Source: Nitrosopumilus sp.
GTDB lineage: Archaea > Thermoproteota > Nitrososphaeria > Nitrososphaerales > Nitrosopumilaceae
Assembly: GCA_965249555.1 (NCBI GenBank)
Contig: OZ252243.1
Span: 1,472,001 to 1,536,000 of the forward strand
DNA length: 64,000 bases
Direction of reading: 5' to 3'
A program made the translations under genes and the position numbers. Numbering within the stretch: the first letter of the stretch is position 1; each line of letters starts with the position of its first letter. Shown piece after piece: positions 1 through 64,000 of this stretch. The notes beneath the pieces were generated by a model. That model was given only the letters and a program-made list of their open reading frames with translations. It ran no database searches and had not been told where the DNA came from.

Positions 1-588
1 ATTGGAACTCGTTTAATCCCTCCACTAATTGATAGAGTTGCAGCAACCGAACATCGTGAAATTCTGCTACTCAGCGTTCTTGGACTTTGCTTTGGATATT
101 CCTTATTTGCAAACATTGTAGGATTGTCTGTAGCAATTGGGGCATTTTTGGCAGGTGTGCTTGTTGCTGAATCAAAATCAGCCGAAATCTCAAAACTTCT
201 TTCAAGCCCAATTAAAGACATGTTTGTAGCCATATTCTTTATCTCAGTTGGTGCGCTGATGGATGTCTCCCAGCTTGAAAATTATATTGGTATAGCTATT
301 GTTTTGATTGCAGTTTCTGTTGGCATGAAGTTTGGAGGTAATATGCTTGGGAATATCATATTTAGACAAAAACGTGGTAAAGCACTTCGTTCTGCATTTT
401 CCTTAGCTGCACCTAGGGGTGAATTCTCAATTGTAATTGTGAAGGTTGGAGTAGACATGGGTGCAGTCAGTGCTTTCTTGTTCCCATTGGTTGGTATGAT
501 TTCTATAATAACTGCAATTATTACTCCCTTTTTGATAAAAGCTGGAGATAGAGTAATTCCTGTTGTGGAGAAGAAAGAAAATGCCTGA
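1..588 (+). CDS. Cation:proton antiporter (CPA2/KefB-like), 5'-truncated by window edge
   Basis: Open frame from base 1; hydrophobic; motifs GAFLAG, FFISVG, PRGEFS. Confidence 0.85.
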   Translation: MGTRLIPPLIDRVAATEHREILLLSVLGLCFGYSLFANIVGLSVAIGAFLAGVLVAESKSAEISKLLSSPIKDMFVAIFFISVGALMDVSQLENYIGIAIVLIAVSVGMKFGGNMLGNIIFRQKRGKALRSAFSLAAPRGEFSIVIVKVGVDMGAVSAFLFPLVGMISIITAIITPFLIKAGDRVIPVVEKKENA

Positions 589-1012
589 TGAGTTGGAAAA
601 ATTATTAGAACAAGTTCATGATGGAATTACCACTTTTGATTTTGATGGTAATACCACTCCTTGTATTATAATTGAAGAGAAAAAATATGATGAAATGTTA
701 TCAAAAGTTGCTGGAGCATCTTTATCGATTAACACTGATCTAAATATTTTACAAGATGGCCTGGGAAATGTTTTTGTTGAAGTTGTTTTGATATTTTCAA
801 GAGGAAATATTGTTGAAAAATTTATAGTTAATGCAAAAACTGATCTTATATTCTTTGAATCTCTTGCAAAAACGTTCATGCTTGCGCTTTCTTCTCCACA
901 TTCTCAATATGGAAAAGAAAATGTGTTTATGATCCAGTTACCTCGTCCAGAAAAGGCTCAAGATGCACTTGAAATTATTCGAAATGCATTGCTGCCAAAA
1001 AATCAAAAATAG
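581..1012 (+). CDS. Conserved hypothetical protein
   Basis: ORF overlaps the antiporter stop; ATG at 581 (MPDELEK) preferred over the upstream GTG. Confidence 0.7.
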   Translation: MPDELEKLLEQVHDGITTFDFDGNTTPCIIIEEKKYDEMLSKVAGASLSINTDLNILQDGLGNVFVEVVLIFSRGNIVEKFIVNAKTDLIFFESLAKTFMLALSSPHSQYGKENVFMIQLPRPEKAQDALEIIRNALLPKNQK

Positions 1013-1014
1013 AG

Positions 1015-1088
1015 TGCAGTTACCGGGATTTGAACCCGGGTCACTAACTTGGCAAGCTAGAATATTAACCAAACTGTACTATAACTGC
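1015..1088 (-). tRNA. tRNA-Gly (GCC)
   Basis: Reverse complement GCAGTTA...CTAGC-TTGCCAA-GTTAG...GGTTCAAATCC...TAACTGC-A folds as a cloverleaf; no intron. Confidence 0.95.
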
Positions 1089-1114
1089 AACAATCCTAGA
1101 GGCTGATTTTGGAT

Positions 1115-1127
1115 ATTAAACTGTTTT
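1115..1127 (+). repeat. Left boundary direct repeat of island 1 (ATTAAACTGTTTT)
   Basis: Identical 13-mer at 19215-19227; both copies sit at core/accessory transitions. Confidence 0.55.
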
Positions 1128-1130
1128 TTT

Positions 1131-1643
1131 GTATGAATCAAGCACTTAGATGTATTTTGCCATCTCAGAAAACATGTTCAATTCCCTTATTCTCCATGTC
1201 TCAAAGCATGTAAGACCGAGATCACCCTCATGCCCTGACTACTCTTCATCTGCCCGCGAACATTCCTCTGCATCACGCACTTTCGAATGGAATTCTCTGC
1301 ATCATTGTTAGTTGATGGAACATCGCCATCCATGACAAACGTAAACATGCTGTTCCTTGCAGTCTTTAGCTTCTTGCCAAACTGAACCATTTCCGTATCA
1401 CCTTTCAAATATCGTGCAATGATACGGTCTGTCTGTTTTAGTAAATCATTCCTGTACGTTTCCCGCCGTTTTGCATAACGATTACTCACACTCCAAATCC
1501 TGGCATGACCTAGCATCTCTGAGAATTTCTCATATAGAATCCTGGCCTTTTTGTCTTTTGATTTTATTGCCAGATATTTGGCATCGCGCTGCAGGTGTGC
1601 AGTGCATCTCTGCTTTGTGTTATCACAAAATACGGTCCTGTAC
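1131..1643 (-). pseudogene. Truncated IS66-family element (3' part of transposase plus right end)
   Basis: Near-identical inverted copy of ~3186-3701 with small indels; ends in GTATGAATCAAGC. Confidence 0.9.
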
Positions 1644-1968
1644 CATTGTTTTAATACTAATCTTCTTTTTTGGAACAGATTTTAATGAGACAAACGTGAA
1701 TAGTATATGTCAGGTAATGTCTAATGGATAAAGCACAAAAAAAGAGAATTAAGGCTTTGTATGGTTGTGATGAAAAAATCACATCATATTTGATTCATTC
1801 TGGCACTAAAATTGGTAACACAACAAAATCCAAATTAGAACAAGGAAACGTAGACGAATTAGAAACCTAAACAATCATCTCCGCCAAAAATGAACAAAAT
1901 CATACGTGGAATTTTTGAAGCTTATTAAATTAATAAAGTAATAAATATCATATAATTCTAATCACATC

Positions 1969-2196
1969 ATGGAATGGTTTGATTATCTAAAAGAAAAATG
2001 CATTGATTGTTACAACTTGAATAAAGATACAGAGCCAGAAACAATTCCATTTGTTCCTGATAATGTACCAATTAAGAAAGGCACTATTGCAGAATTTTTT
2101 AAAGATAAGAAAATTTTGATTTCATTGTATTGTGAAGAGCATCAAAAAAAAATAGATAGTCTCATTAATTTTGTTGAACCTTTTAAATCAAAATGA
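1969..2196 (+). CDS. Small hypothetical protein, possible Zn-binding (CxxC...CxxH)
   Basis: 75-aa ATG ORF; CIDC and CEEH. Confidence 0.5.
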   Translation: MEWFDYLKEKCIDCYNLNKDTEPETIPFVPDNVPIKKGTIAEFFKDKKILISLYCEEHQKKIDSLINFVEPFKSK

Positions 2197-2238
2197 ACTA
2201 CACTAAAAGTATCTCTTTGTTTTTTAGAAAATTTTTTC

Positions 2239-3701
2239 GTATGTATCAACCTTCACGCACAAATCAACACTATTACACAAAAAGATCTAAGATCAACTAA
2301 ATCATCATACAAAACATGTCAGGTTGTGGTCATGAGAAAATCATCATACAGCTACAAAAAAAGACAAAACAACAAGACGAAGTGATAAAACAACTACAAG
2401 CAGAGTCAAAACAACAAAAACTAATCATAGAGAATCTCATAGAATCAAACAAGGAACTGCAAAAAAAGCTGTCATATTATGAGAATGCGCACTCTCCGCC
2501 ATCAAAGAATTCCCTTGAATGGAGAAAGCAAAAAAGACAACACAGACAGCCAGGCAAATCAAGACGTGGTGGAATAGCAGGACACGTTGGCAAGACACAG
2601 AAATTCAGACCAACTAGCACCAAACACCACAGATCAGATGCATGTCCTAAATGCGGTAGTGAAAATATTCATCAAACCAAAACCTGCAAAAGGATAATGG
2701 TTGAGATTCCTCCACCAACACCCTACGGTATAACTGAGCATGTTTTGAATCAATACATCTGCATGGACTGTTCTGATAATTTTCAAACCACGGGAAACCT
2801 TCCATCACATGGATGTTTTGATGGTTCAGTGATACGTGAGGTAGTCTCACTGTTCTCAAAGAGATTGACATACGATGCTATCAGAGCCACACTCTATGAA
2901 AGATATGGATTAGAAATCAGCAATACAACCGTACAATCCATTCTTCGCAACGGTAGTGTGATGTTAGAGTCATTTTACAATACAATCCACAGCGAAATCG
3001 TGACTGAAAAGATTCTCGGAATCGATGAGACAGGATTTTCAATTGATGGAGATACTGGATGGATGTGGGTTGCAAGAAGCAAGACTAGTGCACAGTATGC
3101 CTTGGAGTACAGCAGAGGTGCCAATGTTCTAAAAAAGTACTGGAAGAAATTCAAAGGAACCCTAGTGTCTGACGGATATGCTCCGTACAGGACAGTATTT
3201 TGTGATAACACAAAGCAGAGATGCACCGCACACCTGCAGCGCGATGCCAAATATCTGGCAATAAAATCAAAGGACAAAAAGGCCAGGATTCTATATGAGA
3301 AACTCTCAGGGATGCTAGGTCATGCCAGGGTTTGGAGTGTAGGTAATCGTCATACAAAACGGCGGGAAACGTACAGGAATGATTTACTAAAACAGCTGGA
3401 CCGTATCATTGCACGATATTTGAAAGGTGATACGGAGATGGTTCAGTTTGGCAAGAAGCTAAAGACTGCAAGGAACAGCATGTTTACGTTTGTCATGGAT
3501 GGTGATGTCCCGTCAACTAACAATGATGCAGAGAATTCCATTCGAAAGTGCGTGATGCAGAGGAATGTTCGCGGGCAGATGAAGAGTGATCAGGGCATGA
3601 GGATGATCTCAGTCTTTCTCACATGCTTTGAGACATGGAGAATAAGGGAATTGAACATGTTTTCTGAGATGGCAAAATACATCTAAGTGCTTAATACATA
3701 C
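2239..3701 (+). mobile_element. Complete single-ORF IS66-family element (ISBst12-like organisation)
   Basis: TIRs GTATGTATCAA / TTAATACATAC; 8-bp target duplication ATTTTTTC at 2231-2238 and 3702-3709. Confidence 0.92.
2316..3686 (+). CDS. IS66-family DDE transposase
   Basis: Coiled coil, SPPS, CPKCG Zn finger, IDETG, SDGY, CTAH, TNNDAEN motifs. Confidence 0.95.
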   Translation: MSGCGHEKIIIQLQKKTKQQDEVIKQLQAESKQQKLIIENLIESNKELQKKLSYYENAHSPPSKNSLEWRKQKRQHRQPGKSRRGGIAGHVGKTQKFRPTSTKHHRSDACPKCGSENIHQTKTCKRIMVEIPPPTPYGITEHVLNQYICMDCSDNFQTTGNLPSHGCFDGSVIREVVSLFSKRLTYDAIRATLYERYGLEISNTTVQSILRNGSVMLESFYNTIHSEIVTEKILGIDETGFSIDGDTGWMWVARSKTSAQYALEYSRGANVLKKYWKKFKGTLVSDGYAPYRTVFCDNTKQRCTAHLQRDAKYLAIKSKDKKARILYEKLSGMLGHARVWSVGNRHTKRRETYRNDLLKQLDRIIARYLKGDTEMVQFGKKLKTARNSMFTFVMDGDVPSTNNDAENSIRKCVMQRNVRGQMKSDQGMRMISVFLTCFETWRIRELNMFSEMAKYI

Positions 3702-3806
3702 ATTTTTTCTTAGTTTTAAGATTAACAACAAATTTGTTTGCTTTGACAATTTCATCTTTACAAGTGCCAACTATTAGAGCAATTACACTTTTGTGATTGC
3801 ATTTCT

Positions 3807-4106
3807 TTATGCAGTTAGCGGTAAGAGATCTATTTGAACTCCAAGGGGAGTTTCCAAACTGACTAAATCTTTTGCATCTGTAAGAATACCTTCAATGGAA
3901 AGAGAATATATTTTGAGATCTTCATTATCACAACCACGTAGATTTGGTTGGTTCTTAATCAAACCATCTTCTTTTATTGGATCGCCATTAACAATAATAT
4001 CAAATTTATGAGAATGTTTTACAATTGTCTTTACAGCGCTTTTAACATTGGATTCATTATAGCCAGTAAATGCTATTTGCATTAGTTTTTGCATTTTACT
4101 TCTCAT
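3807..4106 (-). CDS. uS10 (ribosomal S10/NusE)-like paralog
   Basis: 99 aa; QIAFTGYN..VK..V..IV......I.VNGDPI and LVSLETPLGVQIDL follow the uS10 pattern; recognised by eye. Confidence 0.55.
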   Translation of the reverse strand: MRSKMQKLMQIAFTGYNESNVKSAVKTIVKHSHKFDIIVNGDPIKEDGLIKNQPNLRGCDNEDLKIYSLSIEGILTDAKDLVSLETPLGVQIDLLPLTA

Positions 4107-4143
4107 CTTTTTATTTCTGGTACGTTTAAAGATATTGTTTTCA

Positions 4144-4310
4144 GGTACTGTTAACTTTACGGGATCTCTCCAAATTGCTGTTAAGTCGAGACCTATGAAT
4201 TTTCTCCTGATTTTTCAAGACTGTTAACTTTGTGATCTAATACAAGTCCGATTTGAAAGGGATTCAGACGTGAGTATATGAAAATAGATTAACTGTTAAC
4301 TTTGTGATCT
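4144..4310 (+). repeat. Three spaced direct repeats ACTGTTAACTTT(GT)GATCT, period 72-73 bp
   Basis: CTGTTAACTTT starts at 4148, 4221 and 4293. Confidence 0.8.
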
Positions 4311-4333
4311 GATAATCGTGTAAAAATTTGGAT

Positions 4334-4555
4334 TTAATCTAGAGATGCTTGTTCCCACTGCTGTCGGCTTGGAACCCAAATAAATCCCCTTAATGACAGA
4401 ATATCGTTAATTCTTCTCCAATATTTTTTGTCAATCCAATCAGTTATCGGAATAACGGCTATTTTATTTTCATTTTCGTTAATCTTGACATATTTGCATA
4501 GTTTGCCTAAATTTCCAGATATGCTATTCATATGTATCTCCTTGGATAGAGGCAC
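4334..4555 (-). CDS. Hypothetical protein
   Basis: 73-aa ORF with plausible composition. Confidence 0.45.
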   Translation of the reverse strand: MPLSKEIHMNSISGNLGKLCKYVKINENENKIAVIPITDWIDKKYWRRINDILSLRGFIWVPSRQQWEQASLD

Positions 4556-4841
4556 TCATACAAGTAATCATATTGCAGATCTTTGTTTTTGAGTAATTTG
4601 TGATATTTTTGCATCGTATCGTAAGCGTATTTGGAATCCAAGCCAACATCGTAAATAATTGTTAAAGAACCATTGGAATCCAAATTTAAGAAGAATTGTG
4701 TTGATCTCTGCCCATACAGCATTACCAATTCATCCCTTTGGCTTAATCTGCATGCATCCATCATTACATGTTATCTCTACATATTTTATGAGTTCTCCCA
4801 ATATGGAAGAAGGTTCAGTACTCTTTGTTGATTTATGTCTG

Positions 4842-5798
4842 TTAGAGGCAGCTGCATTTATGAGACTGATATTTTTTTGAAATGTCTACATTGTCAAGAC
4901 CTGCAACAAATGCTGGTGTCTTTCCCTCAAGACCCATATGTGGTCTTACAAAGTTATGATGTATTCTAAGCAAGTCTGCATAGATCTGAGATGAATCATC
5001 ATTGTCTAATCCCCTGCGCACCTTCAGATTGGCAGATATTTCATTTGATATTTTTGTAGCCAAAAGAAATCGTGTTTTAGGATCAATTGCAGACCAAAGC
5101 CAATTATAGTATCCTTTCTTTGAAATAGGTTCAGTTTTTCTTACATTGATCATCTTTTCATCAACTGACCAAGCATTACCAATTGTAGGTTTGAGTGTAT
5201 CCACATATTCTTTAATTGTAATGCTATATTTTTTTATCCAGTATCCTATAGTCACATGAGATATCCGTATCCCTCTTACATTTGAGAGATGTTCTGCTGT
5301 GTTGCGCAAAGACATTCCAGACATGATCAAATTTAATGCCTCTGAGATCATACTTGGCTCAAATTTTACTTTTGCAAATCCACTTTCAGAATTTGTAAAT
5401 TTTCTGTCACAGTCTTTACACCCATATATTTGTAATTTTCCCCTATACTTGGTTTTTCTAAATCCTTTTTTGACTATTTTTGTAGATGAACAATATACAC
5501 ATATTGAAGGAATTTCTAACATTGGTTTTTTAAAATTCGATGTTACATCCTGTGAACCATGTAAAAACTCATGTACATACAGTATGTGACTGCATCTCTT
5601 ATCATCATTTCCACTTCGTAATCTGTCAATAAAATCATAGCATTGGCATGTCCACACATCAGATTTTAGCGTCTTTGTCACAGTATACCTCATTTGGTTT
5701 TTCTGAGAATCTACTTGATAGCGATTATTGTTAATACGTTTCACTGTATAATGCTTAAAGGCGTTTTTCTGTACCGTCTGTGTATGTTGTTTTACCAT
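4842..5798 (-). pseudogene. SWIM/Zn-ribbon IS6 (IS240)-type DDE transposase with internal deletion
   Basis: CQC...CSH SWIM, CVYC/CKDC ribbon, HTH, WSVDE, WLWSAID, HNFVRPH..L.GKTPA; the segment with the second Asp and the Glu appears missing. Confidence 0.8.
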
Positions 5799-5885
5799 AT
5801 TACCATTATACCATATAATTAAAAGGTATAAAAAGATAATGGTAATTACCGCCAAATTTAATTATGAGGTAGATTGACACTTGTT

Positions 5886-6032
5886 ATGGGAGAGAAGGCC
5901 AAGACCTCGATTAACGTGGACAAGGACATCTGGGTCAGGTGGATCAAGTTTGTTGTAAACAAGACAGGCTCTGCACGCAAGATAAGCGAAGAACTAGAAA
6001 AAGCTATACTGGAATATATGAAGCGAAAATAA
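5886..6032 (+). CDS. Small ribbon-helix-helix DNA-binding protein (not in ORF track)
   Basis: MGEKAKTSINVDKDIWVRWIKFVVNKTGSARKISEELEKAILEYMKRK; alternating beta strand followed by two helices. Confidence 0.7.
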   Translation: MGEKAKTSINVDKDIWVRWIKFVVNKTGSARKISEELEKAILEYMKRK

Positions 6033-6259
6033 GCATCTTGAAAGTTTTGATACACATTATTCTAATGTGTCATTTGATTGATTTTATTATTTTTATTTCA
6101 TCTTCTCCTACATTTGATTTAGGTTAATTTTGATTAGTTTAATTTTAATTTATTTCATCAATTTAATTTATAAGTCGACTCATGTATTTGAGAGAAAATT
6201 GTTGTAGAGAAGGGTTTGGTTTCAATCTTTATCCATTTTTTTTCTTCTATAAAAAATCG

Positions 6260-9200
6260 TTAAATTTTTTCGTATTCTATTAATACTTGATTTTTAAATT
6301 CCTTTGCAACAATAGGAAAATTATCTAGAATATATCCCAAGTTTTCTTTTGATATATTGCAAATTTTTGTAGCATATGCATTAATTTGTGCCATCAATTC
6401 ATTTCGTTCAATTTCATTAGTTACTACATCATTGATTTTGAGTTCATTTTTTATATCTTCATACTCTTGTGTGATACAAATTAATCTTGCAACTCTATTA
6501 GCAATTTCCAGAAGTAATGGATCATCCTCTGTTAATTTTGGAACTGTAATTTCTTTAACATAAAACATGTTAACGTTAATTGCAACTTTATGTCTAATCA
6601 AAAAATCAATAACAAATGAATTTAGCATTCCACATAAGTAAAGTAATTCTTTATAACTCAAAAACTTTTCAAATTTTGAACCATTAAAAAATATTGGTCT
6701 TATGTAATTTAATGAATTTCCTAAATATACATTTGGAGGTAAAATGGTACAGATTAATGTACGCTGATTTGTTGCATTACTTATCAGTCTCCATCCAATT
6801 CGGAAATGATCAGCAGGGATTTGTAGTTGTATGGATTTAGATTTTTTATTATTTTTACTCAAGATTCTATTTACTTTTGTTTTTTCTCTACTTGAAATTG
6901 CATTTCGAGCTTTTCCAAAATCTATCCAGTATCTTGGTTTTTTAAAAGTATGTGTAAATTGATGAATCATTTTCCCTTCAAATAAAACAGCTCCATTTCC
7001 TTCAGTATTAAAAATAGGAGCATCATCTGTCATGTTAAATTCTCGTTGAAATTCTAAACCCCATTCAGGATATGATAAAGCTGAAAACTCGCTCATCTTT
7101 TTGAAAATCTCTACATCTTTTTTATTACTACATTCAATAATTGATAGAGCAATTGGGGAAAGTTTTCTTACAATTTCAATATCATAATCTATAGATTCTG
7201 TTTTCATTCTTGAGAGTTGATCTGCATCTTGAAGATAAAATGCAGATTTGAAAACAGATGTTTTGGATCCTTTTGAGAAAATCAATGTAATAAATTTGAA
7301 TTGTCTGTGTATTTCTTTAAAAATTCCCTTTCTATTTTCAAACCCATAAAGTGAAATAATTTTATTTTTATTGAACAACATATTTCGTAATCCATTAGAA
7401 CCTAAATCAGTATATATTCCAGAAGGTAAAATAACACCTGCAATGCCATTTTTTTTCAAGAGGTGATAATATTTTTCAACAAATAATTGATATAGATTAG
7501 ATTTGATCTTATTTCGTTTAACAGCTATTTGTGGAATCTGATATGTATATTGTGAACTATTTTTAAAAAATTCTTGTTGAATGTCTATGTCACTATTGTA
7601 TTTTTTCCAATTACTTGAAATTTCTGAATTCTCTAACAGTTTTTTAATAATTTCATTTTTCTCAGATTTTTTCAGCGATGTAAATTTTTGTAATTTATCT
7701 GAATTATGTAATAAGCCAAAAAATTCATTAATATTTGGTTCTAAAATCTCCCAAGGCGGATTCCCAACCACAGCATCAAATCCAGGATTTTTCTTCCGTT
7801 TCCCATTTTCATCATAAAAGATGTCAGGAAACTCCAAGTCCCAATGGAAGAACGAATGCTCTGAGGCAGTTTCCTTAACCTGTTGCCATCTCTCATCGGA
7901 ATAAAAGTCGAGGCTGTTCTCGCCGATTTTTGTGACAAAATCACCTATCGGAGGCACATCTACATCAAATGACTTGGCCAGTTTGGCATCTAGTAGGAAC
8001 TTTAGATCATAGTATACGGTTCCTTTTGACTGCATGCTGCCATATTTTACAATCTTTGTCTTTACTGCCTGAGCAGTGTCGTCTTCCCATGTCTCAAGCA
8101 TGATGAAATCTCTCACGGTTTTCTTAAAGCGTGTGCGTCCCTTGGTTGATTCCATCAGTGTTGTCTGTTTCTCAAGTATGTCATCAATGCTAGAGCCAAT
8201 CAATGAGTTACCTGATTTTATATGTGCACTCAAAAATGACAATGGTTTTTCAGAAGAAAGGGTTTCAAGCCACAGTGAGACACTGGCAAGATCAACTGCA
8301 AGGGGGTTTATGTCAACCCCATAAATGCACCGTCTGGCAACATCTCTCTTTCTCTCCACAAATGCAAGTTCAGTTATTTCATCTTTGTGTTCTATCTGGC
8401 AGATTCTTCTTGCAATATAGTTTGTTGCACCAACCAGAAAGTGACCGGACCCCATTGCAGGATCCAAGACATTTAGAGCAAGTATTTGATCAACCTGCTC
8501 ACTAGGATCATCTGTTTTCTTTATTATATCATCAATTAATGGACCTATCGCATTTTCCACAATATAGTCTACAATATACTTTGGCGTGTAATAACTTCCA
8601 GTGGATTTTCTTTCTTTTGGATTTGGCAGGTCAGATACTTTGCCGTCTTTTACAGTGAGATGATATTCCAAAAGATGCTCATAAATGGATCCAAGATGAC
8701 GGGTCTCAAGTGCAGCATAGTCTAAAAAGAAATAATTCCCTTTTTTATCTCGGGTTCTAGTCAACAAGCTTATTGCATCAAGAAGATTCTTGTTTGGAAT
8801 CTTCCATTTTTCTAGATTGGAATGGATTTTTCTGTCAAATAATCTTCCATAGTATGAACGCATGGAAAACTTTTTTGGATCATAGTCCAGATCCTCACTA
8901 CCCATCTCAATTAACCTGAATAGTTTTTTCAGTCTTTCATGAACCTGATATTTAACAACATCATGATCAGATTTTAAAATCCATTGTGATTTTATCCATT
9001 TGAGGCTAAAGTTATCGTGATAGAATTTCTCATCTGGAAACACCGAACGGTCTTCTGCATAAAGGACAAACATGATCCTATAAAGTAAAATAAATGAGGG
9101 CTCTCGAATATCTTCAAGTGTTTGTTCATCCAAAGTAAGATTATTTGATTTATCCAAAATAATTCCCTCAGATAATATCTTTAATGCCTCAAACACATTT

Positions 9201-9697
9201 ACTGTTAACTCATCATGAATCTGGATTGCAAATGAATCAAAAGCATCAGATACTTTGGATACAATTGATGATGCAATTGAATCCTCATCAACTCTGATTT
9301 TTTCAAGAAAATCTACAAAAGTTTTTGGAACACCTGTGTCTGACTTGATGTCTATTGGAACATGCCTTGTCTCTGAGAATGATTTTGAGAATTCCTTTGA
9401 AAGGCTTGAAAATACCCACTTGAATCCGCCTGGATTGTGCGAGCATACCATGGCAAATCCATGATTGTCTTTGATTATTTTTGTGGAGATTCCTTTCCAT
9501 TCTCTTAAAGAATCTGTGTTTGTCTGGACATAGTAAATTTGATAATCATTTTTGCTTGCAATTATTCTTGCTTCTGAAACTGTTTCCTTTTGCTTGTCAT
9601 TCCAATTGTCCTTATTTACTGGCTTGTCTGCAAAATCAAAGTTTAGTTCTGAAAACAAGTTTCGTAACGAGTTCAGATCTTTTAACCTGTATGCCAA
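6260..9697 (-). CDS. Eco57I/Type IIG-like amino-DNA methyltransferase with C-terminal TRD (expressed allele A)
   Basis: LGSIYE, GSYYTP, VLDPAMGSGHFL (motif I), IYGVDIN, GNSL, FHWDLEFP, FDAVVGNPPW (motif IV), then TRD. Confidence 0.93.
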   Translation of the reverse strand: MAYRLKDLNSLRNLFSELNFDFADKPVNKDNWNDKQKETVSEARIIASKNDYQIYYVQTNTDSLREWKGISTKIIKDNHGFAMVCSHNPGGFKWVFSSLSKEFSKSFSETRHVPIDIKSDTGVPKTFVDFLEKIRVDEDSIASSIVSKVSDAFDSFAIQIHDELTVNVFEALKILSEGIILDKSNNLTLDEQTLEDIREPSFILLYRIMFVLYAEDRSVFPDEKFYHDNFSLKWIKSQWILKSDHDVVKYQVHERLKKLFRLIEMGSEDLDYDPKKFSMRSYYGRLFDRKIHSNLEKWKIPNKNLLDAISLLTRTRDKKGNYFFLDYAALETRHLGSIYEHLLEYHLTVKDGKVSDLPNPKERKSTGSYYTPKYIVDYIVENAIGPLIDDIIKKTDDPSEQVDQILALNVLDPAMGSGHFLVGATNYIARRICQIEHKDEITELAFVERKRDVARRCIYGVDINPLAVDLASVSLWLETLSSEKPLSFLSAHIKSGNSLIGSSIDDILEKQTTLMESTKGRTRFKKTVRDFIMLETWEDDTAQAVKTKIVKYGSMQSKGTVYYDLKFLLDAKLAKSFDVDVPPIGDFVTKIGENSLDFYSDERWQQVKETASEHSFFHWDLEFPDIFYDENGKRKKNPGFDAVVGNPPWEILEPNINEFFGLLHNSDKLQKFTSLKKSEKNEIIKKLLENSEISSNWKKYNSDIDIQQEFFKNSSQYTYQIPQIAVKRNKIKSNLYQLFVEKYYHLLKKNGIAGVILPSGIYTDLGSNGLRNMLFNKNKIISLYGFENRKGIFKEIHRQFKFITLIFSKGSKTSVFKSAFYLQDADQLSRMKTESIDYDIEIVRKLSPIALSIIECSNKKDVEIFKKMSEFSALSYPEWGLEFQREFNMTDDAPIFNTEGNGAVLFEGKMIHQFTHTFKKPRYWIDFGKARNAISSREKTKVNRILSKNNKKSKSIQLQIPADHFRIGWRLISNATNQRTLICTILPPNVYLGNSLNYIRPIFFNGSKFEKFLSYKELLYLCGMLNSFVIDFLIRHKVAINVNMFYVKEITVPKLTEDDPLLLEIANRVARLICITQEYEDIKNELKINDVVTNEIERNELMAQINAYATKICNISKENLGYILDNFPIVAKEFKNQVLIEYEKI
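7753..7942 (-). repeat. 190-bp inverted repeat, copy 1 (within the MTase gene, DFVTKIG...GNPP)
   Basis: Exact reverse complement of 15461-15650. Confidence 0.97.
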
Positions 9698-9723
9698 AGT
9701 TTCTAGTTTTTTATCAGCCAGAT

Positions 9724-12700
9724 CTAATCTCTCACATATTTGCTGTACAGAATTCGAGGTGAGCTATTCTCTTCTTCGTTTTGTTTTATTTGGTTTTGTA
9801 TCTTATAGTGCAGATACAACTGGCTAAGATGTTGTAGTAACTCCGAATCATGCATTTTACTTTTCTTAATTTTTAGTAATTCTTTGTTTAGTCTTCTCTT
9901 TAGAATGGGAATGGAATATGCCTTTCGCAGCGTTTCAATATCTTCTTTTTTATCCAAAAATTCTTTGATGCTATCCATTTTTATCAGTTTTTCAAGTACC
10001 CATCTCTGTGCCATACTTAATCGTACACTTGATTCCCTAGCTTGGATCTGTTCTGTGTCTTCAACAAATTTCTTCCAACCCACAGATACTAGTTTGTCAT
10101 AGTCTGAAGGAGTAGAATAAACAGCTTCGTCGTCTGATTCTAAAATTTCCAAGGCTTTTTGTATTCTTATCTCTTTGATCTCTTCTTTTGTATTAATCAT
10201 ATAGTATTTCCTTACTTTACCGCTTCGCTCAGTTCCACTTTCACATGCCAAAAGCAACTGACCGCCTGATTTTACATTATCTGAGCTTCTTATGCCGTTT
10301 GGAATTGTTCTTATCTCCTCCCAAAATTCTGGTTTGTTTACTTGTATATCTTGCAGGATTTTCTCAAATTTTGATGGCTCTAAGGGATTCACTTCTTCTC
10401 TATCTAGAATTGATTCATCACACTTGTAAATTGCATAAGTGTCTTTAGTATTGATTGATTCTTCTGGTTTGAGTATTTTATAGTCTTCTCCTATTATTTG
10501 ATGTATTTTATCAATTTTGGCATCAACATGCTCTTCAAGTTTAAAATCCTTTTTCATTTCTAGATCTAACAGAAAATTATGCACTATAACAAATTCATTC
10601 TGACTTCCAATTCTATCTACTCTTCCTGCTCTTTGAATTAACCTAGTTGGATTCCAGTGAAAATCATAATTAATTATAACCTCACCCGCTTGAAGGTTTA
10701 CTCCTTCAGATAATACATCAGTAGTAATCAATAAAGAAATTTGTTCAGATTTTTCCAGTTTTGATTCATTACTTGGATTATTGACAGGATCAAACCTTCT
10801 TGCACATTCTATAGCATTTCCAGTAACAGAATCTACCCGCTCTTTGATTCCATTCCATCGTACATAATCACTTAGATATTTTACAGTAGTGGCAAACTCT
10901 GAAAATATGAGAACTTTCTTTCCAGAATATTCGTTATCAAGTAGATCTTGTAGTATGCGCAACTTGTTATCTGTCTTCCATGTGAGTCTGTGAATTAAAC
11001 CATCAATTGTCTCAAATATCTCAATATCGTTTTGAATGTCTGAAGTTAATTTTTCAATGTCAAATGCCTCAAATTTGTATTTTGTCTCACCAGATTCCTG
11101 AATCTTTTTTCTAAATTCATCAATAGTTTCAGGATCGTTTATGGAATCCGGATCAGACTGTGCAATTTCATACATTTCCTTGTAAGACACATCTCCTATT
11201 GGGATAATCCCTTCATCTAATAATTTAAGAAAAATCTTATGACTGTCAATATAATGTCTGATGCTTTGTTTGAATGCTTCAAGACTACTTTCCATTCTTT
11301 TTAGCAATAATGTTCTGATTAATCCTATGAGTTTTTTCCCAGCAATTCCTAACTCTTTGTATAATTCGACATTTTTGTATTCATCTTTTAGATACAATCC
11401 CAAGCTATATCTGGCAAGAGTAAGAGTTTTTACATCTGGGTTTGATTCTGGCTTGGCAAGATAACCTACAATCGTCTTAAATTTTCTTTGATAGACTGCG
11501 TTAATATCATATCTCTCTATTCTCATTTTACGTTTAGGGAAATACTTGTTTTCACCCCCGACTTGCAGATATTTTCTGTCATTTTCGTCCACTTTGCCCC
11601 ATTGACTTAGAACATATCTTCGAGTTCGTCTAATCATGATGTTTCTGAGCAGATCCACCAAGCTAGCATCGCCATTTTTTATTTGTCCAAAGTATCTGTC
11701 AAGATCAGTCTCATTTGCAGGTGGGATAGATGTTTTTGATGTCTGATGAAATAACATTATCTGGTTTTTAATATCCATTTCTTTGTTGGAGTATGGGGTT
11801 GCAGTAAGTAGAATTGCTTTTGCATCTTGAGCCTGCATGAATTGATAGAGGTTTTCATACTGTCTTGAATCACTGTTTCTGAAATGATGACTCTCATCAA
11901 TTAGCACCAAATCCCTACTATTGTATCTGTAATCCTGATACAATTCAAAATTTTCCTGTGATAGCTTACCTCGTGATAAAATCTTTGCATCTACCTCATA
12001 ATCCTCACAGAATTTTTCCCACATGGGAATTAGTGGTGGTGGACAAATAATCAAAGGTCTGTACTCTTGCCGTTGTAAATATTTTAGCAATGCTATTCCA
12101 ACATATGTTTTTCCCAATCCTACAACATCGCCAATTATCACTCCTCCATACAACTCAAACATTGTAAGACCCTGATCAACTGCATTTCTCTGAAATGGAA
12201 ATAGTTTTGGAAATTTTTGTTTCCATATGGGATCAATCTCATGTTGTTCTTCCAGTTTGTCTTTATGTTCTAGATATGCAGCTTTTAGAAACAGGTCTTT
12301 AGAGGAGTAGATTTTTCCTGCCCATGAATTTGTTAATATTAAATTAAAATCTTCGGTGAACTCTAGTCCGTCTTTCCATAATTCATTAAACCAATTTAAA
12401 AGCTGGTTAACATCTGGAGAATTATATGTTTTGAGATTTAATTCGCTGTTTTGCGAGATGCCTGCAATCGATAGATTACTAGAACCCACAATGCCCATAC
12501 CTTGGGAAAAATCAGTATCTTTTGGCTGGAAGATGTAGGCCTTTGCATGGAGTTTCTCTTTTGGATATACCCGAACTTCTAGCTGTTTTGTTTTCATCAT
12601 TTCAATGAGTAACTCTACCACTGTTTTATCTTCACTAGTCTGACTCATGTGTTCTAAAGACTGTTTTATGTTGTCTTTAGAGTCCAAGATCACATTAGTT

Positions 12701-12984
12701 TTTCTATCCTCATTTACAAAATTTTTCTTATCAACTTCAGTTTGTACTTCCTTGATACTATGAAATCCTTCAATTAGAGCTTCGGCAGTTGTCTTGTCAG
12801 TGGTATTTGAGATTAGCAAACGAACCTTGTTTATGTCCTTTAGGGATTGAATTATTACAGATAATCCAGAAATGAAAAAATACCCTACTGCAATACTTGC
12901 ATTTTCAGTCTTTGGTAAAATCTTTAGCAGTTCATCTTTTAGAATTACCTCCTTGTTGTCAATTACATTATCTTCTCGAAGCAT
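9724..12984 (-). CDS. PLD-nuclease / SNF2-family helicase fusion
   Basis: LHAKAYIF + GSSNLS (PLD); GDVVGLGKT, DESHH, LTATP, SEGVNLQ, QRAGRVDR. Confidence 0.93.
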   Translation of the reverse strand: MLREDNVIDNKEVILKDELLKILPKTENASIAVGYFFISGLSVIIQSLKDINKVRLLISNTTDKTTAEALIEGFHSIKEVQTEVDKKNFVNEDRKTNVILDSKDNIKQSLEHMSQTSEDKTVVELLIEMMKTKQLEVRVYPKEKLHAKAYIFQPKDTDFSQGMGIVGSSNLSIAGISQNSELNLKTYNSPDVNQLLNWFNELWKDGLEFTEDFNLILTNSWAGKIYSSKDLFLKAAYLEHKDKLEEQHEIDPIWKQKFPKLFPFQRNAVDQGLTMFELYGGVIIGDVVGLGKTYVGIALLKYLQRQEYRPLIICPPPLIPMWEKFCEDYEVDAKILSRGKLSQENFELYQDYRYNSRDLVLIDESHHFRNSDSRQYENLYQFMQAQDAKAILLTATPYSNKEMDIKNQIMLFHQTSKTSIPPANETDLDRYFGQIKNGDASLVDLLRNIMIRRTRRYVLSQWGKVDENDRKYLQVGGENKYFPKRKMRIERYDINAVYQRKFKTIVGYLAKPESNPDVKTLTLARYSLGLYLKDEYKNVELYKELGIAGKKLIGLIRTLLLKRMESSLEAFKQSIRHYIDSHKIFLKLLDEGIIPIGDVSYKEMYEIAQSDPDSINDPETIDEFRKKIQESGETKYKFEAFDIEKLTSDIQNDIEIFETIDGLIHRLTWKTDNKLRILQDLLDNEYSGKKVLIFSEFATTVKYLSDYVRWNGIKERVDSVTGNAIECARRFDPVNNPSNESKLEKSEQISLLITTDVLSEGVNLQAGEVIINYDFHWNPTRLIQRAGRVDRIGSQNEFVIVHNFLLDLEMKKDFKLEEHVDAKIDKIHQIIGEDYKILKPEESINTKDTYAIYKCDESILDREEVNPLEPSKFEKILQDIQVNKPEFWEEIRTIPNGIRSSDNVKSGGQLLLACESGTERSGKVRKYYMINTKEEIKEIRIQKALEILESDDEAVYSTPSDYDKLVSVGWKKFVEDTEQIQARESSVRLSMAQRWVLEKLIKMDSIKEFLDKKEDIETLRKAYSIPILKRRLNKELLKIKKSKMHDSELLQHLSQLYLHYKIQNQIKQNEEENSSPRILYSKYVRD

Positions 12985-13144
12985 CTTAATTATGAAATGT
13001 TCCTAACCCTAAGATAAAGTTGACTAACACAATGTGATTTTTTTTGGATCAGTATTGAAAGACAACATAACTGTAGTTAGAAATAACATAGAATCGATAT
13101 TTTTCTTACATTTGTTGTGATATAGTCATTCTAAAAATCATAAT

Positions 13145-14059
13145 GTGATTATGTATATGTTAGATAATGGCAAACAAAACACTAGAACACTATTAGCGTA
13201 TATGTCAATATTGAGCATGAAATCAAAGTCAACTCAAAAATTATTCCAGTGTACAATAAACAACATAGAAACCTTTGGTAAGATAGATGTCAAAAACATA
13301 TCAATATATGATGAAGATAATATCTATGATATTCTTCAAGAATGGATAATCTGGAACAGTAAACGTGGGATAACTGCTTCAAGTATAATGTGTTATTTTA
13401 ACAACCTCAGGTCCTATCTTTGGTATCGCAGAATAAAGCTTGATTGTAGAGAGATAAAACATAATCTAAGATTTCCACAAACATTGCACGAATATGAAAT
13501 TCCAATAACTGTAGGTGCAATAGGGAAAATTCTTCGTGTGTCAGAATTGGAATTTCGATTTCAACTCTTGGCTTTGATATCAAGTGGAATGAGAGTAAGT
13601 GAACTAGGGCAGATAAGACTAGCACATCTCGATCTTACACGTACAAATGTAATGGTACTACTTCCTGCTAAAATAACAAAAACAGGCAGATCACGTATAA
13701 CATTTTTTTCAAAACAAGTTTCAGATATGATACGTTACAGAATTAAAATTCATAAATCCGATTTTATATTCTGTGGAAATAGAACACGAGAGCAAGCCCT
13801 CAATCTTGTTCTAAAACGTTTTGCAGCTGCAAGAAAAAAAGCTGACCTGATGGAAAAATACAGTCACTGTAAACAAAACAGATACAGAATTCATGTTCAT
13901 AGTATGAGATCATACTTTATAACAAAGGCAAACAACATACAGTTTGGATTGGGTCATATTCTTGCAGGGCATAATTTTTACATGAAGGAATATAACAAGT
14001 ACACTGTTGACGAATTACTTTCCATGTACAAAAAATTTGAAAAGGATGTAACATTTTAA
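13145..14059 (+). CDS. Tyrosine recombinase/integrase (candidate invertase)
   Basis: SGMRVSE (R), ITKTG (K), HSMR (HxxR), LAGH (H), MKEY (Y); true start may be a downstream ATG. Confidence 0.9.
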   Translation: MIMYMLDNGKQNTRTLLAYMSILSMKSKSTQKLFQCTINNIETFGKIDVKNISIYDEDNIYDILQEWIIWNSKRGITASSIMCYFNNLRSYLWYRRIKLDCREIKHNLRFPQTLHEYEIPITVGAIGKILRVSELEFRFQLLALISSGMRVSELGQIRLAHLDLTRTNVMVLLPAKITKTGRSRITFFSKQVSDMIRYRIKIHKSDFIFCGNRTREQALNLVLKRFAAARKKADLMEKYSHCKQNRYRIHVHSMRSYFITKANNIQFGLGHILAGHNFYMKEYNKYTVDELLSMYKKFEKDVTF

Positions 14060-14153
14060 AAAATATAGATATAATTGCCAAAATTTCGAAATTATTTTTT
14101 ACTTTTCTAGTATCTTGTCTTTAAGAAATCAAATTGCTGTAATCTAATTTTGT

Positions 14154-15230
14154 TCACAATATGTTTTCTAAATCTTCTTTTGTTGTTTCACTATCTTCAT
14201 CTGTTATTTCAACAGAGCCTTTGGGTTCTATCATATATGCTAAAGAATTCTCATCACAATCATACAGGGCTAAAATATCCGAGTCTTTAACACTTGATGT
14301 CATATGTTCTCTCTCTGATAAATTAGTTTTCATATGAGAATCACAATTCCAAGGGCAATTGGCAACAAATACCAGTGTGTATCTAGCACGTATGGAATAA
14401 TTGTTAGTCAATTGTGGAAGTAATAACGATCCGCCAATTACAAATAATCCGATTTCTATTTGTTTGGTAAATATTCCAACATCTGGAGGATCGCCCAAAA
14501 AAACAATGTATTTGAGTGCAACAATTACAGAAGACAGACCAGCAAGTGCAAAAAGACCTATCTTTGTGGGTGCAGTAGAAGTACGTGTGGGTTTAAAGGA
14601 ATACGAAATCTCAAAACTCTCCTCAATATCGGATATTATTCGAAATAAATTAGAGTTGTAGGTTCTGAATTTTTGTACGTACTCTGGCTGTTGATAACTC
14701 TGCTTTATTTTACCATCCTTGATGAAACCATATCGTGTTTGAGCAAAATCAAAGTCATTAGGTGTAAACAAAGTATAATACAAAGGATAGGGTTGTTTTT
14801 TAATTTTCATTTTCAAAACAGATCTTGGCGGATCTATATGATGTGGAGAATAGTTTAGAGTAAATGTTCTAACCTCATTTTTATACAATGATTTATTTTT
14901 TGGAATCTTAATCCATATCATGTGTAATTCCTCCGCATTTATTTTTGAATTAAAATGCTCTAGTTTTTCTTGTGTTTCATTGGAACTTTTTTCAATAAAA
15001 TGATTAATCAATTTTTTAACATCCCTTGTTGTCATAACAGGTAAAATGGAATCATCCTCATCTCGAACCAATAAGTTTAGCAAGAATTTATCTGACAGAA
15101 TTATGATGTTTGTCAATTCTTTTCTTTTTGATTTTATGGTATATTCGCTTACTATGCTTCGCTGTTCTTTATGATCATGTGAAATAAACAATCGTTGTCT
15201 TAGAATCTCTATCATAGAAGTAACTTGCAT
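14154..15230 (-). CDS. Hypothetical membrane protein, probably two genes fused by a frameshift
   Basis: C-terminal TM helices; another TM helix continues in a different frame near 14330-14375. Confidence 0.6.
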   Translation of the reverse strand: MQVTSMIEILRQRLFISHDHKEQRSIVSEYTIKSKRKELTNIIILSDKFLLNLLVRDEDDSILPVMTTRDVKKLINHFIEKSSNETQEKLEHFNSKINAEELHMIWIKIPKNKSLYKNEVRTFTLNYSPHHIDPPRSVLKMKIKKQPYPLYYTLFTPNDFDFAQTRYGFIKDGKIKQSYQQPEYVQKFRTYNSNLFRIISDIEESFEISYSFKPTRTSTAPTKIGLFALAGLSSVIVALKYIVFLGDPPDVGIFTKQIEIGLFVIGGSLLLPQLTNNYSIRARYTLVFVANCPWNCDSHMKTNLSEREHMTSSVKDSDILALYDCDENSLAYMIEPKGSVEITDEDSETTKEDLENIL

Positions 15231-15460
15231 CTAAAAACAACAAGTAAACATATCATTTTATCTGACAAGGTTTAGAAAAAACATTTTTTACTCCAAAACA
15301 TTGAACACCAAAAAATATTGTTAGAATTCAGAAATAATCTCTTGTCTTACAGATCGCTTGTTCTAATCAGAATACATCAGACAATCATAAAGCATTTAAA
15401 AATTCTTCGAGTATTTTTTTGCAAATTTTTAGAATTGTTTATTGAATCTTCAAACTGGCA

Positions 15461-15650
15461 GATTTTGTCACAAAAATCGGCGAGAACAGCCTCGACTTTT
15501 ATTCCGATGAGAGATGGCAACAGGTTAAGGAAACTGCCTCAGAGCATTCGTTCTTCCATTGGGACTTGGAGTTTCCTGACATCTTTTATGATGAAAATGG
15601 GAAACGGAAGAAAAATCCTGGATTTGATGCTGTGGTTGGGAATCCGCCTT
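15461..15650 (+). repeat. 190-bp inverted repeat, copy 2
   Basis: Exact reverse complement of 7753-7942. Confidence 0.97.
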
Positions 15651-16942
15651 ATAACAAAGAGATGAACAATAAAGTAATTTTTAAACCTATCAAGAGATCT
15701 CTTTATAAAAAATATCATCAAGGAAAAATGGATTATTGGTATTTCTTTATACATAGGGCCATAGATCTAACTAAAAACGAGGGAAGGTTCGGATACATTA
15801 CAAACAGTTATTGGATTAAATCAAAGGGCTCATCAAAATTGATTCAACGTATCAAAGAAAACCTAATTCTCACAAAATGTATTGATTTTGGTGGAATAAA
15901 AGTATTCAAAGAAGTAAATGACAAACATATGCTTCATTTCTATCTAAAAAAGAATTTTTCAAAAACAGATAAAACAACATATGTTTTATTAAACAAAGAA
16001 AATTTTAACGAACAAATAATAGAAGAATCACCTATTATCAAACCATTTCATGATGTAATAGATGATGATAATTTAGATTTTTCAAAAAATATAGGAATCA
16101 TTTTTACTAATTGTGATGAGTTAGCTATTTTTTATAATGTTAGTGTAGGAGTTCAAGAATCCCCTGATAAAATCAGTAAGAAAGCATTAGAAAAAAATAC
16201 AGACATTGGAATCAAAAAAGGCATGGGTGTATTTGTTATATCAAAATCAGAACTAGAACTATTACATCTAAGTAACAATGAAAGAAAAATAATTAAAAAA
16301 TACTTAGATCCTCACGATGTTGGCAAGTATTTTATAAAATTTAATGAACAGTATCTTATTTATTCAAATAGACTTACTAAAACAAAAATATCCAATGGTG
16401 ATTTTCCTAGTTTAAAAAAGCATTTAGATAAATTTGAAAAATTTATTACTTCTTCAAACAAGCCGTATGGAATTCATCGATTTAGAGAACAGAGATTTTT
16501 TGAAGACCCTAAACTGTTATGTAAATCTATGTTTAACATACCACAATTTTGCTATGATGACCAAAAACACTATGTAGGATTTTCATTTTCGTCAATAATT
16601 AATAAAAACCCAGATTATGATCTCAAATATTTATTGGGTCTACTAAATTCAACGTTAGCAAATTATTGGTTTCATAAAAAAGGTAAAAAAAGAGGCGGTG
16701 GATTAGATATTCTTGTTTATACTTATAGAAAATTTCCAGTATTCAAAGCTACATTTGGACAACAGAAAAAAATTGTGGATATGGTTAATAAATTACTAGA
16801 ATTAAACAAAAATCCATTAGATGGCATAAGAGAAGAAAACAAAAAAATTATGGAAAATTTAGATCAGTTTATTTTTAAAATGTATGAATTAAAACCAATA
16901 CATATAGCATACATTAAAAAGAATTTTAGTTCCATAATATAA
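15461..16942 (+). CDS. Silent alternative C-terminal cassette of the MTase (motif IV NPPY plus different TRD; allele B)
   Basis: Open frame from the repeat to 16942; in-frame TGA at 15443; lacks motif I; GNPPY, DYWYFFI, TaqI_C-like LKYLLGLLNS. Confidence 0.88.
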   Translation, partial: DFVTKIGENSLDFYSDERWQQVKETASEHSFFHWDLEFPDIFYDENGKRKKNPGFDAVVGNPPYNKEMNNKVIFKPIKRSLYKKYHQGKMDYWYFFIHRAIDLTKNEGRFGYITNSYWIKSKGSSKLIQRIKENLILTKCIDFGGIKVFKEVNDKHMLHFYLKKNFSKTDKTTYVLLNKENFNEQIIEESPIIKPFHDVIDDDNLDFSKNIGIIFTNCDELAIFYNVSVGVQESPDKISKKALEKNTDIGIKKGMGVFVISKSELELLHLSNNERKIIKKYLDPHDVGKYFIKFNEQYLIYSNRLTKTKISNGDFPSLKKHLDKFEKFITSSNKPYGIHRFREQRFFEDPKLLCKSMFNIPQFCYDDQKHYVGFSFSSIINKNPDYDLKYLLGLLNSTLANYWFHKKGKKRGGGLDILVYTYRKFPVFKATFGQQKKIVDMVNKLLELNKNPLDGIREENKKIMENLDQFIFKMYELKPIHIAYIKKNFSSII

Positions 16943-16954
16943 GTAATATGAAAA

Positions 16955-18328
16955 TTAAACAATTCTAACATCTGTGAATTTTACATAATCTCTTTTAATT
17001 ATATCCCAATACTCAAAATCAAAATTCAACATAGCCAAAAAGATCCTAGTAAGCAGTACAAAAATTCCCTTGTATGCTCTAAACAATATACTATCATCAT
17101 TTTCAACTGTTTTAACACGTCCCATATGCGTAATTTTGTTTCGAATTTTAATTATTTCTTCAAGGGTTATCTCAAGATCATCATATTTTATTTCCCAGTG
17201 TTCTAGCAACATTTTAGCTTTGTTACGATACGATCTTCTTTGCATCGCATCAATTCCATTATACATTAGACTTTGTGTTTTATCATCAACATTCATTTCA
17301 ATAAGAATTTGCTTCATTTGATTTTTAATTTTTTTCCTAAATTTTTCAAATTTGTCATCTGAGATTAAGAATTCTGTGTTATTGTCGAAATGAAATTTTT
17401 CTAAAAGAAGTTCTAAAGATGTTGTAGCACACAGAAATCTAGTTTCTAGGTTTCCAGAATTCCATGAATCTACATACCATTCTAGCGCATATGAAAAACC
17501 GTGTTTTTTATCGATCTTTTTAGAATATCCTTTTAACACAGATTTTAGGAAATAAGCAATACTGATTTTATCTGTTAAGCCAAAATTACCAGGTTGTTTT
17601 ATTTTAGTATGGATAATCTCAAAGAAAATCCTTGGCATTTGTTCATTGCATTTTATTTCATAAGCAGATACTGCCACTACACTATGCCAAGATGTCTGTG
17701 CAAGGCTTGTTAATTTTAAAAAATTAGCAATGAATTCTCTTGCCATCGTTATTGTTTCTTGAGTTGTTGTTACCTTATCTTTTGGAATGTGTAAAGATAT
17801 TACGGAAGTAATTAGCGGTGTATTATATTCCTTCATCATAGACTCTAGTTTCTCAATATCTCTGAAATGGTTAATTCTGAGTTCACCTATTTCAGTATCT
17901 AAAATAACTCTAAAAGTTGAGAACATATTGGTAACATAAAATTTAATTTGAATTCCTTTGGAATCTCTACTAATTTCTCTATATGGAAACTCTAGTTTCC
18001 CTATAGAAATTTTTGCTTTTACTGAAATTACTTTGTTCCATTTTTCATGTATTCCAGTAATAAAACATTCTTTTGCTGCAACATTCTCTCCTTCCTTATT
18101 GATCCCTCTAATTTTGAAATGTTCTGATCTTCTAAGATATTCTAATAATTTAGGGTTCTTAATATTTATAAATTCTAACTCGCCAGTGGTAATTCCATTC
18201 TGATTAAGCTTTATCCAAAACTTTACATTATTTTCAAAACCATCCTCACAAATTATTTTACCTTCTCCTAAAGTTTCAAAAATAGGTTTTAAAATTTCTT
18301 TATCTATTTTTTTATTTTTCTTTGACAT
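16955..18328 (-). CDS. ApeA-like HEPN-domain protein (putative antiviral RNase)
   Basis: 457 aa; C-terminal F...TSLE and RNKITH (RxxxxH) HEPN motif. Confidence 0.7.
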   Translation of the reverse strand: MSKKNKKIDKEILKPIFETLGEGKIICEDGFENNVKFWIKLNQNGITTGELEFINIKNPKLLEYLRRSEHFKIRGINKEGENVAAKECFITGIHEKWNKVISVKAKISIGKLEFPYREISRDSKGIQIKFYVTNMFSTFRVILDTEIGELRINHFRDIEKLESMMKEYNTPLITSVISLHIPKDKVTTTQETITMAREFIANFLKLTSLAQTSWHSVVAVSAYEIKCNEQMPRIFFEIIHTKIKQPGNFGLTDKISIAYFLKSVLKGYSKKIDKKHGFSYALEWYVDSWNSGNLETRFLCATTSLELLLEKFHFDNNTEFLISDDKFEKFRKKIKNQMKQILIEMNVDDKTQSLMYNGIDAMQRRSYRNKAKMLLEHWEIKYDDLEITLEEIIKIRNKITHMGRVKTVENDDSILFRAYKGIFVLLTRIFLAMLNFDFEYWDIIKRDYVKFTDVRIV

Positions 18329-19214
18329 GATATTAAATTAGTCTTCAATGAAATAAACTTAATCAAATCACGAGCCAATATCAAAGAAAATAGTATATCC
18401 CATTATTTTTAGAATCTAGAAAGTACAGATGTAAGAAACATAGAATGTTATTCAAAAAGATAGTTTCTTCCAACTCCAACATAGCGAATTTTTGACAGGT
18501 TTGAAATAACAGTATATCTACAATCTGACATATGATGAGATGTGAGAAAAACTATTGCCAGATATTTGATAATGTGATAGTGAATCTGTTTTAGCTCTTA
18601 ATTCTTGGCGCCAGATAATACTCGGCCCTTGCCATGGACTCCATCTCAAAGAGAAGATGCATTGGCGTCTGTGTCCCATATTCCATGTTGACATTCTTGC
18701 TTGCTTTGCTAATATTGCGGATAATTTTTGCCTGGCATAAGGGCGGAAAAACAATAGAGGAAAACTGCCAGATGCTTTGTGCAAAGGATAACGCCACCAA
18801 GTCAGGAAAATGACCTCAATCCTTAGAAGATCGTGTTTTGTGTCTATATCCCCAAGATTACACAGAACCTGTTTTCAAGCAAATTCTGTCCACTGTTAAT
18901 GAAGTTGCAATTGACAAATATTCGTGTACGTTCATTATGAATAACCTAGTATAATATAGTAAAACTACCTAAAAAGCAATAGTAGAAATTCTATTTATCC
19001 GTAATTCTATTTATTGGCCAATGCAGCATTTTGAATCCAGGCATCAAAAAGCATACTCCGTAAATAAACAACGGTAGTCCTATTATGAAATACACAGTTA
19101 AAGGATTCACATGGATACCAGAACCACCGAAGATAGTTAACTAGTTGTGACCATTGTAAAAATCTGGGCATAAAACGTATTTGTTTTGGTAAAATAAAAT
19201 ACCAAACATCGTAA

Positions 19215-19227
19215 ATTAAACTGTTTT
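19215..19227 (+). repeat. Right boundary direct repeat of island 1
   Basis: ATTAAACTGTTTT, identical to 1115-1127. Confidence 0.55.
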
Positions 19228-19250
19228 AACTATTTCAAACAATATACATT

Positions 19251-19514
19251 ATGAATGAAATGATTCTCAAGAAGATAGAGCAAAAAATTCAAGATACAAT
19301 TTCAAACAAGGACGAAATTAGGCAATTAGTTCAATCACTCTCAAACATTGATGATTCAAAATCATTTGCTTTAGGTATTATCGTAGGCAGAATTTACAAC
19401 GCATTTTACTATCAATCCAAACGAATTCTTAATCGAGAACCAACTAAAGAGGAATTCCAAGAATTTTTAGAATTTATCAAAACCAAGAAATCTAATTTAG
19501 AAAATCTATGGTGA
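19251..19514 (+). CDS. Conserved thaumarchaeal hypothetical protein
   Basis: 87-aa ORF, GRIYNAFYYQ..RIL.REPT. Confidence 0.75.
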   Translation: MNEMILKKIEQKIQDTISNKDEIRQLVQSLSNIDDSKSFALGIIVGRIYNAFYYQSKRILNREPTKEEFQEFLEFIKTKKSNLENLW

Positions 19515-20015
19515 GGCTTTATTCCAATCAATCACTGTGATTGATGGTGTACCTGGTAGTTTTACACATGCTCCATGCAGTGCTTTTCTTGCTGCAGCTA
19601 AATGATCACTACCATTAACGTATAATTCCATTATGCATTGACCTTGTCTTACTCTGGCGCCTAAACTTGTGGCTTTGCCCCATGATCTTCTCATTCCCTC
19701 TGAAATTCTATCTGCACCTGCAGTTGCAATCTGTTTGTTTTCTCTTAAAAGATTGTGTGGGTAAATTCTTAATCTAGAATAATAACCTGTTTCTCCAGTT
19801 GTCTTCTCTAATGTTTTGTTTGCTGCCAATCTGGTTGATTCGATTGCCATGTGTCTGATCTGAAGTTTTTCATTTAGACTTAATTGAACACAATACTGGT
19901 ATGTTCCTCTTTTGCCACCTTGAAATTTTGCAATTTTAATTTGTGGCTTACCTTTGATGTACTCTTTTCTGGTAAAGACTTGTCCTCTTCCAGCCCTGTA
20001 ATTTGCACCATGCAT
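19506..20015 (-). CDS. rpl10e: 50S ribosomal protein uL16 (L10e)
   Basis: LRENK..AGADRISEGMRRSWGK signature. Confidence 0.97.
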   Translation of the reverse strand: MHGANYRAGRGQVFTRKEYIKGKPQIKIAKFQGGKRGTYQYCVQLSLNEKLQIRHMAIESTRLAANKTLEKTTGETGYYSRLRIYPHNLLRENKQIATAGADRISEGMRRSWGKATSLGARVRQGQCIMELYVNGSDHLAAARKALHGACVKLPGTPSITVIDWNKASP

Positions 20016-20114
20016 GATATCCTCAAACCAGAATGCCCATATTTTAACGGTTAACCAAGCACTTCTTCGTGCTTTCCAATGCTTATATGGAAATCCTTTG
20101 GCTTTCTCTTCATT

Positions 20115-20678
20115 ATGGAAGAAACTCCTTTGGTTAAGGGCCAGATAATTTCAGGTCAAACTTGTATATCTGATAAGAAAATGATTCATGAACTTGAACA
20201 AAAGGGATATGGGGAAATTGAAAAAGAAAAATTATTTCTCAAACAATTTGAGACTCTATACTTACTATATGCTAAAAGACTAATTCTAAAGAAAGGAAAA
20301 AAGCAGATCGATTTTAATTCCTTCATGAATCTTTCCCAAAAACTAGACTCTGAAATTCTAACCAAATTTTTGATATATCGTGATCTTCGAAATCGTGGCT
20401 ATGTTGTAAAAGATGGATTTGGTTTTGGTTCTGACTTTAGAGTTTATGAGCGAGGACACTTTGGCGAAAAGGGAGCAAAATTTCTAATCTTTGGTCTTAA
20501 TGAGGGACAACAAGAAAAGATGGGTAATCTGCAAAAAAAGATTGAAGAGATAACTCAAATGGGAAAAGAACCAATTATTGCAGTAATTGAACGTCGTGGT
20601 GAGGTTATCTACTACAAAATCAATAAAATGAATTTCTATGAAAACAAAGCTAGATTAGAAGAGTCATTTCAACTCTAA
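20115..20678 (+). CDS. endA: tRNA-splicing endonuclease catalytic subunit
   Basis: YRDLRNRGYVVK.G..FGSDFRVY..G. Confidence 0.92.
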   Translation: MEETPLVKGQIISGQTCISDKKMIHELEQKGYGEIEKEKLFLKQFETLYLLYAKRLILKKGKKQIDFNSFMNLSQKLDSEILTKFLIYRDLRNRGYVVKDGFGFGSDFRVYERGHFGEKGAKFLIFGLNEGQQEKMGNLQKKIEEITQMGKEPIIAVIERRGEVIYYKINKMNFYENKARLEESFQL

Positions 20679-21334
20679 TCTTGCAATACCCACTCTGATG
20701 AATATTTTAAAAGATTATTTTTTATTGCATACATAAAATCATAAACTTGTACATATTTTGTCTTGTTCTCCCACAGTTCCTCAAAATCTTTTACCTTTCT
20801 TTCAACCCTTGATTTGTCATTCCATGAAGTAAACACATCTACTGATTCAAAATCTATTGTTTGAGTGGAGAATGATTCACTGGATGTACCAGTAAATGCA
20901 ACAATTTGATTATCCTCATCTCTGAATATCCCAATTCTCTCTGAGAATGAATTTGCAACTTCTTCTGAATTTGGGATTGCAATTTTTAGTTCAATTTGAC
21001 CATTATCAAAAAATTTTGCAATTTTTTCAATTTTTGTGTTTTTGATTTGGTTTCCTTCAAATGATTTTGTATATTTTTCATCAAAGAGTTTTGTAAATAA
21101 GTTAAGATCTGCTGCTTTGAATCTATGTCCAGTAACTATTCGTAATTTTGCCTTACCCATAACAAAATTATCAAATGCCATAGATATTGTAGCTAATGTC
21201 TGAATCGACAAAAAGTCAACGCATCTATCATACTCTATACAATTACTCAGACAAGGAAAGAAAAATTCTGATGCAATATCATTTCTATCTGAACGATATT
21301 CTTCTTGAAGTTCAATCTCTCTTAGCCCCAACAA
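20675..21334 (-). CDS. Stand-alone PLD-like domain (Res/helicase N-terminal type), catalytic motif degenerate
   Basis: EYRS..DI..EFF.PCL, FSERIGIFRD, FTGTSSES, FE.LW. Confidence 0.7.
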   Translation of the reverse strand: MLGLREIELQEEYRSDRNDIASEFFFPCLSNCIEYDRCVDFLSIQTLATISMAFDNFVMGKAKLRIVTGHRFKAADLNLFTKLFDEKYTKSFEGNQIKNTKIEKIAKFFDNGQIELKIAIPNSEEVANSFSERIGIFRDEDNQIVAFTGTSSESFSTQTIDFESVDVFTSWNDKSRVERKVKDFEELWENKTKYVQVYDFMYAIKNNLLKYSSEWVLQD

Positions 21335-21529
21335 TAGTTAATCATAATTTTGTTATTTAAAGAAACTATTTTGAAATCCATCCATTTCCACCAGAATGGA
21401 TTAACATCGATCAAATAAATTCAAAGAGTGAATCTTCTGTTTTAATAAACAATAAAGTAATTTCATGAAATAATACTTCAAGTAAGTAATACCTGAAGAG
21501 TTTAGTACTAGTACAAAATTAACTATAAT

Positions 21530-21946
21530 GTGCCTCCTTTTTGTAGACCTAAAACATTTACATATAATTTTAATAAAAAAGTAGAGATCAAAGCTATTCG
21601 TAAATTACAACGCAAGGCAATCCCTGAAGGAATTTCAAAACCAAAGAAAAATCAATTGTTGATAGGAAGTTGGAATATAGCAAATTTTGATGTCCAAGAA
21701 AGAATAAATTCTTGTTATAATTTGATTGCAGAAATCATAAAACCATTTGATCTAATCGCCATACAAGAAGTTAATGCCAATATGACTGGTTTGAAAAAAA
21801 TCATGAAGATATTAAAAAGAACTCATGTATGCGTATTCAGCGATACGGGAGGAAACAAGGAACGGATGACATACATCTACAACCCCAAACGATTAGAATT
21901 GTTAACTATATCTGAATTCCTTCTTTTTATATTCACATATAGTTAA
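21530..21946 (+). pseudogene. Endonuclease/exonuclease/phosphatase (EEP) protein, 3'-truncated
   Basis: SWNIANF, DLIAIQEV, ER..YIY; stops at an inverted repeat (21900-21948). Confidence 0.75.
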
Positions 21947-22123
21947 CAGTGTAGAAAAATTGGTTCTGTTAAGTTAGTGTGTGTTAGGTGAAAATTTTAC
22001 ACTGTCCAAAACTCGGGGTTTTCTAAGCTGGTGGCAAGTTAGGGATTTCTAGTGTAAAGTTGGGGAGCTACAATGATCGCAATAATACAATCTCCTTAAA
22101 TTATTGTAAGTGAAAGATACTGT

Positions 22124-22375
22124 ATGGTAATACCACTATTGATAGTTGCAGGACTATCATATCTTGCAGGTGAAACATACAAAAGATATGCCACATCAAA
22201 ACAAAAAAGAAAATGGCAAAATATTGCAAAAATGCATCATGGTGAATCTGGACTTTTAATGACAGGCGCGGGATTGTTAACAAAATCTCCAAATCTGACA
22301 GCTTCAGGAATTGGTTTAATGTTGCATGACCACAAAGATTACAAAAAATGGTTTACTGGCGATAAAAGAAGTTAG
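22124..22375 (+). CDS. Small membrane-associated hypothetical protein
   Basis: 83 aa; hydrophobic N-terminus; HHG and HD motifs. Confidence 0.55.
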   Translation: MVIPLLIVAGLSYLAGETYKRYATSKQKRKWQNIAKMHHGESGLLMTGAGLLTKSPNLTASGIGLMLHDHKDYKKWFTGDKRS

Positions 22376-22445
22376 TTAATAAATATAATTGTTAGATGTT
22401 TAGCCAAAAAAGGCGATTAGAAAGAGATATCGTGAGGTGGTAAAT

Positions 22446-22604
22446 ATGATATCACTAAAGCAGTTGCAAAGAGTAGCAGTAATTATTGCATCGTTTACTA
22501 CTACAATTTGTCTAGTCATAGAGGTAATTTTACCTCTATTTTACAAGCAAAAAATTATTGAATTGAATATTTTCAACAAGGTTTTTGTACTTTCTCACGA
22601 ATAA
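22446..22604 (+). CDS. Putative 52-aa single-TM peptide (not in ORF track)
   Basis: GAGGTG Shine-Dalgarno-like site upstream; MISLKQLQRVAVIIASFTTTICLVIEVILPLFYKQ... Confidence 0.35.
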   Translation: MISLKQLQRVAVIIASFTTTICLVIEVILPLFYKQKIIELNIFNKVFVLSHE

Positions 22605-22930
22605 TTTTTTGTTCTTTTCTCAACCACTCTTTTTCTAAAATAAGATTTTTTATCTCCTTTGTAACAGTATTCATTACCGAATCATCTTTTGGAATGGGAA
22701 GTTTGATTTCGTAAAGTCGTTTTCCTAATGTATCTATTACATCTCTTGTAAATTGTTTGGAGCGAATCTGGTTTTGGACAGATGGAAAGACTGAATGATA
22801 TGATAAGAGACAGGAGAAAAATATTCAGAGAGAATGGACACTGGCAATATTTTCAAGAGTTATTTTTAATTTTAGATACAGTCTTTGTACTGATAAGATC
22901 GAGATATCTTTATCAGCATTCCTTGTTAAT
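22574..22930 (-). pseudogene. Remnant of an HsdS-like TRD (C-terminus of an N6-MTase/S fusion)
   Basis: Minus strand reads SVQNQIRSKQFTRDVIDTLGKRLYEIKLPIPKDD...; upstream part disrupted. Confidence 0.55.
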
Positions 22931-23125
22931 GATATTTGTTTTTACAAGAGAATCTATTTGATTTTAAATTATTTGTTCTAAATTTTTTTCATCAATTAAT
23001 AATTCAACAAATATGCATAAATCTTTACTATACCTCCCACTAATTTACTATTTTTTATATATTCAGAAATAATATTTTTGAAATAAGGAAAAGATTTAAG
23101 CTCATATTTCTTTTACAATTATTAC

Positions 23126-23587
23126 ATGTCGTATCAACGAAAGCAATTTGAATATACATTACCTATACGTGAAATTCAAAAATCTGATGCAGAACAGAGA
23201 TTTATTAATGAACTTTTACCAATTAATAATATTGATTTAGCCCATCTAGTTGAAAATAATATTGGCAAACGGTATGTCATGGTATATGACCTTGATGGAA
23301 AAGTTATGGCTTTTTTGACATTTATTGATTCAGATAATCATTTTCATTTGGATCTAGTTGAAACAAATCAAATACATCCTGAATCTGATCAATTAAACCC
23401 TGGTATTGCATTGATTATTACATTAGAGGGGATGTCTAGAACTTTTGGATTTGATCGTATTACATTGCATTCCATACCAGAACGTATTTCATTATACCAA
23501 AGTCTTGATTATACCATTACTGGAGAATCTGAATACAATTCAGATTATAATATGATGTTGACCCCAATGACTAAATCTCTTACATAG
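23126..23587 (+). CDS. GNAT-fold acetyltransferase
   Basis: FHLDLVE...PGIALI...GFDRITLHS.....SLYQSLDY pattern. Confidence 0.7.
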   Translation: MSYQRKQFEYTLPIREIQKSDAEQRFINELLPINNIDLAHLVENNIGKRYVMVYDLDGKVMAFLTFIDSDNHFHLDLVETNQIHPESDQLNPGIALIITLEGMSRTFGFDRITLHSIPERISLYQSLDYTITGESEYNSDYNMMLTPMTKSLT

Positions 23588-23816
23588 ATTGTAATACTTT
23601 GGAATTATTATGAACAGGAATTGGTTTTGTTCCTTTTACCATTGAAGATGGCATTGGAGTTTCTCTAAGTATTCTAAGGGTTTTGATAACTTCTGGATGC
23701 TCTCTTAGCATTATTTCTAAAAGACCAGACATACTTTCTTGTCTGGATGATACAAGTATTCCTAATACAGAATCCAATTCAACACTAAAGTTAACAGTTC
23801 TGTGTGGTTTTGTCAT
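23580..23816 (-). CDS. Ribbon-helix-helix protein
   Basis: MTKPHRTVNFSVELDSVL......ESMSGLLEIMLREHP. Confidence 0.6.
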   Translation of the reverse strand: MTKPHRTVNFSVELDSVLGILVSSRQESMSGLLEIMLREHPEVIKTLRILRETPMPSSMVKGTKPIPVHNNSKVLQSM

Positions 23817-23861
23817 ATTATAGTATGTGTATAGTATGACTATAAACATATCTCATGCCTG

Positions 23862-24005
23862 TACTCTCATACGAAATCCTCTCCAATTACTGCGGCTAAG
23901 TGTGCTTTGCTGAATCAGGACACATCTGCACTGTGCGACGATGCAAGTTCTGCATATGCGATTAGTTTTTCTGCCGTTGCAAATGATGCAAAGTCAGTCC
24001 ATTGT
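23862..24005 (-). pseudogene. IS110-family remnant (transposase fragment plus 3' end)
   Basis: DFASFATAEKLIAYAELA resembles IS110 D..RF.S...L..YAGL; 23862-23926 is an inverted homolog of 27199-27270. Confidence 0.65.
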
Positions 24006-24362
24006 TTTTGTGAAATATTCCATGATAATCTAGGGCAGTAGGTACCCAATCATCTATTCTTTAAATTACTGTACAAGTCATTCTATAACTAGTTTAATTT
24101 TTAACAATGGTCGATATAAAAAATAAAGAAATCATTGCTCAGAGTATAGAAATTCCAGTGTTAAAAGAGAGTTTTTTAGCAAAAGGTGCTGAATTGGTTC
24201 AACAAAATATAACGCGTTGAAAGTAAAATTCAAAATTATGAGACAAGGTCGTTGAAAAATTACTAAAATTCAAAATCTATTTGTTAAGTGCCCTTTATCC
24301 AATGTCGTAACAAATCCATTTATTGATTATAAACCCTCTGAAAAAAGGTTTTGTCATCCTAG

Positions 24363-24519
24363 CATAATATAGAGATGCGGATCTTCTCTCTGAATTGAAT
24401 TTCATGCTGAACTTTCCCCATACAGATCACCAAAACTATACAGTACATATTTTGGGAAATTCCGACTTGATAGTATTCAAGAATTTTTTATATCACTTCT
24501 GACCAGGGGTTTTTTCAAG
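24363..24519 (+). mobile_element. MITE-like repeat, partial copy A
   Basis: Near-identical to the internal part of 29081-29337 and 30447-30706. Confidence 0.85.
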
Positions 24520-24613
24520 TTCAATTCTTAATGAATCAATGTTCTCTTTATCAATCCATACTTTATATTTTTGTTTCAATGCTGAAATCTGTAATCATTT
24601 TACAATATAAAAA

Positions 24614-24919
24614 TTAAATATCAACTAAAATTTCCAAAGAAGATAGACTACCAACCGTCTTTTTCATTATTTCATTTTTAATAATGTCCATTTCTTTTAT
24701 AGAATTAAAAGATATTTCAAAATAAATATCAACATTATTTTTTTTATTTTTTGGAATCAATATTTCATTTAGTTTAATATTATGTTCATCAAAAATATGT
24801 TCTATGATATTAATTACAAGTGAACAAGTTTTTTGGTTTTCTCTTGTCATATCCTGTTTCCGTACATCGGAATATGCAACTTCAATAGTTGCTGCTATTG
24901 GTTTTTGTAATACACTCAT
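24614..24919 (-). CDS. Hypothetical protein
   Basis: 101-aa ATG ORF. Confidence 0.5.
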   Translation of the reverse strand: MSVLQKPIAATIEVAYSDVRKQDMTRENQKTCSLVINIIEHIFDEHNIKLNEILIPKNKKNNVDIYFEISFNSIKEMDIIKNEIMKKTVGSLSSLEILVDI

Positions 24920-25113
24920 ACTTTTTCTAAAATATTATTTGCCCCTGCATTAACTATTATCTCATTGATTCTAATTTTGTAAATTTGTCTCATTTTCATC
25001 TTTGCTCGAATTTTAATCACTAAAATTAGTTTGATTTAAAAGTATTGATTTACAAGACAAAAAGTTATTTGAGACTTGGGCATAATGATTTACAAAAAAA
25101 CCAAGACTTTTCT

Positions 25114-26130
25114 CTAACAACAAAGCATTCTTTTCACAATCCTTGGATTCCCACTTCCAATTACACAATTATAATACACTGCCAACTGATACACCAGCAC
25201 GCAAATCAGCACGAATGATTGTACGTTCTCAAATCCTTTCACCGGAACTGTTCTAATGTTAAACGTATCCTTGATTATCTCAAAGAGTGGTTCAATTGAT
25301 ATTTTTCTCTGAGAATATAATTTCCGACCAACTGCTGAATTGTAAAACCCTATCAACTTTATTCTGGCTGGCGGCGTAGACGGGTATTTTTTGACCGGAC
25401 AGATTAATCTCATGGCATTATTCTTAGTTGACTCGTATAGTTTGGAATCATCATATGCCGGATCACACAGTATGTTATTCATCAATCCAGAAAGTGACCC
25501 AATCAATTTCTCATATGGCTTGCTATCATGGACATTTGCAGTAGTTACACATGCAGATAATGGAACAACCAGTCTTCCCGTACTGCAACTCATGTGTAGT
25601 TTGTATCCATACACCCAACCCTTTGATTTGGAGAATCCCCACTTGGCATTTGTGTCAATTCCTGCAATTGGTAGGTGATTCTTTTTGATGTCTGATTTGT
25701 GCCATACTGGACCTGAAGCTTTTAGCATTGAACTATCAACTGATGCTGATTCACTATTCACCAATCCTTCTGAGACAAACAAATTTCCTACAGTGCTAAT
25801 AATTTCATTGATTGGCAAGCATTGAAATCTTCTGTCAATTGTCCTTCTGTCAGGGATTTGGTTTAATCTGCAAACCTTGAGTAATTTGTCATTGGCACAT
25901 TTGATTGAGAGAAAATAATGCAGTGTGTTGTTACTTGGAATTCTCATCCATGACTTTACGATGAATAACTGAACCATCAGAACAGTTGAATAGACATATG
26001 GCCGTCCTCGTCTCACTGCATTCTCATACAGATATAGTGTTCCAACCAGATACAAAATACTAATAAGAAATGACTCACATAGAATCTTGTCAGGGATTTT
26101 TATTTGTTTTGTAATCATTCCAATGAACAA
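25114..26130 (-). CDS. DDE transposase, IS982/IS5-like
   Basis: SVDSS, WGFS..KGWVYGYKLH, ANVHD, DPAYD, Y..R..IE..F..IK. Confidence 0.9.
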   Translation of the reverse strand: MFIGMITKQIKIPDKILCESFLISILYLVGTLYLYENAVRRGRPYVYSTVLMVQLFIVKSWMRIPSNNTLHYFLSIKCANDKLLKVCRLNQIPDRRTIDRRFQCLPINEIISTVGNLFVSEGLVNSESASVDSSMLKASGPVWHKSDIKKNHLPIAGIDTNAKWGFSKSKGWVYGYKLHMSCSTGRLVVPLSACVTTANVHDSKPYEKLIGSLSGLMNNILCDPAYDDSKLYESTKNNAMRLICPVKKYPSTPPARIKLIGFYNSAVGRKLYSQRKISIEPLFEIIKDTFNIRTVPVKGFENVQSFVLICVLVYQLAVYYNCVIGSGNPRIVKRMLCC

Positions 26131-26217
26131 AACATAATGAGATCCTTGGCTTTTTCTATTTGAATAATTTGAGAAATCGGTTAAAAATTAGAATGGATTA
26201 TGCTCATCTATGTGGTA

Positions 26218-26344
26218 TTTTGTTTTCCGCTTACTTTGAGTTAGTCTGTTAAACGCCCTTGTACATGGCAGTATCCATTCAACTCTCAGGCCCAACAGTA
26301 GGTATACATCACAAGATATGAAAAAGATTTCGTATAACGTCTGT
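26218..26344 (-). repeat. Inverted copy of 26947-27074
   Basis: ~127-bp imperfect inverted repeat. Confidence 0.85.
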
Positions 26345-26439
26345 GTAATTAAAAGTGAAAATCCAAGGACTGCGAAAAGAATGCTTTGCTGTTAGAGAAA
26401 AGTCTTGGTTTTTTTGTAAATCATTATGCCCAAGCCTCA
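26342..26439 (+). mobile_element. Isolated 3' end of the IS982-like element, inverted
   Basis: Inverted homolog of 25070-25167 (encodes ...KRMLCC* followed by ATTATGCCCAAGCCTC). Confidence 0.85.
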
Positions 26440-26946
26440 GTTATTTACAAAATCCCCCACAAACGTGTTTTTCAACGTATTTTGTTAACCTGTGTGTTAA
26501 AAAAACTTTTGATCATTACCCGATCTTGGATTTTTATTTTCTACAACTCATACACAAATATGGCCTTTGATACCTACATTTTTTTAATATCGGCATTGCA
26601 AAACACTTCTCGCACCAAATCACATCTTTAGGACGTGGAGTCTCTTCTGGAGCAATCAGTTTGTTTAGTGTGATGAAATCCTTATCTGCTTGGAGTACTC
26701 CTAGTCGAACCAATTTGATTAATGATTTTTGTTGGTTAGAAAACCATTTGTAAAAGTCTTGTAGGAATAAATGGGTAAAGTACTATTAATTGAATTATTA
26801 TTGGTTTTTCAGGGTCAAATTCAGGTAAGGTTAGAATGTCATTGATTGCATTGTGTAAAGTATCCAATGTTTTTTCTTCATTATCCCAATCCAATAAAAA
26901 ATAATAAAAAACTTAGTATTTGTAAGTTTGTCCCCTCAACAAGTTA

Positions 26947-27270
26947 ACAGACGTTATACGAAATCTTTTTCATATCTTGTGATGTATACCTACTGTTGGG
27001 CCTGAGAGTTGAAAGGTTACTGCCATGTACAAGGGTGTTTCACAGACTAACTCAAAGAGAAGAGGAAAACAAAAGGCAAAGGTGGCAGCTGCAAGGTCTG
27101 ATGCTTGCAATAATCCGGGTACATGCTAACTCTGAAAGTGTATCGTACACAAAATCATGAACTGACACAACGAAAGTATAAGATGCAAGGCATATCTGAG
27201 ATGTCCTGATTCAGCAAAGCACACTAGGAAGTGTCCTCAGTAGGGTTGGAGACGATTTCGTATGGGAGTA
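26947..27270 (+). pseudogene. IS110-family transposase C-terminal remnant plus 3' end
   Basis: Frameshifted KRRGKQKAKVAAAR...YML...YRTQN.EL..RKYK. Confidence 0.7.
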
Positions 27271-27395
27271 TTCAAGAATTTTTTATATCACTTCTGACCA
27301 GGGGTTTTTTCAAGGGGGTCGGGCAATCTTGAGAAGATCCATATTTGTCACTTCTGACCACTATCTATGCTAGATCACCAGAACTGACCAGAGCC
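27267..27395 (+). mobile_element. MITE-like repeat, partial copy B (right half with TIR)
   Basis: Matches the right half of the full copies; ends AGATCACCAGAACTGACCAGAGCC. Confidence 0.88.
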
Positions 27396-27681
27396 AACAA
27401 TTTCCTCTTCCATCTTATGATCTAATCTACAAGTATTATGATGCCGGAAGTAAAAGGATTCATCGAGGTATTCCAGGTACAGAATTTGAAATAATACAAT
27501 CCATCAGAACAGTTTCTGATTTTATTGATGCACTAAAAACCATCAATGTTTCAAAAAAAGAGGTATTAGAATTTAAGAAAAATTGTAAGTTGGTAGATTG
27601 ATTTTTCTGTGATTTTATCTAGTAATTTTAATGACTGAAATTATGTAGTAACAATGATTCCAAAATATCGTATCTTAACTT

Positions 27682-27718
27682 ATTTCGCATAATTGCGACT
27701 CGCATAAATGCGAAATAT
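27682..27718 (+). repeat. 37-bp palindromic direct repeat upstream of the ATPase gene
   Basis: ATTTCGCATAATTGCGACTCGCATAAATGCGAAATAT; 36/37 identical to 28885-28921. Confidence 0.92.
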
Positions 27719-27746
27719 TATATATTATTGTGCCTAGATTAGACTA

Positions 27747-28883
27747 ATGAAGACAAACCCCTTTGTATTTGGAACCATAGTTAGTGGTGAAAATTTTGCT
27801 GGTAGAAAAAATGAAATAAATGAACTAACTCGTGATTTAGCAGGCAAAACCAATCTTATCATATTTTCTCCTAGACGATATGGAAAAACCTCTTTGATGT
27901 TTAAGGTGATGGATAAGTTGAAAAAACAAGGAATAGTTTGTGTTTATGTTGATCTATACCCTGCAGTTACAAAAGAAAAATTTGCAAATATCCTTGCAAG
28001 TTCTATTGCAAAGGCAAAAGCTGGAAAAATAGATGAAATAATTCAAATAATTAAAGATCTAATTCCACCAATAAAACTCACCGTAAGATCTGAGGATGTT
28101 GATGTTGGAATTGAATTAGAACTTTCAAAAGGAAAAGAGGACATTGATGCAAGTCTGACAAAACTTTATGATCTCCCTGAAAGAGTTGCAAAAAAAATGA
28201 AAAAGAAACTGGTAGTAGTATTTGATGAATTTCAAGAAATCACAAAACTTGATGGACAGGAAATAGAGACTAACATAAGATCAAAATTGCAACAACACAA
28301 AAATGTCTCATATGTCTTTATGGGAAGTCAGAGGCATTTACTAGACCAAATGTTTAATGATAAAAACAGACCTCTTTATCGTGCTGGAAAACCATTTAAT
28401 CTCAGTAGACTTGCTGAAGAAGAATTTTCTAATTTCATAAAAGAACGATTCAAAGCAGGTGGAATTACGGTATCAAAGGAGGTAATATCACAAATTCTAC
28501 AATTAACCCAATGTCATCCATACTATACACAACAAATTTGTCATGAGATATGGAATCAATGTATGTCACAAGAAAAGAAAAGTGTAGAAGAAGATGACAT
28601 TACTCAGGCAAAAGAACAGGTTTTGAAAAATCAAAACTATGCATATACTTCCATGTGGGATTCCACTAAGGGAAAACAAAGGGCATTACTACATGCAATG
28701 GCAATATCTGGTGAGAAAAATATTTTTTCAACTGATTTTAGAGAAAAATATCGTCTAGGTGCATCCTCTACTGTGGCAAGGGCAGTTGAATATCTTGAAG
28801 AGAAAGGACTCGTTGAAAAAAATAGTAGTGACTATGTCATTTCTGATGCTTTTTTTCAAGAATGGATAAAACGAATTAGTTAA
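27747..28883 (+). CDS. Archaeal-type AAA+ ATPase (ATPase_2) with C-terminal wHTH
   Basis: NPF..G, FAGR..E, SPRRYGKT, VVFDEFQ, HPYYTQ, D.FF.EWI. Confidence 0.9.
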   Translation: MKTNPFVFGTIVSGENFAGRKNEINELTRDLAGKTNLIIFSPRRYGKTSLMFKVMDKLKKQGIVCVYVDLYPAVTKEKFANILASSIAKAKAGKIDEIIQIIKDLIPPIKLTVRSEDVDVGIELELSKGKEDIDASLTKLYDLPERVAKKMKKKLVVVFDEFQEITKLDGQEIETNIRSKLQQHKNVSYVFMGSQRHLLDQMFNDKNRPLYRAGKPFNLSRLAEEEFSNFIKERFKAGGITVSKEVISQILQLTQCHPYYTQQICHEIWNQCMSQEKKSVEEDDITQAKEQVLKNQNYAYTSMWDSTKGKQRALLHAMAISGEKNIFSTDFREKYRLGASSTVARAVEYLEEKGLVEKNSSDYVISDAFFQEWIKRIS

Positions 28884-28884
28884 C

Positions 28885-28921
28885 ATTTCGCATAATTGTG
28901 ACTCGCATAAATGCGAAATAT
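28885..28921 (+). repeat. 37-bp palindromic direct repeat downstream of the ATPase gene
   Basis: Begins 2 bp after the stop codon. Confidence 0.92.
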
Positions 28922-29080
28922 AATAAAATTTGTGACTGAAATTATGCAATTTTTTTGGATAATGATATAATTGACTATCTGATTTAGTCGTCAGTTTCTT
29001 CAACTAGAGTCCAAATTTTCTTTAGGGGTAATTCTGCTTTAATGGAATCATCTAATTTTTCATAACTTCGAAGAATTTCT

Positions 29081-29337
29081 GGCTCTGGTCAATCTAGGTG
29101 ATCTGACATAATATGGAGATGCGGATCTCTCTGAATTGAATTTCATGCTGAACTTTCCCCATACAGATCACCAAAACTATACAGTACATATTTTGGGAAA
29201 TTCTGATTGGTAGTATTCAAGAATTTTTTATATCACTTCTGACCAGGGGTTTTTTCAAGGGGATCGGGCAATCTTGAGAAGATCCATATTTGTCACTTCT
29301 GACCACTATCTATACTAGATCACCAGAACTGAGAGCC
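29081..29337 (+). mobile_element. MITE-like element, full copy C
   Basis: Imperfect ~24-bp TIRs GGCTCTGGTCA-N5-GGTGATCT; no ORF. Confidence 0.88.
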
Positions 29338-29442
29338 GGTCATGCTGGCTATAATATCTAAGATCTCATTTTACTCGTTAACTTGATAATTATAATATCT
29401 TCATCATCAAAGGTTCCAAACACTAGACTTTTCAAGATCATA

Positions 29443-29796
29443 TCAATACTTAAAATCATCTATCATTTTTTTATATTCTTGAATAATTTTAGGACCGGCG
29501 AAATATTTTTTTACACAATTATCCAATTCTTTATCTAAAACAACACAACGATTTGTACCTGGAGTATACTCTGTATATCCTTTAGAATTTATTATAGCAC
29601 AATCAGCACGCAACTCTGATGCATAACATAATGTTTCATATGTTGCAAAATTAACAACAGAGTCATAATCTCCACAAAACTCAACATTTCCACCATTTAC
29701 AAGACAATAATCATTTACATTTTCAATATCAAGAAATATCATATACAAAACAATTATCAGAGGTAAAAATAAAAAAAAGAGTGGAAATTTACTCAA
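29443..29796 (-). CDS. Membrane-anchored Cys-rich hypothetical protein
   Basis: N-terminal TM, 6 Cys. Confidence 0.6.
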   Translation of the reverse strand: MSKFPLFFLFLPLIIVLYMIFLDIENVNDYCLVNGGNVEFCGDYDSVVNFATYETLCYASELRADCAIINSKGYTEYTPGTNRCVVLDKELDNCVKKYFAGPKIIQEYKKMIDDFKY

Positions 29797-29848
29797 TGTA
29801 AATTGAGGTTATGTTTGCATTATAAGAATTCCACGATCTTCTAAAGAT

Positions 29849-30079
29849 TCAAAAATCACATTCATTAATTCTAAAACTATCATAAGATGATATGATTACA
29901 GGTGTAATGCCAACTGTAGACTTATACTTATTTTCATATGCAAATGAAATAGAATCTCCATATCTCTGAGAACATTCTCTCTCAGAATCAAGTAAATTAT
30001 TATGCTTATCTTCTTGAATCATAAAGATAACAAATACCAAAACTACACCAATTATTAAAAAAAGAAAAAAGGGTTTCAT
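29849..30079 (-). CDS. Small membrane-anchored hypothetical protein
   Basis: N-terminal TM, 2 Cys. Confidence 0.55.
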   Translation of the reverse strand: MKPFFLFLIIGVVLVFVIFMIQEDKHNNLLDSERECSQRYGDSISFAYENKYKSTVGITPVIISSYDSFRINECDF

Positions 30080-30094
30080 TGAAGGTTTAACTCT

Positions 30095-30346
30095 TCAATT
30101 ATATTTTCCTTTTTTTGATTTCTTAAAAATAATAAATAAAATTGGAGTCAAAACGGCTAGAATTATAAAAAACCACATAAAAACAGGACCGTGTGCTATA
30201 GTATTACAATATGGTTCATGCCAATTACAATTGATATTGTATAATTCTACTTTAGATTCTGCAATTTTTTTAACTTCTTCAATATCTAGTTCAGCAAAAA
30301 CAGGTGAAATTATAAATAAAATAAAAAAAGTAAGGGTAGGGATCAT
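30095..30346 (-). CDS. Small exported protein with C-terminal TM anchor
   Basis: Signal peptide (PVFA), C-x6-C, TM followed by Lys-rich tail. Confidence 0.6.
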   Translation of the reverse strand: MIPTLTFFILFIISPVFAELDIEEVKKIAESKVELYNINCNWHEPYCNTIAHGPVFMWFFIILAVLTPILFIIFKKSKKGKYN

Positions 30347-30446
30347 CTCAACCCTAATTCATTAGAGATGTTTTCCCAAGTAGAGAATACAGATAGTTGA
30401 TTAGCAAATTCAGATGTACAGATACGATTTCTATAATCATCAATAT

Positions 30447-30706
30447 GACTCTAGTCAATCTAGGTGATCTGACATAATATAGAGATGCGGATCTCTCTGA
30501 ATTGAATTTCATGCTGAACTTTTCCCATACAGATCACCAAAACTATACAGTACATATTTTGGGAAATTCTGATTGGTAGTATTCAAGAATTTTTTATATC
30601 ACTTCTGACCAGGGGTTTTTTCAAGGGGGTCGGGCAATCTTGAGAAGATCCATATTTGTCACTTCTGACCACTATCTATATTAGATCACCAGAACTGACC
30701 AGAGCC
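30447..30706 (+). mobile_element. MITE-like element, full copy D
   Basis: Near-identical to copy C, same orientation. Confidence 0.88.
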
Positions 30707-30849
30707 AGCATAGGTGCCAGTTTCTGGCTGATCTAATATTATAGAGAAATCATCAGTGCCTGTTGGGTGATCTGCATATACAAGGTATAATGGAATGGAC
30801 AATACAAGCAGGGGCATTAGAAAAAGTATACGATTAATGCTCAAGTTAA

Positions 30850-33800
30850 TCATCCACAATCTGGCAGATAAGCGATATTTTGAGTGACTAGTGTGTCTGG
30901 TGTTAGTAAAGACTCGGCATGCTCAAAGTTCATTCTATATTTTATTGTAATTGTTTCAAGGGGTATCAGATCTCTTCCAAGTTCTTTCTTAGAGTCTAGA
31001 CGCTCAAATGTATCGCCAATTAACACCTCAATTACTGGAGAATCTATTGGATTGCCTAAAGAGTCAGATGGAAATACAGATAGAATATCAATTGTTTTAA
31101 CGCTGGTATTTGTGATAATCTGCTCTTTCACAGCAGATAGTAAAGAGTCAGCATCTGCTTTTCCAAAGTTGATAGCTGGGGATTCCAAGTTAATGCTGCA
31201 AGAGAGATCTGTTGAATCAAATCCTCCATCTGCATAATAAGTGCCAAGTCGCTCCCAACCTGTCTCTTCTATGCCCCATACTGCATAGTTGGCTGCTGCC
31301 AAGTCGCCAAATTCATCAAGGGACACATCACCTAGTGCACCATAATTTCTTTGCACTACACCAGGTATACCGCTTGCAATGGAGTCAAGAGATGCATCTG
31401 TACCTGCTGCATCCACTGCAAGTCCTATTGCCCATATGGTATCATAAGAGGAATATGCATAAACATTAGGGGTATCATTTGGGAATTTAGACTGTAAATT
31501 GGTGTACAAACCAATATACTTTGGAGAGGCAGGGTCTGCATCAAATATACATGATGTAAAATCAACATCAACTAGGAATTGCTTTATCTCCGGATCATCA
31601 ACAAGACTGGAACTGAGTACTTGTGCATCAGAGCCTATCCAGGACACAGTACGTAAAGCAGGATATTGTAGTGATTCTTGTACAATGTGCTCCAACTCAA
31701 AACCGACATACAAAATTGCAATCTCATCACGCTCAAAAGATGATTCCCTAACAGCCTCATCTAATCCCCTAACTAAATCTGGGAACTGGCCTTTACATGT
31801 AATGTCGGATTTGTCATCACAGAAAGCATAGGTTCTAGCAGTATCATCAACTGTGCCGCTAAGACTTTCAAATTTATCACTAGTGGATTCTGCAAATCCA
31901 ATACCAAATGGATCATCAATGTGTAATGGAATCAATTGTCTTTTGCCATCATCATACAATAAATTGGCAATGACAAGGCCATGTTGAAGATCACTGGGTG
32001 CTAGCCTGAATATATTATCAATTGCTGCAAGGGATGGAGCAGTAGAGCAACAGCTAACCAAGGACAAATCAGCGTTGTCTTCTTCAATTAATGTCGCATT
32101 TATCTTTGCTAATCCAGATGATATGGACGGACCAGAGATAAAATTAATGCCATTACTATAAAGATCTTCAGCTTCAGCTAAAATCACATCAGGATTTTTT
32201 TGGGAATCCCTAACGTCTATGGATAGGCGCCAGTCGGCATTGTTTTCTATCAAATATCCATTAAAGTTCGATACTGCTACAAAGGTAGCATATTTCCTGT
32301 GGTCCCCTGCATCATCCTGCCTGCCAGTTTCTGGAACTATGGCACCAATGCCAAATACGGTTTTATCAGTTCTCACCCAGCCGTCGGCATCAGATATGCT
32401 AGTTGTATGATAAGCGTTAGGTGCATCCAAATCCCCTACAGCATTTAGGGCGTATTGCTTCCCTAATGCACCATCATAAAAAGTGCTAGTATCATCCAAG
32501 TCACTTTGTATTGATGTGACATCATCGTCGTGTTCAGTTACCAGGTCGCCAAAAAGTTTCACACTATCATGTACAGAGTTGTGGTATGAATGGTACCTTA
32601 TCCCAAAGGGCTGTAATGCGTCTTGCAGTTCCAGTGCAAGAATGTTTGGCTCTATGCCAAATATTACAGAAGTAAAGCTTACCTTCCTAGCAAATTCTAA
32701 TGCCTTACTATTCTCCAATATGGTAGGGTCATATCCAATTACTCCAGGTGTATACCATTTTAGATTACCTAAGACACTATCAGCTTCAATATTATCAGCC
32801 AAACTAATAAAATGAGAGCTTGCTCCAATAAGCAATACTGCTATTTCAGCATCAGTAGAAGGATCTGCTCCAGTAGTTAGTGTAGTGTAGAATCCTTCCA
32901 TACTTGCCACAGCTGCTGAATAATCTTGACCTGTTACTGATAATGGCTGCGCGTTAGTATGTTCAGCAAATAATTCACGATAACCTTCACCCCATTCATT
33001 GTCCAGATAGAAAATTAAAAGTTCAGTCTTTCCATCAGATTCCAAAAGATCTTCCAACACTTGTTTTTCATTTGATATGTCTGGCACCAGCCTGTATATG
33101 CTATCTTTTTCGGCAAGGGATGTGGCAGCAGAGGTGGGAGAGATCAAGATGGCATCGTTACCATCAAAGAATGGCTGTGCTTGTGTAACGGGGGTGCTAA
33201 AAGTTAGTCCTGAAAAATATTTTATCTTTTCATCAATAACGTATTGAGAGGCAAAAACGAAACCGTCATGGAGTACAAACCATGCACGTCTTGTCTGCTC
33301 AAATCCAGTGTAAGGGTCATCAATGGTGTAACTTACCCAGGTACCACCAGTCTGTAAATCAGACAAAATATCTGCAGGGGTCCTGTCAGGTACACCTACA
33401 GATACGGCACTCTTACTAACTAAAGAAGGATATTTGGCATTTGCAACTATCTGATAAGTAGTACCATCAATCACAAATGGGTAAAAGAAATCCTCAGCAG
33501 GATCAAATGATTTATTAATTTCATCAAACTTTTTATCCGTAGAACTAGCATCATATGTGTCAATTGCTTTATTGACTATCGCCTCTAAGATGGGCTGGTG
33601 ACCTGCATCCCCAATAGGTGGGTTGTACCCTGCACCGATAATATGTCCAGAAGGCTCGTGTAATACAAGCAAAGAGCGCTTGATGCCATCACTGCCAGTT
33701 ACAGTATTAGCAAAAGTATACTGCCACCACAACTCTGGAGCACCACTATCAAGTATATCATATGCAGAAGCAAAGTCCCTGTCAGAATTACCTACCAAGT

Positions 33801-35466
33801 CATTAGCATTTTGGCCAACTAGATCAGCACTAGTACCATGAGCTATAATCTTACCAGTTTTATCTATAACAAATGGATAAGGGTCTGTAGTATAACCCTC
33901 TATTGAAAATGTTCCAGCAAGAGCATCATAATTGGCTGTGGCTGCATCTATAGTATCCTTTAATGAAGAATAGTAAAAGTCATCGTACGTGCCATCGTAT
34001 AGTGCATTTAATGCAGGTAGTGCACCATTACCAGTGTTTATAGTGTGCAGTTGTATGTCAACATCATCAAAGTTTTGGGCAGCTAGTGCCATAGTTACTG
34101 CAAAGTCATCCTCATAAAAGAAATGATTGTCCAAATCAAGCAATACGCCCACATCAATTATAGTCGAATCATCCACGTACGTCAAAATAAATGTACCATC
34201 AGGAAAATATGTGCCAAGTCGTTCCCATACGCTGTCTTCTATGCCAAATATTCCAAAGTTAGCCTCTTCTAGGTCTCCAAACTCATCTAGTGTGACATCA
34301 CCTAATGCGCCATTATCATTTTCATTTATTGCCTTCTCTAAATCCACTTCTCCATAAATATGACTTGCACCACCAGCTGTCTCTATTGCCAGTCCTATTG
34401 CCCATATGCTGTCATATGCAGAATACACATACTTTAATGGAATATCATCTGGAAATGCATTATCCAATGCTGTTTTTAATGATCTAAATCTTTCAGTGTC
34501 TGATTCAAACTCAAATGTGCATGACCTAAAGTTTGTATCAGATAGAAATTCTGCCATATCTGGGTCGTCTACAAGCTCTTGTTTTTGTGCATCGATATCA
34601 GAGCCTACCCATTGTACCAGCCTGAGTGCAGGATATTTCATAGCTTCTGCTATAAAGTCAGGCGAATGAAATCCGACATAGAGAACAAAAATTCTATCAG
34701 CACCATTTGATCTGATTTGTTCTAGTACTATATCATTTAGATCAGAGACAAGATCTGTAAACTGACCATCACATGTAGGATTGCCATCATCTAGATTAGC
34801 ACAATCTTTGTAGGATAATATGCCGTTACTAGTGTAAATTGCATCAGGATTAGTCTGTTCTTGATATATTGCAGTACCGCCTAGTCCCTCAAATGTCTTA
34901 ACTGTACTATTAGCTAGTCCGCGGCCAAAGGGATCATTGACATAAACAGGGATTGCAATTGTTTTGCCTGAATTATACACTAGATTTGCAATGACTGGCC
35001 CATGCTTTGAATCACTTGGAACCAAACGATAAATGCTATCAATTACAGCAAGTTCGGGCGCAGTAGAAGAATAGCTGACTAAAGACAATTCAATACTATT
35101 GGCATCAATGTATGTCTTTATAGCATCAACAGAATCGGAACGTGCGGGTCCGGAGATAAATTGTATGTCATTATCTATGAAGGATTTAACTTCTTCTAAT
35201 GATTTATCAGCATCAGAAGCCGTATCCCTAATTTCTAAAACAAGATGCCAGTCTGCACCTTTATCAGACAGATATGCGTTAAAGTCCTCAAGTGCCTTTT
35301 CTATTGCAAGTTTTGCATGCACGCCAATGGATTTAGATGCACCAGTCTCTGGAACCAGAGCCCCAATCTTTACCTCTGTGAGGGGTTCCTGTGCAACAGC
35401 TGGATGTATAAATGCCACACAAATTAGAGCCAAAACAGAAAATAGAAGAAATATGTTGTTATGCAA
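30850..35466 (-). CDS. Giant exported protein: three type-I periplasmic-binding (LIV/venus-flytrap) domains, two Cache-like domains, C-terminal beta domain
   Basis: Signal peptide; IGA.VPETG, ISGP..S, STAP.LA, YRLVPSD, AYD..W, GALG...LDEFGD repeats; YPFVID...I.AHG...W.QY.F.N...G....KR Cache motifs. Confidence 0.85.
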   Translation of the reverse strand: MHNNIFLLFSVLALICVAFIHPAVAQEPLTEVKIGALVPETGASKSIGVHAKLAIEKALEDFNAYLSDKGADWHLVLEIRDTASDADKSLEEVKSFIDNDIQFISGPARSDSVDAIKTYIDANSIELSLVSYSSTAPELAVIDSIYRLVPSDSKHGPVIANLVYNSGKTIAIPVYVNDPFGRGLANSTVKTFEGLGGTAIYQEQTNPDAIYTSNGILSYKDCANLDDGNPTCDGQFTDLVSDLNDIVLEQIRSNGADRIFVLYVGFHSPDFIAEAMKYPALRLVQWVGSDIDAQKQELVDDPDMAEFLSDTNFRSCTFEFESDTERFRSLKTALDNAFPDDIPLKYVYSAYDSIWAIGLAIETAGGASHIYGEVDLEKAINENDNGALGDVTLDEFGDLEEANFGIFGIEDSVWERLGTYFPDGTFILTYVDDSTIIDVGVLLDLDNHFFYEDDFAVTMALAAQNFDDVDIQLHTINTGNGALPALNALYDGTYDDFYYSSLKDTIDAATANYDALAGTFSIEGYTTDPYPFVIDKTGKIIAHGTSADLVGQNANDLVGNSDRDFASAYDILDSGAPELWWQYTFANTVTGSDGIKRSLLVLHEPSGHIIGAGYNPPIGDAGHQPILEAIVNKAIDTYDASSTDKKFDEINKSFDPAEDFFYPFVIDGTTYQIVANAKYPSLVSKSAVSVGVPDRTPADILSDLQTGGTWVSYTIDDPYTGFEQTRRAWFVLHDGFVFASQYVIDEKIKYFSGLTFSTPVTQAQPFFDGNDAILISPTSAATSLAEKDSIYRLVPDISNEKQVLEDLLESDGKTELLIFYLDNEWGEGYRELFAEHTNAQPLSVTGQDYSAAVASMEGFYTTLTTGADPSTDAEIAVLLIGASSHFISLADNIEADSVLGNLKWYTPGVIGYDPTILENSKALEFARKVSFTSVIFGIEPNILALELQDALQPFGIRYHSYHNSVHDSVKLFGDLVTEHDDDVTSIQSDLDDTSTFYDGALGKQYALNAVGDLDAPNAYHTTSISDADGWVRTDKTVFGIGAIVPETGRQDDAGDHRKYATFVAVSNFNGYLIENNADWRLSIDVRDSQKNPDVILAEAEDLYSNGINFISGPSISSGLAKINATLIEEDNADLSLVSCCSTAPSLAAIDNIFRLAPSDLQHGLVIANLLYDDGKRQLIPLHIDDPFGIGFAESTSDKFESLSGTVDDTARTYAFCDDKSDITCKGQFPDLVRGLDEAVRESSFERDEIAILYVGFELEHIVQESLQYPALRTVSWIGSDAQVLSSSLVDDPEIKQFLVDVDFTSCIFDADPASPKYIGLYTNLQSKFPNDTPNVYAYSSYDTIWAIGLAVDAAGTDASLDSIASGIPGVVQRNYGALGDVSLDEFGDLAAANYAVWGIEETGWERLGTYYADGGFDSTDLSCSINLESPAINFGKADADSLLSAVKEQIITNTSVKTIDILSVFPSDSLGNPIDSPVIEVLIGDTFERLDSKKELGRDLIPLETITIKYRMNFEHAESLLTPDTLVTQNIAYLPDCG

Positions 35467-35759
35467 TTAAATTTTAACAATAATAATCTAATATAAAAAT
35501 TTGGGCGATCAGATAACCGATCACTCTATTATTATTATGGCATATTTCACAAAAATAATGGACGAAATTTATTATTTGCAAAAACAATCTCTGATGAATC
35601 ATTGTTAGTATAATTCCAAGAATCTGAAAAACATGGCTGCAAGAGTAAATATTGATGTGTCTGAGAGCAGATGGAATAACTTGTTTGCTTGTGATAAAAC
35701 ATGCGCTAGATGCATACTAGTTTTGCAATCTATCGTGTTTTCAGTTTTTTATAGTTTCT

Positions 35760-36191
35760 CTACATCAGCCCAACAACAAAAAATGGTGCAGACCAAGAGA
35801 AGCTAATAATGACGCCAATAATCATGATCAATTGTGTTTCAAGATCGTTTGGGATATCGTGGCCGTTTGTAAAAACCCCATAAAACGTTGACAGTAAGCT
35901 ATGTATGCCAAAAAAGAGACAAGTCATGCTGAGAATAAAATAAGTGTTTTTCTTGTGTGCAGGATACCTTTTTCTTATTACTAGCACTAGTCCTGCAATG
36001 ATTCCTATAACTGTAAGTGTAATCTGAAAAATCACAGTACGCAAGTTCCAGTCAATATCGCATGTGTCTGTTTGCTCGTTGTACGCATGTGTTAATTGGC
36101 AATCCAATGAAAATCTAGATTCAGCACTGAAACTATCTTGAGGGATAGGCATCATCAAGGCAATTAGGAGGAAAAAGTAAAAAGTTCTCAT
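35760..36191 (-). CDS. Membrane protein, hypothetical
   Basis: Signal peptide, Cys pair, three TM segments. Confidence 0.6.
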   Translation of the reverse strand: MRTFYFFLLIALMMPIPQDSFSAESRFSLDCQLTHAYNEQTDTCDIDWNLRTVIFQITLTVIGIIAGLVLVIRKRYPAHKKNTYFILSMTCLFFGIHSLLSTFYGVFTNGHDIPNDLETQLIMIIGVIISFSWSAPFFVVGLM

Positions 36192-36399
36192 TAGTCAGTT
36201 ACCGAAATGGCACCCCCATTTTCCATAGTCCCACATTGATTGGGGTTTGTGATTTTAACAAGATATCTTTTAACACTGAAACATAATGTTTGTGTTGAAA
36301 TTCATCTTCTTCTTTAGTAGTTAATGCATTATCGCGATAGTAATCAATTCCTGAATCTTCAGAATTATCTTTTGTCAAGTATGAATCTGTTACCTATCT

Positions 36400-36794
36400 G
36401 CAATAATACTATTTTCTTCAAACAAATCCAGAATCTTTTTGTTTTAAACTCTTGATAATTTACTTCTAAATGGGGTCGATATAGTGTGCAAAAAGGTTGA
36501 CTACCAGTCAGTCCACACACCCTCATAGGGTTTCATGATTTTGGTTCAACACCTCATCCTATCCATTTAGATGGCATCTTGCATCATCGATGGCATCTTC
36601 TTACCAAGTACTTACCATCTTCTTGCATCAGACAATGATTCATTTACCAAAACCCTATCAAACTTTTTGATTAGTAAAACATTCTTTTCACTTAGGTCTT
36701 TTTGCATTAATGCAAATGTTCTAAAAATAATTCTGTCATAATTGTATAATTTGATCGAGCCTTTTTCTGATCTCGAAATTTGCTGTTTTGACAT
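36400..36794 (-). pseudogene. Probable tyrosine-integrase remnant next to the tRNA-Glu 3' end
   Basis: LYNY.......LSEKN..LI.KFD...V...LS.AR resembles the N-terminus of archaeal integrases; frame breaks after 60 aa; left limit approximate. Confidence 0.5.
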
Positions 36795-36838
36795 TCTGTA
36801 TATAAAAGAACATGCAGGATATTAAACCAGATGTGTAA

Positions 36839-36913
36839 TGCTCCCATCGGGATTTGAACCCGAGTCTTTGGCTTGAGAAGCCAAAATGCTTAACCGGACT
36901 ACACTATAGGAGC
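36839..36913 (-). tRNA. tRNA-Glu (CTC)
   Basis: Reverse complement GCTCCTA...TTGGC-TTCTCAA-GCCAA...GGTTCAAATCC...TGGGAGC-A. Confidence 0.95.
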
Positions 36914-37017
36914 CTGATGAAAAACAATCTCAATCTCAATTTAAAGGAAATGCTTGAATGAATTTGTAAAATTTTGTGAGTTGCGTCCTTTATAGAAAAA
37001 TCAAATATACCAATTAC

Positions 37018-37902
37018 ATGGATATTGAAAAATTCATAGCAGAAAATGAATTATCTAACTTTCCAGTTGGTTTGGGTGGATGTAGAATTTCTGATTCTCA
37101 TTTTGATTCATGTTCATATGATGTTATTGTGTTTGATGAAAAATCAGAACCAAAAAAAATCATCAAGTCGGGAAACGAATTTGTAACTATTTATCATGCA
37201 TCCTTATCTGAAACTACCTCACAAAAACTTCTTCAATATGACAATTTACAGATAATTCAAGATGAATCATGGGATTTACGGATGTTATTATCTAAAATTA
37301 ACAAAAAACATTCTTTACTCTTTTCTGATTTTGCAAAAAATTCTTTGATTGAATCCATGTTTTATTGTCAAAAAACTAAAGAAGCAATTCAAAACTCTGA
37401 TGTTTTTGCTCCATGTTGGCAAAAATGTGCATCTTACTATTTAGCTGATGCAATATCCTCACTAAACCATCAAAGATCAAGTCCCTCTCATATGCTAGAC
37501 CTACTTCGAAAATTAGAAAAAAGTTCAATCAATGAGCATATCTCAGTTGCCACTCAAACCATTGGAATTGAAAGGGCTACTCCAACTTTGCTTGAACGTA
37601 TGCTAAAATCAACTATTGGATTCTCTGATTTGGTTGAAAAAAATAATCACTCTCAAATTATTCAGCAAAAACATGATTTCTTTGTAGATAATTCAATGCT
37701 TTCTGATTGCTATTTCTATTTTGGATATATCAACAAAGAGAATTTCATCAAAATCAAGAATACTTTGAGCAGAGAGCAAGACCTTATCCATATTCTAAAG
37801 ATTGCCTTTGATATTGAATCTGATTCTAATTTATTATTGCAACAAGCTGAACTTGTCCAGAAATCCTGTAATGACATACTTGAGATTGTATCTAAAGCCT
37901 AA
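37018..37902 (+). CDS. Conserved thaumarchaeal protein (nucleotidyltransferase-like N-terminus)
   Basis: GLGGC......D...YD..VFD; ATG at 37018 preferred. Confidence 0.7.
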   Translation: MDIEKFIAENELSNFPVGLGGCRISDSHFDSCSYDVIVFDEKSEPKKIIKSGNEFVTIYHASLSETTSQKLLQYDNLQIIQDESWDLRMLLSKINKKHSLLFSDFAKNSLIESMFYCQKTKEAIQNSDVFAPCWQKCASYYLADAISSLNHQRSSPSHMLDLLRKLEKSSINEHISVATQTIGIERATPTLLERMLKSTIGFSDLVEKNNHSQIIQQKHDFFVDNSMLSDCYFYFGYINKENFIKIKNTLSREQDLIHILKIAFDIESDSNLLLQQAELVQKSCNDILEIVSKA

Positions 37903-37955
37903 TTTTCTAGCCCTTTGTACCAACCTTTTAAAACAAGTAGGATTACTGGTTTGTC

Positions 37956-38102
37956 ATGGTAGATCAAGCATGTGGATGCGAAGCAGATAGCGGCGATCCT
38001 GATTATGCATGTGATTGTGCAATGCAAGGTCATTGTATATGCAGTGCAGATTGTCAATGTAAAACCGACGTTTGTAAAGAAGCTGTCGGACAAATGTCCT
38101 AA
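37956..38102 (+). CDS. Metallothionein-like 48-aa protein (not in ORF track)
   Basis: MVDQACGCEADSGDPDYACDCAMQGHCICSADCQCKTDVCKEAVGQMS; 9 Cys, four CxC. Confidence 0.75.
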   Translation: MVDQACGCEADSGDPDYACDCAMQGHCICSADCQCKTDVCKEAVGQMS

Positions 38103-38139
38103 AATAGCTAATTACAATCTTATTTTTTATTTTTTAAAA

Positions 38140-38307
38140 TTATTCGTCTTCTTCCTCAAAGCCCCATGATTTTACTAATTCTTTTTGGAACTTGTCTGCT
38201 TGCTTTTCATCTAATGAAAATCCACAATTCTTGTGTGTTGGAACTACAGTCATTCCATCCATTTTGAACTCTACTTCAAACAAGTGTACTTTTGAGCATT
38301 CACACAT
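38140..38307 (-). CDS. Small 55-aa protein, possible Zn-binding (not in ORF track)
   Basis: MCECSKVHLFEVEFKMDGMTVVPTHKNCGFSLDEKQADKFQKELVKSWGFEEEDE. Confidence 0.7.
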   Translation of the reverse strand: MCECSKVHLFEVEFKMDGMTVVPTHKNCGFSLDEKQADKFQKELVKSWGFEEEDE

Positions 38308-38424
38308 TTCTGAATCCCTGTAAATTTTACTCTATATTTGCTTATTTGAATTACCTGTTGATGAGTATTCTTATTTTATACAAACCTGAATAACGTTTAA
38401 CTAGGATATTCCACAATTATTGTT

Positions 38425-39903
38425 GTGAATCAATTTATTATTGCATTTATGTTCTTGGCTATTCTTTCCAGTTTTGGGTTTTCAAATCTTTCTTATGGTC
38501 AAGGTGCCGGTACAGCAGGTGGTGTTGATGTTGAAGGTTCATGGTATTTAGGTGAGGGTCTAAAAGCTGGAGATTATTTTGAGTATTCTTTGTGTCAAAT
38601 AGATCTTAATGATTGTGCACCTATTAAATTGAAAATGTGGATCAAGGGAACAATACCATATGAATCTGAAACATTGTGGGATGCAAAAGTTGCAATCTTT
38701 GATGGCAATAAGATCATCGTAGGTTCAATGGGTCTTGGGGCAATTTCTCCTGAACCTATAACATATGATAATGATCTTTTTCATTATCATATAGCATTCA
38801 AATCTTCTTTGGCTTGGTTAGGTGCTTTTGCTACTGAAATTGAAGGTGATAGAATTCTTGGTCCCAAAGAATTCAAATCTCCAGCATGGGGAAAGATAGC
38901 CGCAATTGGTGGTGCTCAATTAATTCCAGTCCGAGTAGAAACAATATCTGTTCCTGCGGGAACTTTTGATACGGTTGTTGTTGGTTGGAAGAGTGGTAAT
39001 TGGAATTACGTTTGGATAGTAGATGATTTTCCTTTTCCTGTTAAAGCATTAACTTATGTTTGGGTTACAACAGGTATTCCTCCAATTATGCATCAATACA
39101 CTTTGTTAGATTACAAAGAAAATGTAACAGTTGATCCTTTCAAAGATCTTGTAGAGACGATCTCACAAGAAGAGTTGTTGGGATGCGATACAGAATTTTC
39201 TAATCATGTTGGCAAACATGTTAATACAAACACCAACACTATCCTGATTCAATATAATTATGCTCCAGAATTTCCTATGGAAGGTTGTCCTATTGACTGG
39301 AGAATTAACTTTATGAAGCCATACAATGATGTTGAATTTATTGATCAAGTTCATTATGACATTTGGGTTGTAGATGAGAGTGGTAACATACTGCGCTCAT
39401 ATGCTGAAGACCGTGGACGAAATGACTTGTTTACTGGATTCGGTCAGGTTCATCTTGTTCTTCCAGTAGAAGAAAATGCAGGACTTGTTCGCTATGTCAT
39501 ATTTGTTCATGGTACAGGACCTGAATATCAAGTGCCAGATGCAAAACTTGGTGGATCTACTATTGTAGAAATTCAAATCGATGATAACCCTCTCTTTGAA
39601 TCATCTACACCCAAAGTACAACAACCTATTGAAATCCCCTCATGGATTAAATTCACTACAGGTGTTTGGGTGGATGGAAACTCTTCGGATGCTGAATTTA
39701 TTAACGCAATCAAGTTCCTTATTGAAGATAAAATTATTGTAATTCCGCCAACCGTACAAGGTTTTGATGGGGACTCTTCTGAAATCCCCTCATGGATTAA
39801 ATTCACTACAGGTGTTTGGGTGGATGGAAACTCTTCGGATGCTGAATTTATCAGTGCAATTCAGTTCCTGATTACAGAAGGAATAATGAGCGTCTCTTCC
39901 TGA
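38425..39903 (+). CDS. Exported protein with two C-terminal thaumarchaeal IPSWIK repeats
   Basis: Signal peptide; IPSWIK....W....SD.EF..AI.FLI twice. Confidence 0.85.
   Translation: MNQFIIAFMFLAILSSFGFSNLSYGQGAGTAGGVDVEGSWYLGEGLKAGDYFEYSLCQIDLNDCAPIKLKMWIKGTIPYESETLWDAKVAIFDGNKIIVGSMGLGAISPEPITYDNDLFHYHIAFKSSLAWLGAFATEIEGDRILGPKEFKSPAWGKIAAIGGAQLIPVRVETISVPAGTFDTVVVGWKSGNWNYVWIVDDFPFPVKALTYVWVTTGIPPIMHQYTLLDYKENVTVDPFKDLVETISQEELLGCDTEFSNHVGKHVNTNTNTILIQYNYAPEFPMEGCPIDWRINFMKPYNDVEFIDQVHYDIWVVDESGNILRSYAEDRGRNDLFTGFGQVHLVLPVEENAGLVRYVIFVHGTGPEYQVPDAKLGGSTIVEIQIDDNPLFESSTPKVQQPIEIPSWIKFTTGVWVDGNSSDAEFINAIKFLIEDKIIVIPPTVQGFDGDSSEIPSWIKFTTGVWVDGNSSDAEFISAIQFLITEGIMSVSS
39630..39851 (+). repeat. 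72-bp exact direct repeat (39630-39701 and 39780-39851)
   Basis: Identical including third codon positions. Confidence 0.9.
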
Positions 39904-39954
39904 TATTCTCTACATTCAAATTGATAAAATCTTTCAAAAAATAACGAAGCAATA

Positions 39955-40314
39955 ATGGTAAGCCTTTTTAGATATCCTAAACGCCGTCTGAAAAAATTAA
40001 TCAGAGAAGGTGAATATGTAGAAGCTATTGAATTTGGAAATAGTTTGGAATCTAAACACTCTGTTGATCCTGATTTTATGTCCATCATGGGAGGACTATA
40101 CGTAATTTTAGAAGATTCAGAAAAAGCACTTCCATATTTTGAAAAAGCAGTTCAATTAGACAACAATGATGCTGAAATACTTAAACTCAAAACTAATGTT
40201 CATTTGGATCTGCAACAAAAAGATGAGGCAATAGTTTGTTGTAAGCGAATTATAGAATTAGAGCCAAAAAACTATCAGGCCAAAGAATTACTTGAAGAAC
40301 TTGAAAATATCTAA
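39955..40314 (+). CDS. TPR protein
   Basis: A...FEKA..LD..., A..C....ELEP.N..A. Confidence 0.85.
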   Translation: MVSLFRYPKRRLKKLIREGEYVEAIEFGNSLESKHSVDPDFMSIMGGLYVILEDSEKALPYFEKAVQLDNNDAEILKLKTNVHLDLQQKDEAIVCCKRIIELEPKNYQAKELLEELENI

Positions 40315-40323
40315 TTACTAAAA

Positions 40324-40815
40324 CTATTCATTTTTTTTCATCAGGTATACGTTTTCCATTAACCAATCACAAAATGCTGTTACATTTTCATTAAATTCTG
40401 TCCATATGTGTAATGAATGAGGTAAGATGTCAATCTTCCAATTATCTGTAAAGACTCTAACTCCTTCTTTATCTTCATACATGTATGCATCTTCAGTTTG
40501 TATGTCTCCAAGCGTCTCTTTTGCCTTTTGCTTGATTAGTTCCCTATCTATGGGGAATCTCTTTTTGTCATAATCAATAATCAGACTCAAATCTCTTTTC
40601 CCATACATGTCAAATTCATCAATCCTTCCTTCCTTTGGAAAGTTTACTATTAGTTTGATATTGTATTTTTTGCCAACTTCTTTTCCAATCTCTACAATTC
40701 TAGCATATCCCATTCCTTGATTCTTCTTTAGAAGGAATCTGATTTGTGCCAAGTCTCTTTTTAGTTGTGCCTGAAGATCAGATGTCAATTCAGAAAATAT
40801 CATCATTGTATCCAA
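40324..40815 (-). CDS. Conserved hypothetical protein
   Basis: 163-aa ORF. Confidence 0.75.
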   Translation of the reverse strand: MDTMMIFSELTSDLQAQLKRDLAQIRFLLKKNQGMGYARIVEIGKEVGKKYNIKLIVNFPKEGRIDEFDMYGKRDLSLIIDYDKKRFPIDRELIKQKAKETLGDIQTEDAYMYEDKEGVRVFTDNWKIDILPHSLHIWTEFNENVTAFCDWLMENVYLMKKNE

Positions 40816-40886
40816 TGGAAATTCCTTTTATAATCATTAATTTCATGTCAGGGTTGGTTTTTTTAGAACTTCGTTTAAGATAGAGT

Positions 40887-41531
40887 ATGGCAATGCCCAT
40901 GGACTATGACGGTATGAGAACTGATGATGCATCAGAGAGAACTGATAATGTTGATGAATACAGACGAACTTGCATTGATTTTATCGAAGATATTTCTCAC
41001 AACTACGAGGAATGGGTTGATTATTACAAATTACCTGAGGATGAAGACAAACGAAGACGTGCAGGAATTCATGCAACCATTACAAGAACAAATGAATGGA
41101 TTGCAAAGGTTGCTCAATCTATCAAAGCAGTTGACGTTGTTATGAATGATGGAATCCAGAAGATGGCAGAATCAACTGCTGGCAAACCCCTTGAGATTGG
41201 AGTTTTTATAAATCACAAATCAAGTTATACTGAAACAAAACCTGGAATCATTGATGTTGTTGTTAAAGCAAGTGGACGAAAGGGAAGAAAAGCAAAACTT
41301 GGATTTCATTTTAAGCATGACAGATTTAGAATAGAATCAACATGTGGCGCATATTTTGATGAAGATAATTTACCAACTGACGAATTCGAAATGTTAGATA
41401 TACATCTAAAACTTCATGCAGAAAATGCCAAACAACGTGATGTTATCTCATTTACTGTAACTGTTAGTGAATTTGAGAATGATGTTGAATTTGACAGAAG
41501 AGGGCATACGACAATAGTTCATCTGGTGTGA
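40887..41531 (+). CDS. Conserved hypothetical protein
   Basis: 214-aa ORF. Confidence 0.75.
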   Translation: MAMPMDYDGMRTDDASERTDNVDEYRRTCIDFIEDISHNYEEWVDYYKLPEDEDKRRRAGIHATITRTNEWIAKVAQSIKAVDVVMNDGIQKMAESTAGKPLEIGVFINHKSSYTETKPGIIDVVVKASGRKGRKAKLGFHFKHDRFRIESTCGAYFDEDNLPTDEFEMLDIHLKLHAENAKQRDVISFTVTVSEFENDVEFDRRGHTTIVHLV

Positions 41532-41532
41532 C

Positions 41533-43767
41533 TTAACGTAGAATATCTTCTTCAATATACTCTATGAATTTTCCAGTGTTTTCTAGTTTAATTGAATTGA
41601 TTTCTTCTAGGTTGTTAAAGAAATTCATCTTTAGATATCCCTCAGATGCAGTATACAAGACATCGTCAATATAGAATGTCCTTGCACTTCCCATTCCATA
41701 ATAATGTGAATCATCAGCAGAATGGGTAATTGTTCCTTTAAGATTGAATCCATCTGAACTATCCAAATCAAATACATAGAATCCATTCCAGCGATTGTAA
41801 TCTGGTGCAAACATCTTGGAACTTGAAATTCCATTCAGACTTTCTGCATATCCACTAATTGGAATTGAGAGAACTCCTCTTGTTTTATCAAAGAAGAATG
41901 CCTTGTGGTTGTTTAATGCCTCTGAATATGTAGAACTATCCCCTATGATTACGTCATCTGCAACTTTTGGATTATTGACATCTGCAACATTAAACAATGC
42001 AATTTTAATTCCTAGCTGCTGAACTCTGCCATTTTCCATTTCTTTTGTGTCTCTGCCAATTCCAATAATGTATTCTTCATCATATGGATGCAAATAGTTT
42101 GAAAATCCTGGAATTTTCAACTCTCCTAGAATCTTTGGAGTATCAGTTGACAAATCAATTACAAAGAATGGATCAATTTGTTGGAATGTTACCAAGTATA
42201 GTCTATCATCCATGAATCTAGCAGAAAAAATGCTCTCATCAGGTGCAATTTGGTCTAGTCCGCCTACAATGTTGAGCTGCTCATCTAAGATGTAAACTGC
42301 ATTTGCACGAACAATTCCCTGATATTGTGTATAGTGTTCGGTGGTAGTTGCAACTCTAAATCTATCTCCACTTTGATCCATAGAGAATTGGTTTAACAGT
42401 CTGCCTGGAACTGAACCCTTTGCAGCATATTCTATTTCACCTTCATCAATTGATATTTTATGAATAATTGTTTTTCTTGTCTCTTCTTGGATTTTTGCAT
42501 CATATTCATTTAGTGCATCTCTAATCTCATCAAATAATCCTTCCTTGTCATCTTTGCCCATTTCATTATATGATTTTTGCATTAGTTCTGAGATTTTTAT
42601 CCACTGTGTAGATGAATTCATTGAAGAATCATTCTGAATTATTTTAATTTCATTTTGAATGTCATTTGGCAATAATGGTACAACTACATCAAAGAATCTA
42701 TCACGTGATGAATTCTCGTAAAATCCAAATGGTATATTTTGTTGGTATGTCAAGTAAAAATTATCTTCTGAGACATAAAATGATCCACTGTATCCCATAA
42801 GGAATGTTTCTGAATTTACTGTATCTCCAAATATATCAATTGCAGTTAGTGTGTTAAAATTTGAAAACTGTTCTACATTATCAAAATAAAATGCATCAGG
42901 AGTCATGATCCTAACTGAACTCTCCATAATTACTGGAAGTTTTGGGTATTGATAGTCAATGTTGCTGTTGGTGACAAAGTATGCATAATCTCCAATCATT
43001 CGTGCATCTCTGAAATGACCGTCAATGGAATAATCTTTGAGAATAGTCGGATTCTCTTTATCTGATACATCGATAATTAGTGCATGTGTAACTGAGCTGT
43101 AAGAACGGCGTGGAACAAAGTCAAACTGTGGAATTATCTCATCATCGCTTTGTCCATTGTAAAATATCACTAATCTATCATCATTTAGGAACATATTCTG
43201 GATATACTGTGATTCAATGTCTAATGCAATTTTGAGAATTAATTTTGCAGACTCTGCTGGATATGCATCGATAATTGAAAGTGTATTTCTTGATACAATG
43301 TATACATATTTTGAATCATTTTTGAGATAGTCTGGTTCATCAACGTTTTCAACTTGTACATTTGTAGTTGAATAATCCGAACCGCCAGATTCTGTTTTAG
43401 ATGCTGTATCAAAAGATCCTAATGGCATTCCTCCTGGAGCAGATACTGGAGCACCTATTGTCACAGCCATTTCAGACATTGCAAATGATGCATCAATCCC
43501 AGTGCTTGCCCAACGGTCTCTGTTGTCGTAGAAATGTCCTCCTAGTAATGCCGATGCTTCAAGAATATCCTTTAATTCTTCTTGTGATGATATTTTTTTG
43601 ATATCATGTGTTCCTTCAAAATATTCTGAAACTGATTTATCTACATAAATTATCTCAGGTGTGGGAATTTGTATAACTTGAGGTTGTTGATCATAGTCAA
43701 TTGAATACATTATTCCCACTGTAACTAATACCGAAATGGCAACTGCAATTATAATTTTTGAACTCAT
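41533..43767 (-). CDS. Secreted beta-propeller domain protein (Beta_propel family)
   Basis: YSTTNVQVENVDEPD..K, LLNQFSMD, ESIFSARF, TFQQIDP, GELKIPGFSNYLHP. Confidence 0.9.
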   Translation of the reverse strand: MSSKIIIAVAISVLVTVGIMYSIDYDQQPQVIQIPTPEIIYVDKSVSEYFEGTHDIKKISSQEELKDILEASALLGGHFYDNRDRWASTGIDASFAMSEMAVTIGAPVSAPGGMPLGSFDTASKTESGGSDYSTTNVQVENVDEPDYLKNDSKYVYIVSRNTLSIIDAYPAESAKLILKIALDIESQYIQNMFLNDDRLVIFYNGQSDDEIIPQFDFVPRRSYSSVTHALIIDVSDKENPTILKDYSIDGHFRDARMIGDYAYFVTNSNIDYQYPKLPVIMESSVRIMTPDAFYFDNVEQFSNFNTLTAIDIFGDTVNSETFLMGYSGSFYVSEDNFYLTYQQNIPFGFYENSSRDRFFDVVVPLLPNDIQNEIKIIQNDSSMNSSTQWIKISELMQKSYNEMGKDDKEGLFDEIRDALNEYDAKIQEETRKTIIHKISIDEGEIEYAAKGSVPGRLLNQFSMDQSGDRFRVATTTEHYTQYQGIVRANAVYILDEQLNIVGGLDQIAPDESIFSARFMDDRLYLVTFQQIDPFFVIDLSTDTPKILGELKIPGFSNYLHPYDEEYIIGIGRDTKEMENGRVQQLGIKIALFNVADVNNPKVADDVIIGDSSTYSEALNNHKAFFFDKTRGVLSIPISGYAESLNGISSSKMFAPDYNRWNGFYVFDLDSSDGFNLKGTITHSADDSHYYGMGSARTFYIDDVLYTASEGYLKMNFFNNLEEINSIKLENTGKFIEYIEEDILR

Positions 43768-43915
43768 TTTTTCTCCTCACTTTTTTCAGTTATTGTTTTT
43801 TTTGAATACTGTAATTTAGTGATTACTACTATTTTGTAGTTTGAGATAAAAGGTTTAGTGAAATTGAAATTTTACCAAACAATTTACATATGCCTGGTTT
43901 ACTCTATCAACTCTA

Positions 43916-44731
43916 ATGCCTGATGAAATTTCTAACGATGATCTAACTGAAAAAATAAAAATTCTTGCCACCGATGATGAAAAAATAAAGTCCTTCGGTG
44001 AGCTATTTTCAAATGATTCTAGTCGTAAAATTCTTCAATTACTCTTCAACGAAGAGTTGACTGCAACCCAAATTGCTCAAAAGACTGACATTTCACTTCA
44101 GCTTGTAAAATATCATCTTATCAAACTTCAAGATTTGGGAGTGGTAAAAATATCAAAGATTGAAAAAAACTCCAAATCACAAGACATGAAGATTTACTCT
44201 GCAACAAAGTTTAGTATTATTATTGTACCGCCAAAATTTTCAGAAAAAACAAAAGAAAGTAAATTACTTGTTCGTTCATTTAGACATATTTACAAAGTTG
44301 CAGGACTTGGGATTGCAACTGGCATTTCAGGATTGTTTTCATTATCAATGTTGCAACAAGACAAACAAATTTCTGTAGATGATAATGTTGCAAGTGAATT
44401 TTCTTTAAGTGAAGAATCTGCTAAAGCATTTGAAAGGACTGAATCTATTGCAGCTGATGAATCTGAAGGAAATTATATAATATCTTCCCCTGTAACTGAA
44501 TCTATTGCAGCTGATGAATCTGAAGGAAGTTATATGGCATCTTCCCCTGTAACTGAATCTCAGGATTTTACTGATTCTAATTTAGATATTATACCTACTG
44601 CAGGTGATGTGGCTTTTGAAACATTAGTGATGTCTGATTTATTCATTCCATTTATTATAATTACAGGAATTCTTGCTGGACTGACAGTTTACTACTTGCA
44701 GAAATCATTGAAAAATTCTAGTTCAAAATAA
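43916..44731 (+). CDS. Membrane-anchored ArsR-type wHTH regulator
   Basis: N-terminal HTH (SLQLVKYHL.KL..LG), two TM segments, acidic loop. Confidence 0.85.
   Translation: MPDEISNDDLTEKIKILATDDEKIKSFGELFSNDSSRKILQLLFNEELTATQIAQKTDISLQLVKYHLIKLQDLGVVKISKIEKNSKSQDMKIYSATKFSIIIVPPKFSEKTKESKLLVRSFRHIYKVAGLGIATGISGLFSLSMLQQDKQISVDDNVASEFSLSEESAKAFERTESIAADESEGNYIISSPVTESIAADESEGSYMASSPVTESQDFTDSNLDIIPTAGDVAFETLVMSDLFIPFIIITGILAGLTVYYLQKSLKNSSSK
44438..44560 (+). repeat. 57-bp in-frame tandem repeat (~2.2 units)
   Basis: ACTGAATCT at 44438, 44495 and 44552. Confidence 0.85.
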
Positions 44732-44732
44732 T

Positions 44733-45056
44733 TTATGCAGAATCAAGTGTTACTTCGATAGTTACTCTTTTTTCTTTTGCTCTCTCTTCTCCAGGATATT
44801 TTAACTGGGAAATTTTTTTACTCAATTCTTCATCTGTTACCAGCTTTGCTTTTCCTGAAAAAACAAAATCATTATATTCTATTTTGACTTCAGAATTTGT
44901 TAATGCATTTTTGAACCAGTCGCCATCTGGTTTGTGTCTAGAAAAGTAAATTTTTCCCTCATAGTTGACTGCACGAAGCATTACTGAATGCTGTTTTCCT
45001 GAATTTCTTCCCTTTGTGGTGAGAATTGGTCGGAACAAATCTTCCTTTATCTCCAT
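44733..45056 (-). CDS. Split-barrel deazaflavin/flavin-dependent oxidoreductase family protein
   Basis: LTTKGRNSGK, DW.KN...N.EV. Confidence 0.8.
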   Translation of the reverse strand: MEIKEDLFRPILTTKGRNSGKQHSVMLRAVNYEGKIYFSRHKPDGDWFKNALTNSEVKIEYNDFVFSGKAKLVTDEELSKKISQLKYPGEERAKEKRVTIEVTLDSA

Positions 45057-45144
45057 ACCTGATTTTTTTCTGTCAAGTAATTTAACCCCATTGCAAGAAA
45101 TTTCTGATATCTGGTATGATAAGCAAATCTGTTCATTTCAGTTC

Positions 45145-45597
45145 ATGTCAGTAAAACTAGAAGGAATGCCCACAAAATTTGCAACTGCAGACTCCTTTAC
45201 TGGAAAAAAAGTCATAGACCGAGAGGGAATTGAATATGGCAAAGTCAAACACATACACATTAACCAAGACACACTCACCGTATGTGGTGTGACAATCCGC
45301 CAAGGATTCAACAAATATTACTATCTTTCAAATGACTATATTGACAAATTTTCTGAAGAAACACTACTTCTAAGCAGACCACCTGTTAGAACAAGAATCC
45401 CAGTAGTTGATATCGATCGTCATAAAATTGGCAAAGTAAAGCGATTACACAAACATCCTGATACTAGTGAATTGGAATCAATTGAGGTCTCTTATGGTTT
45501 GATTCACTCTAAGATACTATCAAAATCAGAAATTTGGGGCGTGGGCGAAAAAGTCATTTTAAGAATGACCAAAGAAGAATTCAAAAAAATTGAATAA
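45145..45597 (+). CDS. Tandem PRC-barrel protein
   Basis: GKKVIDREG..YGKV and VVD.....IGKV; ATG at 45145 preferred. Confidence 0.8.
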   Translation: MSVKLEGMPTKFATADSFTGKKVIDREGIEYGKVKHIHINQDTLTVCGVTIRQGFNKYYYLSNDYIDKFSEETLLLSRPPVRTRIPVVDIDRHKIGKVKRLHKHPDTSELESIEVSYGLIHSKILSKSEIWGVGEKVILRMTKEEFKKIE

Positions 45598-45802
45598 TTC
45601 TTTTAAACTTTTTTCAAAATAACGTTTTTTGATTAATCTGTTTTTTTAGTACATACTGCACAAACAGGAATTCCATCTTGAACTGTTATTTCGACATTTG
45701 ATGACTGACATTTATGGCAAAGTCCTTTCATGAAATGAATTCTCAAAACACTCTTTAAATTTTTTATGAGGATCGACTGAATCAATACTTAGCAATTTAT
45801 AA

Positions 45803-46819
45803 TTGAAAAATGCGATCAAGGTGTTGAATTCAATAGAACTCAAATCACTCACAAAGTCATTTGGAGATGTAATTGCAGTTAATGATATCTCTCTTTCAGT
45901 AAAAAATGGAGAGATCTTTGGATTTTTGGGACCTAATGGTGCTGGAAAAAGTACTACGATAATGATTCTCACTACTTTGTTAAAACCAACATCTGGTCAA
46001 GCTTTGATTTCTGGGTTTGACGTAATGACTAATGCAAAACAAGTACGAGAGAATATTGGATATGTTCAACAAGAGACAACTGTTGATGAGTATCTAACTG
46101 GAAGAGAAAATCTTCTACTCCAAGCAAAACTTAATCATATTCCCAAAAACGAAATCAACAAAAGAATTGACGAACTCTTGGAATTAATTGAACTCTCTGA
46201 GAAACAAGACAAACCAGTTGGTACCTATTCTGGTGGTATGAGAAAAAGATTAGATATTGCAGGTGGCCTTTTGCATAGACCAAAAGTGTTATTTCTTGAC
46301 GAGCCTACAGTTGGATTAGATATTCAAACTCGTAGAAAAATTTGGGAGTATATCAAAAAAATCCATGACGAGTATGAAATGACAATATTTCTAACTACTC
46401 ACTACATGGAAGAGGCAGACAAACTATGTGACAGAATTGGAATAATTGATGGTGGAGAGATTCAGGTAATTGACTCTCCAGAAAACATGAAAAAAGCAAT
46501 GGGAAATGAGGTTATTTCAATTATTTTAGAAGGAGAAAATCGTAATTCTTTCTTATCTGAGATTAAAAAAATTGAATTTGTAAATAAGATAAATGAAGAT
46601 GGATCTAAGATTACTCTTTTTGCATCAAATGGAACTAAAGTAATTCCAAAAATTTTTCAGATTTCATCAGAACTCAACATCAAAATTACTTCTATCTCAC
46701 TCACTCAACCAACACTTGATGATGTGTTCATCTCTTACACTGGACATGAAATTAGAGATGATGATTCTGGGTTCAATCGAAAACGTGAACATGCAAAGAT
46801 GAAGAGGTTACGTGCATGA
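45803..46819 (+). CDS. ABC-2 exporter ATP-binding subunit (DrrA-like)
   Basis: GPNGAGKS, YSGGM, LDEPT, TTHY. Confidence 0.95.
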   Translation: MKNAIKVLNSIELKSLTKSFGDVIAVNDISLSVKNGEIFGFLGPNGAGKSTTIMILTTLLKPTSGQALISGFDVMTNAKQVRENIGYVQQETTVDEYLTGRENLLLQAKLNHIPKNEINKRIDELLELIELSEKQDKPVGTYSGGMRKRLDIAGGLLHRPKVLFLDEPTVGLDIQTRRKIWEYIKKIHDEYEMTIFLTTHYMEEADKLCDRIGIIDGGEIQVIDSPENMKKAMGNEVISIILEGENRNSFLSEIKKIEFVNKINEDGSKITLFASNGTKVIPKIFQISSELNIKITSISLTQPTLDDVFISYTGHEIRDDDSGFNRKREHAKMKRLRA

Positions 46820-47601
46820 ATACTTTGATGTATGATACTTGTACAATTTTTTGGCGAGAGTTAAAGAGATACCAAAAATCTAGGAGCGGTGTTTTGATTC
46901 GATTAATCCAACCTGCAATTTGGATTATCGTAATTGGAAATACTTTTTCAGGAACTCAACCATTAATTCAATCCGTTGGTTTTCAGGGAGACTATATTGA
47001 ATTTATGGCACCTGGTGTCATTGTTCTTACTGCAATTTTTACTAGTATCTTTGGAGGTGTCAATACATTATGGGATAGACGATATGGTTTTATGAATAAG
47101 GCGTTAACTTCTCCAATTTCTCGTTCTTCCATAGCTCTGGGAAAAATGTCTGCAATTTCTTTGATATCAGCTTTGCAAGCTAGTTTGATTATAGGAATTG
47201 CTTTAGCAATAGGCGTTACTTTTCCAAATCCCCTTATGATTGCGCCAATTATGGTGATTGTCATTTTGTTTTCATTGGGATTCTCAGGAATTTCTGTAAT
47301 GGTTGCAGCCACTGCAAAGTCTCAAGAAACCTTTTGGGGTGTGATTAATTTTCTTGGAATGCCACTATTCATGATAAGCCCTGCATTATTCCCCTTGGAA
47401 TTATTACCTGATTGGCTTGCAGCACTTGCGAAACTAAATCCTGTTACTTATACCATTTTACTGGTAAGGGAAATGATGACAGGTGTATCTGAAGGTGGAA
47501 TTCCGATATTATTTAGCCTTGGGGTTCTCTTTGTGTTTGTACTTGTAATGATTGGTCTTGCAAGCTATGTGTTTACGCGTGAAGTAAACAAACCATTTTG
47601 A
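46816..47601 (+). CDS. ABC-2 exporter permease
   Basis: Six TM segments, NPVTY; ATGA overlap. Confidence 0.92.
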   Translation: MNTLMYDTCTIFWRELKRYQKSRSGVLIRLIQPAIWIIVIGNTFSGTQPLIQSVGFQGDYIEFMAPGVIVLTAIFTSIFGGVNTLWDRRYGFMNKALTSPISRSSIALGKMSAISLISALQASLIIGIALAIGVTFPNPLMIAPIMVIVILFSLGFSGISVMVAATAKSQETFWGVINFLGMPLFMISPALFPLELLPDWLAALAKLNPVTYTILLVREMMTGVSEGGIPILFSLGVLFVFVLVMIGLASYVFTREVNKPF

Positions 47602-47671
47602 CATAAAGTTGACAAAAATTGTTACATTTTCAAACTATGGTATGTTTCTCTAATTTTGCCATTATGATTTA

Positions 47672-49264
47672 TTGAAATTAACCCTTGCAGTAATGGCATT
47701 TTCTGTACTATTATTAGCTAATTCTTTTGCACAGAGTTCCTTTGGACTTGGAAATTACGACTTTATCTCTGAATGGGGCTCATTTGGAATTGTAGAACCT
47801 GGACATTTTTCACATCCTCAATTTATTGCAGTAGGTGATGATGGTAGCATCTATGTTAGTGATTTGGGAAACAAACGTATTCAGAAGTTCTCAAGTAATG
47901 GTGAATACATTACTGAATGGGGTAAAAGCGGAAAACAATCTGGAGAATTTCACTATCCATCCGGAATTGCAGTATCTGGTGATTCTGTTTTTGTTGCAGA
48001 TCGTGATCTGAATAGAATTCAAAAGTTTTCACTAGATGGAGAATTTATTATAGAATGGGGCGAAAAAGGAAAACTTGATGGTCAGCTCTTCCTTCCAAAT
48101 GGAATATCTGTACACAATGGAACTGTATATGTATCTGACCCTGGCAATCAAAGAATTCAAATATTTTCTACTGATGGAGAATTTATCTCATCATTTGGTT
48201 CAAGCGGACTTGGAGAAGGTCAATTTCTAAATGTTGTTGGAATTGATGTTGATGCAGATGGAAATGTCTATGTCACTGATAAGGGAAATGGTAAGATTGA
48301 AAAATTCGATGCCAATGGAGAACTAATTAAATCATTTACATTTCGTTCTCTGTATTACGCTTTTTCTCCTGAGGCACTAGCTCTTACTCCAACAGGTGAG
48401 ATGTTTATTGCTAACTCTGCTAATGACAAAATTTTATATTTATCCCAGGATTCTGACTTGAATCTAAATGTGTTTGATCAATTAGGTCCATATTCAAATT
48501 CATTTGATTTTGTTGCTGATATGGCAATTGGAATTAATGGTGAATTACTAGTTATAGATTCTGCAAATCACAAAATTCAATCCTATGAAACTGAATTTTA
48601 TGAAGAACCTGTAATTGTTGAGATTTCTGATGATATTCCTGATGATGTTTCTGATGAGATCATTGAAGAGTCACAACCTGACAAAACAGCGCCTGTAATT
48701 ATCGCTCCAATTTCATTAACAATTGAGGCTACAGATATGCAAACTGTTGTTTCATTTGGCGAAGCTACGGCTACTGATGAAAGTGGAATCAAAGCAATTA
48801 TCAATAATGCTCCAGATGCATTTTCTCTAGGTGTGTCAACAATTATCTGGATAGCTTTTGACAATGTTGGATATTCTTCTAGCGCATTACAAACAATTAC
48901 TGTCAATACTTGTGGGAATACTTATTCTGATTACAACCTAATTGAGGGAACACAAAGCGATGATGTAATTCAAGGTACGGATGGTGATGATCTAATTTTT
49001 GGATTAGCTGGTGATGATGTTATTTCAGGTGGCGGAGGAAACGATTGCATATTTGGTGGATACGGTGATGACATTATTTCTGGAGATGATGGAGATGATA
49101 CAATAAAGGGGAATTCAGGTCATGATATCTTGAATGGGCAGTCAGGCAATGATCTAATTTATGCCAATTCTGATTCTGATACTATTGACGGTGGTACCGG
49201 TATTGATAGATGTTATCCTTCAACTAATTCACAAAGTGATTTGTTGTTAAATTGCGAAGAATAG
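47672..49264 (+). CDS. Exported NHL-repeat + HYR-like + RTX Ca-binding repeat protein
   Basis: GEF..P.GIAV...YV.D.GN.RIQKF repeats; DKTAPVI; GG.GND repeats. Confidence 0.88.
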   Translation: MKLTLAVMAFSVLLLANSFAQSSFGLGNYDFISEWGSFGIVEPGHFSHPQFIAVGDDGSIYVSDLGNKRIQKFSSNGEYITEWGKSGKQSGEFHYPSGIAVSGDSVFVADRDLNRIQKFSLDGEFIIEWGEKGKLDGQLFLPNGISVHNGTVYVSDPGNQRIQIFSTDGEFISSFGSSGLGEGQFLNVVGIDVDADGNVYVTDKGNGKIEKFDANGELIKSFTFRSLYYAFSPEALALTPTGEMFIANSANDKILYLSQDSDLNLNVFDQLGPYSNSFDFVADMAIGINGELLVIDSANHKIQSYETEFYEEPVIVEISDDIPDDVSDEIIEESQPDKTAPVIIAPISLTIEATDMQTVVSFGEATATDESGIKAIINNAPDAFSLGVSTIIWIAFDNVGYSSSALQTITVNTCGNTYSDYNLIEGTQSDDVIQGTDGDDLIFGLAGDDVISGGGGNDCIFGGYGDDIISGDDGDDTIKGNSGHDILNGQSGNDLIYANSDSDTIDGGTGIDRCYPSTNSQSDLLLNCEE

Positions 49265-49333
49265 ATTATTTCTATATAGTACAATAGACTTTATGTTCAA
49301 ACATATTAATTCTAAATTCTCATTTGAGTACAT

Positions 49334-49963
49334 ATGGGATTGTGGCTATCGTGGATAAAATCCAATGAAACAGAACTCTTAACGATTCTTGATAATTTAG
49401 CAAAAAAAGCAGTTGAAACCTCTGAAGCAGTAGTGGTTTTATTCTCAGATCTAAACAATACTGAACATAGACAAAAAATCCATAAACTTGAAACTGAAGC
49501 AGATGTTTTAACACGTGATATATTTACAGAACTAAACAAGACATTCATCACTCCTCTAGATCGTGAGGACATGCAAAGAATTGCATCAAAAATTGATGAT
49601 GTAATTGATTTCATGGATGGTATTGCTGCAAGAGTATACAGCTACCACATCAATACTGCTCCCCCATACTGTGAAGAAATGGCCAAGGAACTAGTCAAAG
49701 CCACAAAAGAAGTCGAGTATATGGTTTCAAAGCTAAAACACATCAAAAATACTAAAGACATGATTCAACACTGTAGGAATACTAGTGACATTGAACATGC
49801 TGTAGATGATCTGTACAGAGAAGCTATACGAGAACTATTTGAAAGTGATGATGCAATCAAAATCATTAAACTAAAAGATATCTATGAAACAATGGAAACT
49901 GCATCAGACAGATGTGTAGATGTTGCAGATGTCATTGAAGATATCGTTCTAAAATATACTTGA
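49334..49963 (+). CDS. DUF47 PhoU-like phosphate transport regulator
   Basis: E.EAD, FITPLDRED, E...D.C.D. Confidence 0.92.
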   Translation: MGLWLSWIKSNETELLTILDNLAKKAVETSEAVVVLFSDLNNTEHRQKIHKLETEADVLTRDIFTELNKTFITPLDREDMQRIASKIDDVIDFMDGIAARVYSYHINTAPPYCEEMAKELVKATKEVEYMVSKLKHIKNTKDMIQHCRNTSDIEHAVDDLYREAIRELFESDDAIKIIKLKDIYETMETASDRCVDVADVIEDIVLKYT

Positions 49964-49970
49964 TGGTTCT

Positions 49971-50957
49971 ATGATTGAAATAGCAATAGCTGCAATAATC
50001 ATTGCATTAATATTTGATTTTGTAAATGGATTCAATGATTCAGCCAATTCTATTGCCACAGTTATTGGAACACGTGTTTTAAAACCAATTCATGCAGTAA
50101 CCTTATCTGCATCCATGAATTTTGTAGGTCCTTTTGTTTTTGGTGTTGCAGTTGCTACAACTATTGCAAAAGGAATTGTGAGTCCAGATGACATTACTGT
50201 TTATATGATTATAGGTGGCTTGGCAGGTGCAATTGGTTGGAGTACATTATGTACATATTTTGGATTACCAATTTCTAATAGTCATTCTCTAGTTGGTGGA
50301 ATTATGGGAGCAGGTATTGCAGGATTAGGTTTTGAAACATTAGTTCTTGGTGGTCTTAGTAAAATTTTTACAGGAATAGTCATTGCTCCGATAGGTGGAC
50401 TGATTTTTGGTCTTTTACTTACTGGATTAATAATTACAATATTTGCTAATCGTAGACCTACAGTTGTGAACAAAACTTTTGGTAGATTGCAAATAATTTC
50501 GTCTGCTTGGTTTGCTCTAACTCATGGAGCAAATGATGGACAAAAAACTATGGGAATTATTGTTCTAATTTTGTTTTCAGCTGGAATGATTCCTGAACTT
50601 GAAATGCCACTATGGGTAATCTTTGCAGCTGCCGCTGCAATGGGATTGGGCACTTTCTTTGGTGGATACAAAGTCATTAAAACACTTGGTATGAAAATTA
50701 CAAAACTCAAACCATATCAGGGATTTGCAGCAGAAACTGGAGGTGGATTGATGTTGGCAATTTTTGCCACATTGGGGATTCCTGCAAGTACAACTCATGC
50801 TATTACTGGTACCATTATGGGTGCTGGTGCTGCACGAAGAAAACGTGCCGTGCGTTGGAAGGTAGGTAGGCAAATTGTTTTTGCTTGGATTATTACTATT
50901 CCTGGCAGTGCTGCACTTGGAATTGCATTTACTTATGCGATTCATCTGTTTGTTTGA
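49971..50957 (+). CDS. pit: PiT-family inorganic phosphate transporter
   Basis: GFNDSANS and HGANDGQK. Confidence 0.95.
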   Translation: MIEIAIAAIIIALIFDFVNGFNDSANSIATVIGTRVLKPIHAVTLSASMNFVGPFVFGVAVATTIAKGIVSPDDITVYMIIGGLAGAIGWSTLCTYFGLPISNSHSLVGGIMGAGIAGLGFETLVLGGLSKIFTGIVIAPIGGLIFGLLLTGLIITIFANRRPTVVNKTFGRLQIISSAWFALTHGANDGQKTMGIIVLILFSAGMIPELEMPLWVIFAAAAAMGLGTFFGGYKVIKTLGMKITKLKPYQGFAAETGGGLMLAIFATLGIPASTTHAITGTIMGAGAARRKRAVRWKVGRQIVFAWIITIPGSAALGIAFTYAIHLFV

Positions 50958-51010
50958 TTTTTGCCAATACCTTGGTTTTTATTTCAGCAATTTTTTTTTG
51001 AAATATTCAA

Positions 51011-52096
51011 ATGGAAATTTTACAATTAATACAATCAAATCTTCTTACCCCGATAATTCTGTTCTTTTTGTTTGGAATTATCGCTGCCAGAATAAAGTCT
51101 GATTTAAAAATCCCTGAAGCAATTTCAGAATTTTTACCAATCTATCTTCTTGCAGCAATAGGACTTCATGGTGGAATAGAGATGAGAAATACTGGCTTTG
51201 AGAATATGCTAATCCCCATGGTTGTTGCAATTGGAATTTCGCTTTTGTTTACTTTGAATCATTATCAAATTTTGAGAAGATTAGGAAAATTCAACCTCTT
51301 TGATTCGTATGCATTAGCATCAACTTATGGTGCAGTAGGTGCAGTGACTTTCTCTGTTGGTCTGTCGTTTCTCAAGAACCAAGGTGTCACATCTGAGGGA
51401 TATCTTGCAGCTATTCTGGCAGTATTGGAGCCTGTTGCCTTTATCATGGCAATATTTTTGACAAACATGGCAGTTGCAAAACAAATTCGTGCAAAAAAAC
51501 AGTCTTTCACAAATGATGATGTGTCTGATATTGATATGGGGATGCAAGCAACAAAGACAAAACTTTCTCAAGTATTGCATGAATCAATTACTGGTAAGGC
51601 AATAGTCATTCTACTTGGATGTATTGTTATAGGTTACATAATTGGTGAGGATGGTTTTAGCTCAATCAAAATTGTGTTTGATGGGATGTTTACGGGCGCC
51701 ATTGTTATTTTTATGATTGAGATGGGTATTATTGCTGGTCAAAGACTTGATGATCTCAAAAAAGTTGGTGTTTTTCTTATTGCATTTGCTATAATTATGC
51801 CAACCTTTAATGGAGTTATTGGTGTTTTAGTTGCAACTGCCATGGGATTAAGTTTAGGTGGTGCAGTTATGTTTGGATTGCTTTTGGCTAGTGCATCATT
51901 TATTGCAGCACCTGCTGTATTGCGCAATGCAATCCCAGAGGCAAAACCAAGTCTTTACATTACCTCTGCATTAGGAATTACATTTCCTTACAACATTATC
52001 GTCTTACTGCCTATCATGTTTATTGTCTCATCTATCACACATAATGTAGAAGGATCGATAGACTTATTCCATTACATCACACAGGATTGGATATGA
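51011..52096 (+). CDS. sbtA: Sodium-dependent bicarbonate transporter
   Basis: IKSDLKIP, YGAVGAVTF, SASFIAAP, LGITFP.NI. Confidence 0.9.
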   Translation: MEILQLIQSNLLTPIILFFLFGIIAARIKSDLKIPEAISEFLPIYLLAAIGLHGGIEMRNTGFENMLIPMVVAIGISLLFTLNHYQILRRLGKFNLFDSYALASTYGAVGAVTFSVGLSFLKNQGVTSEGYLAAILAVLEPVAFIMAIFLTNMAVAKQIRAKKQSFTNDDVSDIDMGMQATKTKLSQVLHESITGKAIVILLGCIVIGYIIGEDGFSSIKIVFDGMFTGAIVIFMIEMGIIAGQRLDDLKKVGVFLIAFAIIMPTFNGVIGVLVATAMGLSLGGAVMFGLLLASASFIAAPAVLRNAIPEAKPSLYITSALGITFPYNIIVLLPIMFIVSSITHNVEGSIDLFHYITQDWI

Positions 52097-52395
52097 AACT
52101 CTATAACGTAAAATTACTTACCATCACTTGCGAAATTCTTGCACAAAAAAATATCATTGAAATTTTAAAAAAACATGACATTACTGGATATACAACTTTT
52201 GAAGTAGAAGGAAATGGAGCACGTGGTTTACGTGGTCAAGGTTTAAAAAATGAAAAAAATGCTAAAGTTGAAGTAATTATGAGAGAAGATAAATTATCTG
52301 ATATCGTTGAGGAGATCTCAAGAACAATGTTTGCCAATTTTGCTTTAGTACTTTATGTGAGTGATGTTAGCGTAGTGAGAACTGAAAAATTTTAA
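52093..52395 (+). CDS. sbtB: PII-like regulator of SbtA
   Basis: GYT...V.G.G.RG, V.V.R.EKF; overlaps sbtA. Confidence 0.88.
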   Translation: MKLYNVKLLTITCEILAQKNIIEILKKHDITGYTTFEVEGNGARGLRGQGLKNEKNAKVEVIMREDKLSDIVEEISRTMFANFALVLYVSDVSVVRTEKF

Positions 52396-52691
52396 CAGCA
52401 AGCATCATCCGAACACAGAACTGGAATTTTCTTACTTGTCTTTGTGACATTTGATATTAGTTCTGATAATTGATTGTTTGAGATTGTATACATTGCTTTT
52501 TTTCCTTCATCTCTTGATTTGACAATCCCGCATTTCTTCAATGTTTTTAGATGATGTGACACTAGGGGTTGGTCTTTTTTTAATTTCTTAACAAAATCAT
52601 TTACGCAGAGTTCCTTGTTTTTTTGTAACAATTCTAAAATCTCAAATCTTGTTTCATCACAAATACACTTTAAAAGACTAATTCCATTCAT
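52392..52691 (-). CDS. arsR: ArsR/SmtB-family repressor
   Basis: ELCV, VSHHL..L; C-terminal CC. Confidence 0.85.
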   Translation of the reverse strand: MNGISLLKCICDETRFEILELLQKNKELCVNDFVKKLKKDQPLVSHHLKTLKKCGIVKSRDEGKKAMYTISNNQLSELISNVTKTSKKIPVLCSDDACC

Positions 52692-52732
52692 ATCAATTTA
52701 AATTTATATAAACTGATATTTATATTATTTCT

Positions 52733-53140
52733 GTGGTTGATTCTGCAAATATTCTATTTGTGTGCGTAGAAAATGCTGGACGAAGCCAAATGGCTGAGGC
52801 ATTTTTCAAAAAATATGCACCAAAAAAATTCAATGCCATTAGTGCTGGAACAATTCCTTCATCTCAACTAAATCCATTGGTTGTTAAAGTTATGAAAGAG
52901 ATTGGAATTGATCTTGATGATCAACAACCCAAATTATTGTCGAACAATATGATTGAAAATTCTTTTAAAACTATCAACATGGGATGTATGGATAAAGAAT
53001 CTTGCCCATCATTATTTGTTAATGATGTACTTGATTGGAATATTTTTGATCCAAAAGAAAAAACATTAGATGAGGTGCAAAAAATTCGTGATACAATTAA
53101 AACTAAAGTAATGAATCTTATTAATTCACTTGAGGAATAA
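52733..53140 (+). CDS. arsC: Arsenate reductase (LMW-PTP fold)
   Basis: CVENAGRSQMAE, GC....CP, W...DP. Confidence 0.88.
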   Translation: MVDSANILFVCVENAGRSQMAEAFFKKYAPKKFNAISAGTIPSSQLNPLVVKVMKEIGIDLDDQQPKLLSNNMIENSFKTINMGCMDKESCPSLFVNDVLDWNIFDPKEKTLDEVQKIRDTIKTKVMNLINSLEE

Positions 53141-53143
53141 CTA

Positions 53144-53827
53144 ATGGTATATTCTAACTTACAAATTTTTATTGTAGAGTTGGTTGGAACTTTTCTTCTT
53201 GTAGTTTTTGCTACTGGTTCAATTGTTTATGATGCTAAAGTATTTGATGGGGGTCTAGGAGTTCCGTTTGCAGCTATTGCACCATTCATTGCATTATTAA
53301 TTGGCGTGTATGCTTTTGGAAAAATATCTCTGGCACATTTTAATCCCGCAGTAACTATTGGTTATTACATTACAGGACATATTACAAAAATTCAAGTGCT
53401 ATATTATTTTGTAGCAGAAATAATTGGTGCACTATTAGGTTCTCTATTTGTTCTAAGTTTTGTTGGAGACAATGCAGATCTTGGTGCAAATGCCCCAAAC
53501 TATGATTTTTCAATATTTATCATATTTCCAGTTGAAGTATTAGCTTCTGCAATGCTTATGGGTGTAATATTTTATGTTGTATATACAAAAGGTTTGAAAG
53601 GATTTAGTGGTGTTGCAATTGGTGGAATAGTAGGTTTAGATATTTTATTTCTGGCATTTATTTCTGGAGCGTCAATGAATCCTGCTCGAGCGCTTGCACC
53701 AGCATTACTATCTACTACCTTAGATAATCTGTGGATATATTTGACTGCACCATTTGTTGGAACAATTATAGCAGCATTTCTATTTCGTGGCAAATTCCAA
53801 GCCCAAAGAGCCTCAAATTACGAATAA
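53144..53827 (+). CDS. MIP/aquaporin family channel
   Basis: HFNPAVT and SMNPAR. Confidence 0.93.
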   Translation: MVYSNLQIFIVELVGTFLLVVFATGSIVYDAKVFDGGLGVPFAAIAPFIALLIGVYAFGKISLAHFNPAVTIGYYITGHITKIQVLYYFVAEIIGALLGSLFVLSFVGDNADLGANAPNYDFSIFIIFPVEVLASAMLMGVIFYVVYTKGLKGFSGVAIGGIVGLDILFLAFISGASMNPARALAPALLSTTLDNLWIYLTAPFVGTIIAAFLFRGKFQAQRASNYE

Positions 53828-53852
53828 TAATGAGCCATAATACTGCTGAATA

Positions 53853-55130
53853 TTGTCAAACTCCAAGAAACTATTCAATAATGCCAAAAAAGTGATTCCC
53901 TCAGGCGTTAATAGTCCTGTTAGATATTTTGAACCATATCCATTCTTCACAAAAAAAGCCAACGGTGCATACATTTGGGATGAAGACAATAATCGTTACA
54001 TCGATTTCTGCAATGGCTATGGTGCATTACTTTTGGGACATGGAAGAAAAGAAATAATTCAATCTGTTTCAAAGCAATTATCAAAAGGTACTCTTTATTG
54101 TACTCCCACCGAAGCTGAAATAGAACTATCAAAATTAATTATTGGAAATTTTTCATCCATTGACAAAGTACGATTGGTAAATACCGGTGGTGAGGCTACA
54201 ATGACTGCAATCAGATTGGCTCGTGGATTTACAAAAAAGAAAAAAATAATAAAATTTGAAGGATGCTATCATGGTGCACATGACTCTGTTTTAGTAAAAG
54301 CAGGTTCTGGTTCTGCACATAATGGAATTTCAGTTTCTGATGGTGTACTTGATGATGTCTCAAAAAATACTCTAGTTGTTCAGTACAATAACATTGAAGA
54401 TTTCAAAAAAACAATCAGACAAAACAAAGACATTGCAGGAGTTATTGTTGAGCCAATTTTAGCTAACATGGGCTTAATCTTACCTGAAAAGAATTTCCTT
54501 TATGATCTGAGAAAAATTACTAAAGAAAATAATATTCCGTTAATTTTTGATGAAGTAGTTACTGGATTTAGAGTAGCACCTGGTGGTGCCCAAGAACATT
54601 TTGGAATCAAGCCCGACATTACTACACTTGCCAAAGCACTAAGCAATGGATTTACAATATCTGCAGTTGGTGGAAGAAAAGAGATTATGGATTTATTATC
54701 TCCTGGAGGTAAAGTCTATCAAGCAAGTACTTTTGCTGGCAATCCTATCTCTGTTAGTGCTGCAATTAGTTCTATTAAGACAATTAACAAAATCAAAAAC
54801 AAACTTTATTCAAAACTTGAAAGATTCAATCTGTTATTCACTACAGCCCTAGATGATATGGCTACAGATATGGGAATTCCTCATCAAATCAATTTTGCAG
54901 CATCAATGTTTCAGATTTTCTTTACAAACAAGCCTGTTATTGACTATGAGACATCAAAAAATGCAAATGCCAAAAAATTCCAAAAAATGTTTAACACCTT
55001 ACTAAAAAAAGGAATATTCATTGCACCTTCTCAGTTTGAAGTTGTTTTCTTCTCTGATGCTCATACTGAAAATGATCTAAACAAAACACTTGACGCATAT
55101 CATGCTGCATTAAAATCGGTGAAAAATTGA
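53853..55130 (+). CDS. hemL: Glutamate-1-semialdehyde 2,1-aminomutase
   Basis: GVNSPVR, FEGCYHG, FDEVVTGFR. Confidence 0.96.
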   Translation: MSNSKKLFNNAKKVIPSGVNSPVRYFEPYPFFTKKANGAYIWDEDNNRYIDFCNGYGALLLGHGRKEIIQSVSKQLSKGTLYCTPTEAEIELSKLIIGNFSSIDKVRLVNTGGEATMTAIRLARGFTKKKKIIKFEGCYHGAHDSVLVKAGSGSAHNGISVSDGVLDDVSKNTLVVQYNNIEDFKKTIRQNKDIAGVIVEPILANMGLILPEKNFLYDLRKITKENNIPLIFDEVVTGFRVAPGGAQEHFGIKPDITTLAKALSNGFTISAVGGRKEIMDLLSPGGKVYQASTFAGNPISVSAAISSIKTINKIKNKLYSKLERFNLLFTTALDDMATDMGIPHQINFAASMFQIFFTNKPVIDYETSKNANAKKFQKMFNTLLKKGIFIAPSQFEVVFFSDAHTENDLNKTLDAYHAALKSVKN

Positions 55131-56062
55131 AGTACATAGTAGGTGCACGAGGAAGTCAATTATCTGTAGCCCAGACAAATTGGGTTATTGCAGAACTAAA
55201 AAAAGTAAACTCTGATTCGGAATATGAAATTAAAACCATTACCACAAAAGGTGATACTGATACTAGACCATTATTTACAATAGACCAAAAAGGAATTTTT
55301 GAAAAAGAGATTGATAGAGCAGTTGCACAAAAGGAAGTAGATTTTGCTGTTCATAGTCTCAAAGATGTTCCTTCAGAAATAGATGACAGTCTTACTTTGG
55401 CTTGTATTCCAAAGCGTGAAGTAGTTAATGATATCTTTATTTCCTCAGATGGCTCAACACTTGAGACCATCAAACCAGGAGCAGTAATTGGAACAAGCTC
55501 ACTTCGACGTGCTGTGCAAGTGATTCAAAAGAGATCTGATGTAATAGTTAAACCAATTCGAGGAAATATTGAAACAAGAATTAGAAAAGCATCAGAAGAA
55601 AATTATGATGCAGTAATACTTGCACAAGCTGGAATCACTCGATTAGGAGTTGATGTAAAGTTTACTCCATTGTCAATTGATGATTTTTCTCCATCACCTG
55701 GTCAGGGTGCAATTGCAATAGTTGCAAGAGCAGATGATTCTCAAACGATTTCAATGCTGAAAAAAATTGAAAATGCAAATTCTAGATTAGAGATTGAAGC
55801 AGAACGTGCTTTGTCAGACTTTGTTGATTCTGGATGCCGATTCCCAGTTGGTGCATATGCAAAATCAAATGGTTCTAAAATGACACTAACTGTAATGGCA
55901 TTTTCTGTAGATGGGAAAAAATCCATACAAGTAAGCAAGACTGGGAACAAAAAAGATCCGAAATCTCTTGGTAAAAGTGCTGGAGAGGAGCTACGTGAGA
56001 AAGGCGTAAATGAACTTGCATTAAATTGGAGAGAAAAAGTGGAGGAATGGAATAAGACATGA
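55127..56062 (+). CDS. hemC: Hydroxymethylbilane synthase
   Basis: RGS.L...Q, AVHSLKD, GTSSLRR, RGN..TR. Confidence 0.96.
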   Translation: MKYIVGARGSQLSVAQTNWVIAELKKVNSDSEYEIKTITTKGDTDTRPLFTIDQKGIFEKEIDRAVAQKEVDFAVHSLKDVPSEIDDSLTLACIPKREVVNDIFISSDGSTLETIKPGAVIGTSSLRRAVQVIQKRSDVIVKPIRGNIETRIRKASEENYDAVILAQAGITRLGVDVKFTPLSIDDFSPSPGQGAIAIVARADDSQTISMLKKIENANSRLEIEAERALSDFVDSGCRFPVGAYAKSNGSKMTLTVMAFSVDGKKSIQVSKTGNKKDPKSLGKSAGEELREKGVNELALNWREKVEEWNKT

Positions 56063-56799
56063 CCGGTAAAGTGTATCTTGTTGGAGCAGGTCCTGGAGAT
56101 AGTAAATTAATTACATTGCGAGCAGTTGAGTTACTCAAAAAAGCAGATGTTGTCTTGTATGATAGATTGGTAAGCAAAAAAATTATCTCCATGATACCAA
56201 AATCTGCTAAAAAAGTCTATGTTGGACGAGCAGTAGGAGATGACACAACTCATCAAATTACAACTAATGATTTAATGCTACAATATGCAAAGTCTAAAAA
56301 AAATATAGTTAGACTAAAGGGCGGTGATCCAATAATATTTGGCCGCGGTGGAGAAGAAGCAGAATTTCTCAAAGAAAATAAAGTAAAATATGAAATAGTT
56401 CCTGGAATTACTTCTGGAATTGGCTCTGCAACTTATGCTGGAATTCCTCTTACTCACAGAAAACACTCATCATCAGTAGTGTTTGTTACAGGGCATGAAG
56501 ATCCTGAAAAGAAAAAAGAGATTGTAAAATGGACCAAACTTGCAAAATCTGTTGATACTATTGTGATAATGATGGGATTATCAAGAATTGATATTATATG
56601 CAAGCAACTAATATCTGGTGGAATGGCCAAAAATACTCCAGTAGCTGTAATTCAAAATGGAACTACTCCTAAACAAAAAATGATTAAAGGAACAGTAACA
56701 AACATTGCAAAAAAAATCAAAGCAAACAAGATTACTCCTCCAAGTAACATCATTATTGGTAAAGTAGTTGATTTGTCAGACACTATAGGGTGGAAATAA
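56059..56799 (+). CDS. cobA: Uroporphyrinogen-III C-methyltransferase
   Basis: LVGAGPGD, RLKGGDP..FGRGGEE. Confidence 0.95.
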   Translation: MTGKVYLVGAGPGDSKLITLRAVELLKKADVVLYDRLVSKKIISMIPKSAKKVYVGRAVGDDTTHQITTNDLMLQYAKSKKNIVRLKGGDPIIFGRGGEEAEFLKENKVKYEIVPGITSGIGSATYAGIPLTHRKHSSSVVFVTGHEDPEKKKEIVKWTKLAKSVDTIVIMMGLSRIDIICKQLISGGMAKNTPVAVIQNGTTPKQKMIKGTVTNIAKKIKANKITPPSNIIIGKVVDLSDTIGWK

Positions 56800-57599
56800 T
56801 GCTTGATGGAAAGACTGTTGCAATTACTCGCTCCAAAGATGATGCTACTGAATTTATTGCACTTGCACAACAGAATGGTGTAACACCAATTCCATTACCA
56901 ACTATTGAACTAGTTAGTAAGGGAGAAAAAATTGTTGATGAATTTTTGGAATCAATTAAACAATACAATCCTGATTATTCTGTTTTTATGAGCTCAAAAG
57001 CAGTCAAACTACTATTTGATACTGCAAAACAGGCTGGAAAGTATGACCAATTACAATTAGCAGTTGCAAATACTATTGTAATGTCAGTTGGACCAAAGAC
57101 CACCACTGCACTTGAGGGTGAGGGAATCAAGGTAAATCATCAACCTACTACATTTTCATCAGTTGGTGTTGGTGAGGAATTTACTAGTATTCATGCAGTG
57201 GGAAAAAAGGTAATCATTCCACGTAGTGGTGCATCCACCCCGTTTCTCAAAGAATTGTTAAACAAGATTGGAATTGATGTATTGGAAATTCATTTGTATG
57301 ATGTATGTGCATTTAGAGATACCACACAATGGAATGGATTCAGAGAATTGTTTTCTCAGAATAAAGTTGATGGTGTAGTGTTTACCAGTGCATCATCAGT
57401 TAGAGGATTCTTTGATATAATGTCAAAAGACTATGAAACAGAGACCTTACTTGACAATCTTGCAAAACTATCTGTAGTATCTATTGGACCATTTACTTCA
57501 GATGAATTAAAAAAATTCAAAGTAAAAAATACTGTTGCAGAAGTTCATACTGTTGCAGGTGCATTTGATGCAATGAAAAACACTTTGACTGTTGCATAA
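56799..57599 (+). CDS. hemD: Uroporphyrinogen-III synthase
   Basis: AITR, VG.KT, FTSASSV, IGP.T. Confidence 0.92.
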   Translation: MLDGKTVAITRSKDDATEFIALAQQNGVTPIPLPTIELVSKGEKIVDEFLESIKQYNPDYSVFMSSKAVKLLFDTAKQAGKYDQLQLAVANTIVMSVGPKTTTALEGEGIKVNHQPTTFSSVGVGEEFTSIHAVGKKVIIPRSGASTPFLKELLNKIGIDVLEIHLYDVCAFRDTTQWNGFRELFSQNKVDGVVFTSASSVRGFFDIMSKDYETETLLDNLAKLSVVSIGPFTSDELKKFKVKNTVAEVHTVAGAFDAMKNTLTVA

Positions 57600-57605
57600 T
57601 TTGAA

Positions 57606-58595
57606 TTATCTATACTCTCCACCACAGTCTCCAATTGTCTCAAAGAGATTGTTTGCTTTTGTTGTAACAGAAGATATTGCCAAAAGATCATCTGAATCTA
57701 ATTTTACATCAAATGCATTGAAATTATCTTTGATGTGCTCTGAAATTCCTAACCTTGCACCAATAATTACTCCTGCCACTGCTGGTCTGTCTAGGATGAA
57801 TCTTGTAGCAACATTTGCAATGCTACACTCATGTTTTTTTGAAATGGTATCTAACGTGCCTAGTAATTCTTGGAATAACTCCCATCCTCCCCATTCTTGA
57901 ATCATGTTGTAATATTTTTGAAGGCTTGCAGTATCAAGGTCTGCTCTAGTTGGCTCATCTGCTTTAAGGTATTTTTCAGAGAAAAATCCTCCAAGCAGTG
58001 TTCCATATGATAATATTTTGATTTCATGTTTTTGGCAAAATGGTACCATGAGTTTTTCTGCTCTTTGGTCTAGTATCGAATATTGTACTTGGTTTGTTAT
58101 TGGTGTAAATCCTTTATCAGTCATTATTTTGACTCTTTCTGTATCAAAGTTTGTTAGTCCCACATGTTTGATCTTTTCTTTAAGAGAAAACAAATGCTCA
58201 ATTACATCCATGTAACTAAGATCATTGTAATCCCACCAGTGAAATTGTACTAAATCTAAAGTGTCTGTATTCATTTTTTGCAAAGACTGGTCAATGTAAT
58301 ACTCTACAATGCTTTTTGACATTGGACCGGGATTTGGAACAAATTTTGTTAGTGCTTGAGTGTTTGCTATCTGATCAGAGTTTAATTCTCTTCCAAATTC
58401 TCCAATGAATGATTCTGCTGGTCCGTAAATGTCTGCCAAATCCCATGTAGTAAATCCATTATTGTGATAGTCAATCATTGATTTAATTGCCATTGGTTTG
58501 TCAATCTGCCCATGAGTTCCAGAGACTTGCCACATTCCATTTAAAATTCTGCAGATTTGTAGATTGTCTGCTAGATTGATAGTTTCTAGTTTCAC
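57606..58595 (-). CDS. Aldo/keto reductase
   Basis: G.WQ, D.ADIYG, DLVQFHW, GLTNF. Confidence 0.92.
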   Translation of the reverse strand: MKLETINLADNLQICRILNGMWQVSGTHGQIDKPMAIKSMIDYHNNGFTTWDLADIYGPAESFIGEFGRELNSDQIANTQALTKFVPNPGPMSKSIVEYYIDQSLQKMNTDTLDLVQFHWWDYNDLSYMDVIEHLFSLKEKIKHVGLTNFDTERVKIMTDKGFTPITNQVQYSILDQRAEKLMVPFCQKHEIKILSYGTLLGGFFSEKYLKADEPTRADLDTASLQKYYNMIQEWGGWELFQELLGTLDTISKKHECSIANVATRFILDRPAVAGVIIGARLGISEHIKDNFNAFDVKLDSDDLLAISSVTTKANNLFETIGDCGGEYR

Positions 58596-58726
58596 TGTTT
58601 TTGTTTGAATTTACTTTGTTCTAAACCTTGTTGATTTTACTCAAAAACTAGTATTCTGATATTATTAAGTTCATAGTTTTATAAAATAAAAGTTAAACTT
58701 AATACCCAAAATTTGATACATTACAT

Positions 58727-58963
58727 ATGGGAATATCATTCATCCTAGTTAATTGTGATATGGGACATGAACTTGAGACAATTGCAAAACTCAAAGAGTT
58801 ATGTGATAAAGTGCAAGGAACATATGGCATTTTTGATTTTATTTGTAAATTAAGATATGATGATATGGATTCCTTTGAGAAAACCCTACAAAAAATAAGA
58901 CGAATTGAAAAAATCACACATACAAATACAATTCATACCATACCCGAACAATCATCAAGTTGA
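58727..58963 (+). CDS. Lrp/AsnC ligand-binding-domain protein
   Basis: FILVN, TYG.FD, IR.I..I..T.T. Confidence 0.85.
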   Translation: MGISFILVNCDMGHELETIAKLKELCDKVQGTYGIFDFICKLRYDDMDSFEKTLQKIRRIEKITHTNTIHTIPEQSSS

Positions 58964-59060
58964 GCTTAAGTTAGATTCAATTTCCTAGAATTTAGCTCAA
59001 GCTATTTAGCTTTGCCTATTTTTACTCATGTATTTATAATATAACGGAGTTATTTTCCAT

Positions 59061-60461
59061 ATGGCTACTGAAAATCTTGACATGGATTATTCAAAATATG
59101 ATTTTAAAGACTCTACAGAAATGTATGTTCATCTTAGCAAAAAAGGTCTGTCTAAGAATACTGTCACTGAGATCAGTAAACTAAAAGACGAACCACAATG
59201 GATGCTTGATTTTAGACTACGTTCTTTTGAAATTTTTATGCAAAAACCAATGCCAACTTGGGGTGGCGATCTTACTTCTATTGATTTCCAAAATATCTAT
59301 TATTACATGAAAGCAACAGATAAGGTAGAAAAGAACTGGGATGATGTTCCAGAAAAGGTCAAAAATACTTTTGACAAACTTGGAATTCCAGAAGCTGAAA
59401 AGAAATTTTTGGCAGGTGTTGGTGCACAATATGAATCTGAAGTTGTATATCACAGTCTAAGAGAAGACTTGGCAAAACAAGGAGTTTTATTTTTGGATAC
59501 TGATGCAGCTCTAAAAGAACATCCCGAGCTTTTCAAGAAATACTTTGGCAAAATTATTCCTCCAGAGGACAACAAATTTGCAGCACTAAACAGTGCAGTT
59601 TGGAGTGGTGGTTCATTTATCTATATTCCACCTGGTGTCAAAGTCGATATGCCTTTACAAGCATACTTTAGAATTAATGCAGAAAACATTGGTCAGTTTG
59701 AAAGAACACTAATCATTGTAGATGAAGGTGCAGAAGTACATTACATTGAAGGTTGTACTGCTCCTGTTTACTCTTCAGAATCACTTCATTGTGCTGTTGT
59801 AGAACTAATTGCACACAAAGATGCAAAACTAAGATACACAACAATCCAAAACTGGAGTAGCGATGTTTACAATCTTGTAACAAAACGTGCTTATGCATAT
59901 GAAGGTGCAACAGTTGAATGGATTGATGGCAACATTGGAAGTAAATTAACAATGAAGTATCCTGGAATTTATCTAATGGGTGAGCGAGCATATGGTGAGA
60001 CATTATCAATTGCCTTTGCAGGTAAAGGACAACACCAAGATACAGGCGCAAAAATGGTTCACCTTGCACCAAATACAACTTCTAAAATCACATCAAAATC
60101 AGTTAGCAGATTAGATGGGCGTTCTACTTACAGAGGATTACTTAACGTAGCAAAAGGTGCTACAAATGTTAAAGCCACTGTAAGATGTGATGCATTACTA
60201 TTGGATGATACATCAAAGACTGAGACCTATCCGTACATGGAAATCAATCAAGACGATGCAACAATCACTCATGAAGCAACAGTTGGAAAAATTGGTGATG
60301 AACAAATTTTCTATCTTATGAGCAGAGGATTTACAGAAGAAGAATCACTAACACTAATTGTTAATGGATTCATGGAACCATTCACAAAAGAATTACCAAT
60401 GGAATATGCTGTAGAACTAAACAGACTCATTAAACTAGAAATGGATGACTCTGTGGGATAG
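59061..60461 (+). CDS. sufB: Fe-S assembly scaffold SufB
   Basis: GQFERTL, EGCTAP, YTTIQNW, HEA.V. Confidence 0.97.
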
Positions 60462-60482
60462 ACTCCCAATATTTGATTAACC

Positions 60483-61883
60483 ATGTCCCAAGAAACTCTT
60501 TCAAAACTTAGCACTAGTCATATCCGTGAGATCTCTTCATCAAGAAATGAACCTGATTGGCTAAAAGAATACAGACAAAATTCCTTATCTGTATATGAGA
60601 AATTACCAATTGAAATTTCTCCCTTATACAATAAATACACTGATGCACAAAAAATGGATCCACAACAAGTTTCCTTATCTACATCAACTACTGACACTGT
60701 TCCTAGTTTTCTTCAAAAAAGACTTGGAGAACTAGAAAATGAAACATGTATTATTCAAATTGGAACCAATACATACAGAATCAATATCTCTGATGATCTA
60801 AAATCAAAAGGACTTGTAATCTCTTCTCTTGAAGACGCAATTCAAAACAATTCTGATTTAGTAAAAAAAGCATTAGAAGCATCAAATTCTAATGAAGATA
60901 AATTTACTGCACTAAACAATGCAGCATTTAATACTGGAGTTTTCATTCATATTCCACGAAATCTCCAACTAGAAAAACCAATTCATATCTTATCTTGTTT
61001 ATCTGAAGATGGAATATCTACTATCTCTAGAAATATTATTTTTGCAGATGAGAGCAGCAAGGCAACAATTGTTCAGGAACTATACTCCCCAAAGGCAGAA
61101 AAACAACAAGCATATCTAGAATTACTAAATACAACTCTTGCACCTAATGCACAATTAGATTTCACTACTTTACAGATGATGGATCAAAGCTCAGTTAGTT
61201 TCTGCACAAGAAGAACTGACTTGGCTCAAGATGCAAAGGTTAACTGGTATTCTGGTTTGTTTGGTGCACTATTATCTAGATATAAGATAGAGTATTTTCT
61301 AAACGGACCAGGTTCATCATGTAACGATTCTGAAGTTATCTTTGGAAGCAATGAACAATCATTTGATATTCAAACTAATGTGACTCATGAAGGTAGAGCA
61401 ACTGAAGGTAGAGTTGTAGAAAAATCAATTCTTCGAAACAAATCAAAATCTCTTTTCAAAGGAATGATTAGGATTAAAGAAAATGCAAAAAAATCAAATT
61501 CATTTCTGTCAGGTCGTTCTATTCTACTTGATAAAGATGCAAAGTCTGATTCTATTCCTGGATTAGAGATTCTAACTAATGATGTCAAAGCTACTCACTC
61601 TGCATCTGTCGCCCAAATAGATGAAGAACAACTCTTCTATCTTAACACAAGATGTCTAAGCTATAGTGAAGCTGAAAGAACAATTATTGAAGGATTCCTA
61701 GAACCATTATCAAGAAAAATGTCTTTTCAAGTACGAGCATGGATTGCATATCTGATTGAATCTAAATGGGAAAATAAGGAACTCTCAATTAACACAGATG
61801 AAGAATTAGCAAAGTTTGTAGAAATTGAGGAGACACGCTACAACGAAGACGCCGAAATCGAACAACACTACAAGTATAGGTGA
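60483..61883 (+). CDS. sufD: Fe-S assembly protein SufD
   Basis: P.LEI..NDVKATHSA, LFYL.TR. Confidence 0.92.
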   Translation: MSQETLSKLSTSHIREISSSRNEPDWLKEYRQNSLSVYEKLPIEISPLYNKYTDAQKMDPQQVSLSTSTTDTVPSFLQKRLGELENETCIIQIGTNTYRINISDDLKSKGLVISSLEDAIQNNSDLVKKALEASNSNEDKFTALNNAAFNTGVFIHIPRNLQLEKPIHILSCLSEDGISTISRNIIFADESSKATIVQELYSPKAEKQQAYLELLNTTLAPNAQLDFTTLQMMDQSSVSFCTRRTDLAQDAKVNWYSGLFGALLSRYKIEYFLNGPGSSCNDSEVIFGSNEQSFDIQTNVTHEGRATEGRVVEKSILRNKSKSLFKGMIRIKENAKKSNSFLSGRSILLDKDAKSDSIPGLEILTNDVKATHSASVAQIDEEQLFYLNTRCLSYSEAERTIIEGFLEPLSRKMSFQVRAWIAYLIESKWENKELSINTDEELAKFVEIEETRYNEDAEIEQHYKYR

Positions 61884-62197
61884 TTTTTCTGTCTGAATGG
61901 ATAAAAGCTTGTAGTTTGGAGCAGGTAAAAGAAGGTCAGCTTTTTGGATTAACTATTAATGATACAAAAATTCTTCTAGCCAATCTCAAGGGGAAAATAC
62001 ATGCAACTGATCTTACCTGCACTCATGCAAATGCAGATCTTTCTACTGGATTTCTCAGTGAAGAAGGTGTGAGATGCCCATTACATCTTTCTGTTTTTAA
62101 TTTAGAGAATGGAGAACCACAAAATCTTCCTGCAGAAACACCCCTCAAAGTGTACAATGTTAAAATAGATAACAACGAGGTTTACGTAGAGATATAA
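61880..62197 (+). CDS. Rieske-type ferredoxin
   Basis: CTH...CPLH. Confidence 0.92.
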   Translation: MIFLSEWIKACSLEQVKEGQLFGLTINDTKILLANLKGKIHATDLTCTHANADLSTGFLSEEGVRCPLHLSVFNLENGEPQNLPAETPLKVYNVKIDNNEVYVEI

Positions 62198-62200
62198 AAT

Positions 62201-63445
62201 ATGCAAAGTACACAAACATCTTTTGAAAATTTGAGAAAAGATTTTCCAATTCTAAAGCGAACTGTTAGAGATAACAAGCGCCTTATCTATCTTGACAATG
62301 CATCAACAACCCAAAAACCAAATCAAGTAATTGATTCTATTACTAATTATTACAGAAATTATAATTCAAACATTCACAGAGCAGTATATTCTATAGCTGA
62401 GGAAGCAACTGAAGCATATGAGGCAACCAGAGATAAAATTGCTAATTTTATCAACATAAAAGATCGTCAAGAAATAATCTTTGTTCGTGGAACCACTGAG
62501 GCAATTAATCTTGTTGCATATGCATGGGGCAGACCTCACATCAAAGAAGGTGACATTATTGTTACTACTGAATATGAACATCATAGCAACATTGTACCTT
62601 GGCAACTACTCACACAAGAGAAAGGTGCCAAATTAGAATACATTGGAATGGATGATGATGGAGAATTGATCTTAGATGATCTTGATAAATATCTTGCAAC
62701 AGGTAAAGTCAAACTTGTTACTTTTAGTTTAGTGTCCAATGTTCTTGGAACAATCACTGATGTTCAAAAGATTATTGAAAAATGTAAGGCAGCAGGTGTT
62801 CTAACGCTAATTGATGCTGCTCAAGCAGTACCTCACATGAAAGTCGACATTGAAAAACTCGGATGTGACTTTTTTGCATTTTCTGGGCACAAGATGCTAG
62901 GTCCTACAGGAATTGGTGTTTTGTGGGCTAGAAAATCGGTTTTGGAAACCATGAACCCGTTTCATGGTGGCGGTGATATGATTAGAGAAGTTCACAAGTA
63001 TGAAACAACATGGAATGATTTACCATACAAATTTGAAGCAGGCACTCCAAACATTGCAGATGTTGTAGGATTTGGGGCAGCCATTGATTATCTTACAAAG
63101 ATTGGAATGGATAATGTACGAGAACATGAAGTAGAGTTAACAAAATATGCTATGGAAAAATTATCTCAAGTTAAAGGAATTCATATCTATGGTACAAAAG
63201 ATATTTCAAAACGTGGTGGTGTAATTTCATTTAATTTTGCAGATGTACATCCTCATGATGTTGCACAAATTGTTGACGGAGAAGGTATCGCAGTTCGTTC
63301 TGGTCATCACTGTGCACAAGTCTTGATGGAGAGACTAAATGTTGCTGCAACATCAAGGGCTAGCTTTTACATTTACAATACCACAGAAGACATTGATGCT
63401 CTAGTGAATTCATTAAATAAAGTAGCCAAGGTGTTCAAACTATGA
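62201..63445 (+). CDS. sufS: Cysteine desulfurase
   Basis: YLDNAST, SGHKM.GP, RSGHHCA. Confidence 0.97.
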   Translation: MQSTQTSFENLRKDFPILKRTVRDNKRLIYLDNASTTQKPNQVIDSITNYYRNYNSNIHRAVYSIAEEATEAYEATRDKIANFINIKDRQEIIFVRGTTEAINLVAYAWGRPHIKEGDIIVTTEYEHHSNIVPWQLLTQEKGAKLEYIGMDDDGELILDDLDKYLATGKVKLVTFSLVSNVLGTITDVQKIIEKCKAAGVLTLIDAAQAVPHMKVDIEKLGCDFFAFSGHKMLGPTGIGVLWARKSVLETMNPFHGGGDMIREVHKYETTWNDLPYKFEAGTPNIADVVGFGAAIDYLTKIGMDNVREHEVELTKYAMEKLSQVKGIHIYGTKDISKRGGVISFNFADVHPHDVAQIVDGEGIAVRSGHHCAQVLMERLNVAATSRASFYIYNTTEDIDALVNSLNKVAKVFKL

Positions 63446-63885
63446 GTGGCAATGCAGATATTTACCATGAGATGATTGTTGACTATTCACGAAATCCTAC
63501 AAACTATGGAAAGCTTGAAGATCATGATGTAATTTTCCATGATTCCAATCCATTATGTGGAGATAGTATTGATATTGCTATGAAAATTGATGACAACAAA
63601 GTTACTGATATTAAATTTGATGGAAAAGGTTGTGCAATTTGTATGGCTTGTTCTTCAGTTTTAACTGAAATAACAAAAGGCAAGAGTCTTGATGATGTAA
63701 GAAAAATTGAGAAAAATGACATATTAGGTGAGCTAGGTCTTGAGCATTTACAAGCTGTCAGAATAAAATGTGCTTTACTTTCACTTAAGGTACTCAAATC
63801 TGCTCTTTACACCTATCTTGCAGATCATCTTGATGATGCTCAAGATGTAGATAGATTAAAAGAAGATGCAGCAAATCTCTACTAG
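63442..63885 (+). CDS. sufU: SufU/IscU-type scaffold
   Basis: NPLCGD, GCAI, RIKCA. Confidence 0.92.
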   Translation: MSGNADIYHEMIVDYSRNPTNYGKLEDHDVIFHDSNPLCGDSIDIAMKIDDNKVTDIKFDGKGCAICMACSSVLTEITKGKSLDDVRKIEKNDILGELGLEHLQAVRIKCALLSLKVLKSALYTYLADHLDDAQDVDRLKEDAANLY

Positions 63886-63886
63886 T

Positions 63887-64000
63887 ATGAGTGATTTTGT
63901 TCCTGTAACGCCAATTGTGCTTCAAATAAGAAAAATTATCTTTGAAAAATTCAATGATGTTGATATTAAATTTACAAATGATGAGATTTTTGAGATACTC
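63887..64000 (+). CDS. Hypothetical protein, truncated by window edge
   Basis: MSDFVPVTPIVLQIRK... open to the end of the window. Confidence 0.65.
   Translation, partial: MSDFVPVTPIVLQIRKIIFEKFNDVDIKFTNDEIFEIL

Follow-up and report, generated by a model that had tools for sequence, protein, structure and literature searches.

A probable recombinase-driven specificity switch in a helicase–methyltransferase defence locus of Nitrosopumilus

Genes and inverted repeats at the locus

We analysed a window of 64,000 nucleotides from Nitrosopumilus sp. (assembly GCA_965249555.1, contig OZ252243.1, positions 1,472,001 to 1,536,000 of the forward strand), in which a nuclease-helicase gene, the first part of a methyltransferase (MTase) gene, and a tyrosine recombinase gene lie between two inverted repeats and two outer MTase gene halves (Table 1). 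The locus lies between tRNA-Gly and rpl10e, in an island of low GC content that also carries IS66 and other transposases.

Table 1. Features of the Nitrosopumilus locus, in window coordinates
Feature	Position	Strand	Description	Basis
Half A	6260..7752	-	remainder of the catalytic domain after NPP(W) and specificity part; currently fused
MTase, 1145 aa	6260..9697	-	N part, repeat peptide and half A; currently an intact ORF	Pfam, PADLOC
IR-L	7753..7942		left inverted repeat, within the fused MTase gene	190 nt, 100%; two genome copies
Constant N part of MTase, 585 codons	7943..9697	-	N domain and SAM-binding motifs
HKD/PLD nuclease and SNF2 helicase, 1086 aa	9724..12984	-	upstream of the MTase, same strand
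Divergent intergenic region	12985..13144		between helicase and recombinase genes; presumed promoters	gene positions
Tyrosine recombinase, 304 aa	13145..14059	+	candidate invertase	Pfam Phage_integrase
ORF358	14154..15230	-	no Pfam, NCBIfam or PADLOC family; putative accessory passenger of the invertible segment
Non-coding stretch	15231..15460		inner side of IR-R, with in-frame TGA
IR-R	15461..15650		right inverted repeat, start of the silent frame	repeat search
Half B	15651..16942	+	alternative C half after NPP(Y), TaqI_C specificity domain; silent in the present orientation

The two inverted repeats are 190 nt each, 100% complementary, and separated by 7518 nt. This pair is far beyond chance, since the six remaining inverted pairs in 5000-18500 measure only 21-40 nt at 70-90% identity, and the repeat occurs exactly twice in the whole genome (2.23 Mb, one contig). 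The 63 residues encoded by the two copies are identical, and each copy ends one base past the NPP codons of motif IV; the residue right after NPP is W in half A and Y in half B, and outside the repeat the halves share no similarity. The frame offset is equal on both sides of the repeats. The frame of half A (ORF 6260-9697, minus strand) comprises 585 + 560 codons, while that of half B runs open from 15461 through 493 codons to a stop whose last base is 16942, and is closed by an in-frame TGA (15443-15445) 5 codons upstream of the right repeat. Inversion is predicted to join the N part in frame to half B, giving a protein of 1078 aa (585 + 493). This anatomy agrees with the earlier note, which had described perfect 190-bp inverted repeats ending at the last codon of motif IV, divergent NPPW and NPPY halves, the second without motif I and with a stop just upstream, alternative products of 1145 and 1078 aa, and a segment of about 7.5 kb holding the helicase-nuclease, 585 MTase codons and a tyrosine recombinase.

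The fused MTase matched Eco57I (1e-22), N6_Mtase, and MmeI_Mtase in Pfam, as well as REase_MTase_IIG (5e-84) and DrmMI (4e-65) in PADLOC. Its residues 628-1144 matched NCBIfam TIGR02987 (Alw26I/Eco31I/Esp3I family MTase) under the curated cut-off, and a PDB profile search returned MmeI alone, as a weak match (E 0.008). Half B matched the C-terminal part of Eco57I (1.2e-25) and TaqI_C (2.7e-12); the SAM-binding N part is absent from it. Among natural MTases, full-length proteins of 1087-1095 aa unite an N part of this type (54% identity) with a half of the B type (56-71%). As in Type IIG enzymes, an N6-adenine MTase and a specificity domain share one chain (Pfam, PADLOC; TaqI_C in half B), but the same-chain endonuclease of that type was not found, as residues 1-350 have no nuclease family in Pfam, NCBIfam, or PADLOC. 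At this locus, a nuclease domain occurs solely in the separate helicase protein, as its HKD/PLD domain; this protein matched PLDc_2, RE_NgoFVII, SNF2-rel_dom, Helicase_C, and ResIII in Pfam, and C3a139 ‘HKD+Snf2’ (2.6e-62) and DrmD (4e-32) in PADLOC.

Predicted fold and sequence family both place the recombinase in the tyrosine (phage-integrase-type) family. It matched Pfam PF00589 (1.6e-13, 51.2 bits versus a cut-off of 27.1), and its AF2 model (pLDDT 91.7) was best matched by Foldseek to XerA, the integron integrase IntI, lambda Int, Tn1549 Int, and Cre, with a probability of 1.00 and E down to 6e-9; phmmer against PDB sequences gave nothing at E <= 0.001. Among 38 relatives, R150, K179, R255, Y279, and Y283 are invariant and H252 is nearly so.

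Conservation of the layout in other Nitrosopumilus species

We fetched 20 loci with homologues of the helicase for comparison. In three of them, which belong to other species (G390, G410, and G423, all Nitrosopumilus sp. with chromosome-level assemblies), the N part, helicase, and recombinase again lie between repeats, located at the same codons (192 nt and 93.2% identical in G390, 197 nt and 99.5% in G410, 191 nt and 81.7% in G423). The low identity of the G423 pair speaks against a switch. Across the four species, all eight outer halves are open for 419-561 codons, and all four silent halves are intact, with a stop 2-15 codons upstream. For a gene-altering programmed inversion, Milman et al. 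2023 look for repeats overlapping a gene, an opposite partial copy, and a nearby recombinase; these were found in the window and likewise in the three other species. The divergent arrangement of helicase and recombinase genes is kept in all three. ORF358 is absent in G390, interrupted by a DDE transposase in G423, and frameshifted in G036, a remnant locus about 95% identical to the window in which the recombinase is frameshifted too. The N part is 73-83% identical to those of five related loci, and half A is 47.5% identical to the fused half of G423. The flanks are not syntenic among the loci compared.

The G036 remnant carries the half type of G410 and G423 at the position of half B in the window. 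Compared with G036, the locus is 95.7-97.6% identical as far as the inner edge of the repeat and 84.2% identical inside it, the step falling exactly at 15461; the repeat copies evolve in concert. The topology recurs in a more distant locus, G140, where the perfect repeat is 311 nt long and an IS240-like transposase and a 403-aa ORF are present; a tyrosine recombinase was not found there by Pfam. The N part (residues 38-215) shares 30% identity (E 3e-12) with its counterpart in the G140 MTase, which has an ISP_coupler domain.

A candidate two-state switch and its alternatives

Taken together with the in-frame fit of the parts, the full-length MTases that have a B-type half, the tie of the recombinase to such loci, the half type that is fused in one species and silent in another, the nested inverton of G423, and the bacterial precedent (see below), these comparisons suggest that a recombinase-driven two-state specificity switch in this defence locus is probable. 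The layout, its recurrence in other species, and the protein families are observed; we infer that the segment inverts, that the recombinase inverts it, that specificity changes as a result, and that helicase and methylase cooperate. The locus would be a two-gene restriction-modification-like unit, with an HKD/PLD-nuclease-SNF2 helicase and a downstream N6-adenine MTase (Eco57I / Type IIG / DrmMI-like), a pair that resembles a split Type ISP enzyme. The dedicated recombinase of about 300 aa, encoded inside the segment, would recombine the two 190-nt repeats. The 7.5-kb module, with the promoter region, the helicase, the first 585 MTase codons, the recombinase, and ORF358, would then flip, so that the constant N part is fused in frame with half A (1145 aa, the present state) or with half B (1078 aa). 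Because each half supplies the rest of the catalytic motifs together with a specificity domain of its own, the methylated sequence should change on each flip, and the restricted sequence should change too if the methylase guides the helicase-nuclease.

The two-state switch of the earlier note thus gained anatomical and comparative support, but the inversion itself was not seen, neither in the assembly, which has one orientation, nor as inverted-state sequence in protein clusters or metagenomes. Among 5.8 billion clusters, no highly identical protein links the N part with half B (best 71%), and a near-identical metagenome contig was not found (best 40%). Both halves, both repeat edges, the inner segment, and the repeat are present in the only three public runs found, in separate pieces and with no other letters; orientation cannot be told from them, because their k=31 contigs all break at the repeat edges. 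When a recombination core site was sought in the repeats, the conserved stretches were inseparable from coding constraint. Another point against a switch is that a new specificity would leave the genome unmethylated at the new sites, and no protective mechanism is evident.

The G140 topology, found with no Pfam tyrosine recombinase, implies that the recombinase may not be needed. It fits an alternative in which the segment inverts by host homologous recombination across the long repeats, and the recombinase is dispensable or otherwise used, e.g., as an island integrase. The 190 nt of perfect identity suffice for this, the identity step at the repeat edge points to gene conversion, and archaeal chromosomal inversions have been described in this way in a review of tyrosine recombinases (PMC8371274), which also reports that an integrase (pTN3) acts on identical segments of at least 104 bp. 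Nevertheless, we consider this alternative unlikely, given how closely the recombinase is tied to these loci. Relatives more than 60% identical to it are present in 5 of 401 genomes of the family (5 of 151 of the genus), in all five cases at this locus only; elsewhere in its own genome, the recombinase has a single relative, which looks broken. The recombinase is intact and divergent from the helicase gene in 4/4 complete loci, whereas two close homologous static loci (G104 and G093), which lack the second repeat, lack the recombinase too. The nested inverton of G423 has its own recombinase as well, and the main layout of G423 is kept with 81.7% identical repeats, a poor substrate for homologous recombination.

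Slightly less likely still is a static relic, with half B and its repeat left from a duplicated or horizontally acquired MTase, the recombinase being the integrase of a mobile island by tRNA-Gly, and no present switching. One orientation alone is on record, the island is of low GC content and holds transposases, the G036 locus shows that such loci decay, and sources label the more distant recombinase relatives (30-40% identity, 350-400 aa) as integrases. On the other hand, in a relic neither the 100% repeat identity nor the open frame of 493 codons would have survived, and the in-frame layout with all silent halves open would not have persisted in four species. The half type fused in G410 recurs as a silent half in G423, at 66% identity over 421 aa and with a dN/dS of 0.15, which also argues against a relic. 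As evidence for inversion, this orthologous half could equally be explained by cassette exchange, the flanks not being syntenic. The island end is not marked by a tRNA repeat of at least 12 nt, a weak point because attachment sites down to 8 bp are reported for the phylum (PMC8371274).

An assembly artefact, with the second repeat and half B misplaced or chimeric, is very improbable: beyond the general risk of repeat assembly nothing points to it, the genome is a single 2.23-Mb contig, contigs of the three runs cover all parts with no other letters, and three independent chromosome-level assemblies share the layout.

Relation to known systems and wider meaning

Programmed inversions that rewrite MTase specificity are well studied in bacteria. 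The earlier note knew of no description of such a switch for this helicase–MTase pair, and that claim of novelty does not stand: Milman, Yelin & Kishony (NAR 2023, PMC9881135) list long-read-confirmed inversions of Cj0031-like Type II RM enzymes beside PLD and SNF helicase coding sequences, for example in Bacteroides ovatus (CP083813.1:5322008-5329826). As in Nitrosopumilus, a PLD/HKD and SNF2-type helicase stands beside an Eco57I-type N6-adenine MTase, repeats lie inside the MTase gene together with alternative gene parts and a recombinase nearby, and it is the MTase coding sequence that is switched; the inversions are confirmed by long reads in bacteria (PMC9881135) and inferred in Nitrosopumilus. 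Judged by the table coordinates, the variable parts of the bacterial loci seem to lie next to the target gene (PMC9881135), whereas the module flipped in Nitrosopumilus would hold the helicase, the 5' part of the MTase gene, and the recombinase, with a fixed 3' half on either side.

Type I hsdS invertons, e.g., S. pneumoniae SpnD39III/ivr with the PsrA/CreX tyrosine recombinase (PMC4948785, PMC7096588, PMC7672463), are similar in that an inversion associated with a tyrosine recombinase, between repeats inside specificity genes, yields alternative methylation/restriction specificities within a clone. There, a separate S subunit is shuffled and HsdR is the nuclease-motor, while in Nitrosopumilus the cut falls at motif IV of a single-chain MTase, so that half of the catalytic domain would be exchanged along with the specificity domain, and HKD-SNF2 is the nuclease-motor.

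Class 1 DISARM DrmMI and BREX-1 PglX, large single-chain N6-adenine defence MTases altered by inversion, are also among the listed programmed inversions (PMC9881135). The window MTase matches DrmMI and PglX profiles (PADLOC, NCBIfam), with NCBIfam scores far under the curated cut-offs. Class 1 DISARM was rejected, as no DrmA/DrmB-like gene occurs among the ORFs scanned in 1-30 kb; the helicase scored 123.9 bits with NCBIfam DISARM_DrmD versus a cut-off of 610. BREX was rejected as well, with PglX models at 25.6-54.9 bits versus cut-offs of 400-900 and neither PglZ nor BrxC among the neighbours scanned.

Type ISP enzymes combine a nuclease (Mrr-type), a helicase-like motor, a coupler, an MTase, and a specificity domain in one polypeptide and act on asymmetric sites. 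Nitrosopumilus likewise combines a nuclease and an SF2 motor with an MTase and a specificity domain, but in two polypeptides and with an HKD nuclease. In the family relative G140, an HKD-SNF2 helicase of this kind accompanies an MTase having ISP_coupler and Type_ISP_C (Pfam). Despite the homologous N part, neither domain was found by Pfam in the window MTase, and with two genes at the locus we rejected an assignment to Type ISP. Type-2 BREX-related (BR) systems, reported also from archaea (119 taxa), comprise a DUF499 ATPase, an N6-MTase, an HKD-Swi2/Snf2 helicase, and DUF3780 (PMC12839542). They share the effector, a Swi2/Snf2 helicase with an HKD nuclease fused at its N terminus, beside an N6-adenine MTase; the words inversion, invertible, and recombinase do not occur in that paper (PMC12839542). 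A BR assignment was rejected because DUF499 and DUF3780 were not found by Pfam in the 16 different ORFs scanned.

The bacterial design is thus already proven, and the archaeal case is apparently undescribed as far as we found. The scan by Milman et al. was bacterial only and states that archaea were not covered (PMC9881135). Our literature searches yielded no archaeal case, in line with the earlier note, which knew of none in ammonia-oxidising archaea. One survey calls archaeal chromosomal invertons ‘only minimally investigated’; its 42 archaeal long-read sets comprise 36 from Euryarchaeota and 6 from Crenarchaeota. We lean towards regarding this as the first programmed, recombinase-driven, phase-variable restriction/methylation switch in Archaea, present in several Nitrosopumilus species, with a previously unnoticed clade of tyrosine invertases of about 300 aa and a multi-state shufflon in G423.

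If so, a globally abundant nitrifier would use its clonal populations to hedge among methylomes and defence specificities, and ammonia-oxidising archaea would share with gut and pathogenic bacteria a form of bet-hedging against viruses and foreign DNA. With a working switch, cultures and populations should be methylome mixtures, which would bear on methylation-based binning, virus-host studies, and possible epigenetic regulation. The recombinase would in addition be a compact tyrosine invertase from archaea whose natural substrates measure 190 nt. The earlier note's term ‘shufflon’ overstates a two-state switch at the present locus, although the relative G423 has a second, nested inverton with a 236-nt repeat (99%) and its own tyrosine recombinase.

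Architecture of the repeat-flanked methylase locus

The repeat search recovered two inverted-repeat arms of 190 nt, 100% complementary and separated by an inner segment of 7518 nt, and the six remaining inverted pairs within 5000-18500 were just 21-40 nt long at 70-90%. The 190-nt repeat has exactly two copies in its own genome (one 2.23-Mb contig, C1, in which the window is 1472001-1536000), which confirms the perfect 190-bp inverted repeats claimed in the earlier note. The 63 residues encoded by one copy are identical to those of the other, and each copy ends one base past the NPP codons of motif IV, where the next residue is W in the C-terminal half fused to the methyltransferase (MTase), half A, and Y in the silent one, half B. 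The fused gene encodes 1145 aa. The B frame has 493 open codons, from 15461 to the stop codon that finishes at 16942, and is shut off by a TGA at 15443-15445, five codons upstream of the repeat. Joined to the constant first 585 MTase codons (the N part), it would give 585 + 493 = 1078 aa, so that the frame count agrees with the fusion length proposed earlier. Similarity between halves A and B was undetectable past the repeat.

The 1145-aa MTase carries Eco57I, N6_Mtase, and MmeI_Mtase domains and matches the PADLOC profiles of Type IIG REase-MTase and DrmMI. Half B contains the C-terminal part of the Eco57I domain and a TaqI_C specificity domain, and the SAM-binding part was not found in it; half A matched the Alw26I/Eco31I/Esp3I-type MTase model under the model cut-off. 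Upstream of the MTase gene, in the same orientation, is a helicase gene (1086 aa; PLDc_2/NgoFVII-type HKD nuclease, SNF2, and Helicase_C), which PADLOC assigns to 'HKD+Snf2' with an additional match to the DrmD profile. Divergent from it is a tyrosine-type recombinase gene (304 aa, Pfam PF00589), in which R150, K179, R255, Y279, and Y283 are invariant and H252 is nearly invariant among 38 relatives. A phmmer comparison of the recombinase with PDB sequences gave zero matches and a fold search was required instead; the AF2 model (pLDDT 91.7) had XerA, integron integrase, lambda Int, and Cre as its best structural matches. Two further reading frames, ORF358 in the inner segment and the 457-aa ORF457, had no family in Pfam, NCBIfam, or PADLOC, and the atlas comparison yielded nothing beyond leads for them.

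Based on this arrangement, we infer that the recombinase would pair both repeats and flip a module consisting of the promoter region, the helicase, the N part, the recombinase gene, and ORF358. The N part, which comprises the N domain and the SAM-binding motifs as far as NPP, would then continue into either half A or half B, each of which would bring the remaining catalytic motifs and its own specificity domain. Methylation specificity should switch on inversion, and restriction specificity should switch too if the methylase directs the HKD-SNF2 protein as in Type ISP-like enzymes. The data establish the anatomy, the family assignments, and the conservation of the locus; the flip, the part of the recombinase in it, the change of specificity, and the partnership between helicase and methylase are deduced from these. 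A working recombinase-driven switch is, in our judgement, the probable explanation of the locus.

Coordinates of the locus, its surroundings, and the compared loci (L015, L045, and L047 are the loci fetched from genomes G036, G423, and G140)
Feature	Sequence	Position	Strand	Remark
tRNA-Gly	window	1014-1088		island boundary, one side
IS66 transposase	window	2316-3686		island boundary, tRNA-Gly side
IS1/IS6-like ORF	window	4842-5855		tRNA-Gly side; many copies genome-wide
Fused MTase gene	window	6260-9697	-	
Half A	window	6260-7752		
Inverted-repeat arms	window	7753-7942/15461-15650		
Helicase	window	9724-12984	-	
Recombinase	window	13145-14059	+	
ORF358	window	14154-15230	-	inside inner segment; 25%-identical paralogue at genome 1066293-1067198
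Half B	window	15651-16942		
ORF457	window	16955-18328	-	convergent with half B
rpl10e	window	19506-20015		other island side, together with tRNA-splicing endonuclease
IS element	window	25066-26206		DDE_Tnp_1 transposase ORF 25114-26130(-)
G036 remnant	L015	6609-10477		matches window 11795-15652
G423 nested inverton	L045	2772-5790		within expressed A-type half
G423 nested repeats	L045	3015-3250/5442-5677		236 nt, 99%
G423 nested repeats, second pair	L045	2772-2895/5667-5790		124 nt, 93%
G423 alternative 3' end	L045	3018-3827	+	ORF between nested repeats
G423 second tyrosine recombinase	L045	3856-4776	-	306 aa, PF00589 6e-7; between nested repeats
G140 locus	L047	3500-15100		
G140 inverted repeat	L047	5233-5543/13048-13358		311 nt, 100%
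G140 third Type_ISP_C copy	L047	1824-3425		outside repeats
Paralogous helicase-MTase pair	C1	1931022-1938378		outside window
Candidate inverton	C1	1913779-1913970/1915747-1915938		192 nt
Candidate inverton	C1	349788-349959/350192-350363		172 nt
Candidate inverton	C1	1239852-1240012/1247646-1247806		161 nt

Homologous loci in Nitrosopumilaceae

Helicase matches occur in 36 of the 401 family genomes, its own counted, and 20 loci were fetched and compared. Three Nitrosopumilus sp. chromosomes of other species, G390, G410, and G423, have the N part, helicase, and recombinase between inverted repeats at the same codons, with repeats of 192 nt (93.2% identical), 197 nt (99.5%), and 191 nt (81.7%), respectively. 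Flank synteny was absent among the four complete loci, these three and the one in the window. Two close loci, in G104 and in the Nitrosopumilaceae contig G093, carry the helicase and a full methylase (1137 and 1057 aa); the repeat segment is present once, and the recombinase is missing. The locus of G138, on a 12.7-kb contig, has a helicase 54% identical to that of the window and a more divergent methylase, and lacks a second repeat and a recombinase. The 14 remaining fetched loci lack this N part and have distant helicase homologues alone (30-41% along the stretch that aligns best).

A fifth genome, G036, has a decayed copy that is 94.6% identical to window 11795-15652 and terminates at the outer repeat edge, where 27 codons from the start of another half type are present. 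Its helicase is cut after about 397 aa, both the recombinase and ORF358 carry frameshifts, and the copy is flanked by IS fragments. A 100-nt match had suggested that this remnant stands in the opposite orientation relative to its flank; the suggestion was dropped after wider comparison revealed no synteny and an IS-rich context. The IS element at window 25066-26206 is represented by no fewer than five copies or fragments (about 75% identity) within the 100 kb surrounding the remnant. G390 lacks ORF358, in G423 a DDE transposase splits it, and in G036 it carries a frameshift, so it is probably not part of the switch. In G423, a second inverton with its own recombinase is nested in the expressed A-type half, and this locus could have three or more states.

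Five comparative observations speak for a functioning switch. All eight outer halves of the four complete loci are open over 419-561 codons, and a stop precedes the repeat of each silent half by 2-15 codons; how quickly disused genes decay here can be seen from the G036 remnant. Recombinases more than 60% identical to that of the window are present in 5 of 401 family genomes (5 of 151 in the genus), which are the four complete loci and the G036 remnant, and all further matches in the family and genus sets are at most 39% identical; the sole other relative in its own genome is a split fragment. Public protein sets hold about 60 additional recombinase clusters at 53-76% identity, so that the set of species representatives understates how common the module is in nature.

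The half fused in G410 and the silent one of G423 are orthologues (66% identity over 421 aa; dN/dS 0.15 at dS 1.6), and the G036 remnant begins a half of this type at the position held by B in the window. Cassette exchange could also give rise to the pattern in G410 and G423, and the loci lie in non-syntenic, IS-rich islands. Full-length methylases of 1087-1095 aa exist in nature in which an N part of this type (54% over 652 aa) is joined to a B-type half (56-71%), so the predicted 1078-aa product has counterparts of working length. The repeat copies evolve in concert: identity between the window and G036 is 95.7-97.6% up to 15460, drops to 84.2% inside the repeat, and is lost past it, and in three of the four loci the repeats are more similar within a genome than between species. 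The stretches identical within all four repeat pairs are 10-14 nt long and coincide with conserved codons, and because of this overlap they do not single out a recombination core site. Together, the comparative data strengthen the two-state switch interpretation of the earlier note, which we regard as plausible.

Alternative explanations and sequencing reads

Switching through homologous recombination alone is an unlikely alternative, for which G140, a genome of another genus in the family, provides the argument. It pairs a distant HKD-SNF2 helicase with an MTase having ISP_coupler and Type_ISP_C, in the same topology as the window, and Pfam detects zero tyrosine recombinases at the locus; general homologous recombination may thus be enough. 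Between the repeats lie a 403-aa ORF without assigned family, an IS240-like transposase, the helicase, and the 5' MTase part, and outside them an inverted silent C part of 635 aa. A static relic is quite improbable. The divergence of the outer repeats in G423 weakens the reading as a recombinase-driven switch.

Public data on the stretch consist of three runs from one study, present as k=31 Logan contigs only. Half A, half B, and the inner segment are all present in the reads, and an assembly artefact is hardly credible. All contigs placed on 5000-18500 terminate no more than 30 nt from an edge of the repeat (7782/7913 and 15490/15621), and the repeat forms a separate 190-nt contig; as the repeat is longer than k, the graph is identical either way and the contigs are indecisive on orientation. 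Contig depth differs between the flanks and the inner segment, but inconsistently from run to run, and two apparent joints in contigs were discounted, having sides of just 20-22 letters. A near-identical fusion of the N part and half B was not found on comparing half B with longer proteins (best 71%), nor did half B have any metagenome match above 40% identity; these negative results carry little weight, as the species has apparently been sampled once.

Relation to known systems and genomic setting

The extra genes of BREX, DISARM, and DUF499-centred BREX-related systems are absent among the scanned neighbours, and the system is therefore a two-gene unit of helicase-nuclease and methylase. HKD-Snf2 helicase and MTase systems have been described, in archaea too, together with DUF499 and DUF3780 (PMC12839542), both of which the window locus lacks among the scanned neighbours; that paper does not mention inversion. 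The N part is homologous to that of the G140 methylase (30% over 198 aa, E 3e-12), so 'split Type ISP-like' seems a fair functional description rather than a statement of membership.

Milman, Yelin and Kishony (NAR 2023; PMC9881135) reported programmed inversions, confirmed by long reads, in Type II RM enzymes of three classes: Class 1 DISARM DrmMI and the like, BREX-1 PglX, and Cj0031 homologues (C. jejuni). At two loci of the Cj0031 class, a CDS that encodes phospholipase D and SNF helicase domains lies next to the target gene. The earlier claim that the switch was new for this helicase-MTase pair thus fails, and the part concerning Archaea and the nitrifier lineage stands, in that our literature searches gave no archaeal or Nitrosopumilus case, although the supplementary inverton tables (PMC9881135, PMC10028968) might list one or a closely similar locus. 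The novelty is limited to this domain and lineage, and the kind is already known from bacteria. The scan of Milman et al. treated bacteria only, and its authors state that archaea lay outside their analysis. Chanin et al. found 12 putative invertons in 42 archaeal long-read sets (36 Euryarchaeota and 6 Crenarchaeota) and called such invertons 'only minimally investigated' in Archaea (PMC10028968). In the available text of an archaeal RM survey, phase-variable systems occur only in the introduction and references, citing surveys termed largely or exclusively bacterial (PMC10609329); likewise, the available parts of a review of archaeal tyrosine recombinases treat inversions only as chromosomal rearrangements (PMC8371274), and those of a marine structural-variant long-read study including a Nitrosopumilus MAG leave the locus unmentioned (PMC12379486).

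The locus lies in a low-GC island (27-34%) with features spanning window 1014-5855 and 19506-20678, and is surrounded by transposases, tRNA-Gly, and ORF457, followed by housekeeping genes (rpl10e and tRNA-splicing endonuclease). Reading the island as an integrative element was rejected, as a tRNA-Gly repeat of at least 12 nt is absent within 1.1-22 kb. ORF457 has ESM Atlas neighbours (score 0.97-0.98) in clusters of which 14-46% of the members have HEPN_Apea or ApeA_NTD1, and it may be an ApeA-like defence protein, which we note as a lead only.

Elsewhere in the genome, a paralogous pair comprises a helicase (about 31% identity along the stretch that aligns best) and an MTase with a 1355-aa frame (33%); with neither an inverted repeat inside the MTase nor an adjoining recombinase, it is apparently static. 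A further 18 pairs of inverted repeats (80 nt or longer, 95% identity or higher, up to 20 kb apart) are mostly IS-sized (0.4-1.4 kb), and three short pairs might be invertons.
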